This document shows positions 1 through 64,000 of a stretch of DNA of 64,000 nt, one piece after another. The number at the start of each line of letters is the position of its first letter. Position 1 is the first letter of the stretch. The notes below the pieces were generated by a model. The model was not told where the DNA came from. It worked only from the letters and a program-made list of their open reading frames with translations, and made no database searches. Position numbers and translations under genes: made by a program. This stretch comes from a virus (lineage: Duplodnaviria > Heunggongvirae > Uroviricota > Caudoviricetes). The stretch is from IMG/VR virus record IMGVR_UViG_3300001528_000174, positions 64,001 to 128,000 of that record, one strand, 5' to 3'.

Positions 1-2
1 GT

Positions 3-467
3 ACTAATACTGTAAATATAGATACTATTAATAAAGCTCTTACTACTATAAACAATACTCTATAGAATAAGCAGGATAAATTAACTGCTGGAGATGGTAT
101 TACTATTTCTTCTAATGGAGTTATTAGTGTTACTAACACTAGTTCAATAGGATTTCAATATAAAATAGTATCAGCTTTACCAACCCCTCCTAGTAAGGAT
201 TATGAAAACATAATATATTTAGTCCCAAATCCAAGTGGAGTAAATGGAAATATTTTCATAGAATATATTTGTGTTAATAAAGATTCTAACTATATTTGGG
301 AATAGATAGGTTCTTTAACAACTGATGTTAATTTAGATAATTATGTAACTAAAACTGAGTTTAATGCTTTAAGATCAATTGTATTAACAGCAGAGGATGT
401 TACTACATCATTAGGAACAGCAGTTACAGTAAATTATAATATACCTAGTACACTATACGATGAGTAA
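3..467 (+). CDS. 3' end of a fibre/structural protein (5'-truncated by the window)
   Basis: Open with TAG=Gln; LQNKQDKLTAGDGITISSNGVISV and WEQIGS..DVNLDNYVTK are typical phage fibre motifs; ends TAA 465-467. Confidence 0.75.
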
Positions 468-879
468 TAGATTAGTTAAAGTAATATTAGCTGGAGAATA
501 GATATTCCCACAAACAGTAGCTGAATCTGTTTTAGTAAATAAAGGATAGGTGATTACTCTAGATAAATTTCTAGATAGAAAAATAGAATCTGTAAGTACT
601 CCTAAAGATTCTGGGTTATCTAGTACTAAAGAAGGAACTTCTGTAACTATTACTCATGTTAATAAAATAACCCCTAATGATACTACGGAAGCCTAGTTAA
701 TATAGTATGATTAGAATGGACATATAGTTAAAACTGAGCCTACTAAAAAGTAGAATGTGATAGTTGCTGGAAATATCTATACACAATATGATGGAAATAC
801 AGATTCTAATATACAATTTGGAGATGACTTTAAAACAACTGATAACAATATCTCTCTCACATGGGGGGGTATAAATTAA
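460..879 (+). CDS. Hypothetical virion protein, 139 aa (code 15)
   Basis: ATG overlaps the upstream stop; MSNRLVKVILAGEQIFPQTVAESVL...LTWGGIN*; only TAG interruptions. Confidence 0.7.
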
Positions 880-888
880 TAATAAGTA

Positions 889-2229
889 ATGGCATTATTA
901 AATTTTGCAACTTCCTATAGTGATGTGTCAGGTAAATTAACTTTACCTCAGTCAGAAACAGGAGATTATATAAAATTATATTTTACAAAAGATGGACATA
1001 TAATTACTCATGGAGTTGATTATATTCCTTGGGGAGTATCTGGAATAATTCCTATTAATAGATTACCTGTAGACAATACTAAAACAGATAGTAGCCATTT
1101 ATGGGATAGTAAAACTATTTAGGATAAAATTAGTTAGTCATTTGTGGCTAACGATGCTATGACTTTTAAAGGAACTATTGGTTTGGTTTCAGGTTCTACA
1201 ACTAAATTTACTATAAATGGTGCCGAGGCGGATTTCCCTTCTAGTACAGCTAAAGTAGGTGATACATATAGAGTAGTTACTGCTGGAAGTTATGCAGGAG
1301 TAAAATGTGAAATAGGAGATTTACTTATATGTATTACCTAGGGTACAATAGGTGTTCCTGCTACTTGGACTGTAGCACAAACTAATATTAACGGACAAGT
1401 TTATCATAAGATAAATAATGTTTCTAGAGGATTTTACTCTAATGATACTGATAGTTTTTCTATTTATGCTCCTACTACTTCTGGAGCCTTAGGTCAAATA
1501 TTAATTAGTAAAGGAGCTAATACTGCTCCTGGTTGGACTAATTAGTCAGATATTACTGCTGGAGGATTGACAGATACCGCTAAAAAAGCTTTATTTACTT
1601 CAATGACTTATACTAATAATGTATTAACTATAGCTATTGGAGGAACTACAAAATCTGTTACTATTAATAGTGGAAGAGCCATACAAGTAAACTCTACAGA
1701 AGTTCTAGCTGCTTCGGTAAGTAATGCCCTCAATTTAACTAATGGTTCTGGAGTATCTTTTATATGGGATTCTACTAATAAGGCTGTAAAAGTAAATGCT
1801 AACACTGGGTTTACCACAGATATTACTAATAAGAATTTTGCAGTAAAAGTTGATTCTAATAATTAGTTATATGTAAATGTTCCGCAAGCTTCAATATATA
1901 ATGTAGTATCTAATGAAGCAGATGGTTTAGCTCCAAAAGTAATTAATACAAATACCAATTTAATTACACAAGCTTTTTATTTGCTAGCTTCAACCGACGG
2001 TCAAGCTACTCCTAGTTGGTATAGATTGCCAACAAATGCTTTTGTTAATACTTGGAGAACTATTAAAGTTGGAGGAGCTTCTATAGGCACACAAACTCTT
2101 AATTTTGTACCTACTGGAGATATATATGTAAAAACATCAGATTAGAATCCTAATACAACAGATGAATTTGATATAGGTTTTGGACTAGCATGGTATAATG
2201 TTAGTACGGGTAAATATGAATATGAATAA
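889..2229 (+). CDS. Tail-fibre-associated structural protein, 446 aa (code 15)
   Basis: Track ORFs 889, 1144 and 1567 share one frame and join through TAG; ends TAA 2227-2229; beta-rich Thr/Ser/Gly composition. Confidence 0.75.
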
Positions 2230-2235
2230 TGTAAT

Positions 2236-5200
2236 ATGAAAATAGCATTTAATCCCTCTACGGTGGCAGCATTAACTAGCCCACCAAATAACAAAGATAT
2301 TACGTTTGACCTCAGAGGGCGAAATATATTTGCACGAGGGGTTAAATTTTAGGGTACAGATACTAATACTTGGAGAAGTATTCAAATTAATGGTACTAGT
2401 ATAGGTACTAATATCTTAAATATTATAGGAGCAACAGCTTCTACTAAAGATGGAATTACATCTATTGTTACAAGAGATACTTGGAGATAGATAAAAATAA
2501 ATAATGTAAGTATAGGTACTAATACTTTAGACTTACGTAATGGAACTAATGTTACTTTAGTTAATAATAATGGAATAGTAACTATTAATGCAAGTTTAAA
2601 TTGGGATAATATTACAGGTACTAAATCTTTTTATACTAAAGCTGAATCAGACGCCAAATATATAACTAATGTTACTACTTCTGTTAACAAACTTACATTT
2701 ACTAAGAATGGCTCTAATACAGATAGGGATATTACTGTAGACCATATACTAGCAGGAGCTAAACAAACTATAGATAATACTACTTATGAAAATGGTTTCA
2801 GAACTAGATTTTATTATAGTAGTGGAGGTCCTGATACTTATGGTAATATTCTAGAAATAGTGGACCCTTATAATGGAGGTGGTCAATTATCCTTATCTTG
2901 GAGTGGGAGTTAGACTAAAGCCGATGGAACTGATTAGAATATAGGCATAGTTAAGTACCGTTCTAAACGAGATAATGTAGGAGGATGGACAGCTTGGGCT
3001 ACTCTATTAGCAACTAATAATTATGCAGGTATTTTAGATGATCGTTATTATACAGAATCTGAAATAAATGCCAAATTAAATACAAAGTTAGATAGAGTAA
3101 ATCTATCTACAAGTACTTGGAATCCTAGAGGCTATAACTTAGCTGCTGATTATCATTATAACGGAGGCGATGTATCTTTTGCTGAATCAGGAGGATAGAT
3201 GCATATATCTATTGATGGTAAATTTTGGCAAAATGAAGGTTAGTATAGAGTATTAGATACTTCTGATTTAGGGAGCATATATTCTAATGTGTCTCTTAAC
3301 CAATATTTATCTAATTCCGATACTGCTTGGTACCCTATCGTTTGGGGTGGGAGCACGCATAGAAATACTAACAATAGTACTGGACAATTATATAAATCGC
3401 ACGATAGATTATCTTGGTAGACTAGTAGTTAGACTTTATATACTACTAATTTACAAACTCTTGGTATTACTTTCCCTAATAGTGGTACTTCTTTAAGAGG
3501 TATACAAGGTACTGTAGGAGATAATGACTTTTGGAGAATAATGGGAGGAGCCACCTCTTCTAATAATGGATATTTAGAAATAGCTACTGCTGATGATGGA
3601 ACTGAACCTATTTATGTAAGACAATATACAGGAGTGTTTAGTAATGTAGCTAGAACTCTTACTCTTCTTGATGCAAATGGCTTTAGTTATTTTCCTAGTT
3701 ACATAAACATTGGAGGTAATGAGAATAATAATTCATCTCCTGATAGAGTTTGGGGTAGTAATGGAAGTGATAGTTTCTTAAGAAGTTATAGAACTAGTGC
3801 TTTAAGTGTAGCTTATAGTAAATATTTATCAGGAATAAGTTTAACAGGAGGAAACGGCAATAATGAAGGATACCGATTAATATTTCAAAAAACTATGGGA
3901 GGTTGGAATATTAATTATGGTGTTTGGGCAATTGCTTTCAGACATTCTGGTAGAGGAACATTAAATATAGGTTTTGATACTACTAACTCTGATGGTTCTT
4001 CTTATACTTATGATATAAGATTTTTTGGCTCTATTGCATCTAAAGAATCTACTCCATTTAGAGCTTTTTATAACACTACTACTAAGGTATTTAGAATTTA
4101 TTGGCATTATTATGATTATACTAGTGGAGAAATATCCATATTAAGAGGAAATATGGAACCTTCTAATGGAACTTGGATAACTTCTTTACCAAGTGATGTT
4201 GGAAATGAACTGACTATTTATTACGATAGAGCAACAGAAGCTGATAAATTAGTAACTGAAAGAAGTCTTTGGGGAAATTCCTTCGATGGAACTGCCGATG
4301 TTAGTGGTAGATTATTAGTAAATCCAACTAATGCCAGTGGAAATTATGATGAAGGAATGAGAATTACTCCTAAAAGTAATGGTTGGGCTACTATACTTCT
4401 TAAAGGAATGGACAACTCCTAGAATACCGGAACATCTAATAATTCTTGGGGATTATTTAATAACAATGGAAATTTCTATATAACAAAGAGGGGTTCTTCT
4501 AGTGGTCAAATGCTCTTAGGTATGACTTCTAATAAATTTCGTATAGCTATCGAAGATTCTCTTAATGGGGGAATTGCTAGTTCTGTAGTAAATTGGGCAA
4601 ATAACTCTCCATATGGATTGCTTACTAGAATTTATAATACAGGTACAGTTTCTTTGCAATCCTAGCGTGAATCAAATAATAATGAATTATTTGGACTAAC
4701 TTTATAGCCATTGGGAGGAAACGTTGGTATAGGTGAATATAACCCAATATCTAAACTAACAGTTAATGGAAGTATTAGTACTACTAATGCTATTATGTAT
4801 GGCTCTACAGGTTTGTAGTATTTTAACCAGTATACATCAACCACTTCTGGAGCTTAGAACAATGCTAATCCTTATGCTGAATGGTTTCATATTATTAGAA
4901 TGAATCATGGAAATAGTGCAGGTTATTATGTAGATATAGCTACTGCATTTCATCAAGATGCTATGTATTTTAGAAGAATTGTTAGTGGAGAAGATTAGGG
5001 ATGGCAAAAAATACTAACAACAGCTGATAATGTACAAGCCCTTGGTTGGGTAAATTTATATAGAACTGGAGGAAGTTCAAGTGTAATAAAATGGACTAGA
5101 ATAGGTCGATGGGTATCTACAGTTGGTGATTCTGCCGAAAATGATGGAATGATAGAATTTTGTACTAATGGTGATTAGAATTATAAATATTTTGGTCATG

Positions 5201-7383
5201 GTAAAATGCAAATTTCTCAATATAATTCTGGAAGTAAATCTTTAATGCTTTCTTCCACAACTTCTGACGGTATACATTTTTATGCAACTATTGATTCTGA
5301 TAGCTATATTTGGCTAGGACATAATGCTTGGTGGTCAGGAAATTCTAAATATCGTGTAATATGGAGCGGTTCTAAAATACAGTGGTATTCTAGTAATATG
5401 GCTACTTCTACAGATGCCCCTAATTCTACCTATATAACTGATAATGGAACATTTAAATATCCAAATGAAACTGGATGGACATTAGCTAATAATTTACATA
5501 TATCGTGGGATTGTGTGATTAACAAAATAATAGCAGGAAACGAATTTAATATAGTAGATGCTGGATATAATAATACTATGTGGTTTAACTATTTACCTAT
5601 AAATAATAGAAGTAGCTCAGCTAACGTTACTTAGTATATTATGGGTAATGGTAATAAAGGTTATGCTTCTGTTTTAGCCTCTAGTTATTAGATTAATAGT
5701 TCTGCAAAACTTTATACTCAAAATGATAATTCTCCTGTTGTAGGAGGAGCTTTATCTAATTTGGTTGTTGAAACTTGGTATGGAGTTTCTTTTACTTCCA
5801 GTTGTTGTGGTACTTATAAGGGTACAACTGCTGTTGGAATTGATGCTAGAGAAGGTATTATTAGAGCCGCAAGATATGAAGGTAAATGGTATGATTATGC
5901 TTATGATTTAGGTACTAATAATACTACAGATACTTGGGTTCCAGTAATGAATAGTGGAAAGTTATAGCATAGAGTAATTCCTATTGCTTACAATAATGCT
6001 CCATCTACTCTTACAGTAGCTAATGCTTATCATCTATATATTAATAATGCTAATTCTTGGTCAAATTGGTATTGGTCTGGACAAAGTGGTCAACCTTCTT
6101 GGTTGTGGGGTTCTAATGATGGTACGAATATGTATGTATGGAATCCTAGTAACTTTAGTGTATATAATGCTCAATACTTAAGAAGTTTAGGAGCTAAAAA
6201 TTGCCAAACAGGTAGAACTCAAGCCTATGGTGATGTATATTCATATAATACTAATGCTTCTGCATATTCAAGTGCCCCAACTATGTATACTTCTGTAATA
6301 GGATTTGGACAAGGAACTGCTGGAACAGTAGAAATAGCTGGAGGTTGGTGTAATACAGGTTTATATTGGCGTTCCTTACGAGACTGCTGTGATAATTGGT
6401 ATGATTGGAGAACTGTAATTGATACAGCGAACTGGGGTAGCTTTATTCCTAATGCTAATAACTATTACTGGGCTAATATTAAAATCTCTACTTCTTCTAA
6501 TACTCAAACCCAACCATCCGTTAATACTATTTATGCTAATAATTGGTTTAGAAGTCAAGGTAATACAGGTTGGTATTCTGAAAGTTATGGTGGCGGATGG
6601 TTTATGCAAGATACTAGTTGGATTAGAGCTTATAATAATAAGGGAATTTATACTAGTGGATAGATTTATTCTACTGGTTCCATTAGAATGCACGATTTAT
6701 GTATGTAGTATACTAATGAGATTAATAATGTAGCCAATGGAACTATCCACATAAGTTATAGATATGGTAGTAATGTTACTTTGTGCTATGGCGGAGGTGA
6801 TGTTAGTATTGGAACAACTAGTCCTGTTAATGGTTATAGACTTACAGTAAATGGCTCTGAATGGTTAGCTGGTTCTATATTTTCTGGAGACCATATAGAT
6901 GCAGCTAATCATATGTACGCTAATGGCTTTAGGCATCGTTCACATAATAACAATGATGCAGTATTATTAGCTGGAGGAGGGTGGAAAACTTTAAATACTA
7001 TAGGATTTGCTACCTATGTTGCTTCATAGAATAGTATAACGGTAATTGGAAATTCTTATAGTGGAACTCGTTGGAAAAACGATGTTGAGAAATACCCTCT
7101 TATTAATTATAATTGTATTCTTATATGTGGTAATAGGTCATTAGAATATAGATTAGAATTTACTAAGGGATTTGATGGTCAAATTATATTTTTGAAAGAT
7201 ACTGGAAATACTACCAGATTTTATTACTATAATGATTACGCTCCTATAATGTCTCCTAATAGTAACTCTACATACTCAACTAACGGATAGGCTAAGGGTA
7301 ATTATGGCTACGATGATGGTAAATCTAGGATTTTGGTATATTCCGCTTCGGCAGGTTGCTGGATAGAGTTCTATTGTGGTTAA
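2236..7383 (+). CDS. Long tail fibre / receptor-binding protein, 1715 aa (code 15)
   Basis: Track ORFs 3541, 5206, 5761, 6103 and 6781 are all in one frame joined by TAG; fibre motifs LDDRYYTESEI, GYLEIATADDGTEPIYVRQY, LWGNSFDGTADVSG, GGNVGIG, WSGQSGQPSWLWGSNDG; ends TAA. Confidence 0.85.
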
Positions 7384-7452
7384 TATTAATTAACTTTTGA
7401 TTTTCTACAAAATAATATACAATAATATATGTTTAATAAAAATTAATGATTT

Positions 7453-7905
7453 ATGACTTTAAATGATGTATTGACAAAACAGAATGTTATCACTAAAATT
7501 CTTTTAGCTAGTGATGGTAAAGAACTTTCTAAAGAGTTGAAAGTGAAGATTATGAGAATTAGAATGTCTTATAATAAGATTAAGAAACAATTTGATGAAG
7601 ATACACAAGAATTTAGTAAGCAGATTGTATCTGATGAATTAAGAGAATTAGCTAATAAGACTGATAGAACTCCTGAAGAGGAAACTAAGTTCAATGAGTT
7701 GAATAATAAAGCTAATTCAGAATATCAAGAGTATTTAATTCAGAAAGGTAAGGAGGATGTAAATGATACCCCTGAAGATACGTTTACTGAGGATGAATAT
7801 GCTGATATTCTCGATGTAAATTCAGAAGGTGAGTATGAGATTAATAATCAGAAAGTGAAAGCTGCTGATTTGATGGAAGCATTTTATGAATTATTTATTA
7901 AGTAA
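7453..7905 (+). CDS. Hypothetical acidic helical protein (possible fibre assembly chaperone)
   Basis: Clean 150-aa ORF right after the fibre gene; function inferred from position only. Confidence 0.7.
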   Translation: MTLNDVLTKQNVITKILLASDGKELSKELKVKIMRIRMSYNKIKKQFDEDTQEFSKQIVSDELRELANKTDRTPEEETKFNELNNKANSEYQEYLIQKGKEDVNDTPEDTFTEDEYADILDVNSEGEYEINNQKVKAADLMEAFYELFIK

Positions 7906-8183
7906 TGGAAATAACTAAACAAAACGAACATTATCAAATAGTTGATTCTACAGATGAAAATTATAATATTTCAGGGTCTTTAGATATTAGTTTAGATGGA
8001 ACTTATTCTTTTAATATTAGCATGGTAAATATTGAAAGTTCTAAAAGTATGAATTACTATAGAACAGTCGGTACAGACCATATTGATACTAATTACAATG
8101 CTCCAAAAGATTTAGAAGAAGATTTACTTAATTATGTTAAAGATAATATGCAAACTATTTTAGATAAAGTAAATAAACAATAA
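7905..8183 (+). CDS. Hypothetical protein, 92 aa
   Basis: TAATG overlap with the previous gene; clean ORF. Confidence 0.7.
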   Translation: MEITKQNEHYQIVDSTDENYNISGSLDISLDGTYSFNISMVNIESSKSMNYYRTVGTDHIDTNYNAPKDLEEDLLNYVKDNMQTILDKVNKQ

Positions 8184-8206
8184 TTCTTTTTAAATTTATT
8201 ACGACT

Positions 8207-8608
8207 ATGAAAATTATTAAAAAAATTTCTAAACATTTATCCTCCAAGGACAAATACTTAGAGAAGTATGGTAAACATTTTACTACTAAATTAGCTGATT
8301 TTGCTAGTGAATAGATGATTAATTCTGATGGCTCAAATAAACATTGGCATATTAATGATGTGAAAGAAGTTATTGATGAACTAGGTTATATTATTCCAAT
8401 TAGTAGTACTATAGGAGATATTATTTACACAGCCAATATGGCTCATGCTGATTTTTATCCTTTATTATTAAAAGATACTAAATCTTGTATAATGTATGCG
8501 ATGGAAGTAGCAAATGATAAAGATGGCTATGAGGGTATACAATTTTGCAGATGGTTAGCTGATGTAAAGAATAAAAATTTAGAAATTGACTGGAACTCTT
8601 TTATTTAA
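8207..8608 (+). CDS. Conserved gut-phage hypothetical protein (YGKHF...NMAHADFY...DKDGYEG type), 133 aa
   Basis: Track ORF 8315 extends upstream through one TAG to ATG 8207. Confidence 0.75.
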
Positions 8609-8628
8609 AATACTTAAATAAGTATCCT

Positions 8629-8691
8629 AATAAGGAATTATTAAAAGTAGTGGTATAATAATTACTATTTTTAATAATTCCTTATTTTTTA
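8629..8691 (+). terminator. Long hairpin, likely intrinsic terminator
   Basis: Inverted repeat aataaggaattattaaaa ... ttttaataattccttatt followed by a T run. Confidence 0.65.
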
Positions 8692-8788
8692 TTTTGATTG
8701 ACGAAGTCTTAACATATATTAACAATACGATTAGATACTAGTATTTATAGATGAGTTTTCCTTGAAATTTGAGTAATTTTTTTTAATT

Positions 8789-9640
8789 ATGAGCGACACT
8801 GTAGAAAAAATTTATTGTACCGATAACAACAACGACGCTTTGTTAGCTTCAGTTATGGGTAAAAACAATAATGATCCAATGGCAATGGCTGCTATGCTAA
8901 ACAATAATTAGTGGATGAATAATCCATTTATTTATTTAGTATTCCTTATGATGTTTGGAAGAAACGGACTCTGGGGTAATAATACTAATGGTGTTTAGGA
9001 TGCAGAGATTTAGGGATAGTTAAATGCTATCAGAAATCAAATGTCAGATAACTAGAATAGTGGTCTATTAATGGATGCTGTTAAGGGTAATAACAATGCT
9101 ATTACTCAGTTAGCAAGTAATCTAAACTGCGACTTTAATTCACTTAATAGTGCTATATGCGCTGTACGTTCTGGAGTTCAGGATGTGGCTGGTAAAGTAG
9201 GATTCTCTGCTGAGAGAGTAATCAATGCTGCTAACTTAGGTGATTTAAATATTGTTCAACAGTTAAAAGATTGTTGCTGCCAGACTTAGCAGAATCTATT
9301 AAAGATGGGTTATGAGCAGCAGTTAGCGATTGCTAATCAAACAAGTACTTTAGCTAGTAAAATCTGCGATTCTAACTATTCTTTAAATAATGCTATAAAC
9401 ACATTATCAACCGGAGTAGAAAGAGGATTTGCTTCTACAAACTATGCTACACAAGCACAAACTTGCGAAATATTAAGAGACAATCAACGTAACACTCAGC
9501 AAATAATTGATACTCTTAATACACATTGGAATCAAGATTTGCAGTAGAGATATAATGATGCCAGACTTGAACTTAGTCAAGTTAGACAAAATCAGTATTT
9601 AATTTCTCAGTTGAAAACTACCACAACTACTACTGCGTAA
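8789..9640 (+). CDS. Conserved gut-phage coiled-coil protein with CCC motif, 283 aa (code 15)
   Basis: Track ORFs 9071 and 9305 joined by TAG; NLNCDFN..GFSAERVINA..LKDCCCQTQQNLLKMGYEQQL; ends TAA 9638-9640. Confidence 0.8.
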
Positions 9641-9647
9641 AAATTAT

Positions 9648-9680
9648 AAGCCCAGGAAGTTTAACTTCTTGGGCTTTTTT
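9648..9680 (+). terminator. Intrinsic terminator
   Basis: aagcccaggaag-ttta-acttcttgggc followed by tttttt. Confidence 0.8.
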
Positions 9681-9691
9681 ATTATCACGAT

Positions 9692-10183
9692 ATGATATTT
9701 AGAGACATTAAACAACACAACAAAGTTTATATACTTGATAAAGTAAATGTAACTATTGATGAAGGTATTGTTACAGCTGTGGGAATACCTCAACCTAATA
9801 TGGAAGGTAAGATAGTAATTGATATTACTATTAATGTGAAAGATAAACAAGCTACTTATACTATTCCTGAATAGTTATCAGTTACTAGGGCTAATAATTT
9901 AGTACTTGCTATTGATTAGAAAGATTTAATATCGGAACTTGAGACAATGAAGACTAATGCAAAACTTATTATAGATTCAGTACCAACATAGAAAACAATA
10001 TTACAGAAGGCAGATAAGCTTCTTCTAGAACTCAATCCAGTATTAAAAGAAAAACAATAGAATGAACAAAGATTCAGCAAAATTGAAGATTCTCTTTCTC
10101 AAATAGCTAAACTAATGGAGAAGTAGCAAGAAACTATCAATAATTTTATAAATGATAAAAGTTTTAGTAAAAAGAATTGCTAA
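9692..10183 (+). CDS. Conserved hypothetical protein (third gene of module), 163 aa (code 15)
   Basis: MIFRDIKQHNKVYILDK... extends through TAGs to TAA 10181-10183; C-terminal coiled coil. Confidence 0.7.
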
Positions 10184-10607
10184 AAAACCTAAATACACCA
10201 TTGGTAAGCTTTTTATCAATGGTGTTTTTTATGCAAATACACTAGAAGACACTGATAGAGGATTAACTCAAGATATGTCTGAAGATGAAATTAAAAATAA
10301 AAAGATTTATGGAGAAACTGCTATACCAACTGGTACTTATAAAGTAGATATGAATACAGTAAGCCCTAAGTTTAAAAACCGTAGCTGGGCTAAACCTTAT
10401 GGAGGAAAATTACCACGATTAGTTGACGTAAAGGGCTTTAATGGAGTACTTACTCATCCAGGAAACCAAGCCTCAGACACATTAGGGTGTCTGTTAGTTG
10501 GGAAAAACGATGTGGTAGGCAAAGTTACTAATTCTGTTTATTATTTCAACAAAATAATGACTGAATTACTTAAAGATCCAAATAATATTACTTTAACAAT
10601 AGAATAA
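10152..10607 (+). CDS. DUF5675-family protein (candidate cell-wall peptidase/endolysin)
   Basis: KRI..K..YTIGKL...TLED..R, ETAIPTGTYKV, GVLTHPGN...DTLGCLLVG match the recalled DUF5675 His/Cys motif; lytic role is inference. Confidence 0.75.
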   Translation: MIKVLVKRIAKKPKYTIGKLFINGVFYANTLEDTDRGLTQDMSEDEIKNKKIYGETAIPTGTYKVDMNTVSPKFKNRSWAKPYGGKLPRLVDVKGFNGVLTHPGNQASDTLGCLLVGKNDVVGKVTNSVYYFNKIMTELLKDPNNITLTIE

Positions 10608-10608
10608 T

Positions 10609-12174
10609 ATGGAAAAATTCTTTGGGAGAACTTATGAAACTGTAGGTAATGTTAGTGGAGACTTGCTATTAAAAACTAGGGGAGGAGTAAAAGTACAAAT
10701 AGGTTCTAGTTTTATAGACCTTGTAAAAGGAGGCAAAATAAATGTTGACGTTGATATTATTAAAGAAGCTTCTTCTAAAGATAATATTATTGATAACGGA
10801 TTATATTTAATTGATAATATCTTATATGTAAAGTATTAGGATATAGTATTACCTTTAAATAGCAATGATAGTGAAAATCAAGTATCTTATTTACCTTAGC
10901 TAAATATAACAGAAGAATAGAAAATATAGGCATAGAAAAATATAGGTATTTACTATGATACTTTAGAGGAGGCTTAGTAGAATGTAAGTAATGGATATGC
11001 TTATATAAAAGGATAGGGTATATATACTATTAATAATCAAAACTTTAATTAGGTTTTAACTCTAGACTATTTAAGTTCTAATGAACTAAATTTATCCTCA
11101 ATATAGCTTAATGATCTGCATATAGGTAAAACCTTTTTATAGGAAAATCAAATATCTTTAGAGAATAATTTTGAATTGTTTTTAAAATCTCAAAAATTGC
11201 TAAATATTGATAATTCAGCATTTATTATATATAATAAGCTATTATCCTCTAATATATAGGATATTAATAATATTTTTTAGTTATATGTTAATGATGCTAA
11301 TGGAGAATCTTATTTAAAAGTAGACCATGTTATATGCTCTGATAATAACTAGGACTACCAAGCTAATCTATGTAATACTCAGTATTATATTAATAATGGT
11401 AATAATGTAATCAAAAAAGTAGATGTTGATAGTGAGACTAAAGTAATTACTTTATATTTAAAATATTAGGTACAATATAACCCTGAAGATATTTTACATA
11501 CTGAATTTGATGGAGATATTTATGATTTTGTAATTGAATCTTACGATTCTTAGAAAAATACTGTTATAGTAACTCTATAGGATACTTCATTAGATCCCAC
11601 TAATATAAGTTAGCAAACTATTTGTTATTATAAACCTAAAGATACTTCTTTAATAGGATTTTTTATAGAAAATAATACTATTACTTACGGAAATGATTCT
11701 AATAAAACAATATTAGGAACTCTTCCTGAAGGATTATCTTTAAAAAATGGGTTTTATTCAGATTCTATAATTACAAAAAATCAAATCTTAATATCCCCAA
11801 ACTTAGACAATCCAAGTTTGTTAAATGTAATATTTAAAAAATCCGATAACTTTCCTAAATTAGAAGAAGGATGGGAATTACCTAAAGAAGATAATTCTCA
11901 AAATTTAGCCACAACTAAATGGGTAACTTCTAACAAATATATATTACCTACAGCAACTTCCAGCACTTTAGGAGGAGTAATCATAGGTGATGGATTGTCT
12001 ATTACTAGTTCTGGAATATTATCTGTAACAGATAATTGGACTACTACGCTAACTACTGTTGTAAATAATACTAATACAAATACTACCGATATCACTACTT
12101 TAAAATCTTAGGTAGCTAACTTACAAAAAGCAGTTCAAGATTTACAAAATAAATTAAATTCTTCAACTGAATAA
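10609..12174 (+). CDS. Virion structural protein with fibre-like C-terminus, 521 aa (code 15)
   Basis: One frame from ATG 10609 to TAA 12172-12174 with about 19 TAG codons; LPTATSSTLGGVIIGDGLSITSSGILSV motif and C-terminal coiled coil. Confidence 0.75.
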
Positions 12175-12235
12175 TTTTGTTATTTTGACTTTTATTTTTT
12201 TTAACATAATATAATATTATTAAATAATATACAAT

Positions 12236-13300
12236 ATGGCAATAGGAATTAATGATTTAAATGATGATTTGATGGATGACCCACTGATTCCTAATAATTA
12301 GGATTCAAATGATAATAATCCACAAGATAATGATGACCACAATGATAACGATGGTAACAATACTAATCAAGATGATGAAGATGTAATTACTGCTTTATTA
12401 AAAGAGCAGAATATTACAGATAGAAATAAAATTTAGTATGAAGATGAGAATGGACAGATTCAAGAATTACCCTTTGACTCTCTTCCGCTTGAGGACCAAT
12501 TAAATATTTTAAAAGGAAGTCGTGAAAAAGAGCAAAATAATTCTGATGATTTAGATGAAGACGAAGTTTAGCTAATAAATTATCTTCGTACTAATAATAT
12601 GACAGCTTAGCAATATTCAGATTTTATTGCTCAGTAGGCTGTGTAGAATTATCAAAAGGAGCAGTCTCCTAAGTATAAAGTGGATGAACTTACTGATGAT
12701 GATTTATTTTTACTTGATTTAAAAAGTAGAGTTCCAGATATTGATAATGAGACCGCTGCAGCTGCTCTAGATTCTGCTAAACAAAATGAAGACCTATTTG
12801 GTAAATAGGTAAATGGTATTCGCTCAGAATACCAACAAAAAGAAAAAGAATTAGCAGAACAAGAACAGGCTCAAAAAGAGGCTCAAGATTCTGAGCAATT
12901 ACAATAGTTTCAAGAAGCTATTATAAATTCCATAAATGGGTTAGATTAGGGTAAAGATTTTGCATTTAATTTATCAAATGCTGATAAATAGGAGTTATAT
13001 AATTTTATGTTCCAATAGGATGCTACTGGTATGAGCTATCTTAATAGAGCTATAAACGACCCACAAACTCTTACTAAAATGTCTTGGTATGCTCTTCACG
13101 GAGACGAAGCTATTGATAATATGCGAAATTACTATGAACATTAGATTACAGAAATTCGCCGTACTTCTTATGCTAAGGGCTTAGAAGACGGTAAAAGTGG
13201 TAAGAAGACCGTAATATTCGGTCCTAAGGAAACAAGAAAGACTGGATTGGTCTCTAAACCTAATAATAAATATAAAAATATTTACGATTTACAAGATTAA
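12236..13300 (+). CDS. Acidic protein upstream of the capsid gene (putative scaffolding protein), 354 aa (code 15)
   Basis: Missed by the track because of TAGs; Asp/Asn-rich N-terminus, EQ-rich coiled coil; conserved position before MCP in crAss-like phages. Confidence 0.75.
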
Positions 13301-13307
13301 TTAAATT

Positions 13308-16300
13308 ATGTTAGTTGCGAATTTTACTACACAAGTCCCAACTATGGGTAATACTAGAACATATGAAGATTTTTATAAGTTCTTAGGAGTAAAACCTGCT
13401 CGTTTGGGAATTGTTGCAAATCTCTATCCTTAGAATACCGCTGAATATTTAACTACTTCTCTTAAGAACGTTATTTATAATAACACTAAGAGTGGTAACA
13501 AGTTCCAACGTTTGAACTCGTTAATGTATGAATATGAGATTCAAACTAATCAAATTAAACGTATCGAGTTTGCCGCAGTGCCTGTTGAAGATGGTGCTAA
13601 TGGTACAGAAATTACTTTTGCTTTCAAAGAAAATTACTATCAGAAGTATGACATCTTTATGATTGAAGGTTCTAGACAGCAAGTTATTTGTGTAACTAGA
13701 CCTCAGCGTAGAGCGGATAGCCCACATAAATTGTCCGCTTAAAATTCTTTAAATTGCTTAAAATTCTACATCGCAACTTAGAATAACAAGCAGCGAGGAT
13801 GTGATGACATCAACGTTCATCGACTAGGCGAAAGCCGTAGATTTATTTTTAAATCGAAAAATTGAATTATTATGAGTAAACATATAGTATATTTAACGAC
13901 TAATTTGAAATCCAAAATTAATGGTATAAACAGAATTTATATTGGAGTACATAAAACTGAAAATCCTGATATTTTTGACGGATATATAGGTTGTGGAGTA
14001 AAAATAAATGTACCAAGTTCTTACAGAAATCCTGAAACTCCTTTTCAATATGCTGTTAAGAAATATGGGACAGAAGCCTTTAAGAGAAACACTTTATACG
14101 TATATGACACAGCTAAGGAAGCTTATAACAAAGAACGTGAATTAGTGGACGCTAAATTTATCGCTCAAGACTATACCTATAATGTAGTTTTAGGAGGTGA
14201 ATTTGAAGATCATTATAGACCTCTATATCAATTTGCTTTAGATGGTACTCTTATAAAGTGTTGGGAACGATCTAGTGAAGCTTACGAGTTTTACGGAGTC
14301 CCTAAAGAACGATTTGATAGCTCTAAAAGAAATAAATGTATATTTTTAAACTCTTATTGGTCTACTTCTCCAAAAATAGATGTAACAGAATATTCTAAAA
14401 CACCTATAACTAAAATAACTTATTTATATAGCAAGGGAGGTAAACTCTTAAAAGAATTTGATTCCCAAACTAAATGTGCAGAATACATTGATTACGACAA
14501 AGGAGAGTTAACTAGGGCTATTAAAGAGCAAAGACTTATAAAGAAACAATATTATGTTTCTAATTCTTTAACTGATGAATTTAAACCTTCACCTAGAAAA
14601 AATTATATGAATATGCACTTTTTTGTATATACAGTAAATAATGAGTATATAGGAGAATATGTAGGTAAAGAGTTAATGGGCGTAATAAAATTAAAGTCTT
14701 GGGCGAATATAAATCATATATTTACACATAACAAAAATTGGTATAAAGATTTTTATGTTTCTTTAGAAAAAATAGAAAAAGTTCCTACAAAGAGAATTGG
14801 AAATGGTATATGTGTGGATGTATACACAAATTTTGGAGAATTTATAGAAACATGTAAATCTATAAAAGAAGTTAAAGAAAAATATAATATACCTGCCTTT
14901 AAAATAAAAAATATTCAATATGGAGACAGATATTATAATAACTATATATTTAAATACAATAATAAATGATATAGTCAAAATAAATATTTGAATTATTGGG
15001 AAATACAGGGACGTTTAATTGATGACGATTATAGTTCAGTGCTTGATAAGGATGCTTGTCAAATTGGTATGTTGACAAGATTTTAGAGTAACTCCATACA
15101 TCGCAACTGGTGTGGCAATATTAAGAAATTAATATTTGAAAAATATTTTAATTGCTAGAACCTCCTTAACTGTGCATAATTAAGGGCAATTAGCAGCAAA
15201 GATATAATTAGATTTAATAGTATATAAAGGATAATTCCCTAATATTAAGATTTTTATATAATGTTCAACGAGTATCCGCAAGGAGTAAAATTATGAAATA
15301 TATAGTATACAAAACTACAAATAAAATTAATAACTATATTTATATAGGAGTACATAAAACAGTAAATCCTAATGTTTTTGATAACTATTTAGGCTGTGGC
15401 TGTTACGCTGATTAGCCTAGTACTTATAATAAAGCTAAAACTAAATTCCAACAAGCAGTACAACAGTATGGTCCAAAAAATTTTCATAGAGAAATAATAG
15501 CTACTTATGATAATGAAGATGAGGCTTATTTACTTGAAGAGCAATTAGTAAATGAGGATTTTTTACAGAGGGATGATGTTTATAATATGGTACTTGGGGG
15601 AGTAAATACAGACTTTAATGGTATCTTAGTATTCCGCTATACTTTAGACGGTGTTTATGACAAATCTTATAAAAGTTATGAAGATGCTGCTAGAGATTTA
15701 CAAGTGTAGGCTTCCTCTGTAAGACGTTCAGCTATATTTAAAGTAAAATTAAAAAATTACTATTTTAATACTGATAAAGTAGATAAAATAGATATATCTT
15801 TATATAGTCATGTAAATTCAAAGAAAATAGTATATCGCTATCTTAAAACTGGAGAATTTGATAAAACTTACCAATCTCAAGCAGATGCTGCGGAAGATTT
15901 TAATATAGCAGCTGCTACTGTATTAAGAGCTATACAGATGGGAGTACTAGTAAAGAATACCTATTATTATTCTACAGTTAAGTGTAACTCTTATGATAGA
16001 GCTAGAACTCTATATATAAAAACCAGAAAAGTATATAAATATTCTAGTGATGGAGAATTTATAGCTGAATATGAGACCTAGCAAGAGGCTGAAAAAAACA
16101 ATCCATATAGTAATATAACTAAAGCTATTAGACTTAAATCTGTTGATGAAAATGGATTTATATGGGGATTAGTAAAATTAAAGAATTATAATAAAAAAGC
16201 TAATCGTGCTAAAAGAGTTGCCAAACTAAATAGTGATGGTAACATATTACAAGTATGGAAGTCTGGTAGCGCTTGTTGTAAAGAAGTAGGAAATTCTGTA

Positions 16301-17810
16301 CAAAATGTACTTTCTGGTAAAGGAAAGACTCATAAAGGATTTGTATATAAATATATAGATTAATTTGAAATGAATATTATCCTTAATTATAATATAAGAC
16401 AAGGATAGTGATGTATTCTAACCTATATAGTAATATATAGTAGAGAAATAGAGGCCTGAGATGCATGAAGAGGGAAATGGAAACATTTTAACGTATTATT
16501 AGAGCAATATCTCTCTTACAATCTTTTGGTAGTAGTAAAATTCATAATAAATGCCTTTAATTGCTGGAAAACCTTAAAAGGCAATCAGCAGCGAAGTCTT
16601 AATTTTTAAGAAACGTTCATCGACTAGTCTATTATGACGTAGGGATAATTATTATCTCGAAATGAGGCAAATCTAATTATTAGATTAAGATATAGTCAGC
16701 CTTTATATGAAAATATAAAGAAATACGTATTGCAAATACCAGAGTAATATTTCACGTTTCCGTGGTTATATTACCCAGTTCCGTAATGATGAAACATATT
16801 CAGCTTTATATGCTGCTATGGAAGACACCTTTGTAAATATTTCACAAGGCAAAGGCAACGGAGCTATGCAAGAGACCGTTTATAGAATGGACAAGAAGGA
16901 GAAAGTATTACTTGAAAACTTCATGTTCGTTAAGAACAACGGTCTGTTATTTAACAAGAGTTCCATTGATAAGAATGGAAAATCTACAATTTCTGATCCG
17001 GACACTGGACGTCCGATATATATTGGTCCAGGTTTGATTCCACAAATTGAAGCTTATGCTGATAAGTATGCTTATAATAAGATGACAGTAGATGTTCTTA
17101 ACACTATTGTTACTACTATGGCACAAAAAGCTAATAATCCTAAAGGAAACAAATGGTTATTCGTTATGAATGAAAAGGCTGATGCCGATATTACTACAAC
17201 TTTAGGAGAATATTTGCAGAGCTTCCATACAGATGGAACATTCTTATATTCTATGAAGGCTAATGGAGAAGTAGAGGTAGGAGCTAAAGGTTATACTTCT
17301 TACAACTATTTAGGTAATACATTAGTCTTTACTGTCGATAGAGCTTTCTCTCGCGAATATGGTAATGAGAAGGGCTTTATTGCTTGTATTGATTTAAGCC
17401 CAGATGATTCTACTGGAAAACCAGGTGTTGCACAGTTTACTTTCAAGAATGGCGAGTTCATTCAGAATAAAGTACTTGGCGTAGGTGGTGCCGACGGTTT
17501 ATCATCTGGAGAAGTTTCTAGTGCTATTGCAGCTAGTAAACTTATTGTATGGGGATAAAATTTTAGCCATGTTCCCTTAAAATTCCTTTAATTGCTGGAA
17601 GGTTCTTATGGAATAATCAGCAGCCAAGATTTCTTATGAAATAAGGTTCAACGACTATCTCGAAAGAGAGTAGGAATTAATATTCCGAAATGGGGAATAG
17701 CTTATTAAGCTAAAGATATAGTCTACCCACATTACGATGTGAAATCCAATTTAGATGGCGGAATTGGAGTATTCAATCCTTACAAATCCTTCATTGCACG
17801 TGAAGTGTAA
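13308..17810 (+). CDS. Major capsid protein, spliced from 5 exons (474 aa)
   Basis: Exons 13308-13718, 14991-15097, 16454-16475, 16728-17556 and 17755-17810 total 1425 nt in frame; junctions restore crAss MCP-type text RRAD|NYWE, QSNSM|PEMHEEG|YCKYQSN, IVWG|YGGIGVFNPY. Confidence 0.88.
13719..14990 (+). mobile_element. Group I intron 1 of MCP (IA/phage type), HEG in P8 loop
   Basis: P1 agcggaU/Guccgcu; core aattgc..cagc..cgacta..gatatagtc; terminal G at 14990. Confidence 0.88.
13872..14969 (+). CDS. Intron-encoded GIY-YIG (Seg-like) homing endonuclease with NUMOD1-like repeats
   Basis: HIVYLTTN..IYIGVHKT..DGYIGCG; repeats such as YQFALDGTLIKCW and YSKGGKLLKEFDS; TGA stop overlaps the intron S element. 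Confidence 0.85.
   Translation: MSKHIVYLTTNLKSKINGINRIYIGVHKTENPDIFDGYIGCGVKINVPSSYRNPETPFQYAVKKYGTEAFKRNTLYVYDTAKEAYNKERELVDAKFIAQDYTYNVVLGGEFEDHYRPLYQFALDGTLIKCWERSSEAYEFYGVPKERFDSSKRNKCIFLNSYWSTSPKIDVTEYSKTPITKITYLYSKGGKLLKEFDSQTKCAEYIDYDKGELTRAIKEQRLIKKQYYVSNSLTDEFKPSPRKNYMNMHFFVYTVNNEYIGEYVGKELMGVIKLKSWANINHIFTHNKNWYKDFYVSLEKIEKVPTKRIGNGICVDVYTNFGEFIETCKSIKEVKEKYNIPAFKIKNIQYGDRYYNNYIFKYNNK
15098..16453 (+). mobile_element. Group I intron 2 of MCP, HEG in P7.2 region
   Basis: P1 ccaU/Gugg; core aattgct..agcagc..cgagta..gatgtattc; P9 ctatatag-taa-tatatag; terminal G at 16453. Confidence 0.85.
15293..16363 (+). CDS. Intron-encoded GIY-YIG homing endonuclease, 356 aa (code 15)
   Basis: MKYIVYKTTN..IYIGVHKT..FDNYLGCG; NUMOD1-like repeats; three in-frame TAG; ends TAA. 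Confidence 0.85.
16476..16727 (+). mobile_element. Group I intron 3 of MCP (ORF-less, 252 nt)
   Basis: Core atgcctttaattgctggaa..aatcagcagc..cgacta..gaggca..gatatagtc; terminal G at 16727; IGS 16504-16517 pairs with both exons. Confidence 0.82.
17557..17754 (+). mobile_element. Group I intron 4 of MCP (ORF-less, 198 nt)
   Basis: P1 ggggaU/Guuccc; P10 gccat/atggc; core aattgctggaa..aatcagcagc..cgacta..gatatagtc; terminal G at 17754. Confidence 0.88.
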
Positions 17811-17866
17811 TAAAAAGACAATGTTAGTTTTACTATTGATATAGTAAACAACAATAATTAAGATAA

Positions 17867-17900
17867 AAGTAGGCAGTTAATTCTGCCTACTTATATTTTT
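17867..17900 (+). terminator. Intrinsic terminator after MCP
   Basis: aagtaggcag-ttaatt-ctgcctactt followed by atattttt. Confidence 0.75.
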
Positions 17901-17922
17901 GTATTTGATAATATGAATTAAT

Positions 17923-18798
17923 ATGGCATAGGAATTTAATGATAATATTGTAATTTTACGTAGCGTTTATAGTAAAGTAGGTTCTAATATAACTATAAAT
18001 CCTTGTAGAGATAAATAGACTGGAGCATTTCCTGATTGTGTGCGAAGAGTAGATGACAGAGGAAATATGATTCTTTCTGAGTCTGATAAGGAAAAAATGA
18101 GTTCCGGACAAATTTACTTAGTCGCTGAAAATGCTAAAATTAAGATTCATGATGGTATTCAATTCAATCTCTCTAATATGAGAGAACGAGCTTTATGGGA
18201 ATGTATTAAAAATTGTTCTTATATTGCTCCTGACCGTTATGCTAAGGATGTTAATGGTAATTATTTAATTGATGGTACTATGGGTTGGAAAAATCCCCAT
18301 CCTCGTTACGGTCTTGCTGAATACTATGTAGAACATCCTGGACTTGATTCTGTACGTAGAGTTAAGAGAACTGAGTTATTATCAAAAGCATTAAAATATG
18401 TTATTGATGATAGTAGAGAAGGAAGAATTACAAGAGCTAAGATACTTGGAAAGAAAATGGATAATATCCCTGATGCAGATGTTACAGACTTCTTAATCCA
18501 AATTGCTATGAAAAAACCAGAGAAAATTATTTCTCTTTACGAAGATTCTAAGTCTAAGATGCGTATTCTTTTAATTGATGCACGTGAAAAAAATATCATT
18601 ATATTAAAGGATAATTTGTTATGGTTTAATACTGATGTTTTAGGAGCTACAGATGATGCAGCAGTTGATTGGTTAATTAATCCTGATAATGCTAAATTAG
18701 TTGGATTAATAATGAGAGCTACTTATCCACAATTATATGTTAAGGCTGATACTACTGTAACACCTAAGAATACCGCAGATGAAAAAAAAACTAAATAA
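17923..18798 (+). CDS. Conserved crAss-like protein following MCP, 291 aa (code 15)
   Basis: Track ORF 18040 extends to ATG 17923 through two TAGs. Confidence 0.8.
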
Positions 18799-18810
18799 TG
18801 AATTTTAGTT

Positions 18811-19806
18811 ATGACTGCTAGACAAATTCTAGAATCTTGTTTAATTGAATTATCTAAATAGCACGCTCCTAGTATGCGTTTAGATGAATTTAATTACTAT
18901 ATAAATAAAGCTGTTAATCAATATATAAATAAACGTTATAATATTTATGACGTAAATCAACAAACTACTGATGATTTAAGAGTATTAAAAGCTACAGCAG
19001 TTTTAACTCCAAAAGCTTCTGATATATACACTACAGCAGGTATTACACAATCACAAAGTGATGCTTTATATGCAAATGCTAAAAATCCTTATGGGGCAGT
19101 ATTTGAAATAAATCTCCCTGATGATTATTTGCATATGCTTAACTGCATTTGTATATATACTTTAAAGAAATAGCATAAATGTTGGGATGCAAATTCTGAT
19201 GTAGCTTTCGCTGCTAAAAGACTTACTTCTGATAGTTGGTCTACTATTATGAATGACTTTTATAATAGACCTCTTCCATGGAGACCTTATTATTACATTC
19301 ATAATGTAAATACATCTAATGATATTCCTACAAATCCATATACTACCCCTACAGCTAAAGGTTTAGGTACAGGAACTGATGGTTCTAAAAAGTAGGATTC
19401 AACTGATGGTGAAGCTAATTTCACTAGAACTATAAAAATTGGAACTACTGATTAGTCAGTAGTAGAAAAAAACGCTCCATTTAGATATGGTAATAGTTCT
19501 ACTGTAAGATGTGAAATTAGATACGGACATGATACTTCCGTGTTTGAACTTACTAAAGTAGCTGTTGATTATATAAAAGCTCCTCAGTATGTAAGACTTA
19601 CATAGGAGCAAATGGATTTAACAGAGGATACTTCTCAAATTATGGAGTTTCCAGATTATGTATGTCAAGAGATTATAAACGAGTTGGTACATTTAGTTAT
19701 GGAACACGATGCTGATCCTAGATTACAATCTAATATACCTATTTCACAATCTATTGCTTAGCCAGCTCAACAATAGGATTAGCCTCAACAGGCTCGTAGA
19801 CAATAA
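18811..19806 (+). CDS. Tail ring / tubular (head-tail connector) protein, 331 aa (code 15)
   Basis: MTARQILE..LIELSK..PS..LDEFNY..NKAVNQYINKRYNIYD.NQQTTDDLRVLK resembles crAss ring proteins; ends TAA. Confidence 0.7.
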
Positions 19807-19823
19807 TTAAATTAATTTAAATT

Positions 19824-20840
19824 ATGTTTTAGTTTACAACAACTACAGTAATTAACAGTGCTAAGGATTATACAAATCCAAGTGTAGACCTTTTTAAAGG
19901 AGACTCTAATTATTTTGATGTAAAAAGAGTTAATAGATTTAAAGTAAAGAACATTCGTTCTGTTTATAAACAAGACCCTGTAGCTCAATCCAATGCTGTA
20001 GCTACTATTGATATGTCTAAGATTAAGACCGTTCTTACTACTAATAAAGCTACTAAAGGTACATTTAGAGTAGAAATTTATGTACATTTAGCACAAAGTA
20101 ATAACAACCCTTTATATTCTAATACTTGGGTTGTAAAAGGTCGTCCTTGGACATTTGAATTTACTGCAACTTCTACAGAAGAGGCTTCTGCTATTGTAGA
20201 TAAGGTAATTAAATTGATTAAGAAGTTTAAGTTGTTTATGATGGATACAGAACAGCTTAAAGCTACTAAAAACGACGCTAAGTTAGTGTTAACTGCACAA
20301 GACCCTTATCAAATCTTCTCTAAAGTTGAACTTCAGTATTTTGATCCTAATATTGGAACTACTACTGGTTGCTGCACTCCTAGAGGTGCTTATGCTCCAG
20401 TTGAGGATTATGGTGTAACAGATGTTGCTACTATTACTCCAGGTAATGAAGGCTTTGGTACATTTGAATGGATTATGCGTAACCTTAGACTTCCTACAGC
20501 AGAGCAGACTAGATGGAATGCTCTCTACCAAGATGATAGACCTATCGTAGGTGCTACTTACACTCAGTATACTTTGGAATATTGCACAAATAGAGGCATT
20601 CTTGGCGGTGATGCTGTTGGGGAAGAGACAAAGAGTGTTACAACTCATGTATTCTTCGTAAATCAAAATGTTAAAGCTGCATTTGAGGCAGCTCTTACAG
20701 CAGCAGGTATCACTCCATTGACTTCTACACAAAGAGCTGGAGAAACAGATGCTGAGGTAAAAGCTAATACTGTAGCAGCAGATTTAGCAGCTTTTAAAGC
20801 AGAAGTTGAAAAGACTTACGCTAAGAAATCTGATAAGTAA
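19824..20840 (+). CDS. Abundant structural protein (putative auxiliary capsid protein), 338 aa
   Basis: MFQFTTTTVINS start with TAG at codon 3; biased codon use; followed by a terminator; assignment from synteny with crAss001 is inference. Confidence 0.7.
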
Positions 20841-20857
20841 TTTTAATTGAATATTTA

Positions 20858-20890
20858 AGAGGCGAAGGCAGTATTGCCTCCGCCTTTTTT
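20858..20890 (+). terminator. Intrinsic terminator
   Basis: gaggcgaaggca-gtat-tgcctccgcct followed by ttttt. Confidence 0.8.
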
Positions 20891-20897
20891 ATTATAT

Positions 20898-21581
20898 ATG
20901 ATACTAGACAAATTAGCTTCAGCTATTAGGAATGATGTAGTAGGAGGTCTTAGAGGCTATCATACTAATATGTCAATGTCTCTTGATCAAATTAAAGATG
21001 ATATTATTGATATGAGACTTTAGGTAATAAAAGAATATAGTTTAAAAGGAATTTTACCTTATAAAGACCTGCTTACTGAAATAAATTGTATTCCTGTAGA
21101 TTGTAAAAACATAGAAAACTGTAGATGTAAAAAAGAATTTGGAACTCCTACTATACACTTTGAAATACCTCAACTATTAAACGATTATGGTGCGTAGGCA
21201 ATACAATATATAGGTTCTACTGATAAATAGTTACCATTTATTTGGTATACTTCTTTACCTTCATTTACTTATAGTAAATATAGAAGACGTAAAATAAGTA
21301 AACCTTTAGTATTTATAGATACTACTCCAAATGAAAATGGTATGTATGATTGTTGGGTATTTAATGCCCCACTATTAAAAGAAGTTTCAGTAATTGCCAT
21401 ATTTAAAGATCCTAGACAACTTGAAAGATATAGTTGTTGTTCTTCTGAAACATTGGAAGATGATAATTTTAATTTTATTAATAATGAAATAAAACAGAGA
21501 TTAACAAAATTAAAGTTATACTATTATAGACAAGTTGCTCCGTCTAACTTACCAAACAATCAAGAATATGCAGCTGGTTGA
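20898..21581 (+). CDS. Putative tail ring protein, 227 aa (code 15)
   Basis: ATG 20898 in frame with track ORF 21342; ends TGA; assignment from synteny. Confidence 0.65.
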
Positions 21582-22266
21582 TTTTCATTATCCATTAGTT
21601 CTTCTACAATAGATGTATGGGCTAGAGCTTCAAGAAGAAGACTATGAAGAACTAGCTCTAGTATGTTTTGAAAACATAGGAAATAAAAGAACTAGAGTTT
21701 ATAAATATATAGGAAATATAGATTGTAATAATACGCTGGAACTTCCTTGTAATTGTTGTGAAGATGATATAGAAGCAGTATTATTCCCAGGAGAGGATTG
21801 GAATAGAACAACTAATAAACATGACTATGGGGATTTAAATTCTCATTGGACTGAAGAATATATAGAAGCATTTAAACACAATACTAATATATTATATGGT
21901 CATGGGCATTTTGCCAAATATTAGTATTGGGACCATGCTCTACATTTTGAAAATGCGGCAGGAATGCCAGTATTAGTAATTTATCATGGGGAAATATTAG
22001 ATGATAACGGATTACCTGAATTAACTAATGATGAAGCTATAGCTATTGCTGATTACTGTGCATATTGGACACTATTTAAGAGGTCTATTAGTACTAATAA
22101 TCCTAATATAATGCAAATGGCTTAGCAAATTGAATTAAAACTAAATAAACATTTAGATGCTGCTAGAGTACCTAATCATATTAATCAAAATGAAATGAAT
22201 GAGATACTAGATGCTAAAGCTAGTTGGCATAGACACACTTATAATAAATCTACCAAAAGGCAATGA
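21568..22266 (+). CDS. Putative tail ring/tubular protein, 232 aa (code 15)
   Basis: Track ORF 21613 extended both ways; YHGEILDDNGLPELT..EAIAIADYCAY...RVPNHINQNEMNEILDAK typical of crAss tail tubular protein. Confidence 0.7.
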
Positions 22267-22703
22267 GATATGCTTTAGGATATGCTTTTACTCTTAAAGA
22301 TTTATACACTAAATTTCCTTTTTAGAAATTAAAATTTAATGGATGTTCTTTTGAACATATATTTAAAACAGCAGACTTAGCTATCATTTGTTCTAGAATA
22401 ATGTATTACTGTATAAAATTAGTAATAACAGATATTATTAAAAATAATGTTACTTTTATTTTACCAACTGGCAAAAAGTATGCTGAAATTTATGTGAGAA
22501 GAACTTCTAAAGAAGAATTTATACATAGAAGACAAAAGGGAGGAGACTAGGAAATTGATTTCTTAGAAACTAACTTTACTACTTACAAGTTATCTTTTAG
22601 ATGGATGGGAAAATATTTAATGAGGTCAAAACCTTGCTATATAGGAGCATCTTTAAAAAGTGAATTTATAAATAATATAAATAATGGAATGAAATACTGT
22701 TAA
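22263..22703 (+). CDS. Basic conserved protein (possible IHF/HU-like), 146 aa (code 15)
   Basis: ATGA overlap; DIIKNNVTFILP motif; not in the track; fold from synteny only. Confidence 0.6.
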
Positions 22704-23341
22704 TGCAAGTAAAAACTATAGATGATTATTATGAATAGGTTTATGCTAAATTTTCTTTCATTCCTCATTCTGATATATAGAGAATTTTAAAATATGGATG
22801 GAGATATATTTATTTAATTAATAGTAGAGGAGGTGATGTATTAATAAATCATCATGATTTTTGGTTTTATATGGGAAAAATATGCACTCATCCTTTACAA
22901 CATTTTTATAAATATTATAAAAAATTAGCATTTAAGATAAGAACTTTAAGTATATGGAATAAAAAGAAATATGATGGTTACTATTATTTTGGAATTACTA
23001 AATTACAATATGAAAAGATTTAGTAGTCTAAAAATACTAAAGGAAGACCTAAAGTTAAATTTAACTATGGAAATGTAATTCTATATAAATATTTTGAGGA
23101 ATGTAAAGTAGCACAACCTTTAAAATCATATTTTTATAAAATCCCTTATCCTTTAGACGTTGGAAATACTAGATACAGACCTAATTTTATAAGTAAAGAT
23201 GCTGAACTGATATTTAAAAGAAAGCCTTTAAAATTTAATGATTTATCAGTAACTAATACTAAATATGAATTTGTAAATGCAAGCACAAAATACATTCAAC
23301 GAAGGGATGGTATTAGATAGTCATCCATTAATGACTCCTAA
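22703..23341 (+). CDS. Basic conserved protein, 212 aa (code 15)
   Basis: TAATG overlap; open to TAA 23339-23341, overlapping the next gene by 65 nt. Confidence 0.6.
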
Positions 23342-26300
23342 TACTGTATTGACAGATGCTTTAAATGCTACCCTTGTTACTATGAACGGTAATGAGATGG
23401 TATTATAGAATGATATGGGTAATGCTAAAGTAGAGAATGCTAAACTTCCTCCAGGATATATTCCTGTAGGTATGAAAGAATATGGCGGAATTATTTATAT
23501 AGCTTGTTATAATCCAACTACTAATAAAAGTTAGATAGGCTGTTTTCCATCTCCTCAAAGATAGAAAACTGCTACCCAAATATCAGAAATAACTCCTACT
23601 TTTAAATTTCCTGATGTTACTTTTATAGAAGAAAAAAATGGAGAAAAGTGGTATAAAATTAATAGTCTTTTAACTAAGTGCGAAATCTTTCCTAAAGGAA
23701 CTATTATTAGATCAGGAGATAAGTTTTCTGTAGGATTGTCTATAGCTGATATATTTGGTACTAGTGATTCTAATCTTACTGGAGAATACTATATATCTAA
23801 TTATAACAATGTGGAAAATGGAGTAGTAAAAACTCCAATGAATAGAATGTATACTTTTGGAGTAGCCACTCTAGATAATAACGGACAACTAAGAGATATT
23901 ACTAGTTAGTTAAAACGCTATAAAGATGGGCAACAAATTTAGTTCTCTAATATTGATTCTGATTTATATAAATTTAATTGTGGATATTGGCAAAATGAAA
24001 TGTCTACAAAAGATAAAGATGGATTAGTATCTTCTGAATTAATGGATTAGACTAGTGTTTAGAGTAAATTAAATACTTATAATAGTAAATTATTCGGTAG
24101 ACTATTTTTATATGCTAAATATAATGTAGTAGACAACGTAGATATAAGTGTTGTTGGTTACAAAAAATCTGACGTATCTAGTAGTATTAAAAACCCTATT
24201 TATTCAAACATAAAAACCCCAGAAGATGAAAATAATAATATTAAAATTAATGCTTCTGTAGTCCTTCTTATATATGCCAATTACAAATACAATTGCCCGG
24301 ATGGGTCATCTCTTTTAAATAGTAAAGGTTTAGTAGATCCATATGAAGGATATGAATATTATTTTGATAAATATGATAAAGGTATTATTAGAGGTTTACT
24401 ACTAACTTTGAAAATAAATAACAATGTAACTTAGTAGTTATTAAACTTTAATATTCCATTAGAAAATAATGAATGGTATACGGTTGGTTATGGCTATCCT
24501 GTATATGACCCTATTACTAATTTATATTCTTTTTCTTAGTTATTTACAGTTCCTATTAACATTCTCTCTGACCAACATATAGAATGGAATATTACTCCAA
24601 TTATGAGATTCTTTGATGGAGGATTAATAGAGGGAGGGCAACTTCCAGATAAAGGAACTGATGGTAGTTTAGATACTGGAAATATAAATTCAGGAGTAAT
24701 GAAACTGAATACTTGGAATTATTATATTAGTGGTAGTAGAATAAATTTACGTTGGGGTTATGAGTCCTATCCTAGAGATAATGATGTTATTAGTGATATT
24801 ACTTTTTCTTTCTATGATATAGCTACTGGTGAAATTAAATTAAACCAAGATGGTACTATAAATTCGGAAAGTACTCCTAGATGGACTTATATTACTAAAA
24901 ATAGGCTTAGCTATAATGGTACTTTTTCTGAAAATTTTGATATAAACAATTTTATATCAGATAAAGCTAGTGTTAATATATTTGCCCCTAATAAACTATT
25001 TTATGTAAGAATTTCATATACTTATAATGACATCCCTAAAGAAGATTATAGATGGATGCTAATAACTGGATTATATAATCCATCTTATTGGGGAACTGAA
25101 GAATATTCAAGTATTCAAGACTATAATGACTTTTTAAAATGTTATTATATATCAAATAATAAATATTACATCTTTAATTTCGGTCGTTCGGAATTAGATG
25201 TAGATATAATTACTTAGGAAGGTTATTCTGTAACAACTAAAGAAGGTTATTCTGTAGGAGGTTGGTAGTATATAGAAAATGGTAAAGGAACTTGGGAGGA
25301 AGTGAAAGAAAGTGCCACTAAAGATAAACAGAAAATCCCAGAAGATTATTATAATATGCAAGTTACAGCTTCTTTGCAAAGCACTAATACTTTAATTACT
25401 TCTTAGTCAAATTCTGGTAAATTTATTTCTGCAAATATAGGTGATGTACCTAAATATATTAATGAAACTTATGAAACTTCAGGAAAACTAATATCAACAA
25501 TTTCCTTAAATAATAATGTTTCTCATGCTCTAAACATATCTAAATGGGTACCTACTATTAAAGAAATAGATACTAAACATACATCTGATATAGAATATGA
25601 AGGTACCGTAGAAGATTCGTAGAAATTATAGATAGAATTGAAAAATGTTAATACTGTAAAGAATAATAACACCATTACTACTACTTATAGTAGTACTGAA
25701 TTTAAAACTTTATTTGGGGGCGAAGCTGGAGAATGTTCAATGCGTATATTAAGTCCTTTAAGTACTTTACCAGAATTAGTATCTATAGGAACTCCTTTAG
25801 ATGAGTCTAATATATTAGAACATTTTTATGCAGTACACACTTTTATAGATTCTAATGATAAAAGTGATTTTAAAGTGGATATTTGGCCTGTATTAAGTAA
25901 TTAGAAGTACTATGATTTAGGAGAATTAACTATAGCTAGTTGGAAAAATAATGAGACACATAGTTCAGGACAAGGATTAGTTAATTATGGAGGTAGAATA
26001 TATACTAATTATGGAGATAGAGTTTTATCTACTAATAGCTCATTTAAAGAATAGTTTGAAAAACTTCCCAAAAATTATAATATAATAGTTTTGGGAAGTC
26101 TGGGAAGAAATGCTATGTCAGGAGACTCCCATCGCCAAACTAACAATACTAGTATAGTAGCATTAAAATAGGATGGTTCTATGTAGTATGAGCAAAACGA
26201 TTAGGATAGAACTGTAGAATATCCTGGGCGCATATTTGTATTAATTAGAAATATAACTGGTGAATTTACTTTAGTAAATTATATTGAAACAACTTCTGAT

Positions 26301-26942
26301 ACTAAACTAACTGCATTAAAAACTGCTTGGAAAAATTTTGAAACTAATAACATTGAGCAATATAACTACTATAATCCAGATAAATCTCAGAAATTATATT
26401 CTATTATAAATAATTAGTATTATAGTAAAGCATATAAAGTTTTTGTTACTTACAATATTAGAGCATCTATATCTAGTTAGATATTTTAGAAAGATTATTT
26501 ATCTATATTAGAAGGATTTCAAAATTCTCAAGTAATGGCTCTTAATATAGATACTACTAAGGACGTTACACTAAATAATATTATTGCCGAAAATACTATA
26601 TGTACAATACCTTCAGCTAAACATTTAATAGAAGATATTGCAAATAATACATCTATAGCCTATATTAATAGTAAGACTAATAATATTCTTTAGTAGGATA
26701 GTGAAGGAAATCCTTTGAAAGAAGGAGTTGTTTATAAATACGATAGTACAAAAGGTTTAATCAAAAATAACTAGTTAAAAATACAAGATAATACATTATA
26801 TACATATAATGTAGGCTCTAAATTAAAAACTTATCCGAAGTATGGATGGAGTTCAAAAGATTCTTCTTCACATTGCACAGCAACCTTAGGAGGTATACCT
26901 ATGATAACTTTAAAAGATACTTCACTTTATAGCATACAATAA
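23277..26942 (+). CDS. Tail muzzle/stabilisation-related protein (N-terminal type), 1221 aa (code 15)
   Basis: MQAQNTFNEGMVLDSHPLMTPNTVLTDALNAT..LQNDMGN..GYIPVGMKEYGGIIYI..SQIGCFPSPQR; whole frame scanned without TAA/TGA. Confidence 0.75.
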
Positions 26943-29900
26943 TGAATATTACTATTAAACCTTTTTTATATCAATTAAGTAATAAAGGTTATATGGCATG
27001 GGAATATAATCCGTTTCATAATCTTAGAATCACAGACACTAAAAATGCTACTAGTACTAGAATATTAACATATAATATTTAGAATTAGTTTGATACAAAA
27101 AAAGTTACTTCTTTAAAATTTAAATTAGCAAAATCTAGTAATCGTATAGTTTATGATTATAATTTTCATACTAAAGAAGATTTAAAAGAAGGTGTGAAAT
27201 GTGATATTATATCTAAGGATTCTCAAACTCATATTATTACAGCTATGCCATGTATGAAGTATACTTATTATTACTTAGATGACAATGGAAATATGAATGA
27301 TAAAATATATATTACTGAGGAATCTTTTTTTAATATAAATGATTGCGAATATAATTTTCCTAATAGATATATTTTTAATTCTGATTCTTATATACATACA
27401 GATAGTGAACAAAAGTTGCCAGATACAAATATGACAACTAGTAACTTATAGAATTATAAATTTAATATAAATTCTTAGAATTAGTTAGAATCTAGTATTA
27501 TATATATAAAAATTAACTCCGAAGAATCGGATAATGTAGAAGCTGGAAGTATTGTAGATTTGGATACTTCTTTATTAAACTTTGATTTGGAACATCCAAT
27601 TACTATGGATATATAGCCATCATATGATGGAACTGTTAATGTTATTTTTAATGATAATAAAAATATTCCAAGGTTAATTAATTCTAGATTTTCTACTACA
27701 GAATTAAATACCTACGAAATAGTAGATAGAGTTGGGGATAATGATACTAATATATATGATTAGAATTCTTTTGATTTAGATTCTTCTTTATATAAACGAA
27801 TAAATAGTATTCCTAATGTTAAATTTTTAGGAGTAAATTCTTCAGGATAGTTAAAAGTAGGAAATTATAACTTTTACTTTAAATATGCCGATGCTGATGG
27901 TAATGAGACAGATTTTGTGGCAGACTCTGGAGTAGTGGCAATATTTAAAGGAAATGATTGTGACCCATTCTCTATTGATGGAGGAATAAGTGATGAAAAT
28001 GCCTTTAAAGCAGTGTCTTTTTAGCTAGACAATATAGACTATAGTTATAACTATATAACTGTATATTATACTAGAAATACTGGGGATAGTTATTAGACTA
28101 GAAGTACTAAAGCTTATAAAATAAATGATAAATATATAGTTAAACATTAGATTTGTACTATTAATGTAACTGGTTTAGAGGATTCAACAGAAATACCTAT
28201 TTCAGAAATTAATAATTAGTTTTTTTAGGTAAATAAAGCAAAAACTAGTGCCCAATGTTAGAATAGATTATTTTTAGGAAATGTAGCTAAACCTGATATT
28301 CCATATAAAGATTTAACTGATTTAAGTTTGAGAATGCTTCCTGTATTAAATAGTGTAGATTCAAAAAATAATATAGGTGAAGTAGGTTTTAATTATACAG
28401 ACGACAGCAGTATTATTAATAGTTATGAATACTATAATGTAAAAAATATATATTATAATGTCGGATATTGGGATAATGAAATATATAGACTTGGAGTAGT
28501 ATATATAATGTCTGATAATTCCTTATCTGAAGTATTTAATGTTAGAGGCGGTAATAACATTAAAAATATTACTGACTATACTCTTACTAACTCTGAAATA
28601 AATCCAGAAATATTATATAATGATAACGGAGATAGGTAGTATATAACTATTGATGAAGATACAAATTGTTTACATGGAGGAAAATCTTTAGAAAACTCAA
28701 AAGGAGTGGTAAGATTTACTAAAAATACTTAGGGTAATGATTATATTCATTATATTCAAGTATTAGTGCCAACAGTAGTATTGAAATATTTAAAAGATAC
28801 TTATGATATTAAAGGATTATTTTTTGTAAGATAGAAAAGAAATCCTACATTATTAGCATAGGCTTTCACAATGTCCTACGATTCTGAAGCATAGTGTCCA
28901 GCCATTTATTGTAAAGAAACCAATTATATAGAATCTTTCTTAACTTAGCGTCCTACAGAAACTACTAATAAAAAAGGACTTGCAGCAATTATAAATAAGT
29001 ATTTAGAAAGTAAATAGTCTGGTAAATTAGTTTAGGATTATGATAAACATTTATGTGTGTTAAAAAATACTAAAAGTAATAATGACATTATAACAGCTAT
29101 ATGTCCAGAGTTTATGATTAATTAGTCGCGCTATAATTCTTTATTTACTGGAACAGATTATATTATTGAATCTGTTAATAAGTATGGAGGATTGGAATAG
29201 CAGGATACTAATCATAGAATGTATAATGCTACTGGTGGAGATTTTATAAATTATGTAGGTAAAGCTAAAATTATATCAGTAACTGATGATACCCCTTCAG
29301 TAGCTATTGGTGATACTATTTTTAGAAGTAAATTAGGAGACGCTGAAGAGGCTTATTAGTTTAGATATATTGAAGTAAATAATAGATCTAAGAGCGATGC
29401 CTATAATTTAGTAAGAGGTATCTATTCTCCATATCTTGGAATCGTATCTAAAGGTAATTTACCATATAACTCACTAATAAATATCTACATTCCAGGATAT
29501 TCGGAATCTTAGATGGGCAATTATTTTGCAATTCGTTATGATGATAATACAGCTTATTACTCAATAGGAGATAGAATTGATATAAATACCGCTATACATG
29601 ATTGGAAAGAATTAGATAATAACAAAAATTATCAATATACAACTCTAGCAAGAGGAGATTGCTATTTATGTACATTTACACATAGATTAAATCGTAATTT
29701 TGCCGATTCTTCCAATCCATATAATGATGAAATCTTAGACGAAGATACTTGGAGAAATAACTATGATGCTAACAATTCTGAGAAACTATAGAAAATAAAT
29801 AGAGGAGATGTCAATGCTGTATAGTTAGGAAGTTGGATTACTTTTAGATTAAGGAGTTCTACTAATTTATCTATTCGTTCTATTGATGATAGTAATCTCA

Positions 29901-32290
29901 ATGAGAAAGGTATATTTGGTAGACCTAGAGCTTGGTATCCATATCAACAAGACTTAATTTCAGGTAATAATAAAATACCAGAATCTTATTTGTATAATGA
30001 TGGATTACGTAGTACATTAAATGAGAAATATTATTTTAATGTTCCCGAAGTACCATATATAAAAAATATTTACTAGAATCGTATTATATATTCAGATATA
30101 GCAATAAATGATGCTTATAGAAATGGGTATAGAGTATTCAAATCTACTAACTATGTAGATTACACTAAAGAATACGGTTCTATTATAAAATTAGTTCCTA
30201 TGGGGTCTAGTTTAATATGTGTATTTGAACATGGTGTAGTACTTTTACCAGTAAATGAACGAATACAAACTGGAGAAGGTGATGGAGGAGCAATTTTTAT
30301 TAATACTAAAAATGTTCTTCCCGAAAATCCATAGGTAGTACTTTCAGATATGATAGGTTCTCAGTGGGCTGAGAGTGTCGTGAAGACTCCATATGCAGTG
30401 TATGGGGTAGATACTGTAGCTAAAAAAATTTGGAGGACTGACGGACGACAATTAGAGACTATTTCTGATTTTAAAGTTAATAAATTTTTAGTTGATAATT
30501 TATCATTATCTGAGCGTGAGACAACTCCTATTATAGGTATTAGAAATGTAAAGACCCATTATAATGCTAATAAGAGTGATGTAATGTTTACATTTTATGA
30601 TTAGAAATATGGATTTGAAGATAAAGCTTGGAATTTATGTTATAATGAAATTACTAAATCATTTGTAACATTTTATTCTTGGTTGCCGTCTTATTCTGCT
30701 AATATAGATAATATTTTCTTTACCTTTGACAGGAATGTATCTAAATATATAGCAAAATTAGGATTAAATAATATAGAAAGTAATAGTAAAAGTGGATTAG
30801 TTGTTAGCGCAAATGTCTTACCAATTAACTCTTCAGATGCTTATACTAATGATATAATGCAAATAGAGGGTATATATGATAGATATATTCCTGAAAATTT
30901 GGGATAGACTAAAGTTACTTTAGAAATTTTGCCTGGATTAAATCATTCAGAAAAGTATGTATAGTTTTAGTACTTTGCTTAGGATGGAGATTCTGTAATA
31001 AGCAAAGAATCAATGATATTACCAAATGTTAATATCAATTCTGATGGAACTATTGAGTAGGGGAAGGCTTACATAGAAGTGATGGTAGGTGATATATTAA
31101 GAGAATGGGATAAAAGACAATCTGAAGAAGAGAAGAACCAAATAGCCTCAGATAAACGAGAATACTTAGTCCCTTCCGCAGTTAGTGCGGCTGGATTAGG
31201 TAACTATTACAAAGTATATAAAATATTAAATAGTAATTTATTAGCTATTAATATTAGAGCTACTTTAGGAACAGAAGATTCAGACTCTGCTGATACCTTT
31301 GGTAAAACTTCATTAATTAATAGTGGATATTATGATTTCACTTTATATTTTACCTTCTCAGAATTTTTCTATAATAAGCAAAATACTGAAGTAACTAAAT
31401 TATTGCCTGCATTCTTAACCAATTTTTGGAAACATGGACAAGCTGGAATTATTGATACACAAGAACATATTAAACCATGTTATTGGTATAATAAACAACA
31501 TCCATTTGAATTTGAATTTGTCGTAAAAGATAACTCAGTTAAATAGAAAATTTGGGATAATCTTTAGATTATATCAAATAAAGCAGAACCTGAATCATTT
31601 CATTTTGAGATTAATGGTGATAGTTATGAATTTAGTAAAGACAAACCTAATATGTGGTATAGATAGGAATTAACTAAAAATACCTATCAAAACTTAGGTT
31701 CAGACATAACTTATGACCATTTATATAATGATTCTAAACGTGGAATAACTCCTGTATAGAATGTTAAATCAACAATTTTTCCATTATATTATAATAGATT
31801 GGATTCTGTTGATGAAATAGAAGATTATTATCATACTATGACGTCCCCTTCTGATAGAGACTATTCTAGATTATCAGGTTCTGAAATAGTTCGATATGAA
31901 GATTTAAATTAGTATAATATATCTACTCATGTTAAAAACTTACCAATTCCTACTTATGGAGTATTAAAAGGTAATTCTTATTACTAGGAAGATGAATGGT
32001 ATATTTAGATACCTTCTATAAATATTGCTTAGAAAAATGAAGCTACTTGGAAGGATGGTAAACCTCCTATTGTATTAAATTGGATTCCTAATGACTTAGA
32101 TAAAACTGAAATTAGTGATGAAGATTTACCTAATACATATAATATAGGAAATGTAGATACTACTGGATGGACATACCGATAGTAGGTGCCTATGAAAGAT
32201 AAATATATAAAAATAAAGATACGATATACAGGAAATGACTTAGCTATCATTACTGGAATATTAACAACATATAGACTAAGTTATGTATAA
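26942..32290 (+). CDS. Tail stabilisation (muzzle) protein, 1782 aa (code 15)
   Basis: TAATG overlap; track ORFs 27194-31546 all in one frame; YGVDTVAKKIWRTDG, FTFYD..WNLCYNE..FVTFYSW.PS, HPFEFEFVV motifs; internal gaps only spot-checked. Confidence 0.78.
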
Positions 32291-34034
32291 GAAAATTAAA
32301 AAATTTCAATCGGGGGGAGGCACAGGGTAGTCTCTCCCTAATCCTGTCTCTTCTTTTAATCCTAATCTTGCTAGTATTACTGCTTAGTAGAATCTAACTT
32401 TTAATACTCCTGATATAGGTACTATGGTAAGTAATTAGTTCTCTAATTTCTCATCAGATATTACTGGATATAGTAATGTCCCATAGACCATAACTTCTGA
32501 GTCAGGATTTACCAGACCTGATATGTCCAAAATGAATTTACAATAGATGGAAGCATCTATGAAACCATCTTTTGGAAAATAGTTAGGAGCTAATATATAG
32601 AATTATGCTGCTTCTTATGCTATTAATAAATTAAGTGATTTTACAGGTTTGAATAGTGCTATTAATGGTATTACTGGTGGACTTACTAGTTCTAATGGAG
32701 TAGCCACTAGAATGATAGGAGGAGCAGCTAATGCGGCGCTGAAAGGAGTTGCTAGTGGAGCCATTAAAGGAGCTGCACAAGCTGCTGGCAAATCTTTAAC
32801 TACTTCTGCTATAAGTTCTGGATTAAAAGCTGGAGCTAAAGGAGCCTTATCTTCTATGGGAAGTGCTGCTGGTATTGCAGGTCTAGCTAATGCAGGTATT
32901 CAAGTGGCTTTTGGAAATCAAAGAAAAGCAGGTTGGGAAAACGCTGTAAATTTGGTAGGAGGTGTGGCTTCTATGATTCCTGGAGTAGGATGGGGATTAG
33001 GAGCAGGATTAGCTGCTTTTAATCTTATTGGAGGTCTTACAGGAAAGAAAACTATAGCTGCTACTGGCAAAGATTGGCAATCTCGATAGGCTTAGAATCA
33101 AGTCTCAGGAAGTTATAGTGGAGCTATGGAAAATATTGCGGATGCTGAATCTAGAGAAGGTACTTATAGTGGATGGAACTCTAGTGGTAGGCATAAAGCT
33201 AATAGACTTATCGCGAAAACTAATGGATGGAAAGACACTATGTGGGATTGGAGCTAGAGGAATGATTTAAATGATATTAGAAGTAATCAAATGAGTTCTA
33301 TTAACAGCAATCAATATCAAACTGAATTAAGCGGGGGCTATGACTTAGCTAACTCAGGAAGAATGTTAGTTGCTAAAGAAGGAGCTAAATTATTTGACAC
33401 TTATAAATCAATAAAAGAATATACTAAAAAAATAAAGTCTGCAAAATAGGGTTCTAAATTAGAAATACAAGAATCTAAGATAGAAGAACCTATTATAGAT
33501 AAAGAATTAGAAAGATATTATGATGACCCTTTATTCTCTACTAAATCTAAATATAATGATGATTTTCATTAGGGAGGAAGCTGGTCCGAGGATGGTAAAG
33601 TATTTACTCCGTCTAAATTTTCTTTATTTAATTTTACAGAAGACTAGATAAAAGAAGCATTATCTAATGAATTTCCTGAAGCTACTTTAAATATATCTGA
33701 TGAAGTACAAGCTTTTAAAGAAGGAGGAAAAGTTAATTCTAGAGATATGAATGTTATTCCAGAAGGAGCACTTCATGCTAGATTAAACCACATGAATAAC
33801 GAAAAATTTACTAAAAAAGGTATTCCTGTGGTAGCTAAAGATGGAGATAAATTAGAATAGACTGCTGAGATTGAAAGAAATGAGATAGTTTTTAATTTAT
33901 CAGTGACTAATAAACTAGAAGAACTTATGAGAGATGGTTCTGCTAAAGCTGCATTAGAAGCAGGTAAATTATTAGTTGAAGAAATTCTTCATAATACTAT
34001 AGATAACACTGGACTAATAAAGGAGGTTGAATAA
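32283..34034 (+). CDS. Internal cargo (ejection) protein with Gly/Ala hydrophobic segment, 583 aa (code 15)
   Basis: Starts MYKKIKKFQSGG; hydrophobic region 32649-33060; C-terminal MNVIPEGALHAR..TKKGIPVV..AEIERNEIVF; position after the muzzle as for crAss cargo genes. Confidence 0.72.
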
Positions 34035-34654
34035 TGGCAGAAATAAATAATAAAGAATCTAACTTAGTAAACATTACTATTGGAGATAAAAAATATAAAG
34101 TAGAAATTGCTGATACTCCTGAAAAATAGGAAAAGGGCTTAATGGGTCGAGAGTCTTTACCTTCAGATTAGGGAATGTTATTTATATATGACGAACCTCA
34201 AAATATGTCATATTGGATGAAAGATACTTCTATTCCATTAGATATAATTTTTATAGATGATGATATGGAAGTAGTTTCAGTTAAATAGGGACAGCCAATG
34301 TCCGAAGAGCCTATTACTGAAAAAGACGTCCAATATGTACTTGAGGTAAATATCGATTCTGGAATTGAAGAAGGAGATTAGCTAATAATAGAAGATTCTG
34401 ATGAAAATGAATATTCTATGCATATTCTTTTTCCCGATGGTTCTGTACAAATGAATTTAAAAGGAGGAGAAAGAATTGTCAGTAGAAGAGAAACTAAGAT
34501 ACTCATTAAGAAAGCAAAAAAAGCAGAAGCATCTAAGACTGATGGAGCCTATCGAGCTCTTGGACGATATATCTTTAAAGTTTTACAACGTCAAGATTCC
34601 CGTGAGCCAGAATATGTTGATAGCCCAAAAGATAAAGATGACACTGGTAAATAA
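34034..34654 (+). CDS. DUF192-family protein with C-terminal extension, 206 aa (code 15)
   Basis: EIADTPEKQEKGLMGRESLPSDQGMLFIY..YWMKDTSIPLDIIFID..YVLEVN. Confidence 0.82.
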
Positions 34655-34757
34655 TTTAATGTTATAATTATATAAATTTAGTTTTAGTTATTATTATTTT
34701 GTACAAAATAAAACTATACATATAGTTATAAAAATAAAGTTTAACTAATTATTAATT

Positions 34758-35057
34758 ATGGAATACAAGTTTATTAAGAAATTTTAGGATGGTGGAGCAA
34801 TGGCTCCTGAACAAGCTGCTCAAGGTGCAGAACAGGGCGCTCCTGCTGGTTAGGAAGCAGGTGCTGAGCAAGATCCAATGGCTATGCTATTGCAGGCATC
34901 AGCTCAGGCTTTGTAGAATCAAGATTGTAATATGGCTATGCAAGTATGTCAAGCTTTGGTACAAATGGCTCAACAAGGTCAAGGTGGCGCTCCCGAAGAG
35001 GCAGGTCAACCAGTATACCGTAAAGGTGGAAGACTTGTTCGTAGAATTAAGAAGTAA
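34758..35057 (+). CDS. Small Gln/Ala-rich protein, 99 aa (code 15)
   Basis: MEYKFIKKFQDGG...YRKGGRLVRRIKK*; aattATG context; biased codons; own terminator. Confidence 0.8.
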
Positions 35058-35074
35058 TTTAATGTATAAAATTA

Positions 35075-35107
35075 ATAGGGGAGCATCTTATGGTGTTCCC
35101 CTTTTTT
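35075..35107 (+). terminator. Intrinsic terminator
   Basis: aggggagcatc-tta-tggtgttcccct followed by ttttt. Confidence 0.75.
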
Positions 35108-35112
35108 AATTT

Positions 35113-38100
35113 ATGGCAGAAAAAAATATAAAAATCTCAGGAATAGGTGATGTAACTCGTGAAGATTTTGTTCGAGCAATTACTGACCCAGATAAATTTA
35201 GGGAATTTGCAGACTAGCAAGGTTGGGGTAATAAACGTCGCTAGTTAGCATGGAATTCCCTTCATAACTATGCCTAGGGAGTATAGAATGGTGAAATAAA
35301 TGAGATAAATGATATGCATCAAGTAGTTGATGATACTGGTGTTAGAACTAATAAAAAAGAAAAATATAATTTAATAGGAAGTAAATTTGATGCTAATGGT
35401 GCTACAGCAGCATTTATGAATTAGATAGCTAAAGGTATGTCTAATGTTTCAAATTCTACAGATAAGACTTTAAAGGCAGTACCTACTGTTACTTCTTATT
35501 TAAATAATTATTTATTTGGAAGCAATAATCCTGATTGGATATTATTCTAGAAAAATGATACTTTAACAAATGGAGTATATGGTATAAATAATAGAAGTGC
35601 CAAATTAAAAGAAGGGCTACAGAATTTAAAAAATGAGTTAACTATTAATGGTGCTCAATATAATTGGGATGGGGTTGATAAGGACGCCCTTTATAAAAAT
35701 TTAGATGCAGCTATTGCTTCTTCTAATGTAGCTACTTATGCTCCATTAGGTATTACTTCTGACTATATTAATAATGCTCTTGCTACTAGAGATTTAAGTG
35801 GTACGATATAGAAACAGCCTTCTGAAAATAATCAAATTTAGCCTAGTCAATCTTCATAGGGAGTAACTGATGAACAATTATTAGCTATGGATGGGAATAA
35901 AGATTTAGCAGATTTAGTTGCAGTTAATCCTGCTAAAAAAGCTAGTTATATAGCTTAGGCTAGAGAACGTTTAGTTAATCAAATTACATTAAGTGAACAA
36001 GAAGCTTAGAGGAACACTAAAACTTATCAGAATCAAATAGCTGCTTAGAAATAGCAGTAGTATAATCAAGAAATGCTTAATTGGTTTAACTCTTAGACAT
36101 TTAAACCTGAATATACTGCTTAGTTAGGAAGCTCCTATGTAGGTACTCCTGGAGGGAAAGAAAGTAGTACTTATTTAGATAGCTTAAATTTTAGTGATAA
36201 AGATTTTCAGCTAAATAGTCCAAGAACAGTTTCAGCTATAGCCAATTTTACTAAGTTTAAAAAACCAGAAATTAGAACTGTAAAGACTGTTAATGGAAGT
36301 TCTTCCATAAAATTAAATAATAAGTTAGACGTATTAGCTTATATGTTGCAATTTAATGCTAAAAACAATCCTAATTTTAAAAAATATTTTACAGACGTAT
36401 CTAACTCAGTAAATAAACCTGAAGGTTCTATTTATAGAATAGATGCTTTAAAAGATAATAATGGTTCTTATGTATATGTAAAAAAGAATGGTAATAATTA
36501 TGAATTTTATCGTTCTAAACCTATGGATGCTTTATATAAAGAACATTTAGCTAAAAAACATAAATTAGGAGGTATTATTACTAAATTTTAGCAAGGAGGT
36601 GCTGCTGCCTATAATGCAAAATTAAAACAAAGATAGCAACAAATTTAGAAAGTTAAAGAATAGCAAATTCAATCTCAACCACAATCAACTCCTACTGGAA
36701 GAACTGCAGTAAAAGATATGAATAGAAATACTAATACTCTTACTACTGCTGATAAAGTAGCTATTGGAGCAGCTGCTGCTGATTTTCTAGCTTCATTTAC
36801 TGCAAATCCTATAGCTAATGGTGCAGGAACTATTTTGACTACAGGGGCAGATTTAGCTAGTGATATAAGTCATGGGGCATCTGTAGGACAAGCCGCTGGA
36901 AATGCTGCTATGAATTTGGGTATGGGATTAATAGGATTTATTCCTGGATTAGGAACAGCCACTAAAGCTAAAAAATTAAAGAAAATATTATAGTTTTCTT
37001 CAGGAGCTATTTAGTCTTATTTCATAGCTAATAATTTTACTGAAGGAGTATAGTCTCTAGGTAAAGTATTAAATGGCTCGGCTACTGTGTAGGATTATAA
37101 AAATCTTATCTATGGATTACAAGGAGCTAAAGGAGCAAGTAATTCTGTAGTAAATATGTCCAAACGTAAAGGTGCCTCTAAAGTAATAAATTCTTTACCT
37201 GATAAATTTAGTGCTGGAGAATCTCGATATACTTTTAAAAGTAATGGTAAGGAGACTCAAAGGCTAACTTCTGCACAAGTAAAAGAACTTTAGGAAAAAG
37301 GTTCAGAAGGAGTATCTGATGATGTTAAAAAATTACTTAATGGAGTTGTTATAAAACCTAAGGAAAATAAATGGTAGAAACCAATTGAATATCAATATAA
37401 ATCTAAAGAAGAAATACAAAAAGCTTTAGATGATTTAAATATACAATCTCAGAAGTCTAGTATGTGGAATCCTGGAAGATAGGATTATTTAGCTATGACT
37501 GCTGAACATAATTGGTCTTTACCTAGTATTTCGTTACACTTTGGAAAAAATAGTACTAGTGAAGTTATTAATAGAGGTAAAATAAAACCTACAAATACCT
37601 AGAAGCCTAAAAAGAAAAATTTTAATAAAGAGAAAGAGGCTGGATAGGAATTAAGAACTCTTAGAGCTGAAAGAAATAATTATAAAACATACGACTAGGA
37701 TTTTGCAGAACGTAGAGATGCCCTATAGAAGAGTATTCAAGAAAGAAAAGCTCTAGCCAATGATTTAGCTAGAGGAAAAGCTGAACTTAAAAATGCTCAG
37801 ATTGATACTCAATTACGTAATACTCTCCCTGGTATGGGATAGAGAATAGTGTCTCCTGAATCTGTTAGAACAGAAGCTAATCGTCAATTTGCTCTAAGTT
37901 GGGTTCCTGATAAATCTAAACCTGAATTAAAAGGTGCTGCTCGGGCTAAAAAATAGGCTATGTATGAAAGAATATTTTCTCCATCAACAGCAGAAAGAGT
38001 TGGAACAGGATCTACAGTCCAACATCCTTCTAGAAGAACTGTTGAAAGCAGAAAACAATTACAAAATGCAGTATAGTAGGAATTTTTAGCTAGATAGAGA

Positions 38101-40161
38101 TAGCAAAATGCTCTCATATTATCACCTACTGAAAGTAAATAGGCTATATATCAGCAAATGTTTTCTCCTACTTTAACTAGACTAAATAATGAAGCTCAAG
38201 CTATGGGAATGAGAGCAAAACCTTCTAAATAGGATATTGAATTTGTAAGGAGTTAGGAAGCAAGAGCAAAGCAAAAATAGAGTCGTCAAAGAAAGGCTTC
38301 AGAAGTTATGGAGGCTTTTAAAAATACTCCAAGTAATAATACTAAGGGTCATAATAAAAATACAAATCTTCCTCATAAGCAATCTAATAAGAAAAAGAAA
38401 ACTAGCAGAGATAATAATATTAAAAGACGCTAGGATGGAGGAATATTGTATGATTATAATTTCTTAAAGTCTGTTCACGCTTTTTAGAAAGGTGGTATTA
38501 TTAAAGCTCAAAAGGGTACTAAAACTAATAATAATATATGGGCTGGTAATAATTAGGACTATGGTTATAATACTTATTTAAACAGAATATATGGAGATAA
38601 TGATGTTTTATCTTGGATGAGAACTCATTATAATGGCAATAATGCTACTAAAGCATATGCTGATTATGTTATGAAGAATGTAAATGACCGTAGTACTTAT
38701 GGTATAAATAATTATAATAACTCTTCTACATATACAGCTAATAATGGTATTGCTATTTTTAATACAGGTTATTAGAATAATGGAGATACTTTAAACTATA
38801 TTTTATTTGGAAATAACTATGATAATTATATTAACAAAAAGGGAGTAGCTTATAATCTTATAAATTTTACTAGACCAAATAATGCTATGCATACTGGAGA
38901 TAGTTATAATACTGACTCTAGTAAAGCTTATATAGATAATGCTTTAGGTTTATAGACTTACTCTCGTGTGGCTTCCTTAACTGATTCTAATATTAAATCA
39001 GGAGGATTTGGGGATTGGGGAAAATATTGGAAAGATTAGGGTAATACTGGTGCTTATTATTATATAGCTCCTAATGACACCTCTGGTAAAGGGTAGTGGA
39101 TTCCTACTAATGATAAAACTTTAAATGGTTATTAGGACTTTGAAGCTGCTCCTTAGACTACTCCAAAAGAATCTTCTAAAACTACTCCTACTAATATTGG
39201 TAAAAAGTCAATATTTGATAAAGATAAAGAGTATTTATCTAAATTAACTAGTAATCCAGGTAATTTATATAATGCAGTTGAAACTGGTAAATATCTATTA
39301 GCTAACAAAGCTACCAATGATATATTTAAAATAAAAGCTCCTAATTTTACTATTTCTCCTAAGCATACTAGTTATTAGGTAATGGATAATCTAGCTTAGC
39401 AAAATGCTTATCATAGTAAAGCTGCTGAAACTTTAAATTAGACTTCTAGACCTATTACTTCTAGTGGTCAATTATAGACAGCAGCTTAGCAAGAAAGTAT
39501 GAATAATGCTAATAAATTATTTTTATAGGGTAATGTCGAGAGAAATACTTGGTTAGAAGGATAGAAATAGTAGGCTTACAAAGCTGGACTATACAATATG
39601 GAAAGCTCTGTGGATACTGCTAATGCTAATGCTCAATAGGCATATAAAACTAGACGGATTAATGAATATCAAGACCCTAGAGACCGACTCAGAGGACTGG
39701 CTACTAATAGACAAAATTGGATTAATGCTTTAGAACAATTTAATATTATTAGTCCATATGTTGAAAGAAAAAATGCTCAACAGCAATACGGATTAGCTAA
39801 AGCTCAATGGGATTACCAAAATAATCAAAAAGTTTAGGATGCTTTAAGAGCATATCAACTAGTAGTACGATAGAATCAAAATAATTTAAATTTTGACCCT
39901 TATACTACTTAGCAATATAAAAACTTAGTAGCCGCTTAGAAAGAGGCTGGAGCAGACTATTATAATAATATGTATCAAATATATGGTATTAAAAATCCAG
40001 GATTTACTTTTAAAAAAGGAGGTAAATTTGAGGATATTTCAAAATTTAATACTAAAGAATTTTATAATACTGTAAGACATAGTATAAATACCGCCACTAA
40101 ACAAGGAGGAGATTTAGGTAAACTTATAAATACTTTATTTAAGAAAAGTAGTAAGAAATGA
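35113..40161 (+). CDS. Large internal cargo/ejection protein, 1682 aa (code 15)
   Basis: Whole frame scanned, only TAG interruptions; ends TGA; hydrophobic Gly/Ala hairpin 36718-36960; several xGG motifs. Confidence 0.8.
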
Positions 40162-42074
40162 ATTTAAAAATACAGAAATTTGCAGAAGGAGGTACTTCCT
40201 CCTCTGCATTTTTTTATTAGCCTTTAGCTATGGCTACTACAGGAGTTGAAGCAGAATCAGACACTGCTAAACTTATAAAAGCTATGACAGCAGCTAATAA
40301 AAAATCATCTAGTGATGACAATACAGGGAAAATAACAGACAAAGATTTTCTAGGATTACTAAAAGAAGTTGATGGTCTTCCTAGTGACATCTTGAAATTA
40401 TATACATAGGCTCAAAACTTTTGGGCTGACCCAACGAATACTGGAGATACTAATTATTCTAATTTTGCATAGCTATTAACAAGAATGTCTTTGCAAGCTA
40501 AAATTGCAAAATTTAATAAAGAAGTTTGGAATAAATCTAGAGATACTATGTTTGCTAATCACGCTGAAAATGAGATGGCAATTACAGATTAGGGTGATGT
40601 AGTAATAGAAACCAAAGATGGGGGAGTAGATACTATATCTATAGATAAATGGAAGCAAAATCCATATGCATATAAAACATTAACAAATGCCGATGTAATG
40701 GAATTACGTGCTTAGAAACTTCCAGGAAATAATGCCATTCTAAATATAGTAAATGGAAGTGTTAGTATGGATTCTATTACAGATAAATTATAGAAAATAT
40801 TAAAAAATGCTTAGACTAATGAAGTATAGTCTTATATAAGTAGTGATAGTGTTAATACAAAGTCTGGATTAACAGTACTAGAAGGATTAGCACAAAGAGG
40901 CTTAGACCCTTCAACATTAACTATGCAGGGCGTTTATAAATATACTACTAAAGAAAATGCTAATTAGGTAGCTAATTTATTAAACTATGCTTGGAACTCT
41001 TTATCTACTAAAGAATAGACATTATTAAAAGCCAGAGCAGGTAAAGGAGGCACTGGAGCAGATTAGTTACTAAAACTACTAGCCGTTGGAAATACTTCTT
41101 TTGAAACTAAAGTAGACTATTAGGATTAGTTAAATTCTGATGGCACTAAAAAAGATACTTCTAAAAATGGAAAAAGTGGTTCTAATGGTTCTTAGGAAGG
41201 TGATTGGGAGGAAAAGGCTGATGCTAATCCAGCATATATGATTTAGAATGGTATAGGTGGATAGGACACCTCATATTAGTTTATGCCTGACTCCGCTAGT
41301 GCTGTAATGACTCTATATGGTTAGAAATATGGAGATATTAAAAATGCCCAAAACAAAGAAACTATACAAAGTACTAGTATAGCTGATATGCTGAGTAAGT
41401 CTGGATTATAGGGAATCAGTGATACTAGAGCTATATATTTTGGCGATAAAAGAATAGATGATCCTGAAAAGCTTAAAGACATTATGTACTTAAATCAAGG
41501 AGGAATGAGGGTAAATTTGCCTGCTAAAACTGATAATTATGGTAATAAAATTCCTGATTTTGAATTAATTCCTAAATTTGAATAGGCAATGAAAGAAATT
41601 AGAAATATACCTTAGAGTACTAATGTCAAGGCATATCTTATTAAAGAGGCTCAAATACTTAAAAAGTACGGTCTAAATGATTTAGTAGATTCCAAGGGAT
41701 TACCTAATAAAGATAGATTTGGTGCCTTCTTAGTAGTAAATGGTCAAGCTTCTTCTGATACCGTTGGAAATCCTACATTAGCTTCTACTATAAATAATAT
41801 GGATGCAGATTTTGAGGCTATGTCGAAAATATTATATCCAGATGGAAAAGGTGGAGCTACTTAGGAATTAAAAGGAGCAAGTATTGCTCCATTTGGTTGG
41901 TTTAATAGTAATATTTATAAAGCTCCTGTCTATATTCCTCTAGACAATAATCCAGCTTCTACTATGATATTAACTGGAAAAGTTACTCCTAATATGCTTA
42001 GTGCTATGGAAGGATTATACAGAGCTTAGAATATTCCAATTAATAATACTAGTTCTAATGTTTTAAATAATTAA
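40158..42074 (+). CDS. Internal virion protein, 638 aa (code 15)
   Basis: ATGA overlap; MNLKIQKFAEGG...; absent from the track; ends TAA 42072-42074. Confidence 0.75.
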
Positions 42075-42076
42075 TT

Positions 42077-45000
42077 ATGCTAAATAACGATTGGATAGTA
42101 GCCAATATAAATAATCCCGATTATAGTGCTGAAATGTTTAAAATGAAAGGGATAGATACAGATAATACTTAGATGTTAAGTGAGGATAGTTATCTTAAAT
42201 CTAATTTTATTATAAATAATCCAGCTTTTGCTGATAGAAATGGTAATTTTAGTAAAGATAAATTCCATAATTACTATCAAGAACAAGCTACTAAATGGGG
42301 AGAATTATAGAAAGATAAATTAGTACATACCATCTATGATATGTTTGATGTAAGGTAGAAACCTGGAGATTAGATATATAATCCATTTACAGGAACTACT
42401 TAGGGTATGAATACTGATAAAAATAATCCATTAGGCTCTTTTATAAAGTTAACCGCTAATCCTACTAATTAGGGGATTGGTATTAGTGGTTTTTAGGAAT
42501 TAAGTAATTAGAAAAAAAGTACTAGAGAAATTGCTCAAGGATAGAATATTTTTGATTCGTCCACTGGAAAATTTATAAATGAAACTCCTGATGAATTATC
42601 CTTATTCTCTAATCCTATTAAATATATTAAACAAATATTTAGTGATCCATTAGTGCTAGCTACATATGATAGTGATGGTGAAAATATTGACCCAATATCA
42701 GGATAGAAAGTAAAGCATTCCAAGGGAGATTTAAAATTAAATGATAATGGAAAACCTTATTATGAAACTTTAAATGGTAGAAATCCTGCTACTAAATAGG
42801 TTTTATCAATGGGTGATATAGTTACTTCTGAGTCTTCTGCTTTAAATAAATATGACTTTATTGATTCAGATGATATGGATAAAAGTATCAGTGGAACTAT
42901 ACTTAAAAATGTAGCTTCAGTGTTACCTTTAGCTGTTCCTTATGTGGGGGAAGCTTATAGTGCTGGATTAGTAATAAGAGAGTTAGCTAAAACTACTCCA
43001 ATGTTGTATGGTATGCTGAAATCTTTGTTTTCAGATAAACCTGCTAATAGTTAGTTCTTAAACTCTTTACAAGGTAGAGCTATGGCTGTGTCAGGAAGTA
43101 CTTCTGATGCAGGACAGAATGCTATATGGACTTGGGAAGGAGTATTTAATATGATGGGAGATGTTGCTACTCAATGGGGACAATAGAAAGCTGTAGCAAA
43201 TTGGACTAAAAAATTATTAACTGGAAAATAGGATTTAAGTAAATTAGCCGAAGAAGAAGCTAAAACCCTGTATGAATCTAAAATATAGGATATTTTAACA
43301 AAAGCTAATACTGCTGAAGATAAATATAAAGCCCTATCTTTATATGGTATAGAGGAAGGTTAGATTGCTAAAATATTAGAACAAGAAGGTAAAGCAGTAG
43401 GAGAAGCTTGGAAATAGACTTCTGTAGGTTCAGCTGCCTTACGTAAGACTTTTGATATTTATAAGCCAAGAATAGAAAAATTAAATAGATTAGGAGCTAA
43501 TGCATCTTTAGCATATATGGCATTAGTATCTAATACTGATGTATATTAGAGTATGTTAGATGCAGGAACTACCCCTAGAGAAGCCGCTGCTGTAGCTTTA
43601 GGATCTACTCTTGGTATGTATACAGTTGATAGATTAGGTATTGGTGAATTATTTTTTGACGAATTAGCAAAAAATGATATGCGCCAAATAAAAAATGCTT
43701 TACTTGGAGAAAAAGAAAATTGGGCTAAAGCACTTGGGATTTCTACTAAAACTATTCCTGAAGATGCTAATAAATTTAAAAAGCTTATATTAACAGGTAG
43801 AGATAAAATGGCTAAAGCTTTATCAGATTATGCAGATGATATAAAATATCATACTACTGGAGCTGTAGGTAAAGCTATTGGTGAAGGTCTTGAAGAAGTA
43901 TCAGAAGATGTAGTAACAGACTTATCTAAAGCTACGTATGAAATGCTTCATAATTTCGGTTTAACTACTCAAGCTAATGTAGGAGCATTTGATTATGATC
44001 CAAATCTTAATGGTGAAGGAAAAGGAGGATATAATATAGCTTAGTTACTTTCTAGATATGGAATGAGTTTAGTAGGAGGTTCTCTTGGTGGAGGTATGTT
44101 TTATGGAGTTGGGGTTTTACAAGGTAAAAACTTTCATATAAATAAAGACTCTGGTAATATGCTTTATTTAACTAGGGAAGGTAAAGCAGAAGATATGATA
44201 GATACTATTGAACAAATGCGTAAGAAAGGACAATTTGGAAGTACTACTATTTCTGCTACTAATTCTACTACTGATAGTGCTGGAGAACCTGTTAATATTA
44301 CTGTGGATGGTGATTTATCTGTAAATGATTATATAGCTAAAAGACTTACTAATCAAATACGTTCTTACTAGACTATTATGGATGATAATAATTTAAATAA
44401 ATCTGATGAATAGTTATTTAATCATATGATAATGTAGGATAAAGTATTCAGAAATCTTAGAGGATTTTTAGAAGATAAATCCTATATAACTCGTTATCAA
44501 GAAACTTGGTAGAATTTAGCACAGCAAGTAGTAATAGCTCAAAAAGGATTAGAAGTAGCGGCTTCTTCTAAAAATGGTGAAATTCCTAAAGAATTAATTC
44601 CTGAATTAGCAACAGCAGCAAGTTCTAAAGAAATAATTGATAAATTAGGAGAAGCTAGATTAATGGATTCTACAGAACGTCATAATAGTGGAGAAGAGGC
44701 TAAACGTGCTTAGAATGTAGCAGCTTGGTAGGATTATTTAAATAATAAAAAATAGGAGTTGCTAAATTTTGAATCTCCTGAAAATTCTTCTTACTATACT
44801 GAAATGTTAATGTTTGGTATAGACCCTATTACATCTTCTACATTTGGAGCGTATGATTTTAATTCTTGGTTATATAATACCCAACATGGATTAACTGTAG
44901 ATAAGTTAACTTAGTAGGAAGTAGAACAGTATAAAGCTGATTATTAGACTTATCAAGCTAATGCTCAACCTTTAGACCTATAGGAGTCTTTTAAATTATT

Positions 45001-46693
45001 CAAGGATTGGTAGCAAAAAATTGATCCATTTTTATAGTAGATGGCACAATAGGCTTAGAACTATGACAGCTATCAAAGAGAAGTACAAGAACTATTTAAA
45101 GATGGCATAACTTGGTATCAAAATGCCAATCATCCAGAGAATAAACAATGGTATGAAACTGATTAGGAATATGAGAAATCTAAATAGTAGGATGGGGAAT
45201 CAGCACAAGATTATAAAGTTAGACAAGAATAGAGAATTTAGGAAATAAATACAAAGGTTGAACAAAAACTTTAGGATTTAGTAAACTTTGTAAATATTCA
45301 TATACTAGATCCAATTACTTCCAGACAAATTAAAACTATGCTAGCTGCCAGAACTAAAGATATTAGAAAAAGCATAGTTCTAAATACATTTACCACATAG
45401 AATGATAACCTTATTAAAGAATTAACTGGAGATTCTTTAAAATCTTATAAAGGTAAAGATATTGATTCTTTAAGAACGGAAATTATTGGTACAGACACTA
45501 TTCCAGGAAAAATCGACTAGTATTTTGGCAAACTATATGGATAGTTTATTCATCCTGATTATGAATATGATAAAGATGCTAATGCAATGATTCCATTTAC
45601 TTCTTTATTTAATACTAACTCAAATAGTTTTAGCAATATAATAGTATCGGATTTATTAAACTAGAAAAGTATTAATGAAACTGCTCTACCAAAGTTTGAG
45701 GGAACTACTATAGAAAAAATATAGAATCTTTTACAATTATCCTCTATTGGTTTAGATAATATTTATAGAGGCTCAGACTCTCGTTATTAGGGGAAATCTT
45801 ATAAATATATATTAACTGAAGTTTTTGGAAAAGATGTTGTAGATAGAATAGAAAATTCTTTAGAAAATTCAGAATATATTGACCCTGATACTAACTAGCA
45901 TTATAATTTATAGTACATAAATCCTTATAAATATATAGCTAATGGAGAACAAATCTCTGATGAATTAATTGAAAATTGGTTACAGGAACATAAAGATATA
46001 TCAAATAATTCTATACAGTCTCTATTTAAACTATAGTCTTTAATTCAAAATAAAAATACCAACTTTGATGAAGCTAGAAAATCAGTAAATGATAGTTATA
46101 AATCTTATGCAGAAGCTATACTAAATTAGGTTGAAAATGATATAAATAGTAATTTACTTTATTAGACTTTAACTGGGTTAACAGAATCATTACCAAATCC
46201 TATAGTAGAGCTAGCTAAACATTTACCTGTGTATAATGAAAATGTAGAATCAGTAATTTAGAAAATGTATTAGCATTTTGAAGACGAAGAAGACGTTAAT
46301 ACTTTCCAATTAACAGGTTAGGAAATGCAATCTTTACAATAGGTTGAAACAGTATTAAATTTAGCATCTACTTATATTCATGCTGCTTCTACAGATTAGG
46401 ATTTAACAAATATATATGGACATAATAAAACTATAAATAGATTTAACCAAGAACATAAAGTAAAATCTAATCCATTAGCAGAAATTGATGAAAATTATGC
46501 TAATATTTATCAGATAGAAATAGGAAAATATTTAAATTTAATTAATCCAAATAGTTATTCCCTTCCATTTATTTCAAATATAAATCAAAGAAACATTATA
46601 GGATAGTTTGACTAGGCTAAAGAAAAGTTTAATCAAGCTAAAAAAGAATTTTTTAAAGCAAATAGAAATAATTTTGAGGCATGCGTTGTGTAA
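42077..46693 (+). CDS. Giant internal virion protein, 1538 aa (code 15)
   Basis: ttaattATG start; frame open to TAA 46691-46693; ends ...NNFEACVV*. Confidence 0.78.
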
Positions 46694-49600
46694 ATCTATT
46701 AGAAAATTACTCAGAAGATATGGACTTAAAAGATATAGAAGCATTACTATATGAAAACTATCATAAATATAAAGGATAGGGTTATGATGTAAATGCCATA
46801 TTTGATTAGTTCATAGATAATATAAATAAATAGGAAACTACTAATTTGGATTAGAATGTTTCTTATACTACTTTTAATAATTATGATAAAATATCATATT
46901 TATTAGCTACTATTGGTATTAAATCTGATGATTATTTATCCTTTATAAAAGATGAAGTTAATAAATATAATAATATAGTACCTATTGATGCTCAGTTATA
47001 TTTAGCTAGGATAGGAATAGCTGCTATAAATAATCCTCAATTAGTATCTTCAGTAATAAATAGAATAAAACAAAAATCAGATATTAAAGTTCCTATATTA
47101 GATAAATTATTATTTATAAGTGGGATTGGTGGTTCTGGTAAAACTTCAGTAGTGGCTAAATATATCACTGATTATGCTAAAGATAAGCATATAATGGTTG
47201 CAGGACCGACAGATGCTCAAGTAGAAGGATTAAATAAATCCTTAGGAGTAACTGATGGAATTAATGCTTAGTAGTTGTTATCTTTAGTTATAGATAATGC
47301 TAAATATAAAGATTTAAATGGAAAGTTTAATAGGTTAGATAGTACTGATAACTTAGATTCTATAATTAGTAATGTTGATGTAAAAAATCATGATTCAGGA
47401 GTATTAGTTATGGATGAGATAACTCACTTTAGTACTTTAGATTTAGCTTTAATAAATAAATGGGCAAAGAAAAATAATATATTTATATTAGGTCTAGGTG
47501 ATGATACTTAGTCAGGATATACTACTAATAGAATAATAGCTAATATAGATACTGATAATGCTTTCTGTTTACGAACTCCTAGACTTGCTATTTCTTTAAG
47601 AAATGGTAACATACAACAATCATCTGATACTAAATTATTATATGAATTAACCTAGTAGGTACGAACTTTAATAAATGATGTAATGCCTAAAGATAAATAT
47701 ATACAGGCTCGTAATGCTATTAAGAATTACTCACCTAGATATAGTTATTCCTCTGGAGAATTACATGGAACAGTTGTAACTGATTCTTTTGACTAGTGGG
47801 ATATGATTCCTAAAGACACTCCTAAAGGTGTAGCTTATATTGGACTTAATGATATTACTAGTAAAATTCCTTCAGCTGTTAAATTTAACAATATTAAAGA
47901 ATTACAAGGTTAGGAATTTGATTATTTAATTTATGAAGGTAATATTAAAGCTCAAACTGAAGATTATAGTGATACAGCAGTTGGTGATCTATTAAATAGT
48001 TCAAGAGAGTTATATACATTAATAAGCAGAGGTATTAAAGGAGCTGTTATTATATCCCCTAACTCTGGATTTAGTAGTACAGAAGAATTTTATACAGGAG
48101 ATACCACTGACTTCTCCCAATATGCAGAAGAGCGTAGAAATAATTTAATTAATGAATTGTCAGAATATACCTATAATCCAGCTACAAATACTAGTACAGA
48201 AGAAACTAGTAATTCTTCTGAAGGAACTGTGGAAACAGTAACTCATTATAATATGGCTGATTTAGATGAAATGGTAGCAGATTTAAATATAACTCCTACT
48301 GACAAAGAGTCTTTGGATTCTGAAAATAGAGAAGCTAATTAGTTTACTGTAGAATCTATATTGGACGCTCCAGCAGAAAATAGTTTTGATAGATGCTATG
48401 GTAATTTTAGTTTATTAGGGCTAACAAGAAATTCAAAAAAAGAATGGATTCAAGATATTAATTCTAACGATTTATCCGATATTGGAGTAGTAGCTAGATT
48501 TAATAATGCTAAACAAATTATCTCTGATGGTAAAGATAAAGATAAATTAGTACGTCAATTACTTACATTAAAATATGCTTTAATGTAGGTTAGAAGAACT
48601 GATACTGATGAAAGATGGGATGGAGTAACTTTTATGGCTAATCATCCAGAATTATCTCAATATTTTAATTCTCCTGAAACTTTTGAAAATTTAAAATATT
48701 ATGTAACTTTAAGAGAGAAAAAAAATACTGATTTATTAGTAGGATTTTCTGATTTAAATAATGATAAAGTATCATTTAATTATAATGGAAAGTAGTTAGT
48801 TGCAGTTGTAGAAGCAAAATGGACTACTACTGATAATGAGGGTAATTTAGTAAATAATACTATAACTCTAGGAAGTTTACCTAACCCTGATAGAAATGGT
48901 TCTTATTCTAAATATGCAGATGAACATCCTGAATTGATACCCGTTTATGATAATTATGTAAAATAGTTTAAAGCTATTTATGATGAGGGAGGTTAGAGAG
49001 AGATAAATGCTCCTAAAAATCTAATAACTTTATTGAAAAAAACTAATTCACAAATTCCATTTTAGAAAGTTAGATCTCAGCAAACATGGAAATGGGAGCG
49101 TACTATTAATGGTGAAACTTTTAAAGGAACTACTGAGGGAATTTTAAGAGATGCTGACACTATAGATAAAGCTGCTTTAAAAGATAGAGGTTATCTGTCA
49201 GTATCTGATCTTATAGTTTATATGGGAGGAGCAAATACTCTACCAGGATTAAATCCTAGAATGGAAGGTCAAGCAATTTATTTAGTATCTAGTTTACCTA
49301 ATATGAGTACTGAAGAATTAGTACAAATGTATTGTAATAATAAATTAAATACTAGCTCTGATAATCTAGATAGAATGAAGGTGCGTATGATAGCACCTAC
49401 TCATAGAGGATTATCTTTTTAGGATTTAACTAATTAGGTATGGCAAGATATGTATACTTTAAAAGCTACTGAGACTGAAAGTGCTAGTAAATATCCCTAG
49501 GATTAGACTCAACTAGGTCTTAGAATGTATACTCATTTATGGAATACCAGAGCTAATTTGAAGAGAGTACTTGCTGCTTTACAAGCTAATCCTAATGATA

Positions 49601-51330
49601 CCTTACATATATATAATCAATTTAGAAAGTTAAATCCTGAAGGATTAAAAAATAAAAATCTACGTTACTACATAGGGTGGGATGAGAAAGATAGGAATGA
49701 AGCTTTCTTAAAATTTACTAATAATACATATTCTTGGGACGATAATACTCCAATAGTTGATGGTTTAAGAGATGCTTTTATAGCAGAACAGAAGTCATTA
49801 AAAGAATCCGACCCTAATAAATTAAAATATTATACTTATGCTACTCCAGAATATATGTAGTAGATGCTCAAAGTAGTAGATGGAGCTTTAGCTCCATTTA
49901 AAGATTTTATTACTTTAAAAACTTATAATGAGGATGGTACTACTTCTAATTTTGATGAATCTAACTATATAACTTTTGATAAACAGGGTAATACTAATGA
50001 TATTCGTAAGTTATTTATGCATTCTCTAAACGACTATCAAGAAAATAGTAGAACTTATGAGTTTGCTTTTCCTACTTATGATTCTAACGGAAACGAACGT
50101 ACAGTATTTGTAAATCTTGATTAGGATGTAATAAAGTCTTAGCAACAACTAGCTGAAGCTAGAAATAATTAGTATAAACCTTGGAATATCTTTAAAATAG
50201 TACCTATGATACTTACTAAAAATTATAGATTTGTATCAATGGCTATGTCTCCACAAGGTAATAAACTTTGGAATAAAGATTCTAATAAATATAAGTATAA
50301 ATACACTGACTCTGAAGGTAATAAACAAGTAAAAATATTACCAATGTAGGATTTAATAAAAGCGGGTCAAGAAATAGGAAGTACTACAGAATTTACTAAT
50401 ATAGTAGATTTGATTTTTCATGGTACAACTAAAGTACAAGATCCAAATGTATTTAGAGAATCTACTGCCCCATTTAGATGGGGTATATGGGCATATCCTA
50501 GAGTAAATTATGAATAGGGAACAGAATTATTATATAAGAAAAATTCAGCTGATAGAGGTACTGCATATTTTAGAAAAATAAGAAATACTTCAGGAACTAA
50601 TAATATTAATAGTTTATATATGTCTAATGTTATTCCTATTCCTTTAGCTGATATATCTTTAAATAAACGTTCGGATATTACTACTAAAGAATAGCCTACA
50701 GAGCAAATACTTTCGGGAGTAACTAGCAATATTAATACTATAAAAAGTATGGGAGTAGTTACTGGAGATTATAGTACTACAGAAGAAGCTTTAACAGCTC
50801 ATAATAAAGAATTATCTTTATTAGATTCTGCTTCTATAGAAGGATTTTCAGAAATACCTTAGTTATTACAATTAGAAGATGGAAAATTAAATTATATAAA
50901 CTATCAAACTGAAGATATTATTCAAGGATTTGATTTTAAAACTGGAGAATCTAAAAATATATTTAAGAGTATTGATAATGGTAAATACTATATAGTTAAT
51001 AATGATGGTATAGTGGAAGAATATAAATTAAATTCTGATGATTCCAGTAAAAAGAAAAAACTTATTGAAGAAGCTATTAAAGATAAAGAAGTTTTAAATA
51101 AAATATATGATGAATTAGTTGTTACTACAGATGAAATGGGATATGATGAAGATACTATAGCTGAGGATTATATATCAAGAGATGATTTTGTAAATCTATC
51201 TTCAATAGAAGATGTAAAAAATAAAATAGAAGAAATATTAGATGATACTGCTGCTGATGGTGAGCAACCAGAGGGTAAGTATTTAGATAATATTTTAGAT
51301 TATGAAAATTGTTCTATTAATTTAGTTTAA
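46681..51330 (+). CDS. Giant virion protein with SF1 helicase-like domain, 1549 aa (code 15)
   Basis: Walker A GIGGSGKT (47122), Walker B VMDE (47407), GDDTQ, LQGQEFD, LYTLISRG; starts MRC, ends ENCSINLV*. Confidence 0.78.
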
Positions 51331-51333
51331 TAA

Positions 51334-54300
51334 ATGGCTTGTAAAGAACTTATTAAAATAACAGGTACTGATAATATGGAAGCAGTACAGTCACTATTAG
51401 ATTTTTTAACAAGATTAGATTCTAAATAGTGGAAAAATTTAAAAAATGATGATGCTAAATTAATGAAAGTTATATCTAAGTCAGTGTACTTACCCGAAGA
51501 GGGTAAGGCACTTACTTAGGATGATGTAATTCATTTAAAAGCAGTGCAACAACAGATAAATCTGTTAGCTAATAAATTTGAAAATATTAAAGGTGATGAT
51601 TTAAATAAATTATTAAAAATATTTGAACCATCAGCTACTACATAGGATGAATCTATTAATCAAGAATAGACTATAGATACAGCTACACAATAGATATTAG
51701 ATGCAATTAAAGCTCAACAAGAAGAATTAGTAGTTACTAATAAAGAACTTCTTGATATGGCTTATGTAAATAATAAAGGATATGATAGATTAAGAAAATT
51801 CGATTTAACTAGAAATGTAATTAATTCAGTATTTGTAGCTAAAAATGGATATGAATTAAATTCTAGCGAATGGGATATAAATAATAATATAGCCAAGCTA
51901 AAAAATACATGGCTTAATATTATTAGTTCTTATTTGGGTATGGATGTTGAAAATATGTATACTCAAATGAACGGGATATTAAAATATAACTATAAAGCAG
52001 ATGATATTATAGAAGCTTTTAAACATAAAATATACAATCATGAGTTTAATACTTCATTAACTTCTGATATAGACTATAGAAATGCTATAGCTGCATTTTT
52101 TAATCTTATAAATTTTGATGAAGATATTAAAGAAATTATCGGTAAAGATTTAAAAGTAATTGGCAACTCTAATCATAGTTTTGGTAATAAAAATATGCCT
52201 TATGTTTTAAAAGGAGAATCATCATTACGTAAGAGTTGGTCTGACAATGAGCTGATAAATGGACTTACTAATATATCTTAGATGTCTAAATCTTTATTTA
52301 AAGTTATTCCATATATCAGTCAAAATGGAAAAGATGAATCTCAATTTATTGATGATATATCAGCTATTACTGCTTTTAGTCATTTAAGACAGGAATTATC
52401 TAATACTAATAATATATATCTTACTCAATTAAAGCAACGCGCTTAGGTTTTTAGAGAAAATCCTAATAAATTGTTATATGATATATTTAATAATCCTCAT
52501 ATTGAAGATATTATAGGAACCTTTGAATAGAGAGAGTAGGATATATTGCATTCTATTAAATAGTGGGGATTTTCTGATAATGGTTTATATAAAAAGCAAT
52601 TAGGAAATACTACTCATAAAGCTACAATATTAGATTGTATTGTAACTTCAATGATTTCATTAGACCCTATGAATTACCAACAAGTTTATATAGTAAACGA
52701 AGGTAATAAAATTACTTCTAGAGTATCATTAAAAGATAAGTTTAATTATAATAGGGAAGCCTTAAATACTACTGAAACTATTAATAATTAGAATGATGAT
52801 GCTACTTCTATGGACAATTCTATGGTAGTTCATAATAATTCTGGTAAATTAGATTACATAAATCCAGCGGGAGTTGCTGTACCTAATACTTATCAAATTA
52901 GACATGGTAATCTATTAATAGTTGTAGGACCTAATACTAGAAAAACCAATCTTCAAGGGGTATTATCTACTAATCCTAGTAATTTAGATATATACGTATT
53001 TAAATTAAATGGAAATACCTTAGAAAATGTTACTGGTCAGTATATAGGAGGAGATTTTAATGAGGGAGCTATAATTGATGGAAAAATTGATTCTAGATTC
53101 ATTGATATGTTTTCTTTTATAGAAGATTCTTTAGGTCTAAATACAGTATCTGCTGAGCAGTTATAGAAACAATATACCTAGATGTAGAAATTATTTGGAC
53201 ATGGTATATATAATGGATTTACTGGAATGTTAGTAACAGCCATTAGAAATGAAATAGCTAAACATCTTGTAGGATACTATCACGACTTTGTAGAAAATTA
53301 TCCATAGGCAGCAGTTTCACAATTATCTATAGCTAATTTTTATGATTCAAGTATTAATACTTTATTACCAGATACTTATAGCAATATAAATTTAAAAGCT
53401 GTACGAGGTTCTATTGCTAGACCAGGAGAAACTGGGACAGAATTTAGAGTAGCAAATGCCTATATTGATAATTGGTTGTTTGCTTTTGGATAGTCTAAAA
53501 AAATAGTAGAAGGTACTAATATTTCTGCTGTAACCTCTAATTCGGAAGGTTCTAAAATACCTAATTATAGACAATATTCTATTGGAAATAATATTTAGGA
53601 ATTATTAAGAGAACAAGTTAATTCAGAAAATAATTATAGAGGTCAAGAAGTAAGAACTAGTGCATCTTCACAATTATTATTTGTTGATAATCTAACTCAT
53701 GGTACTAATTTAGTTATGGATGGGAGATTAGACCTAGAAGCTGTTGATATGTATGGTAAATCAAAGCAATTAAAAAATATGAGTTCAGCGGAGCTAGCTT
53801 ATCATGGTATTATAGATAACTTTTTTACTCATTTGTTTGATGAATCTAATCCATATGTAACTATAAAACCAGCAGATTATTCTGATAAAACTTCTGATTT
53901 TGTATATTCTATAAGAACTAATGTAAATGTTGCAAATATTGGAGTATCTTTAAATAAAGCTACCAGAGAAGATATACAAAAATCATATATATTATCTATA
54001 GGGTAGTTTTATAAACGTTCTTTAAATAATACTTTATATGATTTAACTAGAGCAATTAATCGTTAGAAATTTCCTTCGTATCCTTTAACTACAGAAGCTA
54101 ATACTACAATAGGATGGGGAGAAGATGGGTTATATCATATAGGATATAATATGACTGAAGATCAGTTACTAGAAGCCAGTAAAATATTTGATAATTGGAC
54201 TACAACAGTTCCAACAAATTCTACTATATAGATTGACGGTAATACCTTCACAACATCTACTTTATTAAGCATGAATCCTGATGATGTATTATATTAGAAT

Positions 54301-57300
54301 ACTGCGGGAGAAGATGTAACTGTTTCAGAAGTACTAGCACAAACTGAAAAAGGATTAAAAGAATCAGATTTAATTAAAATGGCTCAAGATGCTGGAATTT
54401 CTTTATACGCTAATATTAATTATATTAAAACTAAAGGAAAAATTAATTTAAGTCCTTTAGCAGTTTATTTAGGAAGTTAGCAATTTAAACCAGATTAGTT
54501 TACTAGAAGATGGCAAATGGAACAAGCTAGTTTCTTAGATACTTTATTAAAGAAAGGATTTAAAATTAGACTTACTTAGACAATTAATATAGACCCTGAA
54601 GGAGATTTGCCTCCTATAACTAAATCTTTACCAGCGTAGGGATTAGTAACTAAATTCTTTTAGAATTCTAATTTAAAATCTTGGAGGGAATATACAGACT
54701 CTGAAGGTAATACTAAAGAATGGAATTTAGGACAATGGATAAAGGGAGACTATCTAGTCTTAGGTAAAGCTATTGACAAAGACGGAAAAAGTACTGATTT
54801 ATTATTTGATGCATAGTTGCCTAAAAATGCTAGTAAAGTAATTATGAATCCTATGTTGGAATACTTCTTTAATGTAGACAATTTATTGTCTGGTAATATG
54901 AGATATACAATATTAGGTACTGAATTATCTGATCCATTAAAGTTTAAGGATTATAATTCAGTTAAAGGAGCTTTAATTAATACTTTAACTCAACAAATAA
55001 ATTAGACTTCTGATGTTAATGAGCAATAGCGTTTACAGAATATAAAATCTTAGGCAATGTCTATAGATTTTGAAAAGGAGTCTATTCAAAATATGGAGTT
55101 CTTAGCAGAAAATGCTCCTATGTTATTTCATGCGGAAGAAGCTAACTTATGGAATACTAGTAATAAGCGTGCTAATATAGTTTCTGCTACTATGATACCT
55201 TTTACTTTAGGAACATAGCAAGGAATTAATAAAAATATAAATGCAACGACAATCGAAGATATTTCAGCATTTGTTTGGAATTTTAAAGGATAGAAGGATA
55301 GTCCAATAGATGCTATGGATGGTTCTACTTTTATAAATCCTATACAAGCAGTATTTGAGTCTTGGTCTTTAGGAGGGCAAACAATAGGAATGGACAAAAA
55401 GACTATTGGTCATGCTTATGATAATAGAACAGGAGCTGTAACTTTATGGAAACACGCTACTTATGCTATGACTAATGAAAGAATGAGGATGTCTTCTAAT
55501 TCTGAAATAAATCTTACTAATATGTTTAAAAAGATGTCATCAATGAAATTTGGACATATTGTCGATAACAATGGAATAGATTTGAATCTAGTTACTGGCA
55601 GAGGTATGACCTTTAATAATTTATATTATGAATCTGGACCTAATCAATTTAGAAAGATTTATTCTTTAAATTATGATGAATCAAATAACTTATATTATAC
55701 TAAAGAGTTTGATGTAGATATAAATGGTCACAAAATTAATGATACCTTACATATTGAATATTAGGTATTTGATTCTGATACTTAGGAAAAATTAACACCT
55801 GAAGAATTTAATAATAGAAATGGTGAAGGAGTTGAAACTATAAATTCTGTTTATGAATTACATAGAGCATTAGGTGGGATTTATAGTAAAGAATTAACTC
55901 TTGATACGAATACTTTAATTGATTCTGAAGGTTCTAATTTAGCTACTGCATAGGTTTTAAATAATGCTACTTACATAGGTTAGAATGGAGATTTTGTTCA
56001 ACCTTATAAAGTAAAAATGATTCATTACTTAGCTAATAAATCAGGTTCTAAGAGAGCTCAGGGGAATATAAATTCTAAAGCTAAATGGTTTAATAATGAA
56101 CCTTTGACTTATGTTCCTATGACTATGATGCATTATGGAGTACAGCTTGATGCTGACCATGAAAAAGATGCAGGAGAAATTACTCAACCTACACAAGCTA
56201 TAACAGCGTTAGAGTAGGGAGGAAATTTACATAATTTGTCTAAACGAGTTTATTATGAATTAGGACAATTAGCAATGGAAACTTGTAAATTAGAGTTAGA
56301 TACTGCTAATAAATTCCTTGAAGCATATAATTAGGGTAAATAGTTAACTCCCTCAGAAGTATAGGAAATTACTGAAAATATTGGATAGTTAGTTGCCGCT
56401 AGTTACTCTCAATAGAGTGATGCTGAATTGGGGGATATTATTTTACAAGGTATTTCTAAAGTATTAAAGTCTAATAATGAAGAATTAAAATAGAATTTTT
56501 CTATTCCTTTTAGTGATGCTACCTTATATGGTAGTTTGTTACCATCTATTGCTACAGTTATTAATAATAAGGGAATTAAAGGTAAATATAAAGGATTAGC
56601 CTTAGTATTAACTCCAGGATTTAAATATATACAAACTTTTAAATATGGAGGAGAAACTCATATGGCATCTGATGTATATAATGATGCTTTAGAGGCTATG
56701 AATAATGGTACTTTTAATCCGCTGAATTACCGTCCAGCGATTAATGGAAAAAATAAAAGTGTATTATTATCTAGTACCTAGGAAGGAAGAACTTCTCAAA
56801 TTACAGACAAAAACTTATAGGTATTACCATTATCTTCGGACTACCAAGTTAGAAAGTAGCAAATAATAGATTGCTATTTGTTATACTAGCAATAGTTAGA
56901 AGAAGCTAAGGGTAATATAAAATATGAAGAATTTGTACCTTCTGATGTAGTGGATATTGTCTATCAAGTTAAAGGAGTAAATTATAGAACTCATTTATCT
57001 TTAGATAATATTGATACGTACTATGATTTTATTGATGCTAATACTAATAGTACTTTAAAAGAATATTTATTAAATCAAGGGGTTTTAATTGACCCCAACT
57101 CTGAAATAGTTTCATTGCATCAAGATGTAATGCATGGAAGAGACTTAGCTCCAGAGCGTATTACATTTGATTATGGTACTACAAATCCTGACGGCACTTT
57201 CAATAAAATAGGACATACTAATATATTCTTAATAGATGGTATTAGAAATAATAGAAAAAATTCTAATATACGTAGAGATTCCTATTAGAAAATTTTAAAT

Positions 57301-60300
57301 GATTTACATAAAGGAATAGTAACTATTAATGGTCAATCATATATAATACAAAATAAACAATTATAGGCTGCTGAAAATGTAATGCCTAACATATACAGTA
57401 AAATATTTGGAGTTGATAATTTATCATTAATAGAAGCTAGAAAGTTATTACAGACTAAAATTGGAAAAGCTGAATATTACCAACCTAAAGCTTTTAAAGG
57501 TAACTATGATTTAGCTTTTACTACTGGAAATAATAAACACACATATATAAGTTTTTCAGAGCCTAACATAAAAAATGATTAGGATGTATTCTATAGAGAG
57601 AAGGATATTTCTAATAATATAATAGCTAAAAAAGAAGGAGAATTAACTTGGTTATATAGAGTATCTAGAGATAAGTAGTTACTTTATAAAGTAGGTCTTC
57701 GTACAAGTGAGGGAGATTTATATGTAGTAAAAGAGTATGGAGTTACTCAATAGAAAGGTTAGGGAGGAACTGATAAATACAATTACTATTATATCGATAT
57801 TAATAATTTAAGAAAGGCTGGTATAAACGATTAGGAAATATCTAGTATAATTAATGATATTTATAATTAGAAATTTTATTTAGGAGTTGAAATAAGTGAT
57901 TCTTAGAGAAATTCTTAGAAAGAAATTGATTTAATAACCGATTCTTTTAAAGAAGCTAATCTTAAATAGTTTATTAACAATCAGTTTTCATTAGTTGGGG
58001 ATGTTCTAGAAGATGCTAGAAATGAGTACTACTAGAATAAACAAAAATATTTAATGTCCTCTTTTGAAAAAACTTTAGATACTGTAGCAGACCGTATCCC
58101 TACTGCTTCTTTACAATCTTTTATGAAGATGAGAACTGTAGGATTTACTTAGATTAATAATAATAGAATTTATGTCTCTCATTTTTAGGCATGGCTTCAA
58201 GGAGCTGACTATGATATAGATAAAGCCTACGTAATGGGCTTTAATTTTGATGATAATGGACAGTTTATTGGATGGAGTAATTTATTTGATTATTCTTCTA
58301 ATGAAGCTCTTGAATCATCTTGTTCATTACCTGTCCCTAGAAATTCTAAATGGGTAAAATCTAATAATGGAATAAATATTGAAAGATATGCTAATGAAGC
58401 ATAGCAAGCATATAATTCAGATAATATTATTCTAAGAAATACTCTTATAAACAAAATATTAGATAGTATAGAATATACTCCCGGAAGTACTATTGAAATT
58501 AACTATTCTAGTCCTATATTAGACTAGTTAATTAATGATATTAATAATCACGAAAGTACTAAATTATCTGGAGATAATAAAATATTAGCTTTCCAAAATG
58601 CAGTATCTTGGACAACTCAAGCTATTGTAAATGATGAAAGAAATTTATTAGATTCCTATAGTCCTACCAATGTAGAAGGAATGAAATAGGTAGTTAAAGA
58701 TAAAAAGCTTGCTAGTGATAGTAGTACCTATACATAGTGGAATCCTGCTACTAAGTGGGTATTATAGGAGGAAAATTTAATTGGTAAAAATGTAATTTCT
58801 GTGGCAGCTAATGCTGAAAAAGTATATTTTAGTTTGTTACATTATTATAACGAGATAGTAAGACACCCTGAAAAGTATAATAAAGATTTATATACTTTTG
58901 CTAAGTCTTTTGAAGGGGTGTTTACAAATGCTGACGGTACTCCAATTATAAAAGAAACTATTGGAGGTATTAATTTTAATAATGATAGTAAATTAAATAA
59001 ATTATCTATTTTACTACTTAGTTCTAACTCTGAGCTAAATAATATTAAAGATTCTCTTATTTAGGAATTATATTAGGGTAATACTACAGAATATGAACAA
59101 GATTTTATAAATGCTTATAAAAATAATGAATATTCTGAGAAATTATAGACTTTATTAAATAATATAGATGTTAAATTAAGCGAGAATGAAGCTAGATATA
59201 TGCCTTTGATGTAGTCATTAATTAATAATTCTACAGATCCTTCTGATTTAATTTCTCAATTACTTAACTCAGCGACGGATTAACATATAAAATATTCTTT
59301 GATGATACAAATATTTGTATAAACTAAAAGTAGTTAATAATTTAATATATAAGCTATGAATAAAATTTCAGAAGAAACTATTTTAAAAATCAAAGAATTA
59401 CATGACAAGGGATTAAGTAATTTAAAAATTGCACAAGAATTAAATATTAGTAATGGTACTGTCAGTAAGTACTTAAAAGATAGATTTGGAATAATTAAAA
59501 AGAAGTGTGTAAAACAAATAGATTTTGATAAGTTTAAAGAACTATGGAATAATGGGAAATCTGATAAAGAGATTGCAGATTTTTTTGGAGTAAAAGAAGT
59601 AACTGTTAAAACTTATAGAACTCGTGGAGAAAATGCAGGAAAATTTAATAAAATTGTGAATTTTTCTCAAGAAGAGCATTCTTTATCAGAAATACAAGAT
59701 CAATTTATTAGAGGTTCTCTATTAGGAGATTTAAATTTATCAAAACCAACAGGTAGTCATGGTAAAAATTCCAGATTAGCTTTAGTACATAGTAAAAAGC
59801 AAGAAGAACTGTTTATGGCTAAAGTGAAAATATTAGAAAATTTTATGGGAAGTTATAAATTACAAACTCCTCCACCTGATAAACGTACAGGTAAAGTTTA
59901 TGAAACTTGGAGAGGAAATTCTAAGGCTCATAAAGTATTTACCGATATATACAACGAGTTATATGTTGATGGAATAAAACATTTATCTAAAGAATTTTTA
60001 AACACTGTTGTTCATCCTATAGCATTAGCATATTGGTTTATGGATGATGGCACTTTTAAAGGTACTTTGGCTACACATTGTTTTACTTATGAAGAAAATG
60101 AATTATTACTAAATTGGATGGATGAAAAATGGGAAGTATGCTGTACTATACAGAAAGAATTATCTAAATATAAATTATATATAAAAACTGAATCTAGATT
60201 TCTTTTTGAGAAAATTATTTTTCCTTATATGATTCCTTCTATGTATTACAAATTAAAATTTCTTGAACAATTACAAGCAGAGTCCGTTTAAAACTCGGTG

Positions 60301-62728
60301 AACTCAGGGAAACTCCTACGTTAGAGGACAATCCTGAGCCAAGCCTAGAATAACTCTAGGAAGGTGCAACGACTATCGAAAGACAATAATGAATCAAGTA
60401 GAGTAGGAATGATTATTCCGAAGCGCCGAGTGTTCTTTTTTAAAGAATAATGATATAGTCTAAATCTTATAGTAATATAGGATATGATTGAATGCGAAAG
60501 AGCTCATTTTGAATAAAATAAATGCAGGAATGAACTTAGCTGGAGTACATGGCTATTTAATGATAATGGGATTTTCATTGGATTAGATTGTAGATTTAAT
60601 GACTTCTCCAGTAGTACGACTTATAGATAGATTAAGTAAATCTGATATGTTCTCGGATATGGGAATTAGAAGTAATAGCGTCTAGAAAGTACTAGATTAG
60701 TTAATTTCTAATAATCCAGAAAAACAGAAAGACTGGTTTAAATATATTTTAGACCCGACATCTATTAATAAATATGACCCAGGTTAGGAAACTATTGTAG
60801 GACAAACTTTATTAGATTTATTAAATAATACTTCTATTACTATGGAAGATGGTGCTACTACATTTAGTTTAATAGATGGCATTTATGTGGAAACTTTTGA
60901 TAATCCTATGAGTGGTGAGAGCACAACTAAAACTTATAAAAGATTAAGAGATATTCCAAAGTAGTTTTAGGAAGATGTAGAATTAGGATTGCGACAAAAG
61001 TATAATGAAGTATTCTTAAATAAATTAAAAGGTTTTAAATCAGTACATAGAGGAGCTAGAGAGACTACAGCAGCTGCACAATTATTATTTAGTATGAATC
61101 AAGGTATTCGTACTCAACAAAATGAATAGTTAGCTTTTGAAAATCGTTTTAATAATTTTATAAAAGGATTCGATGAAATTCTTCCTAGTATTGATGATAT
61201 TAAAAAATTACAAGAAAAATACTCAGGAAAACTATTACCTAGTGCTTTAAATGAGCAAGGTACAGATTTAGCAGTAGATTTAGAAGCATTATTTAACAAA
61301 GTAAAAGAAATACATCCTAACTATTCTAATAACTATATTTATAGTATAGTAGCGCAAAGTATTCAAGCAGGAATATACAAAAACTTTAGTTTCTATGAAT
61401 ACATGAAAAATACTCCTATACGAGTACAGGAGTTAGATGGAACTATCCGAAATACTAATTATAGAACTTTAGCCACAGAGTACTATAATTTAATAAAAGA
61501 TTCTATAAATATATTAGATGTTATAAATCATTCTGATTAGTACAATGTTTATTTAGAATTACAAAAAGCTGCTACTATAAGTACTGATATAGTCTCTTAG
61601 AAGAGTTAGTTAGTTAGAAAATTCTATGAGATACTTCGTAGGGATAGAGGCTATATAGACTCCAAAAAATTAAATCAAATATAGAGTTATATTGATTAGG
61701 CTTATATTCAATAGTATTTAACTAATATCAGATTAAAAGTAGAAAATGGAACAATACCATTTTCATTTCCATTATAGTCTGGTCAAAAGTTATTAAAAGA
61801 TAGTAGACCTGTAAAAGTAATTTCTAACACTGAAGTTACTATGGATAGTCGTGATAACATTGCTACATTTAAATATTGGTTTCATAAATATCTAATTCCT
61901 TCTTTAAAAAAAGGTTCTTACTGGGATGGTGAAAAAATGTAGGAATTTTCTGAAAATAGATTTATTAATGGTTTATTAGTAAAAAAAGACCATGGAGTTC
62001 CTTCGTTATCTTTAGATATTGATATGTTAAATATTAGTAAATCTAGAGAATCTACATTACGATATGCTGCTTATGAGGAAGACTTTAATAAACTTATTAA
62101 TTATAAAATAGGTTAGTTTAATTTATAGGATATATTTATGATTTATAATTTATTTGTAAATTAGAATAAATATGGATATAATAGATTAACTACTTTATTT
62201 TAGAGCAAGTTATTAGAGGATGTGCATAATATTGGTAATCCTTAGTATATGTATAGTGCTTTAATGCAATGGTATCAACATCTAGGACAGGCTGATAAAA
62301 ATAATATTTAGCAAACTATAGATACTAAAGATTTACCTATTGAAGAGGCTATAAATGCTTTAGGAGTTACTTTGGAAGGATTTGATATATACTCGGCTCC
62401 TTATGTAGAATCTCTTACATAGGCAGGTAATAATAGAATGGTACGTATAAAAGATACTAGAAATACTCCTACAAATGGACTAATAATGTTATATGATACT
62501 AAAAATCATAAGTTTGTAGACGCTTTATCAAAAATGTCTGAAGGTAAAGATAATCAGAGAGAGCTAATAGAACGATTAAAAATAAATAAAGAATATTATC
62601 CTATAAATATAGATTTACAAGAACAGATTAATAAATTAGAATAGATGTTTAAAGATATTGTTTCAGGAGGCTCTAGCCTATACGATATGACAGTATCTGG
62701 TAAAGTAAAAATTAGAGTTAATTGCTAA
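51334..62728 (+). CDS. Virion-associated two-barrel RNA polymerase (beta/beta'-like fusion), spliced, about 3394 aa
   Basis: Exons 51334-59280 and 60491-62728; catalytic WLQGADYDIDK (58195-58224), DRIPT, AMDGSTFINP, DKK..KHA, HYGVQLDADH; junction SATD|NAKEL. Confidence 0.88.
59281..60490 (+). mobile_element. Group I intron in the RNAP gene, HEG in P1 loop
   Basis: P1 acggaU (59275-59280) pairs with Guccgu (60282-60287); P3 ctcggtg/cgccgag; P7 gacta/tagtc; terminal G at 60490. Confidence 0.88.
59356..60291 (+). CDS. Intron-encoded LAGLIDADG homing endonuclease with two N-terminal HTH domains
   Basis: FIRGSLLGD and LAYWFMDDG motifs; HTH-like GLSNLKIAQELNISNGTVSKYL and GKSDKEIADFFGVKEVTV. Confidence 0.85.
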   Translation: MNKISEETILKIKELHDKGLSNLKIAQELNISNGTVSKYLKDRFGIIKKKCVKQIDFDKFKELWNNGKSDKEIADFFGVKEVTVKTYRTRGENAGKFNKIVNFSQEEHSLSEIQDQFIRGSLLGDLNLSKPTGSHGKNSRLALVHSKKQEELFMAKVKILENFMGSYKLQTPPPDKRTGKVYETWRGNSKAHKVFTDIYNELYVDGIKHLSKEFLNTVVHPIALAYWFMDDGTFKGTLATHCFTYEENELLLNWMDEKWEVCCTIQKELSKYKLYIKTESRFLFEKIIFPYMIPSMYYKLKFLEQLQAESV

Positions 62729-63999
62729 TGAGTTGTACTATTACACTAAATATTGGCAATAATAAAATCACTTTGGACGGAATAGAGGAAAATTCCGTCC
62801 AAAGTTTTTATGATTATTCCAATCTTATAGAAGAAATAAATAAACAAGAAAAAACAGAGGATTTTATTAAAGCTATACGACAAGTAGGAATAAATGAATC
62901 TTCCTTATATGTAAATAAAGATATGTAGGGATTGTAGGATAGCAAACAGTTCTTTTTACCTAATATGACTTATAAAGAATTTAGGTCTAAATTTCCTACT
63001 GCACCCGAATTAGATAACATAAATATATTATATGTAGATAATTTAAAAGTAAATGGTACTGATACTTCTTTAGTGTATACTACTAAAGATACTTAGGGGA
63101 ATAATTTATATATAGTGCAAAAAGGTGGAGAGCAATTATTTATTAATTATTTAAATAAAGTATAGGCTATATAGAATAATGAAATTCCTAGTAATTTTAT
63201 AAATTTTATAAAAGAACTAGAACAATCTGACGAGTCTTGGTTAAGGAAGTTTTCTTCTTATTCATTTAATTAGTCTTCTAGTAAAAAAGCTAGAGAAGGA
63301 TATGAAGGAAGTACTAAAACAGCTAAAGAAGTTCTTATTAAATATTTACAAGACCCAGAAAGCTTTTATAAGTATTTACTATCTGGAAAAAATGCTAATT
63401 TTAAGCAAAACGTTGAACGAGTTAGAAAAATAAAAGAAGCTCTAAATTCTTTAAATAATTATGATGCTCCTAGAAACTATGGAACTCCGTTTGCTAACGC
63501 CTTAATGATGCATACTACGTATAAGAAATTTAATGGTAATATGTATAGAACAATTTCTTTATAGTAGTTAAAAACTCTAACCAAATAGGCTTCTCCTGAG
63601 TTATATGAAAGATATTTTTCTAAAGATAACCCTGATCCTAATACCATACAAACTAAAGTAAATTTAGTATTGCGTCAATTATTTTGGCATACTGACGGTT
63701 AGGAGAATCTAAGTACTAAGGGTGTACAAGTAGAAGCTATTTATAATGGTAATATATATTTAAATGTTTAGGCTCCAACTTTTGAAACTAAATATGGATA
63801 TACTATAAAGACTCAAAAAGCATATCCTCATCAAGAATAGGAATACAAAGGATATAATATATATTCAGCAGTAGTAAATGGTAATACTAAATTTATGGTT
63901 GCTAAAGGGATATTCACTGATTAGAATATTGGAAAAACTTATGATAGTTTATAGCAAGCAAGAGATTTTATCGATAAATCCTTTAAAGAGGATATTCTA
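62728..63999 (+). CDS. Next giant virion protein (3'-truncated by the window)
   Basis: TAATG overlap; MSCTITLNIG...; frame open with TAG=Gln to the window end. Confidence 0.75.
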
Positions 64000-64000
64000 A

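Follow-up and report, generated by a model that had tools for sequence, protein, structure and literature searches.

The third intron of a crAss-type major capsid protein (MCP) gene very probably splices after an adenosine, A16475, which pairs with a uridine, U16510, of the intron's own guide. At this position the exon before 'virtually all' group I introns ends in a U paired to G (PMC2504315, PMC4227781). We think it rather likely that a natural ribozyme lineage traded the U·G pair for A-U, with a purine as the leaving nucleotide, and that the resulting reaction is accurate and fast enough for the most abundant virion protein, the cut site being set by the P1/P10 register and by backbone contacts. 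The gene occupies bases 13308-17810 of the window, that is, of the whole 64,000-nucleotide stretch that was analysed. Its homologs match the Pfam family Crass_capsid, and it is interrupted by four introns. The exons, the introns and the helices of intron 3 are listed in the table.

The window belongs to an IMG/VR record of 180,499 bp that is rated 100% complete. Two in-frame TAG codons are present in the MCP gene, at 13431-13433 and 15084-15086, and three more in the endonuclease ORF of intron 2. At the second of the MCP sites, a 58%-identical homolog (L018) carries CAA instead, indicating that TAG is read as Gln. No tRNA genes were found within the window, so the TAG suppressor must sit elsewhere in the genome. 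Phages of the Zeta group of crAss-like phages have genomes of 145-192 kb, recode a stop codon (TAG/TGA) and carry the MCP in five fragments owing to group I introns, according to the accessible passages of Yutin et al. 2021 (PMC7886860). The phage studied here resembles the group as described there in its 180 kb, in TAG being Gln and in the four MCP introns. In those same passages the introns are found through protein domains, and neither an analysis of splice-site pairs nor a description of an A-U pair is given.

Features of the MCP gene and of intron 3 (positions in the window)
Feature	Position	Strand	Description
MCP exon 1	13308..13718	+	ends ...gcggaU; collinear with intron-less MCP alleles
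Intron 1	13719..14990	+	1272 nt; 365-aa endonuclease-like ORF 13872-14969; U·G, guide aauu[G]uccgcuu at 13733
MCP exon 2	14991..15097	+	107 nt; in-frame TAG 15084-15086
Intron 2	15098..16453	+	1356 nt; U·G, guide ggu[G]ugg at 15112; ORF 15293-16363, GIY-YIG/NUMOD-like homing endonuclease
MCP exon 3	16454..16475	+	22-nt micro-exon g cct gag atg cat gaa gag gga; aligned to intron-less alleles
A(-1)	16475	+	last exon nucleotide, predicted 5' splice site; pairs with U16510
Intron 3	16476..16727	+	252 nt; ORF-less group I; ends in omega-G16727
P10 guide part	16504..16509	+	gcaaua; pairs with 16728-16733
P1 guide part	16510..16517	+	ucucucuu; U16510 is at the G position of homologs
Core helices	16552..16669	+	P3 16552-57/16664-69, P4 16561-67/16585-91, P5 16572-73/16580-81 (Rfam alignment)
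Core helices, continued		+	P6 16592-93/16614-15, P6a 16597-602/16606-11, P7 5' strand 16622-26
P7.1 and P7.2	16627-38 and 16642-58	+	hairpins (Rfam alignment)
P8 to P9	16670..16720	+	P8 16670-86, J8/7 16687-92, P7 3' strand 16693-97, P9 16701-20 with GAAA loop
MCP exon 4	16728..17556	+	begins uauugc, the P10 exon strand; ends ggggaU
Intron 4	17557..17754	+	198 nt; Rfam 77.4 bits; U·G, guide gccau[G]uuccc at 17571
MCP exon 5 and stop codon	17755..17810	+	

Judged by its sequence, intron 3 is an IA-like group I intron. It matches the full length (1-253) of the Rfam model RF00028 with 70.0 bits (gathering score 50, E 1e-15); the group I matches lie at 16507-16719 and, with 77.4 bits, at 17533-17743. 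The hairpins P7.1 and P7.2 are present between P7 and P3', as in subgroup IA. The omega-G, G16727, is located immediately 5' of the exon defined by intron-less alleles and is invariant in the variants of the intron. No ORF was found in the 252 nt, and hence no intron-encoded homing endonuclease. Intron 3 has every group I feature that was tested bar the wobble pair, whose place is taken by A16475-U16510 in all six variants known. The U·G wobble, though near-universal, is no formal requirement for membership of the RF00028 family, and exceptions to it are documented (PMC4227781).

A blastn search with the core of intron 3 returned matches to introns of Bacillus, Staphylococcus and other phages. 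The IA introns of phages (T4 td, nrdB and sunY; Twort orf142; Bacillus SPO1 and SPbeta) share with intron 3 the P3-P9 core with P7.1/P7.2, the omega-G, the P1/P10 internal guide and a location in an essential gene. To our knowledge, all of these introns cut after a U paired to G, whereas intron 3 is predicted to cut after an A paired to U. The minimum free energy fold of 16454-16551 includes P1, and its overall z-score (-0.57) is no better than that of shuffles. In this fold AAUG, at the very start of the intron, and CAUU at 16484-87 make up a small hairpin that stacks on P1. This hairpin is probably not conserved, as A and U replace G16479 and G16480 in two variants.

One basis for the assignment of the cut site is the internal guide. 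The last eight bases of exon 3, aagaggga (16468-16475), form an 8-bp P1 with the guide, interrupted by no mismatch and including one G·U at 16473/16512, and the first six bases of exon 4 form a perfect 6-bp P10. The 14-nt guide (16504-16517) therefore pairs uninterruptedly with the ligated exons, and the boundary between P1 and P10 is found at A16475-U16510 and A16509-U16728. The preliminary description of this locus, made from the letters alone, had reported the same 14-nt complementarity, with the same P1 and P10, and the letters are as it stated. When the first 120 bases of the intron were dinucleotide-shuffled 5000 times, 10 shuffles gave at least 14 contiguous pairs across the junction. 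P1 contains a single wobble, the reversed G·U at -3, and there is no U·G at or adjoining the cut site. When the guide register was slipped by 2 on the (UC)n run, inspection by eye gave fewer pairs and still no U·G. A guide scan of MCP introns 1, 2 and 4 found U(-1) paired to G in each, in line with the earlier claim of a U-G pair in the other introns for the three that were checked.

Evidence on the junction that is independent of the guide comes from alleles that lack the intron. Ten intron-less alleles (L001-L009 from IMG/VR, and MT835492) are 97-98% identical in amino acid sequence over exon 4. The protein of all ten reads MHEEGYCKYQSN at the junction, within ...MLTRF(TAG)SNSMPEMHEEG YCKYQSNISRF..., and the DNA reads gaagaaggt/tactgc; EEGY is also kept in more distant homologs. 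Joining the exons of the window at 13718/14991, 15097/16454, 16475/16728 and 17556/17755 yields an MCP of 1425 nt and 474 aa, of which 466 residues are identical to the protein of the intron-less allele L001 in a gap-free alignment. Because the letters on one side of each junction differ from those on the other, the junctions cannot slide. Since the intron-less alleles read HEEG/YCKYQSN, the cuts would fall after A16475 and after omega-G16727, and by comparison of sequences this is the only frame-preserving junction that matches those alleles. Gly-Tyr would likewise result from cuts after G16474 and C16726, but the intron would then end in C, and this alternative was rejected. The join HEEG/YCKYQSN, which the preliminary description had matched to other crAss MCPs, is the one in the ten alleles, and the alignment to intron-less alleles that it had proposed as a check places the junction at A16475. 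Its cut after A16475 paired to U is supported by reading frame, alleles and guide together. The predicted ligated exon sequence is ...CATGAAGAGGGA/TATTGCAAATA..., and the predicted tryptic junction peptide ends in ...SNSMPEMHEEGYCK.

Could the intron be active and yet use another 5' site, either U16478 or a cryptic one, producing a slightly different capsid protein or several products side by side? Watson-Crick pairing at the cut site reportedly lowers fidelity in Tetrahymena. U16478 is in frame, only 3 nt downstream, and would restore the near-universal U at -1 (PMC2504315, PMC4227781). However, a cut there would insert an Asn between G and Y, as had been pointed out before, and no homolog has this Asn, from 98% down to 42% identity. 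Furthermore, the P1 register would set U16478 against A16507. By eye, the 5' region (first 70 nt) of the intron contains no G that precedes a complement of gggaaa. A G-led guide for U16478 is thus lacking there, and the earlier remark that this U lacks a G partner holds on that inspection. Also, the P1/P10 boundary falls exactly at A16475/U16728, and homologous introns cut at the aligned position. Use of another site is, on these grounds, very unlikely, and A16475 is taken as the cut site below.

Homologous introns inserted at the same position, between the Gly and Tyr codons (the G/Y site), differ from the window type at precisely this pair. All of those found have an exon U and a guide G, whereas the window type has an exon A and a guide U. 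In three homologs with 42-46% amino acid identity (L011, L013 and L015), the exon ends in ...gagggT and a guide G lies opposite this U. Nine contigs (L019-L027) have an exon-4 product identical to that of the window and a homologous intron with a 240-aa ORF in P8. In the seven that reach far enough upstream (L019-L023, L025 and L026), the exon ends in ...gaaggT and the guide is GCTTAATA[G]CTTTCCTC. Another contig, L046, combines the L019-type intron with intron 2; its exon ends in ggT and its guide is GCTTAATA[G]C.... A counterpart with the same P1/P10 core comes from a more distant phage (L047/L048), whose 186-nt ORF-less intron follows exon gaagagggT and has the guide AGCAATA[G]CTCTCT. Here the six P10 letters and the six cut-adjacent P1 letters are identical to those of the window, and only the two cut-site partners differ.

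The homologs at the G/Y site align with the window intron in the P1 loop, in J6/7-P7-P7.1 and at the 3' end. As U·G occurs in all of them, L047 included, the A and U of the window point to a double change from a U·G ancestor. Alignment with the L019-type homolog, inspected by eye, revealed additional double changes in helices, and no obvious compensating change in J4/5 or J8/7 relative to the U·G homolog. The window type does not have the 240-aa ORF of the L019 type, its closest U·G homolog, and either loss or gain of the ORF would account for this. The ORF itself, in the P8 loop (L019:1922-2910), has no Pfam match.

How well is the A-U state maintained? Further copies of the window type were retrieved from ENA and Logan assemblies via the 90% cluster of the intron-2 endonuclease. 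Six distinct variants were obtained (the window; L032-35; L040/41; L043; L044; L045), from at least 10 samples in several accession series, with 30 of 252 positions variable. A(-1), U16510, the entire guide, both exon strands and the omega-G are kept in all six, and exon 3 is unchanged. Among 72 modelled pairs, 61 are invariant, five show compensatory changes, four have one-sided changes that preserve a wobble, and two are broken. The compensatory changes are located in P3 (C16555-G16666 to U-A), P5 (C16572-G16581 to U-A), P6 (G16593-C16614 to A-U) and twice in P7.2 (G16644-C16656 to A-U and A16645-U16655 to G-C). The broken pairs are a terminal pair of P2 and a loop-closing pair of P8, in one variant each, and none is in the core. 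The retention of A-U, the compensatory changes and the intact core argue against both error and decay and for purifying selection on the ribozyme; on this comparative evidence intron 3 is apparently a selected, working ribozyme. All copies were reached through the neighbouring endonuclease and form a biased set, and as they share ancestry their six agreements do not count as six independent events.

Three additional runs, belonging to two studies, have DNA contigs that cover the full intron, which shows that it is present in those runs. Exact patterns specific to the intron had no match in IMG/VR or JGI metagenome contigs, and neither did the ligated-exon sequence scanned as DNA; the record itself or near copies were possibly masked in these scans. 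The intron-2 endonuclease had no related loci in IMG/VR, and an exact look-up of its protein was empty.

The same variants bear on whether the A, the U or both result from sequencing or assembly, or whether the window is chimeric, joining an intron-less GGA allele to one that bears the intron. The window was assembled from a metagenome whose phage population includes many MCP alleles, which leaves room for such an error. However, the same two letters occur in independent assemblies made with different assemblers in different studies (L032-L035, L040, L041, L043-L045). The guide also fits the flanking letters of the window itself (gag gga and tat) rather than those of the intron-less alleles (gaa ggt and tac). 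As far as sequence data allow, an artefact is refuted, and the chance that one explains the pair is negligible.

It is also conceivable that the intron self-splices poorly or not at all, in which case the phage would be crippled, or would depend on intron-less relatives that co-infect or on a protein helper. Loss of U·G is strongly deleterious in model ribozymes (PMC1891724, PMC12355055). The MCP cluster has 991 members, and most of the members read are intron-less 474-aa proteins; samples of the same kinds also contain intron-less relatives. Decay of this sort would hardly leave five compensatory changes and an untouched core, guide and omega-G in six variants, however. The intron recurs across the samples on contigs of 70-180 kb, and it resides in an indispensable gene, the remainder of which is intact. 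We consider an impaired intron unlikely. A need for a protein cofactor is compatible with splicing at A16475 through the A-U pair.

Experiments on model introns indicate what the A-U pair might cost. In the Tetrahymena ribozyme, replacement of U·G with a Watson-Crick C-G pair raises the rate of P1 undocking ~80-fold (PMC1891724), and in an Anabaena permuted intron a swap of T-G to G-T at the cut-site position abolished the reaction (PMC12355055). These effects lead to the expectation that an A-U pair is a handicap.

Natural departures from the rule are of two kinds. The group B IStrons, for example BcISt1, were experimentally shown to splice after G (Tourasse et al. 2014, PMC4227781). BcISt1 is like intron 3 in being a bacterial group I ribozyme with a non-U before the cut, but its U·G persists one position away, ahead of an internal loop (PMC4227781), while there is no U·G at or next to the cut site in intron 3. 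The searchable literature yielded no report of a natural A-U pair at a cut site, which is not proof of absence. Two mitochondrial group I introns of Aspergillus nidulans reportedly have C·G at the 5' splice site, to go by the title of a 1995 article by Hur & Waring (NAR 23:4466). As far as that title goes, they resemble the window intron in having a natural Watson-Crick pair in place of U·G. They would differ from it in retaining the guide G and having a pyrimidine as the exon nucleotide, whereas in the window both partners are changed and the leaving nucleotide is a purine.

How might an intron splice accurately with this pair? In the most likely model, the two steps of the group I reaction are the usual ones and the cut site is marked by the P1/P10 register, not by a wobble pair. 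An exogenous G would attack the phosphate after A16475, and omega-G16727 would then take its place in the P7 site. The 3'-OH of A16475 would attack the phosphate before U16728, held in position by P10, to give ...HEEG/YCKYQSN.... The minor-groove contact that is made to the amino group of the guide G could not form with U16510. As the basis of P1 docking, backbone contacts and the long P1/P10 would take the place of G amino group recognition. The long P1, the perfect P10 of 6 bp (the L019 type has 5 bp) or a protein helper may compensate for the cost of the A-U pair.

The A-U pair would be the derived state, in which an ancestor with the same guide but an exon U and a guide G, as in L047, changed both partners. 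A likely route is that the intron came to lie in an allele with a GGA glycine codon, creating an A·G mismatch that a change of the guide G to U then repaired. Either single reversion would again produce a mismatch, so the A-U state would be locked in. The origin of the pair was probably recombinational. Exon 3 differs from close intron-less alleles by four synonymous changes in 22 nt, suggesting co-conversion from a more distant donor, and gaagaggga/tat occurs in the divergent intron-less allele L018. ORF-less copies of the intron (window type and L047 type) were seen only beside intron 2, in a search that ran via the intron-2 endonuclease and was biased accordingly. This association suggests that the ORF-less intron 3 may spread by hitch-hiking, that is, by co-conversion with intron 2, an endonuclease intron 22 nt away.

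Design rules for trans-splicing ribozymes and for circular RNA made with permuted introns build on the U·G pair: the guide has to end in G and the target to have a U. If a naturally selected A-U intron works, the rule would be breakable in vivo, and the range of target sites for engineered ribozymes would be wider. The introns at the G/Y site offer a matched natural set for enzymology, consisting of the L047 type (U·G with the same guide), the L019 type (U·G) and the window type (A-U). They also illustrate how an intron guide may co-evolve with synonymous changes of its exon where intron insertions cluster in a capsid gene of gut phages.

A putative fifth group I intron lies at ~60225-60482 of the window; it scored 87.9 bits in a genome search and was not among the two introns in the whole-window cmscan at the gathering threshold. 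Within the MCP gene, three intron insertion sites were observed within 31 nt: after ...ccaU (intron 2), after ...gcaU, and the G/Y site. The ...gcaU site, 9 nt upstream of the G/Y site, holds a different intron, with U·G by eye, in nine contigs (L028-L031, L036-L039 and L042), at ~100-440 nt after the endonuclease gene. Near-identical phages differ in their combinations of introns at the three sites, alongside the intron-less majority of the cluster members read. Micro-exon 3 is flanked by two group I introns and serves both, its first bases in the P10 of intron 2 and its last eight in the P1 of intron 3.

Follow-up and report, generated by a model that had tools for sequence, protein, structure and literature searches.

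The capsid (MCP) gene of a gut crAss-like phage was found to harbor a group I intron, 252 nt long and without a homing-endonuclease ORF (16476..16727), that has an A-U pair at its 5' splice site, at the very position where the homologous introns of related phages have U·G. [quoted passage not shown] Judging from homology, covariation and the essential nature of the host gene, we estimate the probability at roughly 0.6 that the intron still splices at the homologous phosphate by using this Watson-Crick A-U pair, perhaps less efficiently.

The capsid gene and its exon junction

The window, i.e. the whole 64-kb stretch of DNA that was analyzed, comprises bases 64001-128000 of a source virus record of 180.5 kb, which is rated 100% complete, and all features described here are situated on its plus strand. 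Only one MCP gene was found in this complete genome, and the intron at 16476-16727 must therefore be removed for capsids to be made. In total, four introns interrupt the gene in the window (13719-14990, 15098-16453, 16476-16727 and 17557-17754). A splice model joining 13308-13718, 14991-15097, 16454-16475, 16728-17556 and 17755-17810 gives 1428 nt in frame, and the resulting protein of 474 aa is identical at 465 positions (98%) to that of an intron-less allele (locus L001, see below), with no indel. The assignment to the crAss-like MCPs (Pfam PF23898, Crass_capsid) comes from exon 4 (16728..17556), which matched 228 proteins at E <= 1e-30, most of them with PF23898. Exon 3 is a mini-exon of 22 nt (16454..16475; G CCT GAG ATG CAT GAA GAG GGA), which completes ...M-PEMHEEG and has group I introns on both sides. 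Its last 8 nt (16468-16475) make up the 5' strand of P1, and the first 6 nt of exon 4, UAUUGC (16728-16733), form P10.

In-frame TAG codons occur at three places in an ORF inside intron 2 (ORF 15293-16363; TAG at 15413, 15707 and 16079) and at one place in the MCP itself (13431). Since TAG is read through in frame in both, it is a sense codon in this phage, and such recoding has been described for many crAss-like phages (PMC7886860). The intron-2 ORF gave sub-threshold Pfam matches only (SegE GIY-YIG and I-HmuI NUMOD-like), the other two intron ORFs gave no Pfam match, and the endonuclease ORF of the neighboring intron was not found on record. Intron 15098-16453 splits a Met codon (AT/G) and is absent in the closest relatives (L058 type), where exons 2 and 3 are fused. 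The number of introns also varies among near-identical MCP alleles, as those of L001-L010, L058-L067 and the window carry 0, 3 or 4 of them.

By employing megablast against GenBank phages, one relative was found, namely MT835492 (locus L001), with an intron-less MCP allele of ~90% nucleotide identity. This locus matches the window in four pieces, with gaps between the pieces in the window only, and mini-exon 3 fills the 22-nt gap (L001 2027-2048) between blastn pieces of the intron-less allele. The L001 protein reads ...TRFqSNSMPEMHEEGYCKYQSNISRFRGY..., and nine IMG/VR relatives (L002-L010, 98% protein identity) have the same reading, with GAAGAAGGT/TACTGC, where the slash marks the junction. 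At the nucleotide level, the intron-less alleles L001-L010 read ...MPEMHEEGYCKYQSNISRFRGY... at this point. As they read HEEG/YCKYQSN without any indel, the junction is fixed as GGA/TAT, after A16475 and after G16727. In the window, the exon text ...atgcatgaagaggga ends at A16475, with the tail aagaggga at 16468-16475; the intron 3' end reads ...aaatacg/tattgcaaataccag, with G16727 before the slash, and exon 4 opens with tattgc at 16728-16733. A preliminary description of this DNA, made from the letters alone, had placed the cut after A16475 and derived HEEG/YCKYQSN from it. The intron-less alleles contain exactly this ligated sequence, and the alignment to them that had been proposed as a check came out with GGA/TAT and no indel at the junction.

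A junction slid one base to the left (exon ...GGG plus G/UAUUGC) was considered and rejected; it leads to the same protein, but needs a G-C pair at -1 and an intron ending in C. Searches for the ligated-junction pattern, with 0-3 extra bases allowed, gave no match in viral or metagenome contigs, both of which are DNA assemblies, so that this result has little bearing on splicing.

Guide pairing and catalytic core

The internal guide sequence, gcaatatctctctt (16504..16517), is composed of a P10 guide (16504-16509) and a P1 guide (16510-16517). The latter, UCUCUCUU, pairs with the exon end AAGAGGGA (16468-16475) with a single G·U, G16473·U16512, and the P10 guide, GCAAUA, pairs with UAUUGC (16728-16733). 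Because the P1 and P10 helices are contiguous, the guide can pair with the ligated exons over all 14 nt, and when the first 85 intron nucleotides were shuffled 20,000 times, such 14/14 pairing was reached once (about 5e-5). The preliminary description had pointed to this guide, its position and its complementarity to aagaggga/tattgc, with 8 bp of P1 including one G-U and 6 bp of P10, all of which was borne out. The cleavage-site pair is A16475-U16510, where U16510 takes the place of the conserved G of the relatives. The last exon nucleotide (-1), A16475, is the third base of the Gly-180 codon (GGA vs GGU) and is a U in all homologous introns. Judging by the alignment, the A-U pair is thus a change on both strands in comparison to the U·G of the relatives, and it is found in the window only.

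The other MCP introns (13719-14990, 15098-16453 and 17557-17754) all have a U at -1 opposite a guide G, i.e. G13733, G15112 and G17571, respectively. The earlier statement that the normal U-G pair is present in every other intron thereby stands, but the number given there, four, has to be lowered to three for the MCP gene.

When every guide G in 16476-16550 was tried for pairing with a U-ending exon, none was found to fit. A 5' site shifted to after U16478, which would yield HEEGN-YCKYQSN with one extra Asn, has the advantages of a U kept at -1 and a product in frame. It appears very unlikely, however, as U16478 faces A16507 rather than a G, and no guide exists for GGGAAAU, nor any of the 'GUUU' type for U16478 in the 5' part of the intron. 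That U16478 has no G partner had already been noted, and A16507 is at best what it pairs with. Moreover, P10 abuts U16510, so that the end positioned for ligation is A16475, and the extra residue occurs in no homolog, with or without an intron.

A hairpin may form in the P1 loop (16494..16509), where UAUU (16494-16497) repeats the start of the 3' exon and is complementary to AAUA (16506-16509) in the P10 guide. This predicted pairing resembles a P1 extension that is displaced by P10, and counterparts are seen in the relatives, namely UAUUGG with UUAAUA (L058), AUGU with ACAU (L021) and CACAA with UUGUG (L014).

Two Rfam group I matches were obtained in the 64-kb window, at 16507-16719 (RF00028, 70 bits vs the gathering score of 50, E = 1e-15, model positions 1-253) and at 17533-17743 (77 bits), and the two endonuclease-bearing introns went undetected at the E-value threshold. 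Further hallmarks of the family were found in the sequence at 16476-16727. The terminal (omega) G, G16727, directly precedes exon 4 according to the intron-less alleles, the guide pairs with the exons at all 14 positions of P1 and P10 and covaries with them among the relatives, and AAGAUAUAGUC and GUUCAUCGACUA match the consensus for the P7 strand and J8/7. The U·G splice pair, a hallmark of function that does not enter into the homology definition of the family, is the one that is missing, with A16475-U16510 at the aligned position. Group I membership is kept despite this, because of the model score and the orthology to canonical introns at the same site.

The minimum free energy (MFE) fold of the precursor (16454-16745) forms P1, P3, P4, P5, P6, P7.1, P7.2, P8 and P9 unaided, and RNAalifold, applied to 12 same-site introns, found compensatory changes in 30 out of 54 pairs. 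Based on the Rfam alignment and these two folds, the catalytic core spans 16552..16697 and is intact. It includes P3 (16552-57 with 16664-69), P4 (16561-67 with 16585-91), P5 (16572-74 with 16579-81), P6 (about 16592-16616) and P7 (16622-26 with 16693-97), together with J8/7 (16687-92, AAGAUA). Two extra hairpins, P7.1 (16627-38, GUC-UAUUAU-GAC) and P7.2 (16642-58, GGGAUAA-UUA-UUAUCUC), lie between P7 and P3' in both the MFE and the alignment folds, and an intron bearing these presumably belongs to the phage-type subgroup, IA2-like. P8 (16670-86, AAUCUAAU-UA-UUAGAUU) has a very small loop, where most relatives have an endonuclease ORF. This ORF fills the P8 loop of the relatives, with its stop codon in the 3' strand/J8/7 (gatTAAgatatagtc; L014 2930-2950, L058 4360-4380), and at 16670-16692 of the window the flanks are as in the ORF-bearing relatives, with the ORF cleanly absent. 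The P9 hairpin (16701..16720) reads CUUUAUAU-GAAA-AUAUAAAG, and G16720 is paired with C16701 in it.

The J1/2 and P2 region (16518..16551) is where the 'P1' of the Rfam model was aligned (16511-16537). The relatives have a P2 hairpin of 7-8 bp directly behind the guide; its seven covarying pairs (alignment columns 61-67 with 75-81) are unpaired in the window, and no stable alternative appears in the fold. In J4/5, J5/4 and J8/7, the alignment has no window-specific change and no obvious adaptation of the wobble receptor.

The Rfam P1 is misaligned in both matches. In the first it is put on the guide/P2 region, the true 5' splice site being situated 32 nt upstream of the match, and in the second (17533-17556) it falls in exon 4, the true site being after U17556, in a split Tyr codon (U/AU), with G17754 as the last intron nucleotide. 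If the alignment of the first match were taken at face value, P1 would consist of 16511-16519 with 16529-16537, including U16516·G16532, the cut would come after U16516, G16720 would be last, and the in-frame product would be 16 residues longer (NGNILTYYqSNISLNT). Apart from the cmscan alignment, which places the model P1 there, this register has in its favor a frame that is open if TAG is Q, and an inserted peptide that resembles the start of exon 4 (TY-YQSNIS vs TYCKYQSNIS). We nevertheless consider it barely conceivable. Of the 9 pairs in its helix, 3 are mismatched, the posterior values are low, AAAUAC is left without a P10, and G16720 is paired inside P9. In addition, 16510-16517 corresponds in the alignment to the covarying guide found in all relatives, the same frame has a TAA in the sister intron (described below), no MCP homolog has such an insert, and the Rfam P1 is misplaced for intron 17557-17754 too.

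When read in the exon frame with TAG as Q, the 5' part of the intron (16490-16517, compared with 16725-16754) gives TY-YqSNIS, and its differences from the exon-4 TYCKYQSNIS are all synonymous. The ACGUAUU in this stretch mimics the 3' exon and is predicted to pair with the P10 guide, and as the sister intron has a TAA in this frame, the rest of the likeness may be due to chance. Real coding by an in-frame second copy of YQSNIS was rejected on account of the TAA in the sister intron and of the likeness coming partly from the 3'-exon mimic.

Homologous introns at the same site

Such introns were sought through a core-pattern scan of IMG/VR, tblastn with the intron-less MCP and look-ups of split MCP proteins. 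Homologous introns at the Gly180/Tyr181 boundary were identified in ~35 related loci, distributed over seven P1 sequence types. The look-ups of ~294-aa split MCPs contributed a new P1 type only from L070, and several of the contigs were short and without the 5' end of the intron. By its P7.1 and P7.2 hairpins and its alignment with these sequences, the window intron is of the phage type and orthologous to the Gly180/Tyr181 introns of related crAss-like MCP genes. The 180/181 residue boundary is an intron-insertion hot spot across MCPs that are merely 45-60% identical.

All seven P1 types have exon GGU/, with the U at -1 opposite a guide G. The exon ends and guides are, respectively, GAGGAGGGU and G-CUCUCCUC in L012/14/16/32, GAAGAGGGU and G-CUCUCUUC in L021/23/25/37, GAAGAAGGU and G-CUUUCUUC in L044-L051, GAGAAGGGU and G-CUCUUCUC in L035, GAGGAAGGU and G-CUUUCCUC in L058-L067, GAAGAAGGU and G-CCCUCUUC in L070, and GACUGUGGU and G-CCUCAGU in L034/38. 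The suggestion that A-U stands in place of U-G, initially made without any relatives at hand, thus agrees with the orthologous same-site introns, which have U·G at exactly that position. The P1 guides of the relatives track synonymous differences in the Glu codons, and the P10 guides change together with the 3' exons (ACACAAA is matched by UUUGUGU, AUGUAAA by UUUACAU, and UAUUGC by UUAAUA or GCAAUA). The window guide aligns base for base with all of these guides, with U16510 for G and A16475 for the exon U. Shared between the window intron and the others are also the insertion point, the core, P1 with its G·U at -3, a guide matched to the exon sequence, and TAG recoding in the host. They differ in that the same-site introns all have exon U·guide G, and a clear P2 is present in most of them, as is an endonuclease ORF of ~240 aa in the P8 loop, whereas the window intron has A-U at the site and neither the endonuclease ORF nor a clear P2.

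Exact matches to the 246-aa ORF of the window's exon 4 are recorded for 23 contigs from many samples. In all of the ten contigs listed among these (L058-L067), the same position is occupied by what is here called the sister intron, whose P8 loop contains a 240-aa ORF. Its U·G 5' end could be read in nine out of the ten, as L066 ends short of the 5' exon. The sister and window introns have in common the 3' end AAAUACG, the P1-loop motif AACGUAUU and the AAUA of the P10 guide. They also share an insertion of 8-9 nt at the 5' end of the intron (L058 3422-3429, UUGGAAGU; window 16476-16484). The L058 copy is similar to the exon end (GGAAGGU), and its final GU coincides exactly with the splice site of the other same-site introns. 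The insertion has the appearance of a pseudo-5' splice site, or of what is left of a small duplication.

Between the window and the sister type, identity is 68% in the intron and 94% in exon 4, and the intron therefore represents an old lineage in which the structure has been kept. In P1, the two differ at -7 (G-C in the L058 type, A-U in the window), at -4 (A-U and G-C, respectively) and at -1 (U·G and A-U, respectively), and compensated differences are found in P3, P7.2 and P9 too. We read the two sequences as probable old lineages of one intron, both under selection for pairing, with the A-U pair having arisen in the lineage of the window.

No further copy of the window variant was found by exact guide and P6 patterns in viral contigs, nor by the guide pattern in metagenome contigs. 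With a single metagenome-assembled contig and no second copy for comparison, a sequencing or assembly artefact has to be considered, in which the true bases would be T at 16475 and G at 16510. This seems extremely unlikely, as it needs two independent errors 35 nt apart, both of them transversions and complementary by chance, and as the adjoining positions also differ coherently from the relatives.

What counts against continued splicing is that the variant was found once, that the P2 of the relatives is missing, and that J4/5 and J8/7 contain no compensating change. The intron could accordingly be impaired or dead, with the A-U pair being deleterious or transient and the phage either making little capsid protein or surviving only beside its common relatives, in which this site has a canonical intron or none. 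Besides the singleton status and the lost P2, the absence of an endonuclease ORF would fit the decay phase of a homing cycle, and strong first-step defects are known from U·G mutants in the literature (PMC1891724, PMC12355055, PMC2241849). Two transversions that restore pairing are, on the other hand, not expected from decay. The P1 (-7, -4) and P10 guides match the exons of their own allele, the core helices are all intact, and the complete 180-kb genome has one MCP gene with all exons in frame. All in all, we hold impairment to be unlikely, and if the intron does not splice, the capsid gene would have been caught while being disabled by its own intron. Since the genome is apparently complete and the A-U pair is located in its single capsid gene, selection on splicing should be strong.

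Proposed splicing and comparison with known systems

If splicing continues at A16475, as we prefer to think, P1 would be made up of the guide at 16510-16517 and the final 8 nt of the mini-exon and would dock in the core, and an external guanosine would attack the A16475-A16476 bond, i.e. the phosphate homologous to the one cut in the relatives. The P10 guide (16504-16509) would pair with the UAUUGC of exon 4, G16727 would enter the G site, and the 3'-OH of A16475 would join U16728, with HEEG/YCKYQSN as the product. The predicted ligated RNA is ...GAAGAGGGA/UAUUGC..., with the junction ...CAUGAAGAGGGA/UAUUGCAAAUAC. Possible aids are the long continuous helix of P1 and P10, and the location of the A-U as a terminal pair beside an A×A mismatch, where it would be able to breathe. 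We infer both cleavage and ligation at A16475 and a tolerance of the lost wobble pair, which may come at a cost in rate. To the narrower proposition, that the nucleotide after which the ribozyme cleaves is a purine engaged in a Watson-Crick A-U pair, we would give even odds.

Provided that the intron still splices, it would be a rare natural exception to a U·G rule that has long been treated as essential. Base pairing at -1, and not wobble geometry, could then suffice in the window ribozyme, which would offer a natural starting point for measuring the contribution of the wobble receptor and for testing how essential this contact is. The rule of U-ending targets for engineered group I ribozymes would be relaxed, and, if cleavage does occur after the purine of an A-U pair, trans-splicing or circular-RNA ribozymes free of the U limit might be built on the intron. 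The comparison set is also unusually clean, as intron-less alleles give the junction and the seven covarying same-site types all keep U·G.

The presence of an intron in a crAss-like MCP gene is as such already known, since Yutin et al. 2021 (PMC7886860) described group I introns in the MCP genes of crAss-like phages from the Delta/Zeta group. The U·G pair has been characterized as critical and highly conserved (PMC4227781, PMC8395846). In Tetrahymena, C-G in place of U·G increased P1 undocking about 80-fold (PMC1891724), and in an Anabaena system the product was abolished when T-G was swapped to G-T (PMC12355055), while activity is retained with a c-A wobble (PMC11417360). In a limited literature search, we came across no report of a natural A-U at the 5' splice-site pair.

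Distant blastn searches gave core matches only, to unrelated phage introns (the SPBc2 bnrdF region and other Bacillus, Staphylococcus and Pseudomonas phages). Among the phage introns with P7.1/P7.2, those of T4 td and Bacillus phage SPβ bnrdF, which we take to be of subgroup IA2, have the hairpins and the location in an essential phage gene in common with the window intron, but there the U·G is canonical. The nearest natural precedent found is that of the group B IStrons (BcISt1), in which splicing takes place after a G (Tourasse et al. 2014, PMC4227781). These keep a U·G that is shifted by one position, with the U as the first intron base, beside an internal loop (PMC4227781), whereas in the window intron there is no U·G at or beside the site and the pair itself is A-U. 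Lastly, the same position has been tested with laboratory-made 5' splice-pair mutants of the Tetrahymena, Anabaena and Azoarcus ribozymes (PMC1891724, PMC11417360, PMC12355055, PMC2241849). Among such engineered mutants, the c-A wobble works fairly well, and activity is poor or absent with Watson-Crick pairs or a swapped G-U; compared to these, the window intron would be a natural case, in an essential gene.

Follow-up and report, generated by a model that had tools for sequence, protein, structure and literature searches.

An aromatic-x-x-Gly-Gly motif shared by the cargo proteins of a large gut crAss-like phage is probably a docking or address tag

The genes that follow the muzzle gene in a large gut crAss-like phage of an uncultured lineage (complete genome of 180 kb) encode cargo proteins in which one short peptide ending in Gly-Gly recurs, and the question raised by this locus is what such a peptide does there. 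In the window, which designates the whole 64,000-nt stretch of DNA that was analysed, the motif is real, cargo-specific, protein-level and deeply conserved. We regard it as a probable docking or address tag that has not been described before. The genes and motif copies concerned are the following:

26846-32290, muzzle gene (PF25731), upstream of P0001
32283-34034, + strand, P0001, 583 amino acids, first gene after the muzzle, C1-like cargo protein
32298-32318, + strand, N-terminal tag KKFQSGG, P0001 residues 6-12
33564-33578, + strand, internal copy FHQGG, P0001 residues 428-432
33711-34031, + strand, pre-domain copy AFKEGG (33711-33728) and the C-terminal domain of P0001 that it precedes
34034-34654, + strand, P0002, DUF192 protein (PF02643, E = 1.3e-29) with a conserved C-terminal extension
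34758-35057, + strand, P0003, 99 amino acids, with the N-terminal tag KKFQDGG (34776-34796) and the C-terminal copy YRKGG (35016-35030)
35113-40161, + strand, P0004, modular cargo protein of 1,682 amino acids, with KHKLGG (36556-36573), KFQQGG (36583-36600), RRQDGG (38425-38442), AFQKGG (38479-38496) and FKKGG (40009-40023)
40158-42074, + strand, P0005, cargo protein of 638 amino acids, with the N-terminal tag KFAEGG (40176-40193)
42077 onwards, virion RNA polymerase giants, downstream of P0005

A first-pass annotation of this DNA had counted about 13 copies in four proteins. All 13 peptide strings were found at their nucleotide positions when the window was translated with TAG as Gln, and ten of them form a single motif, [FYH]-[KQRA]-x-G-G: KKFQSGG, FHQGG, AFKEGG, KKFQDGG, YRKGG, KHKLGG, KFQQGG, AFQKGG, FKKGG and KFAEGG. 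The near variant RRQDGG brings the number to eleven if it is counted. The three others, AKEGAK, AKQGSK and KAQKG, possess a single Gly and were removed from the list; alignment showed that AKEGAK matches another conserved element, G-K-x-G-M-K. Outside this locus, motif-like strings are also present in or adjoining two genes for peptidoglycan hydrolases. As had been noticed at first reading, the post-muzzle cargo proteins carry the sites at either terminus and where domains meet: three copies lie within residues 6-13 of three separate proteins, with the Gly-Gly at residues 11-13 from the initial Met.

The strict pattern [KRA][FYH][QKHA].GG occurs seven times in the four cargo proteins (3,002 amino acids) versus once in the remaining 50,363 amino acids encoded by the genome (Fisher p = 1.3e-8). 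The shuffle expectation for the cargo proteins is 0.07 occurrences, and none of 5,000 composition-preserving shuffles reached seven. The absence from the tail genes and the giants that had been reported holds for the strict form, a single loose match, TFKYGG, being found in a giant of 2,649 amino acids. Equal frequency outside virion proteins, along with lack of conservation in orthologues and lack of cleavage or capsid contact at the sites, had been named as what would refute the proposal; besides the seven-to-one count, the sites are kept in 14 close relatives, with exceptions in P0004 at the first and fourth sites, and most of them in one genome at 27% identity. Copy number and spacing vary between close relatives.

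The codons show that the conserved entity is the peptide. The motif Gln is encoded by CAA in KKFQSGG and by TAG in five other copies, the mixture that the first reading had described, and orthologous sites alternate between the two codons (12 TAG and 2 CAA at one, 6 TAG and 1 CAA at another), which supports its side claim that TAG is read as Gln. For Gly-Gly, various codon pairs are used, at frequencies that follow the codon usage of the genome; a DNA-level cause, such as a Shine-Dalgarno-like GGAGG, is therefore rejected.

A search of 1.84 billion proteins returned 1,197 homologues of P0001, most of which begin at the pre-domain copy. The 150 best of them contain 374 motif copies, against 51 expected by shuffling. 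Three context classes are distinguished around a common core, hydrophobic-x-x-[FY]-[KQ]-x-G-G-x-hydrophobic. The N-terminal class has the consensus M-x-K-L-I-K-K-[YF]-Q-x-G-G, the class found in acidic linkers the consensus I-E-E-F-K-E-G-G-I-I, and the third is an invariant copy that opens the conserved C-terminal domain. The residue separated from the Gly-Gly by x (P4, the aromatic being P5) is Lys in 60-72% and Gln in 16-24% of internal and pre-domain copies, while it is Gln in 80% of N-terminal tags, which are most commonly followed by small residues (Gly, Ser, Thr, Ala). Tandem copies are spaced by 20-30 residues in acidic linkers, and in eight homologues of P0001 the domain is flanked by FKEGG before it and I-x-T-L-K-Q-G-G after it. 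Literature searches with motif strings, crAss virion proteolysis and DUF192 function returned nothing relevant, and no paper describing the motif was found.

P0001 is formed by the N-terminal tag, a Gly-rich hydrophobic region and the conserved C-terminal domain. Its tag reads KFQSGG, KFELGG or KFKLGG in orthologues, and FHQGG is retained by all close relatives having the gene. The C-terminal domain comprises NVIPEGALHARLNHM, EIERNEIVF and a helical hairpin, and the pre-domain Gly-Gly is invariant in a 59-sequence alignment of the family. In an AlphaFold model made with this alignment, the invariant part from FKEGG to NVIPEGALHARLNHM stays below a pLDDT of 50, and the hairpin and helices after it have high values; such a prediction fits a segment that would become ordered only on a partner. 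Pfam and PHROGs gave no match for P0001, P0003, P0004 or P0005, a PDB sequence search with P0001 returned none either, and Foldseek against the PDB with the C-terminal model, which is poor (mean pLDDT 61), gave none below E = 5.

P0003 combines its two terminal copies with a low-complexity Ala/Gln/Glu middle and a basic tail, RLVRRIKK, after YRKGG. Its distant relatives keep both copies while the middle varies (RFQQGGP ... VFKKGGVLLRRIKK; KFQEGGP ... VYRAGGRLVRRIRK). The P0004 orthologues are 1,417-1,762 amino acids long and keep most copies: the first site is a double copy in some and a single KHQWGG in others, the fourth is missing in one genome (L003), and a distant orthologue (L015) has an additional N-terminal tag, MSQAIRKYQTGG. 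P0005 has 76 homologues, in which the tag is retained at 25-30% identity (KKFQVGG, KYQQGG); in two of them, P0080 and P0081, it is found at an internal module joint as KKKYQAGGG.

The best term of comparison is gp45 of Bacteroides phage phiCrAss001, the cargo protein C1, whose residues 424-555 correspond to Pfam crAss_CARG1 (PF25725) and whose structure has been determined (PDB 7QOG and others; Bayfield et al. 2023, PMC10172136). This virion protein is presumed to be ejected, and cryo-EM shows two ordered segments in it, 214-245 at tail rings R1 and R2 and 425-552 at the portal wing (PMC10172136). Across gp45 and seven further C1 orthologues from Steigviridae, aromatic-GG copies keep their positions, at about residues 17-21, 207-210, 260-264, 424-428, 443-448 and 559-563 (gp45 numbering) and near the C-terminus, and they bracket both ordered segments. 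Aromatic-x(0-2)-GG strings number 10 in gp45 against 2.9 expected and are about ten times as dense there as in the other phiCrAss001 proteins; the motif goes unmentioned in the published description of this protein. Both gp45 and P0001 are encoded by the first gene after the muzzle, and the order muzzle, C1-like protein, virion RNA polymerase giants observed here is the same in two relatives (L019 and L020) and in eight Steigviridae genomes. Like the cargo described here, gp45 exhibits a basic N-terminus that leads into aromatic-x-x-GG and ends in a basic tail preceded by K-G-G, and a Gly-rich hydrophobic (transmembrane-like) region may also be common to both; as in the P0001 family, its aromatic-GG copies surround a domain of about 105-130 residues. 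Unlike in gp45, the roles appear here to be split over P0001, P0003 and P0004, each with its own copies, and the motif, which also stands at the start of P0005, is far better defined (F-[KQ]-x-G-G).

Homology is another matter. PF25725 had no match, even at E <= 1, in P0001 or in four members of its family, P0097, P0099, P0157 and P0127, with gp45 as control at 2.3e-66, and hhalign of the 59-sequence alignment against gp45 yielded a non-significant E = 0.4 over 11 columns. The P0001 C-terminal domain as a CARG1 homologue is thus unsupported, and the tie to the solved structure is one of architecture and position only. P0001 residues 187-312, a region of biased composition, align weakly with residues 20-154 of the Kolpuevirus and cr106 C1 proteins at E = 1e-5 to 1e-4, values obtained by blastp in a database of 14 sequences. 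P0004 and P0005 gave no significant blastp or HMM match to the Steigviridae C1 and C2 proteins, and P0005 is for this reason not named a C2 homologue.

Of the two functions first proposed for the motif, a head-packaging address fits most of the evidence, namely the exclusivity to the cargo block, the shared N-terminal tag, the bracketing of the ordered gp45 segments and the low AlphaFold confidence, whereas a maturation-protease site received no positive support. Our leading, still tentative, explanation is a multi-copy docking tag that tethers the cargo inside the virion. The aromatic side chain, with a hydrophobic residue three positions before it, would serve as the anchor, and the invariant Gly-Gly would let the chain turn tightly or hinge at the point where it meets or departs from the bound surface. 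Multiple copies would hold the acidic cargo chains, unfolded elsewhere, to immobile structures inside the virion, for example the portal wing or the tail-barrel rings, and would mark the borders between tethered and free segments. The portal of this phage is encoded at 45551-47722 in genome numbering. Binding to virion components, and which ones these are, is what we infer from the patterns above. The basic N-terminal version would act as a common leading-end address, placed on the separate cargo proteins P0001, P0003 and P0005 and on the P0004 orthologue of a relative. By our own reckoning, there may be more copies than an obvious set of 12 binding sites could accommodate, which counts against docking; as the internal copies stand in acidic linkers and the N-terminal ones in a basic context, they may not share one receptor.

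Two known systems resemble such a tag. The capsid targeting sequence of phage T4, an N-terminus of about ten residues shared by IPI, IPII and IPIII, sends these proteins into the prohead core and is cut off by the gp21 protease. Here too, a short N-terminal peptide is common to several otherwise unrelated head-packed, injected proteins, P0001, P0003 and P0005 (MYKKIKKFQSGG, MEYKFIKKFQDGG, MNLKIQKFAEGG), and it is conserved in distant relatives. Unlike in T4, the sequence is another one, there is no gp21-like protease, and copies are also internal and C-terminal; targeting and removal are putative in the present phage. Encapsulin cargo-loading peptides, which are short, terminal and Gly-containing and may recur within disordered regions, attach to the inside of a shell with the HK97 fold. 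The likeness lies in short, Gly-containing, often terminal and sometimes multi-copy peptides in disordered cargo regions inside such a shell. The consensus differs, and the one structural clue implicates the portal and the tail rings, unlike the shell contact of encapsulins.

That a protease cuts after the Gly-Gly is an unlikely alternative, although it could coexist with targeting: leaders of 12 residues would be removed, the 1,682-amino-acid protein would be split into several polypeptides and small acidic peptides would be released. The adenovirus protease cuts (M/L/I)-x-G-G|x, pS273R of African swine fever virus cuts G-G|x, and double-glycine leaders are cut by C39 peptidases. Like these sites, the motif occurs in core or cargo proteins of the virion, has an invariant Gly-Gly with a restricted choice of residues before it, and closes short N-terminal leaders; the constant distance of the N-terminal copy from Met, the small residues that follow it, the tandem copies 20-30 residues apart in acidic linkers and the copy at the fused-module joint of P0080 and P0081 all go in the same direction. 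In contrast with adenain/Ulp1-like sites, which have a hydrophobic P4, an aromatic residue is found at P5 and Lys or Gln at P4. Seven protease families, the Gly-Gly-specific ones among them, were searched in the complete 180-kb genome: C5 (PF00770) and C48 (PF02902) had no match at E <= 1, C39 (PF03412) matched a control in Bacteroides thetaiotaomicron and nothing in the phage, and S78, S77, ClpP and S49 had no match. None was found by Pfam in the window, and the DUF192 neighbour does not have a protease-like fold match. In gp45, the copies at 426-428 and 446-448 lie within the continuously modelled segment 425-552, and no cleavage is mentioned in the structure papers. The phiCrAss001 virion bands, at about 85-100, 150, 270 and over 300 kDa, match roughly full-length, uncut cargo sizes (PMC6235969). 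Several conserved copies, in P0003 homologues and as AYGGP in C1, have Pro after the Gly-Gly. Most endopeptidases cut poorly before Pro. Cleavage would call for a host enzyme, which is conceivable since B. thetaiotaomicron has a C39 peptidase, or for an unrecognised or very divergent protease.

Equally doubtful is a role as an intrinsic hinge or turn that has no fixed virion partner and lets long cargo chains double back, lose their fold for the passage of the narrow tail channel and regain it afterwards, or, in an alternative form sharing that same low probability, a role of the copies after ejection, in the assembly of a trans-envelope channel or in binding the host envelope. The cargo is thought to pass partly unfolded through a channel less than 50 Å wide, and C1 to help form a trans-envelope channel (PMC10172136, PMC10136315). 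The motif core resembles a strand-turn-strand, and the variable number and spacing of copies in close relatives, together with the strings at the two hydrolase genes, would be compatible with such a role. However, a generic hinge needs neither the conserved aromatic and Lys/Gln residues nor a 12-residue N-terminal version conserved on unrelated proteins, and nothing links the motif to any host factor.

To return to docking, a joint reading that we consider rather improbable would make the N-terminal tag a universal leading-end address at a tail gate site, which together with the internal copies sets the order of exit, and the DUF192 protein a tag-reading loading chaperone. As part of it, the tag (12-14 residues) could be the unassigned 14-residue helix-containing peptide present in six copies beside the muzzle ring-joining domain of phiCrAss001.

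Taken by itself, the proposal that the DUF192 protein is the motif reader, an assembly chaperone or adaptor recognising the Gly-Gly tags of its neighbours, is slightly less probable still. In every relative whose contig extends far enough (L015, L018, L019/L020, L025, L026), its gene comes directly after the C1-like gene, and in six of the six lineages examined it sits between the C1-like and P0003-like genes. Phage phiCrAss001, whose motif is degenerate, has no DUF192 protein. The AlphaFold model of P0002 matches the folds of 3pjy and 3m7a (Z 18-19), the nearest match outside DUF192 being to a chain of 6yxx, an assembly intermediate of the trypanosome mitoribosome (Z 11.5), and the conserved extension of the phage version has its own invariant Gly-Gly, in L-x-G-G-E-R-I-x-S-R (NLKGGERIV at 34454-34480). 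Against this, the proposal is based on gene neighbourhood only, and Steigviridae C1 conserves the motif without DUF192.

Chance, that is accidental strings in Gly- and Lys-rich low-complexity proteins, can be dismissed almost entirely: Gly-Gly is more frequent in the four proteins than in most other proteins of the window and the motif was defined after the data had been seen, but no composition-preserving shuffle reached the observed count, and in our view this reading is refuted because the sites hold their positions one by one in orthologues as distant as 25-30% identity, and also in another crassvirus family.

Among the phages of the human gut, crassviruses are the most abundant, and the protein that they inject before their DNA, RNA polymerase included, amounts to megadaltons. 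A tag specific to the cargo block and conserved in at least two crassvirus lineages provides a concrete handle on how this cargo is packaged, held and released in order. It can be mutated, fused to a reporter and sought in cryo-EM density, and it could predict genes for injected proteins in uncultured crass-like phages. It also offers a first functional context for the phage-borne DUF192 protein.

The window is coding on one strand only, and its frames read through only with TAG translated as Gln. It belongs to a phage genome forming a single contig of 180,499 bp, a size within the 145-192 kb of the large crass-like groups zeta or epsilon (PMC10136315). The gene at 26846-32290 matches the crassvirus muzzle protein (PF25731, Pfam). 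Upstream lie an MCP fragment (PF23898) and a weak, sub-threshold match to ring protein 2 (PF25702), and a portal gene (PF16510) is found outside the window in the same genome. The muzzle gene is followed by:

P0001, 583 aa, first gene downstream
34034-34654, P0002, 206 aa, second gene, DUF192 (PF02643)
34758-35057, P0003, 99 aa, third gene
P0004, 1,682 aa, fourth gene
P0005, 638 aa, fifth gene
three giants, after P0005

The block from P0001 to the giants occupies the place of the gp45 and gp46 cargo genes and the polymerase genes in phiCrAss001 (PMC10172136). In the 1,549-aa giant (46681-51330), residues 136-280 form an ATPase region of the SF1 helicase type (AAA_30 and AAA_19). To note, ARAGORN detects 13 tRNA genes in the 180-kb genome, none of them inside the window and none with the CTA anticodon of an amber suppressor, although the late genes use TAG as Gln pervasively. 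A 106-aa ORF in another frame (34789-35109) overlaps P0003 and is slightly longer, and gene callers may choose the wrong frame there; P0003 is the real gene, as both its termini are kept in relatives.

The first-pass annotation listed 13 motif strings in P0001, P0003, P0004 and P0005. All translate where they were placed and ten share [FYH]-[KQRA]-x-G-G. RRQDGG deviates slightly from this pattern; outside it fall AKEGAK, AKQGSK and KAQKG, the first being part of a different conserved element, G-K-x-G-M-K. The strict pattern [KRA][FYH][QKHA].GG occurs seven times in these four cargo proteins versus once in the remaining 50,363 aa of the genome, while composition-keeping shuffles yield a mean of 0.07 copies and never reach seven. 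The reported absence from the tail genes and giants holds, as neither contains a strict copy. In three different proteins, residues 6-13 hold one copy each. TAG and CAA alternate at the conserved Gln among orthologues, which bears out the earlier argument for TAG=Gln. The Gly-Gly codons track genome codon usage; a DNA-level signal is thus rejected, and the feature is a peptide.

All sites are kept in 13 IMG/VR loci and MT835492 (P0005 identity 59-81%), among which the first P0004 site alternates between double and single copy and P0004 length differs by 350 residues. At 27% identity, MT835470 retains the copy preceding the P0001 C-terminal domain, and has N-terminal copies on the small protein and the P0005-like protein as well as on the P0004 orthologue. 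P0005 relatives of 25-30% identity begin with KKFQVGG or KYQQGG, and in two fused ones a copy sits at the module joint. P0003 relatives keep both the start, [KR]FQ[EQ]GGP, and the end, V[YF][RK]xGGxL[VL]RRI[KR]K. The motif is real, specific and deeply conserved; no description of it was found in the searchable literature.

P0001, run with HMMER against the full set of 1.84 billion representatives, yielded 1,197 matches. Nearly all of the best 150 of these cover residues ~470-583, a domain opening with the motif, and those 150 contain 374 copies versus 51 expected. Logos resolve three classes sharing one core:

N-terminal class, M-x-K-L-I-K-K-[YF]-Q-x-G-G
internal class, [IV]-E-E-F-[KQ]-E-G-G-[IK]-[IL], found within acidic linkers, commonly at spacings of 20-30 residues
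pre-domain class, F-K-x-G-G-x-x-N-V-I-P-E-G-A-L-H

In a 59-sequence alignment the pre-domain Gly-Gly is invariant, and eight homologues have a further copy right behind the domain. With this alignment, AlphaFold is confident for the domain hairpin and helices, but not for the invariant motif-bearing stretch (pLDDT below 50). It is unable to place NVIPEGALHARLNHM (33750-33794; family consensus NVIPEGALHARLHHM), a segment near-invariant in the 59 homologues, drawn from the 1,197 matches, that bears a His cluster and might bind a metal or a partner. Some P0001-family members, among them P0099 (L018:1373-4021) and P0097, possess extra modules of ~200 residues inserted between motif copies, with conserved-looking Cys and His and no Pfam match. 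The motif thus delimits swappable modules.

The cargo protein gp45 (C1) of phiCrAss001 is present in the PDB, with residues 214-245 ordered on tail rings R1 and R2 and residues 425-552 on the portal wing (PMC10172136). Alignment of C1 from eight Steigviridae genomes shows that aromatic-x(0-2)-GG is positionally conserved:

behind the basic N-terminus
N[YF]SA[YF]GGP, directly before 214
FAEGGG, residues 260-264
W[KN]HxxGG[WYI]L, opening the portal-binding CARG1 domain
EGG[ST]HE, within CARG1
[FY]AxGG, directly after CARG1
ahead of the basic C-terminal tail

Both ordered gp45 segments are hence bracketed by copies. The protein holds 10 such strings versus 2.9 expected, a density ~10x that of the rest of the phiCrAss001 proteome; C2 has none. 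The KHxxGG variant of CARG1 recurs in P0004 as KHKLGG, and as KWKHANGGIIQ in a phage tail lysozyme (PF18013) encoded outside the window. This gene and an SLT transglycosylase (PF01464) adjoin a 142-aa ORF beginning MLKLVPKYQKGK, like a degenerate N-terminal tag (G000:C1:36660-38866, equal to L022:5661-7864, minus strand); both enzymes may be further virion-delivered wall hydrolases. Profile, Pfam and Foldseek comparisons did not show the P0001 domain to be homologous to CARG1, and the likeness of the two is architectural.

What the motif does is a matter of competing readings. That it is a partner-free hinge seems doubtful. Proteolytic processing is likewise unlikely; if it occurs, a host enzyme or an unrecognised one may carry it out. 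Searches of the complete genome for seven protease families gave no match, among them C5, C48 and C39, which are specific for Gly-Gly, as well as the typical prohead proteases, and the window has no Pfam protease. Two gp45 copies lie within residues 425-552, a stretch modelled without a break. At several conserved copies the residue after Gly-Gly is Pro. The phiCrAss001 virion bands are compatible with uncut cargo (PMC6235969), and the structural papers report no processing (PMC10172136, PMC10136315). The phiCrAss001 replication module encodes an annotated aspartyl protease, gp66 (L035:3593-4108), and gp77 (L035:12649-13893), annotated as carrying a metalloprotease domain; neither has so far been tied to virion maturation.

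The DUF192 gene, wedged among the cargo genes, sits downstream of the C1-like gene in each of the six lineages examined and is absent from phiCrAss001. Its product bears a conserved extension of ~85 residues that includes two helices and an invariant L-x-G-G-E-R-I-x-S-R. The AlphaFold model of the core resembles 3pjy and 3m7a (Z 18-19) and, next in rank, a chain from an assembly intermediate of the trypanosome mitoribosome (6yxx, Z 11.5). That this protein reads the motif tags is improbable. We tentatively favor the motif as a putative docking tag of the cargo proteins.

Follow-up and report, generated by a model that had tools for sequence, protein, structure and literature searches.

We have analyzed the giant cargo proteins of a crAss-like phage in a window of 64,000 nucleotides of its genome, and find that neighboring proteins face each other with paired cysteines. 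Each junction has one Cys close to the C-terminus of the upstream protein and another within the first few residues of the downstream protein. On sequence evidence this terminal-Cys pairing applies across the Crassvirales, and is not peculiar to this phage. We propose that the proteins are joined end to end by disulfide bonds, forming a pseudo-polyprotein that would be ejected in order and released by reduction, a reading toward which we lean on balance.

Results

The giant virion cargo of crAss-like phages comprises modules A (helicase-like), B (RNA polymerase) and C (zincin, nuclease-like). TAG is read as Gln in the window. Followed through the whole genome, the chain runs over five proteins with four junctions between them, in the order A1, A2, RNAP, C1 (a zincin of 772 aa) and C2 (1552 aa). 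A preliminary description had recognized four proteins and three junctions; the three junctions are real, but the chain had been undercounted. The features within the window are as follows.

26846-32290: muzzle-protein homologue (match to crAss001 gp44 at 1e-8)
32283-42074, plus strand: four upstream proteins (583, 206, 1682 and 638 aa), presumed to be cargo by their position downstream of the muzzle homologue
42077-46693, plus strand: A1, N-terminal half of module A, 1538 aa, aligning to the first half of fused A proteins
46681-51330, plus strand: A2, 1549 aa, with an SF1-helicase-like P-loop domain (Pfam match at residues 136-280)
51334-59280, plus strand: virion RNAP (module B) exon 1, 2649 aa, with the catalytic loop ..LQGADYDIDK.. 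from residue 2288
59281-60490, plus strand: intron of the RNAP gene with a LAGLIDADG homing endonuclease ORF (from the intron-less relative L012, and Pfam)
60491-62728, plus strand: RNAP exon 2, 745 aa, with Cys at the last residue alone (codon 62723-62725)
62728-64000, plus strand: C1, zincin (HExxH), 772 aa, running 1046 bases beyond the window end

Among their 3109 residues the four upstream proteins have no Cys at all; they form the context of the Cys-linked chain without belonging to it. A1 has a single Cys (residue 1536, codon 46682-46684), placed 2 residues from the end in the terminus ..FEACVV, and its N-terminus lacks Cys, which makes it the start of the chain. The genes for A1 and A2 overlap, such that the upstream TGC shares bases with the downstream ATG (GC-ATG-C); the phase forces Cys, Trp or a stop, and the overlap by itself could account for the upstream Cys at this junction. 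A2, whose P-loop domain matches Pfam AAA_30 (2.5e-7) and AAA_19 (2e-6), contains five Cys of which three are interior; Cys3 lies at 46687-46689, and Cys1544 (51310-51312) precedes the C-terminus by 5 residues (..ENCSINLV). This A1-A2 junction is kept in 11 IMG/VR relatives.

The spliced RNAP (51334-59280 joined to 60491-62728) is a protein of 3394 aa with six Cys, including Cys3 (51340-51342) and the last residue. The intron ORF (59356-60291) encodes 311 aa, has no TAG codons and matches Pfam LAGLIDADG_2 at 9e-33, and the RNAP of L012, which has no intron, is continuous across the splice point (..LLNSATD/NAKELIL..). C1 starts MSC. Its full sequence, taken from the whole genome, contains just two Cys: residue 3 (62734-62736), which falls in the 424 codons visible within the window, and the last residue. 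C2, encoded by the following gene beyond the window, also starts MSC and, since it has no C-terminal Cys, is the end of the chain. With TAG as Gln, the coordinates and terminal residues previously reported for the three junctions all proved correct, as did the counts on which the proteins had been called nearly Cys-free (1 in 1538 residues, 5 in 1549, 6 in 3394, and 1 in 424 codons).

At all four junctions, therefore, the upstream protein carries a Cys 0-5 residues before its C-terminus and the downstream protein has Cys3, and neither outer end of the chain (the first N-terminus and the last C-terminus) carries a terminal Cys. The Cys content of the chain interiors is 0.14%, compared with 1.18% in the other ORFs of the same genome. 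Of those other ORFs, 4.1% have a Cys among residues 2-7 and 14.8% have one within the last 12 residues; the joint chance probability of the eight terminal Cys is about 4e-16.

A search with the RNAP gave 769 homologues at E<1e-3, and D335, D337 and D339 of its catalytic loop (DxDxD) are invariant in 46 diverged homologues. A profile of the catalytic region, run against a database of 15 sequences, matched the catalytic loops of the Rudgehvirus RNAP (6e-8) and, weakly, of crAss001 gp50 (4e-5) and phi14:2 gp077 (5e-4). The RNAP core had no match in the PDB at E<=0.01, either as a single sequence or as a profile, the solved phi14:2 gp66 being included. We place this putative RNAP in the crAss family on its catalytic loop and synteny only. 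The gene block resembles those of phi14:2 (gp67-gp66-gp65; GenBank gp078-gp077-gp076) and crAss001 (gp47-gp50-gp49), following the muzzle and cargo genes and placing a giant DxDxD protein between a large upstream protein and a downstream protein that contains a zincin. It differs from them in that the module is divided into five genes, TAG encodes Gln and the RNAP gene has an intron.

Orthologues of these proteins in crAss001 and phi14:2 have been detected in virions by mass spectrometry, gp45, gp46, gp47, gp49 and gp50 in the case of crAss001 (PMC10172136). The crAss A, B and C orthologues are virion-packaged, and are sometimes all fused into one polyprotein. By analogy, the chain proteins of the present phage are presumed to be packaged in the virion and ejected. 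Comparison of the chain proteins with PHROGs and Pfam gave nothing besides the A2 P-loop domain, and a homologue search with the C1 protein of another genome (L055) gave one weak match. The C1 proteins are about 20% identical and have just 14 invariant columns, which include Cys3, the C-terminal Cys and H632-E633-H636. The junction Cys are as strongly conserved as the catalytic residues. An AlphaFold2 model of C1 from a 10-sequence alignment (mean pLDDT 50, pTM 0.30) was too poor to give the distance between the termini; it is moderately confident over the first ~50 residues alone, where Cys3 opens a beta-strand. Complex prediction for a standard-code junction, pairing the C-terminus of P0269 with its L055 neighbor, scored 0.04 with poor folds, and speaks neither for nor against a contact.

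We examined the terminal Cys in 22 genomes that included crAss001, DAC15, phi14:2, p-crAssphage, crAss002, Suoliviridae and the Flavobacterium phage Fpv1. The junction-facing pair was present at 44 of 44 junctions, with the upstream Cys 0-11 residues from the C-terminus (and the very last residue in 15 of the 44) and its downstream counterpart among residues 3-7. None of the 40 outward-facing chain ends had a terminal Cys. The modules of phi14:2 and crAss001 obey the same rule. In crAss001 the facing residues are gp47 Cys2339 and gp50 Cys5, then gp50 Cys2404 and gp49 Cys5, in proteins of 262.5 (gp47), 276.9 (gp50) and 154.5 kDa (gp49), which would make a chain of about 690 kDa; phi14:2 has just 4 Cys in 5398 aa over three proteins, and genome L059 has 6 in 8146 aa, all of them at junctions. 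Among RNAP representatives, taken as clusters at 50% identity, for which binomial statistics ignore shared ancestry, a Cys lies within the last four residues in 86/86 full-length proteins, and the first Cys falls at residues 3-7 in 119/123. The tail beyond the C-terminal Cys is empty, E, K or D. Context was checked for two of the four N-terminal exceptions, and in both the start had been called wrongly, MNVKC or MRC lying in frame before it. Applying the M-x-C rule put right the start codon of all three RNAP calls checked (crAss002 gp33 and two metagenomic). Conservation of the terminal Cys in Crassvirales orthologues, which the preliminary description had named as one test of its proposal, is thereby borne out.

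Chance, or a signal for translational coupling acting at the nucleotide level, has a negligible probability of explaining this pattern. The TGC/ATG overlap of the first junction and the sequence ATG-NNT-TGT at three junctions would fit such a signal. However, in crAss001 the gene for gp47 (..LRCNS) lies on the opposite strand from that for gp50 (MSKRC) and the pair is kept, which excludes a nucleotide signal at the gene junction. Moreover, the codons (TGT or TGC) and the spacing (8 to 33 nt) vary, and some junctions have long intergenic spacers. Chance is contradicted by the persistence of the pattern in the diverged RNAP representatives.

The pairs accompany gene splits and are missing at natural fusions. 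The fused A proteins of sister lineages (2935-3277 aa) have zero Cys in the segment aligned to the A1-A2 junction of the window. The one Cys of the Fpv1 AB fusion (gp33, 4401 aa) is at position -1, and the neighbor of this protein starts MAC. The AB fusions of Suoliviridae and the BC fusions of Intestiviridae keep the remaining junction pair alone. For the B-C and A-B fusions the argument is one of total Cys counts and not residue alignment; BLAST of split B-C junctions against the Intestiviridae BC fusions, and of phi14:2 A-B against Fpv1 AB, found them too diverged to align. Nor are pairs universal at splits, for in genome L054 three upstream splits of module A are without Cys. The partners are lost together and gained together, and therefore only pairing of neighbor with neighbor fits.

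Could each terminal Cys act by itself, as an attachment to the portal, inner body or capsid, or as a mark for modification or packaging, leaving the neighbors unlinked? Some small cargo proteins of Intestiviridae do have a C-terminal Cys with no obvious partner (p-crAssphage gp47 and gp48, crAss002 gp30 and Rudgehvirus g49). Yet this leaves unexplained both the bare outer ends of the chains and the joint loss and gain of the pairs, and we think it quite unlikely. It is more improbable still that RNAP and C1 each form an intramolecular bond between their own two termini. C1 and several of the RNAPs contain two Cys in all, one per terminus, as such a bond would require, but the A modules and the terminal C modules contain a single Cys each, and AB fusions such as Fpv1 gp33 keep only the C-terminal one. 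The Cys of an AB fusion is unpaired within its own chain, and so its partner must be on another protein.

Discussion

Ordered head-to-tail links are supported by the comparative evidence, and fit it better than any alternative that we have framed. The links first suggested for this phage are upheld in the pairing, in its tracking of splits and fusions, and in the opposite strands of crAss001; the disulfide nature of the bond, its formation in the virion and the purpose of ordered ejection are the parts that we infer.

In the mechanism that we favor, a single disulfide at each junction would join neighboring cargo proteins head to tail, linking the Cys 0-11 residues from one C-terminus to that at residue 3-7 of the next protein. 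The product would be a covalent pseudo-polyprotein, of about 8800 residues in this phage. The crAss001 cargo proteins must partly unfold to exit the capsid (PMC10172136). Since partial unfolding during tail passage would destroy non-covalent contacts, only a covalent tether should keep the order. Each protein could thus draw the next into the channel, and the very short overhangs beyond the Cys would make for a thin joint. On arrival, the reducing cytoplasm would open the links, freeing the RNAP and its partners.

The timing of oxidation is doubtful, because particles assemble in a reducing host cytoplasm and the gut lacks oxygen; this counts against a disulfide. A metal link could form in that cytoplasm, and the evidence from pairing and gene architecture would apply equally to a bridge through one metal ion common to both proteins or through some other contact that is not a disulfide. 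The Cys might then serve to assemble an A-B-C polymerase complex, whether inside the capsid or once ejected, and not as a tether for threading. We consider this unlikely, although less so than the alternatives above. Each terminus offers one Cys, lacks a CxxC and has neither His, Asp nor Glu conserved beside it, and a pair of thiolates is by itself a poor structural site for a metal. A bridge of the zinc-hook type, with a CxxC on each partner, was rejected on the single Cys per terminus, the missing CxxC and the lack of a conserved His nearby. Split inteins or trans-splicing were also rejected, for with 0-11 residues after the upstream Cys and 2-6 before the downstream Cys there is no room for a HINT fold.

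The proposed disulfide chain can be likened in principle to the AB toxins. In diphtheria toxin and the clostridial neurotoxins one interchain disulfide tethers unfolded translocating chains, and is reduced in the cytosol to release the cargo. Here one pairable Cys per chain end is found at all 44 junctions, and the S-S bond itself is what we suppose. The toxins are made as one chain that is later nicked, whereas the phage proteins are separate gene products, of which up to five would be linked in series inside the capsid.

Genuine inter-subunit disulfides are present in crAss001 virions, in the gp57 dimer, the tail hub and the ring proteins (PMC10172136). These staple folded subunits side by side, as opposed to joining ejected cargo end to end. 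The Schitoviridae (N4-like phages) also eject a giant virion RNAP with partners (N4 gp50-gp52, DEV gp71-gp73), and these show near-total loss of Cys (PMC11445570); in the present phage the chain interiors are depleted and the four upstream proteins have none. The suppression of Cys in those ejection proteins has been attributed to passage through the oxidizing periplasm (PMC11445570). The N4-like proteins have essentially no Cys (0.00075% is reported for gp71 homologues; PMC11445570), whereas those of the crAss-like phages have kept exactly the terminal Cys that face the junctions.

The papers that we consulted on the phi14:2 and crAss001 cargo proteins mention neither terminal Cys nor a covalent link between proteins, and we found no description of end-to-end chaining of ejected proteins for any phage, in agreement with the preliminary description. 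Among the phages of the human gut the Crassvirales are the most abundant. The structural atlas of crAss001 says of the exit order of the cargo only that packing and mutual interactions probably determine it. A chain linked through terminal Cys would offer a simple answer to the ordered exit of megadalton cargo, and a testable one, given the cultured phages and the reduced and non-reduced mass-spectrometry data that already exist for crAss001 virions (PMC10172136). The terminal Cys also mark the first and last members of the ejected chain.

The broader possibility, to which we give an even chance from the sequences, is that all crAss-like phages inject the RNAP and its partners as one covalent thread. 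Single terminal disulfides would do the work that peptide bonds do in the fused forms, each protein would pull the next through tail and envelope, and the host cytoplasm would cut the thread into active subunits. If true, the chain would explain why the same proteins are fused in some lineages and split in others.

Gene Organization of the Cargo Block

The window comprises bases 64001-128000 of a 180.5-kb genome. No long ORFs were found in it under translation table 11, and reading TAG as glutamine gives an unbroken block of late genes on the + strand. The following features concern us here.

42077-46693, + strand: A1, module A (helicase-like), 1538 aa with TAG read as Gln
46681-51330, + strand: A2, module A, 1549 aa with TAG read as Gln
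51334-59280 and 60491-62728, + strand: RNA polymerase (RNAP, module B), two exons with an intron between them
59281-60490, + strand: RNAP intron, containing a LAGLIDADG endonuclease ORF
62728 onward, + strand: C1, module C (zincin and more), 772 aa in the whole genome

The intron-less relative L012 reads uninterrupted across the exon joint (..LLNSATD/NAKELIL.., with the slash at the joint), and the spliced RNAP of the window is therefore 3394 aa. With the RNAP core as query, an exhaustive search gave 769 homologues, for which 150 representatives of 50%-identity clusters were examined (P0129-P0278). Of these, 37 of 150 stop exactly at ..WLQGSDY, the beginning of the catalytic DxDxD loop, and several others stop at ..SATD, the intron site of this window. 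This points to two recurrent hot spots for introns (or gene-call breaks) in the RNAP gene, one within the catalytic motif.

Cysteines Face Each Other at the Junctions

The single cysteine of A1 is residue 1536 of 1538. A2 has five, including residues 3 and 1544 of 1549, while RNAP has six, including residue 3 and the last residue; the only cysteine in the 424 codons of C1 visible in the window is residue 3. These positions agree exactly with those of the preliminary description, which had proposed a chain of four proteins with three junctions. Those junctions hold, but the chain is longer. In the whole genome the full C1 protein has exactly two cysteines, residue 3 and the last residue, and the block closes with C2 (1552 aa), which begins MSC and lacks a C-terminal cysteine. 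This makes a chain of five proteins with four junctions, in which neither the first N-terminus nor the last C-terminus has a cysteine, and the four proteins immediately upstream (32283-42074, 3109 aa) have none at all.

Among the 122 other ORFs of the same genome, cysteine is found at residues 2-7 in 4.1% and in the last 12 residues in 14.8%; the eight terminal hits together have a chance probability of ~4e-16. The cysteine content is 0.14% in the chain interiors versus 1.18% in the other ORFs. Chance is excluded as the source of the pattern.

A second cysteine-free block, five consecutive minus-strand ORFs (943, 331, 167, 217 and 297 aa; G000:C1:31557-38866 of the whole genome), lies outside the window and far from the cargo genes. 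Elsewhere in the window, the sole cysteine of a 163-aa ORF (9692-10183) is its last residue (..KKNC). The next, overlapping ORF has no N-terminal cysteine, and this instance may be due to chance.

The Pairs Are Conserved across crAss-like Phages

Conservation of the terminal cysteines in orthologues, proposed earlier as a check, was borne out. At all 44 junctions tallied in 22 genomes the upstream protein has a cysteine in its last 12 residues (in the last 4 at 38, the very last at 15) and the downstream protein has one at residue 3-7 (at residue 3 in 27). Terminal cysteines are found at 0/20 chain-start N-termini and 0/20 chain-end C-termini. All four cysteines in the 5398 aa of phi14:2 are at junctions, as are all six in the 8146 aa of L059. 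Fpv1 gp33, of 4401 aa, has a single cysteine, located at -1, and gp34 begins MAC. The C1 proteins are ~20% identical, with 14 invariant columns only; among these are both terminal cysteines (Cys3 and the last Cys) as well as the HExxH motif.

Every full-length RNAP representative (86/86) has a cysteine in its last 4 residues, and the first cysteine is at residues 3-7 in 119/123; the interior frequency is 0.31%. Two of the four N-terminal exceptions were checked on their contigs and proved to be gene calls with the wrong start: an MNVKC or MRC is present in frame upstream, and the proteins preceding them end ..HEC and ..NQC. The annotated start of crAss002 gp33 is followed 32 codons further on by an in-frame MSC. 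Annotated starts are thus wrong in three RNAP gene calls, too far upstream in crAss002 gp33 (L041:17088-17186) and too far downstream in two metagenomic calls (L052:9938-10003; L053:7326-7397), and the M-x-C rule likely marks the true start of all three.

Gene Splits and Fusions as Natural Experiments

The number of cysteine pairs tracks the gene architecture of modules A, B and C.

Module architecture and cysteine pairs
A, B, C separate: phi14:2, crAss001, DAC15; 2 pairs
AB fused, C separate: Fpv1; Suoliviridae cr1_1, cr52_1, cr10_1, cr7_1, cr60_1; 1 pair, at B/C
A separate, BC fused: p-crAssphage, crAss002, cr8_1, Rudgehvirus; 1 pair, at A/B
C split into C1 and C2: wider clade of the window; additional pair at C1/C2
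A also split into A1 and A2: genus of the window; additional pair at A1/A2

In sister lineages with fused A, no cysteine was found in the 220-240 residues aligned to the A1/A2 junction. The cysteines of junction partners are gained or lost jointly, so that neighbour-to-neighbour pairing is the only fit among the pairing schemes considered. Independent roles for each terminal cysteine would explain neither this co-variation nor the bare outer ends of the chain. Not every split is chained: in one lineage module A is four genes (L054:1050-7778) of 865, 573, 94 and 598 aa, the 573-aa one with the helicase domain; the last alone has a C-terminal cysteine, and the chain seems to start at the 598-aa protein.

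The Pattern Points to the Protein Level

The paired codons of one junction are in different reading frames, 8 to 33 nt apart, the upstream codon being TGT or TGC, and in crAss002 and p-crAssphage the junction includes an intergenic stretch of more than 100 nt. In crAss001, gp47 (2341 aa, one Cys, ending ..LRCNS) is encoded on the + strand, while gp49 (MAKKC.., one Cys) and gp50 (MSKRC.., second terminal Cys at -8) are on the - strand. A nucleotide signal at gene junctions is ruled out by these frames, variable spacings and codons, intergenic gaps and opposite strands, which point to a pattern acting at the protein level. At A1/A2 the TGC codon of the upstream protein shares bases with the ATG of the downstream one, and that cysteine is therefore partly forced; the junction is kept, with an indel, in L012 and 11 IMG/VR relatives.

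Unpaired Cysteines and Thioredoxin-like Proteins

A lone cysteine with no evident partner occurs in the basic C-terminal tail (..YRCGGHRR, ..FRCGGKKKIA, ..QSCR, C+GGSVKRKMKR) of small proteins that Intestiviridae encode upstream of module A and that are taken, by position, to be cargo. These proteins are p-crAssphage gp47 and gp48 (L040), crAss002 gp30 (L041) and Rudgehvirus g49 (L048). The tail resembles the KFQxGG motif of the window's cysteine-free cargo proteins. Thioredoxin-like proteins are encoded close to the dUTPase gene in several Intestiviridae (L040:30978-32245, L046:31230-31499, L048:29240-29515); these proteins may serve virion thiol chemistry or solely nucleotide metabolism.

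A Possible Role in Ejection

In N4-like phages cysteine is suppressed in ejected proteins, which has been linked to the oxidising periplasm (PMC11445570). According to the phi14:2 paper, some phages have the three proteins as a single polyprotein. Full-text searches turned up no publication that connects these proteins by cysteines, and the two key structural papers (PMC10172136 and the phi14:2 paper) do not mention such a link. Cysteine depletion in ejected proteins is already known; the junction-facing pairs are not known to have been described.

Intramolecular bonds cannot account for proteins with a single cysteine, and inteins fail because there is too little sequence. A metal bridge or assembly contact at the paired cysteines is possible, although one cysteine per side makes a poor metal site.

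The crAss001 virion contains gp45, gp46, gp47, gp49 and gp50, and has genuine inter-subunit disulfides elsewhere in the particle (PMC10172136). Its cargo must partially unfold to pass constrictions < 50 Å, gp45 probably exits N-terminus first, and the order of ejection is "likely controlled" by packing and mutual interactions (PMC10172136). The residues preceding the RNAP C-terminal cysteine have a strand-like hydrophobic pattern (88% hydrophobic at -4), and Cys3 of C1 is at the beginning of a predicted beta-strand; the terminal cysteines thus appear to adjoin structured elements, not long tails. The shortness of the overhangs is in keeping with a joint that has to pass a narrow channel. We suggest that the terminal pairs form disulfides that replace the absent peptide bonds. 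Such putative disulfides would hold the unfolded proteins in series while they are ejected, and would be reduced on reaching the cytoplasm.
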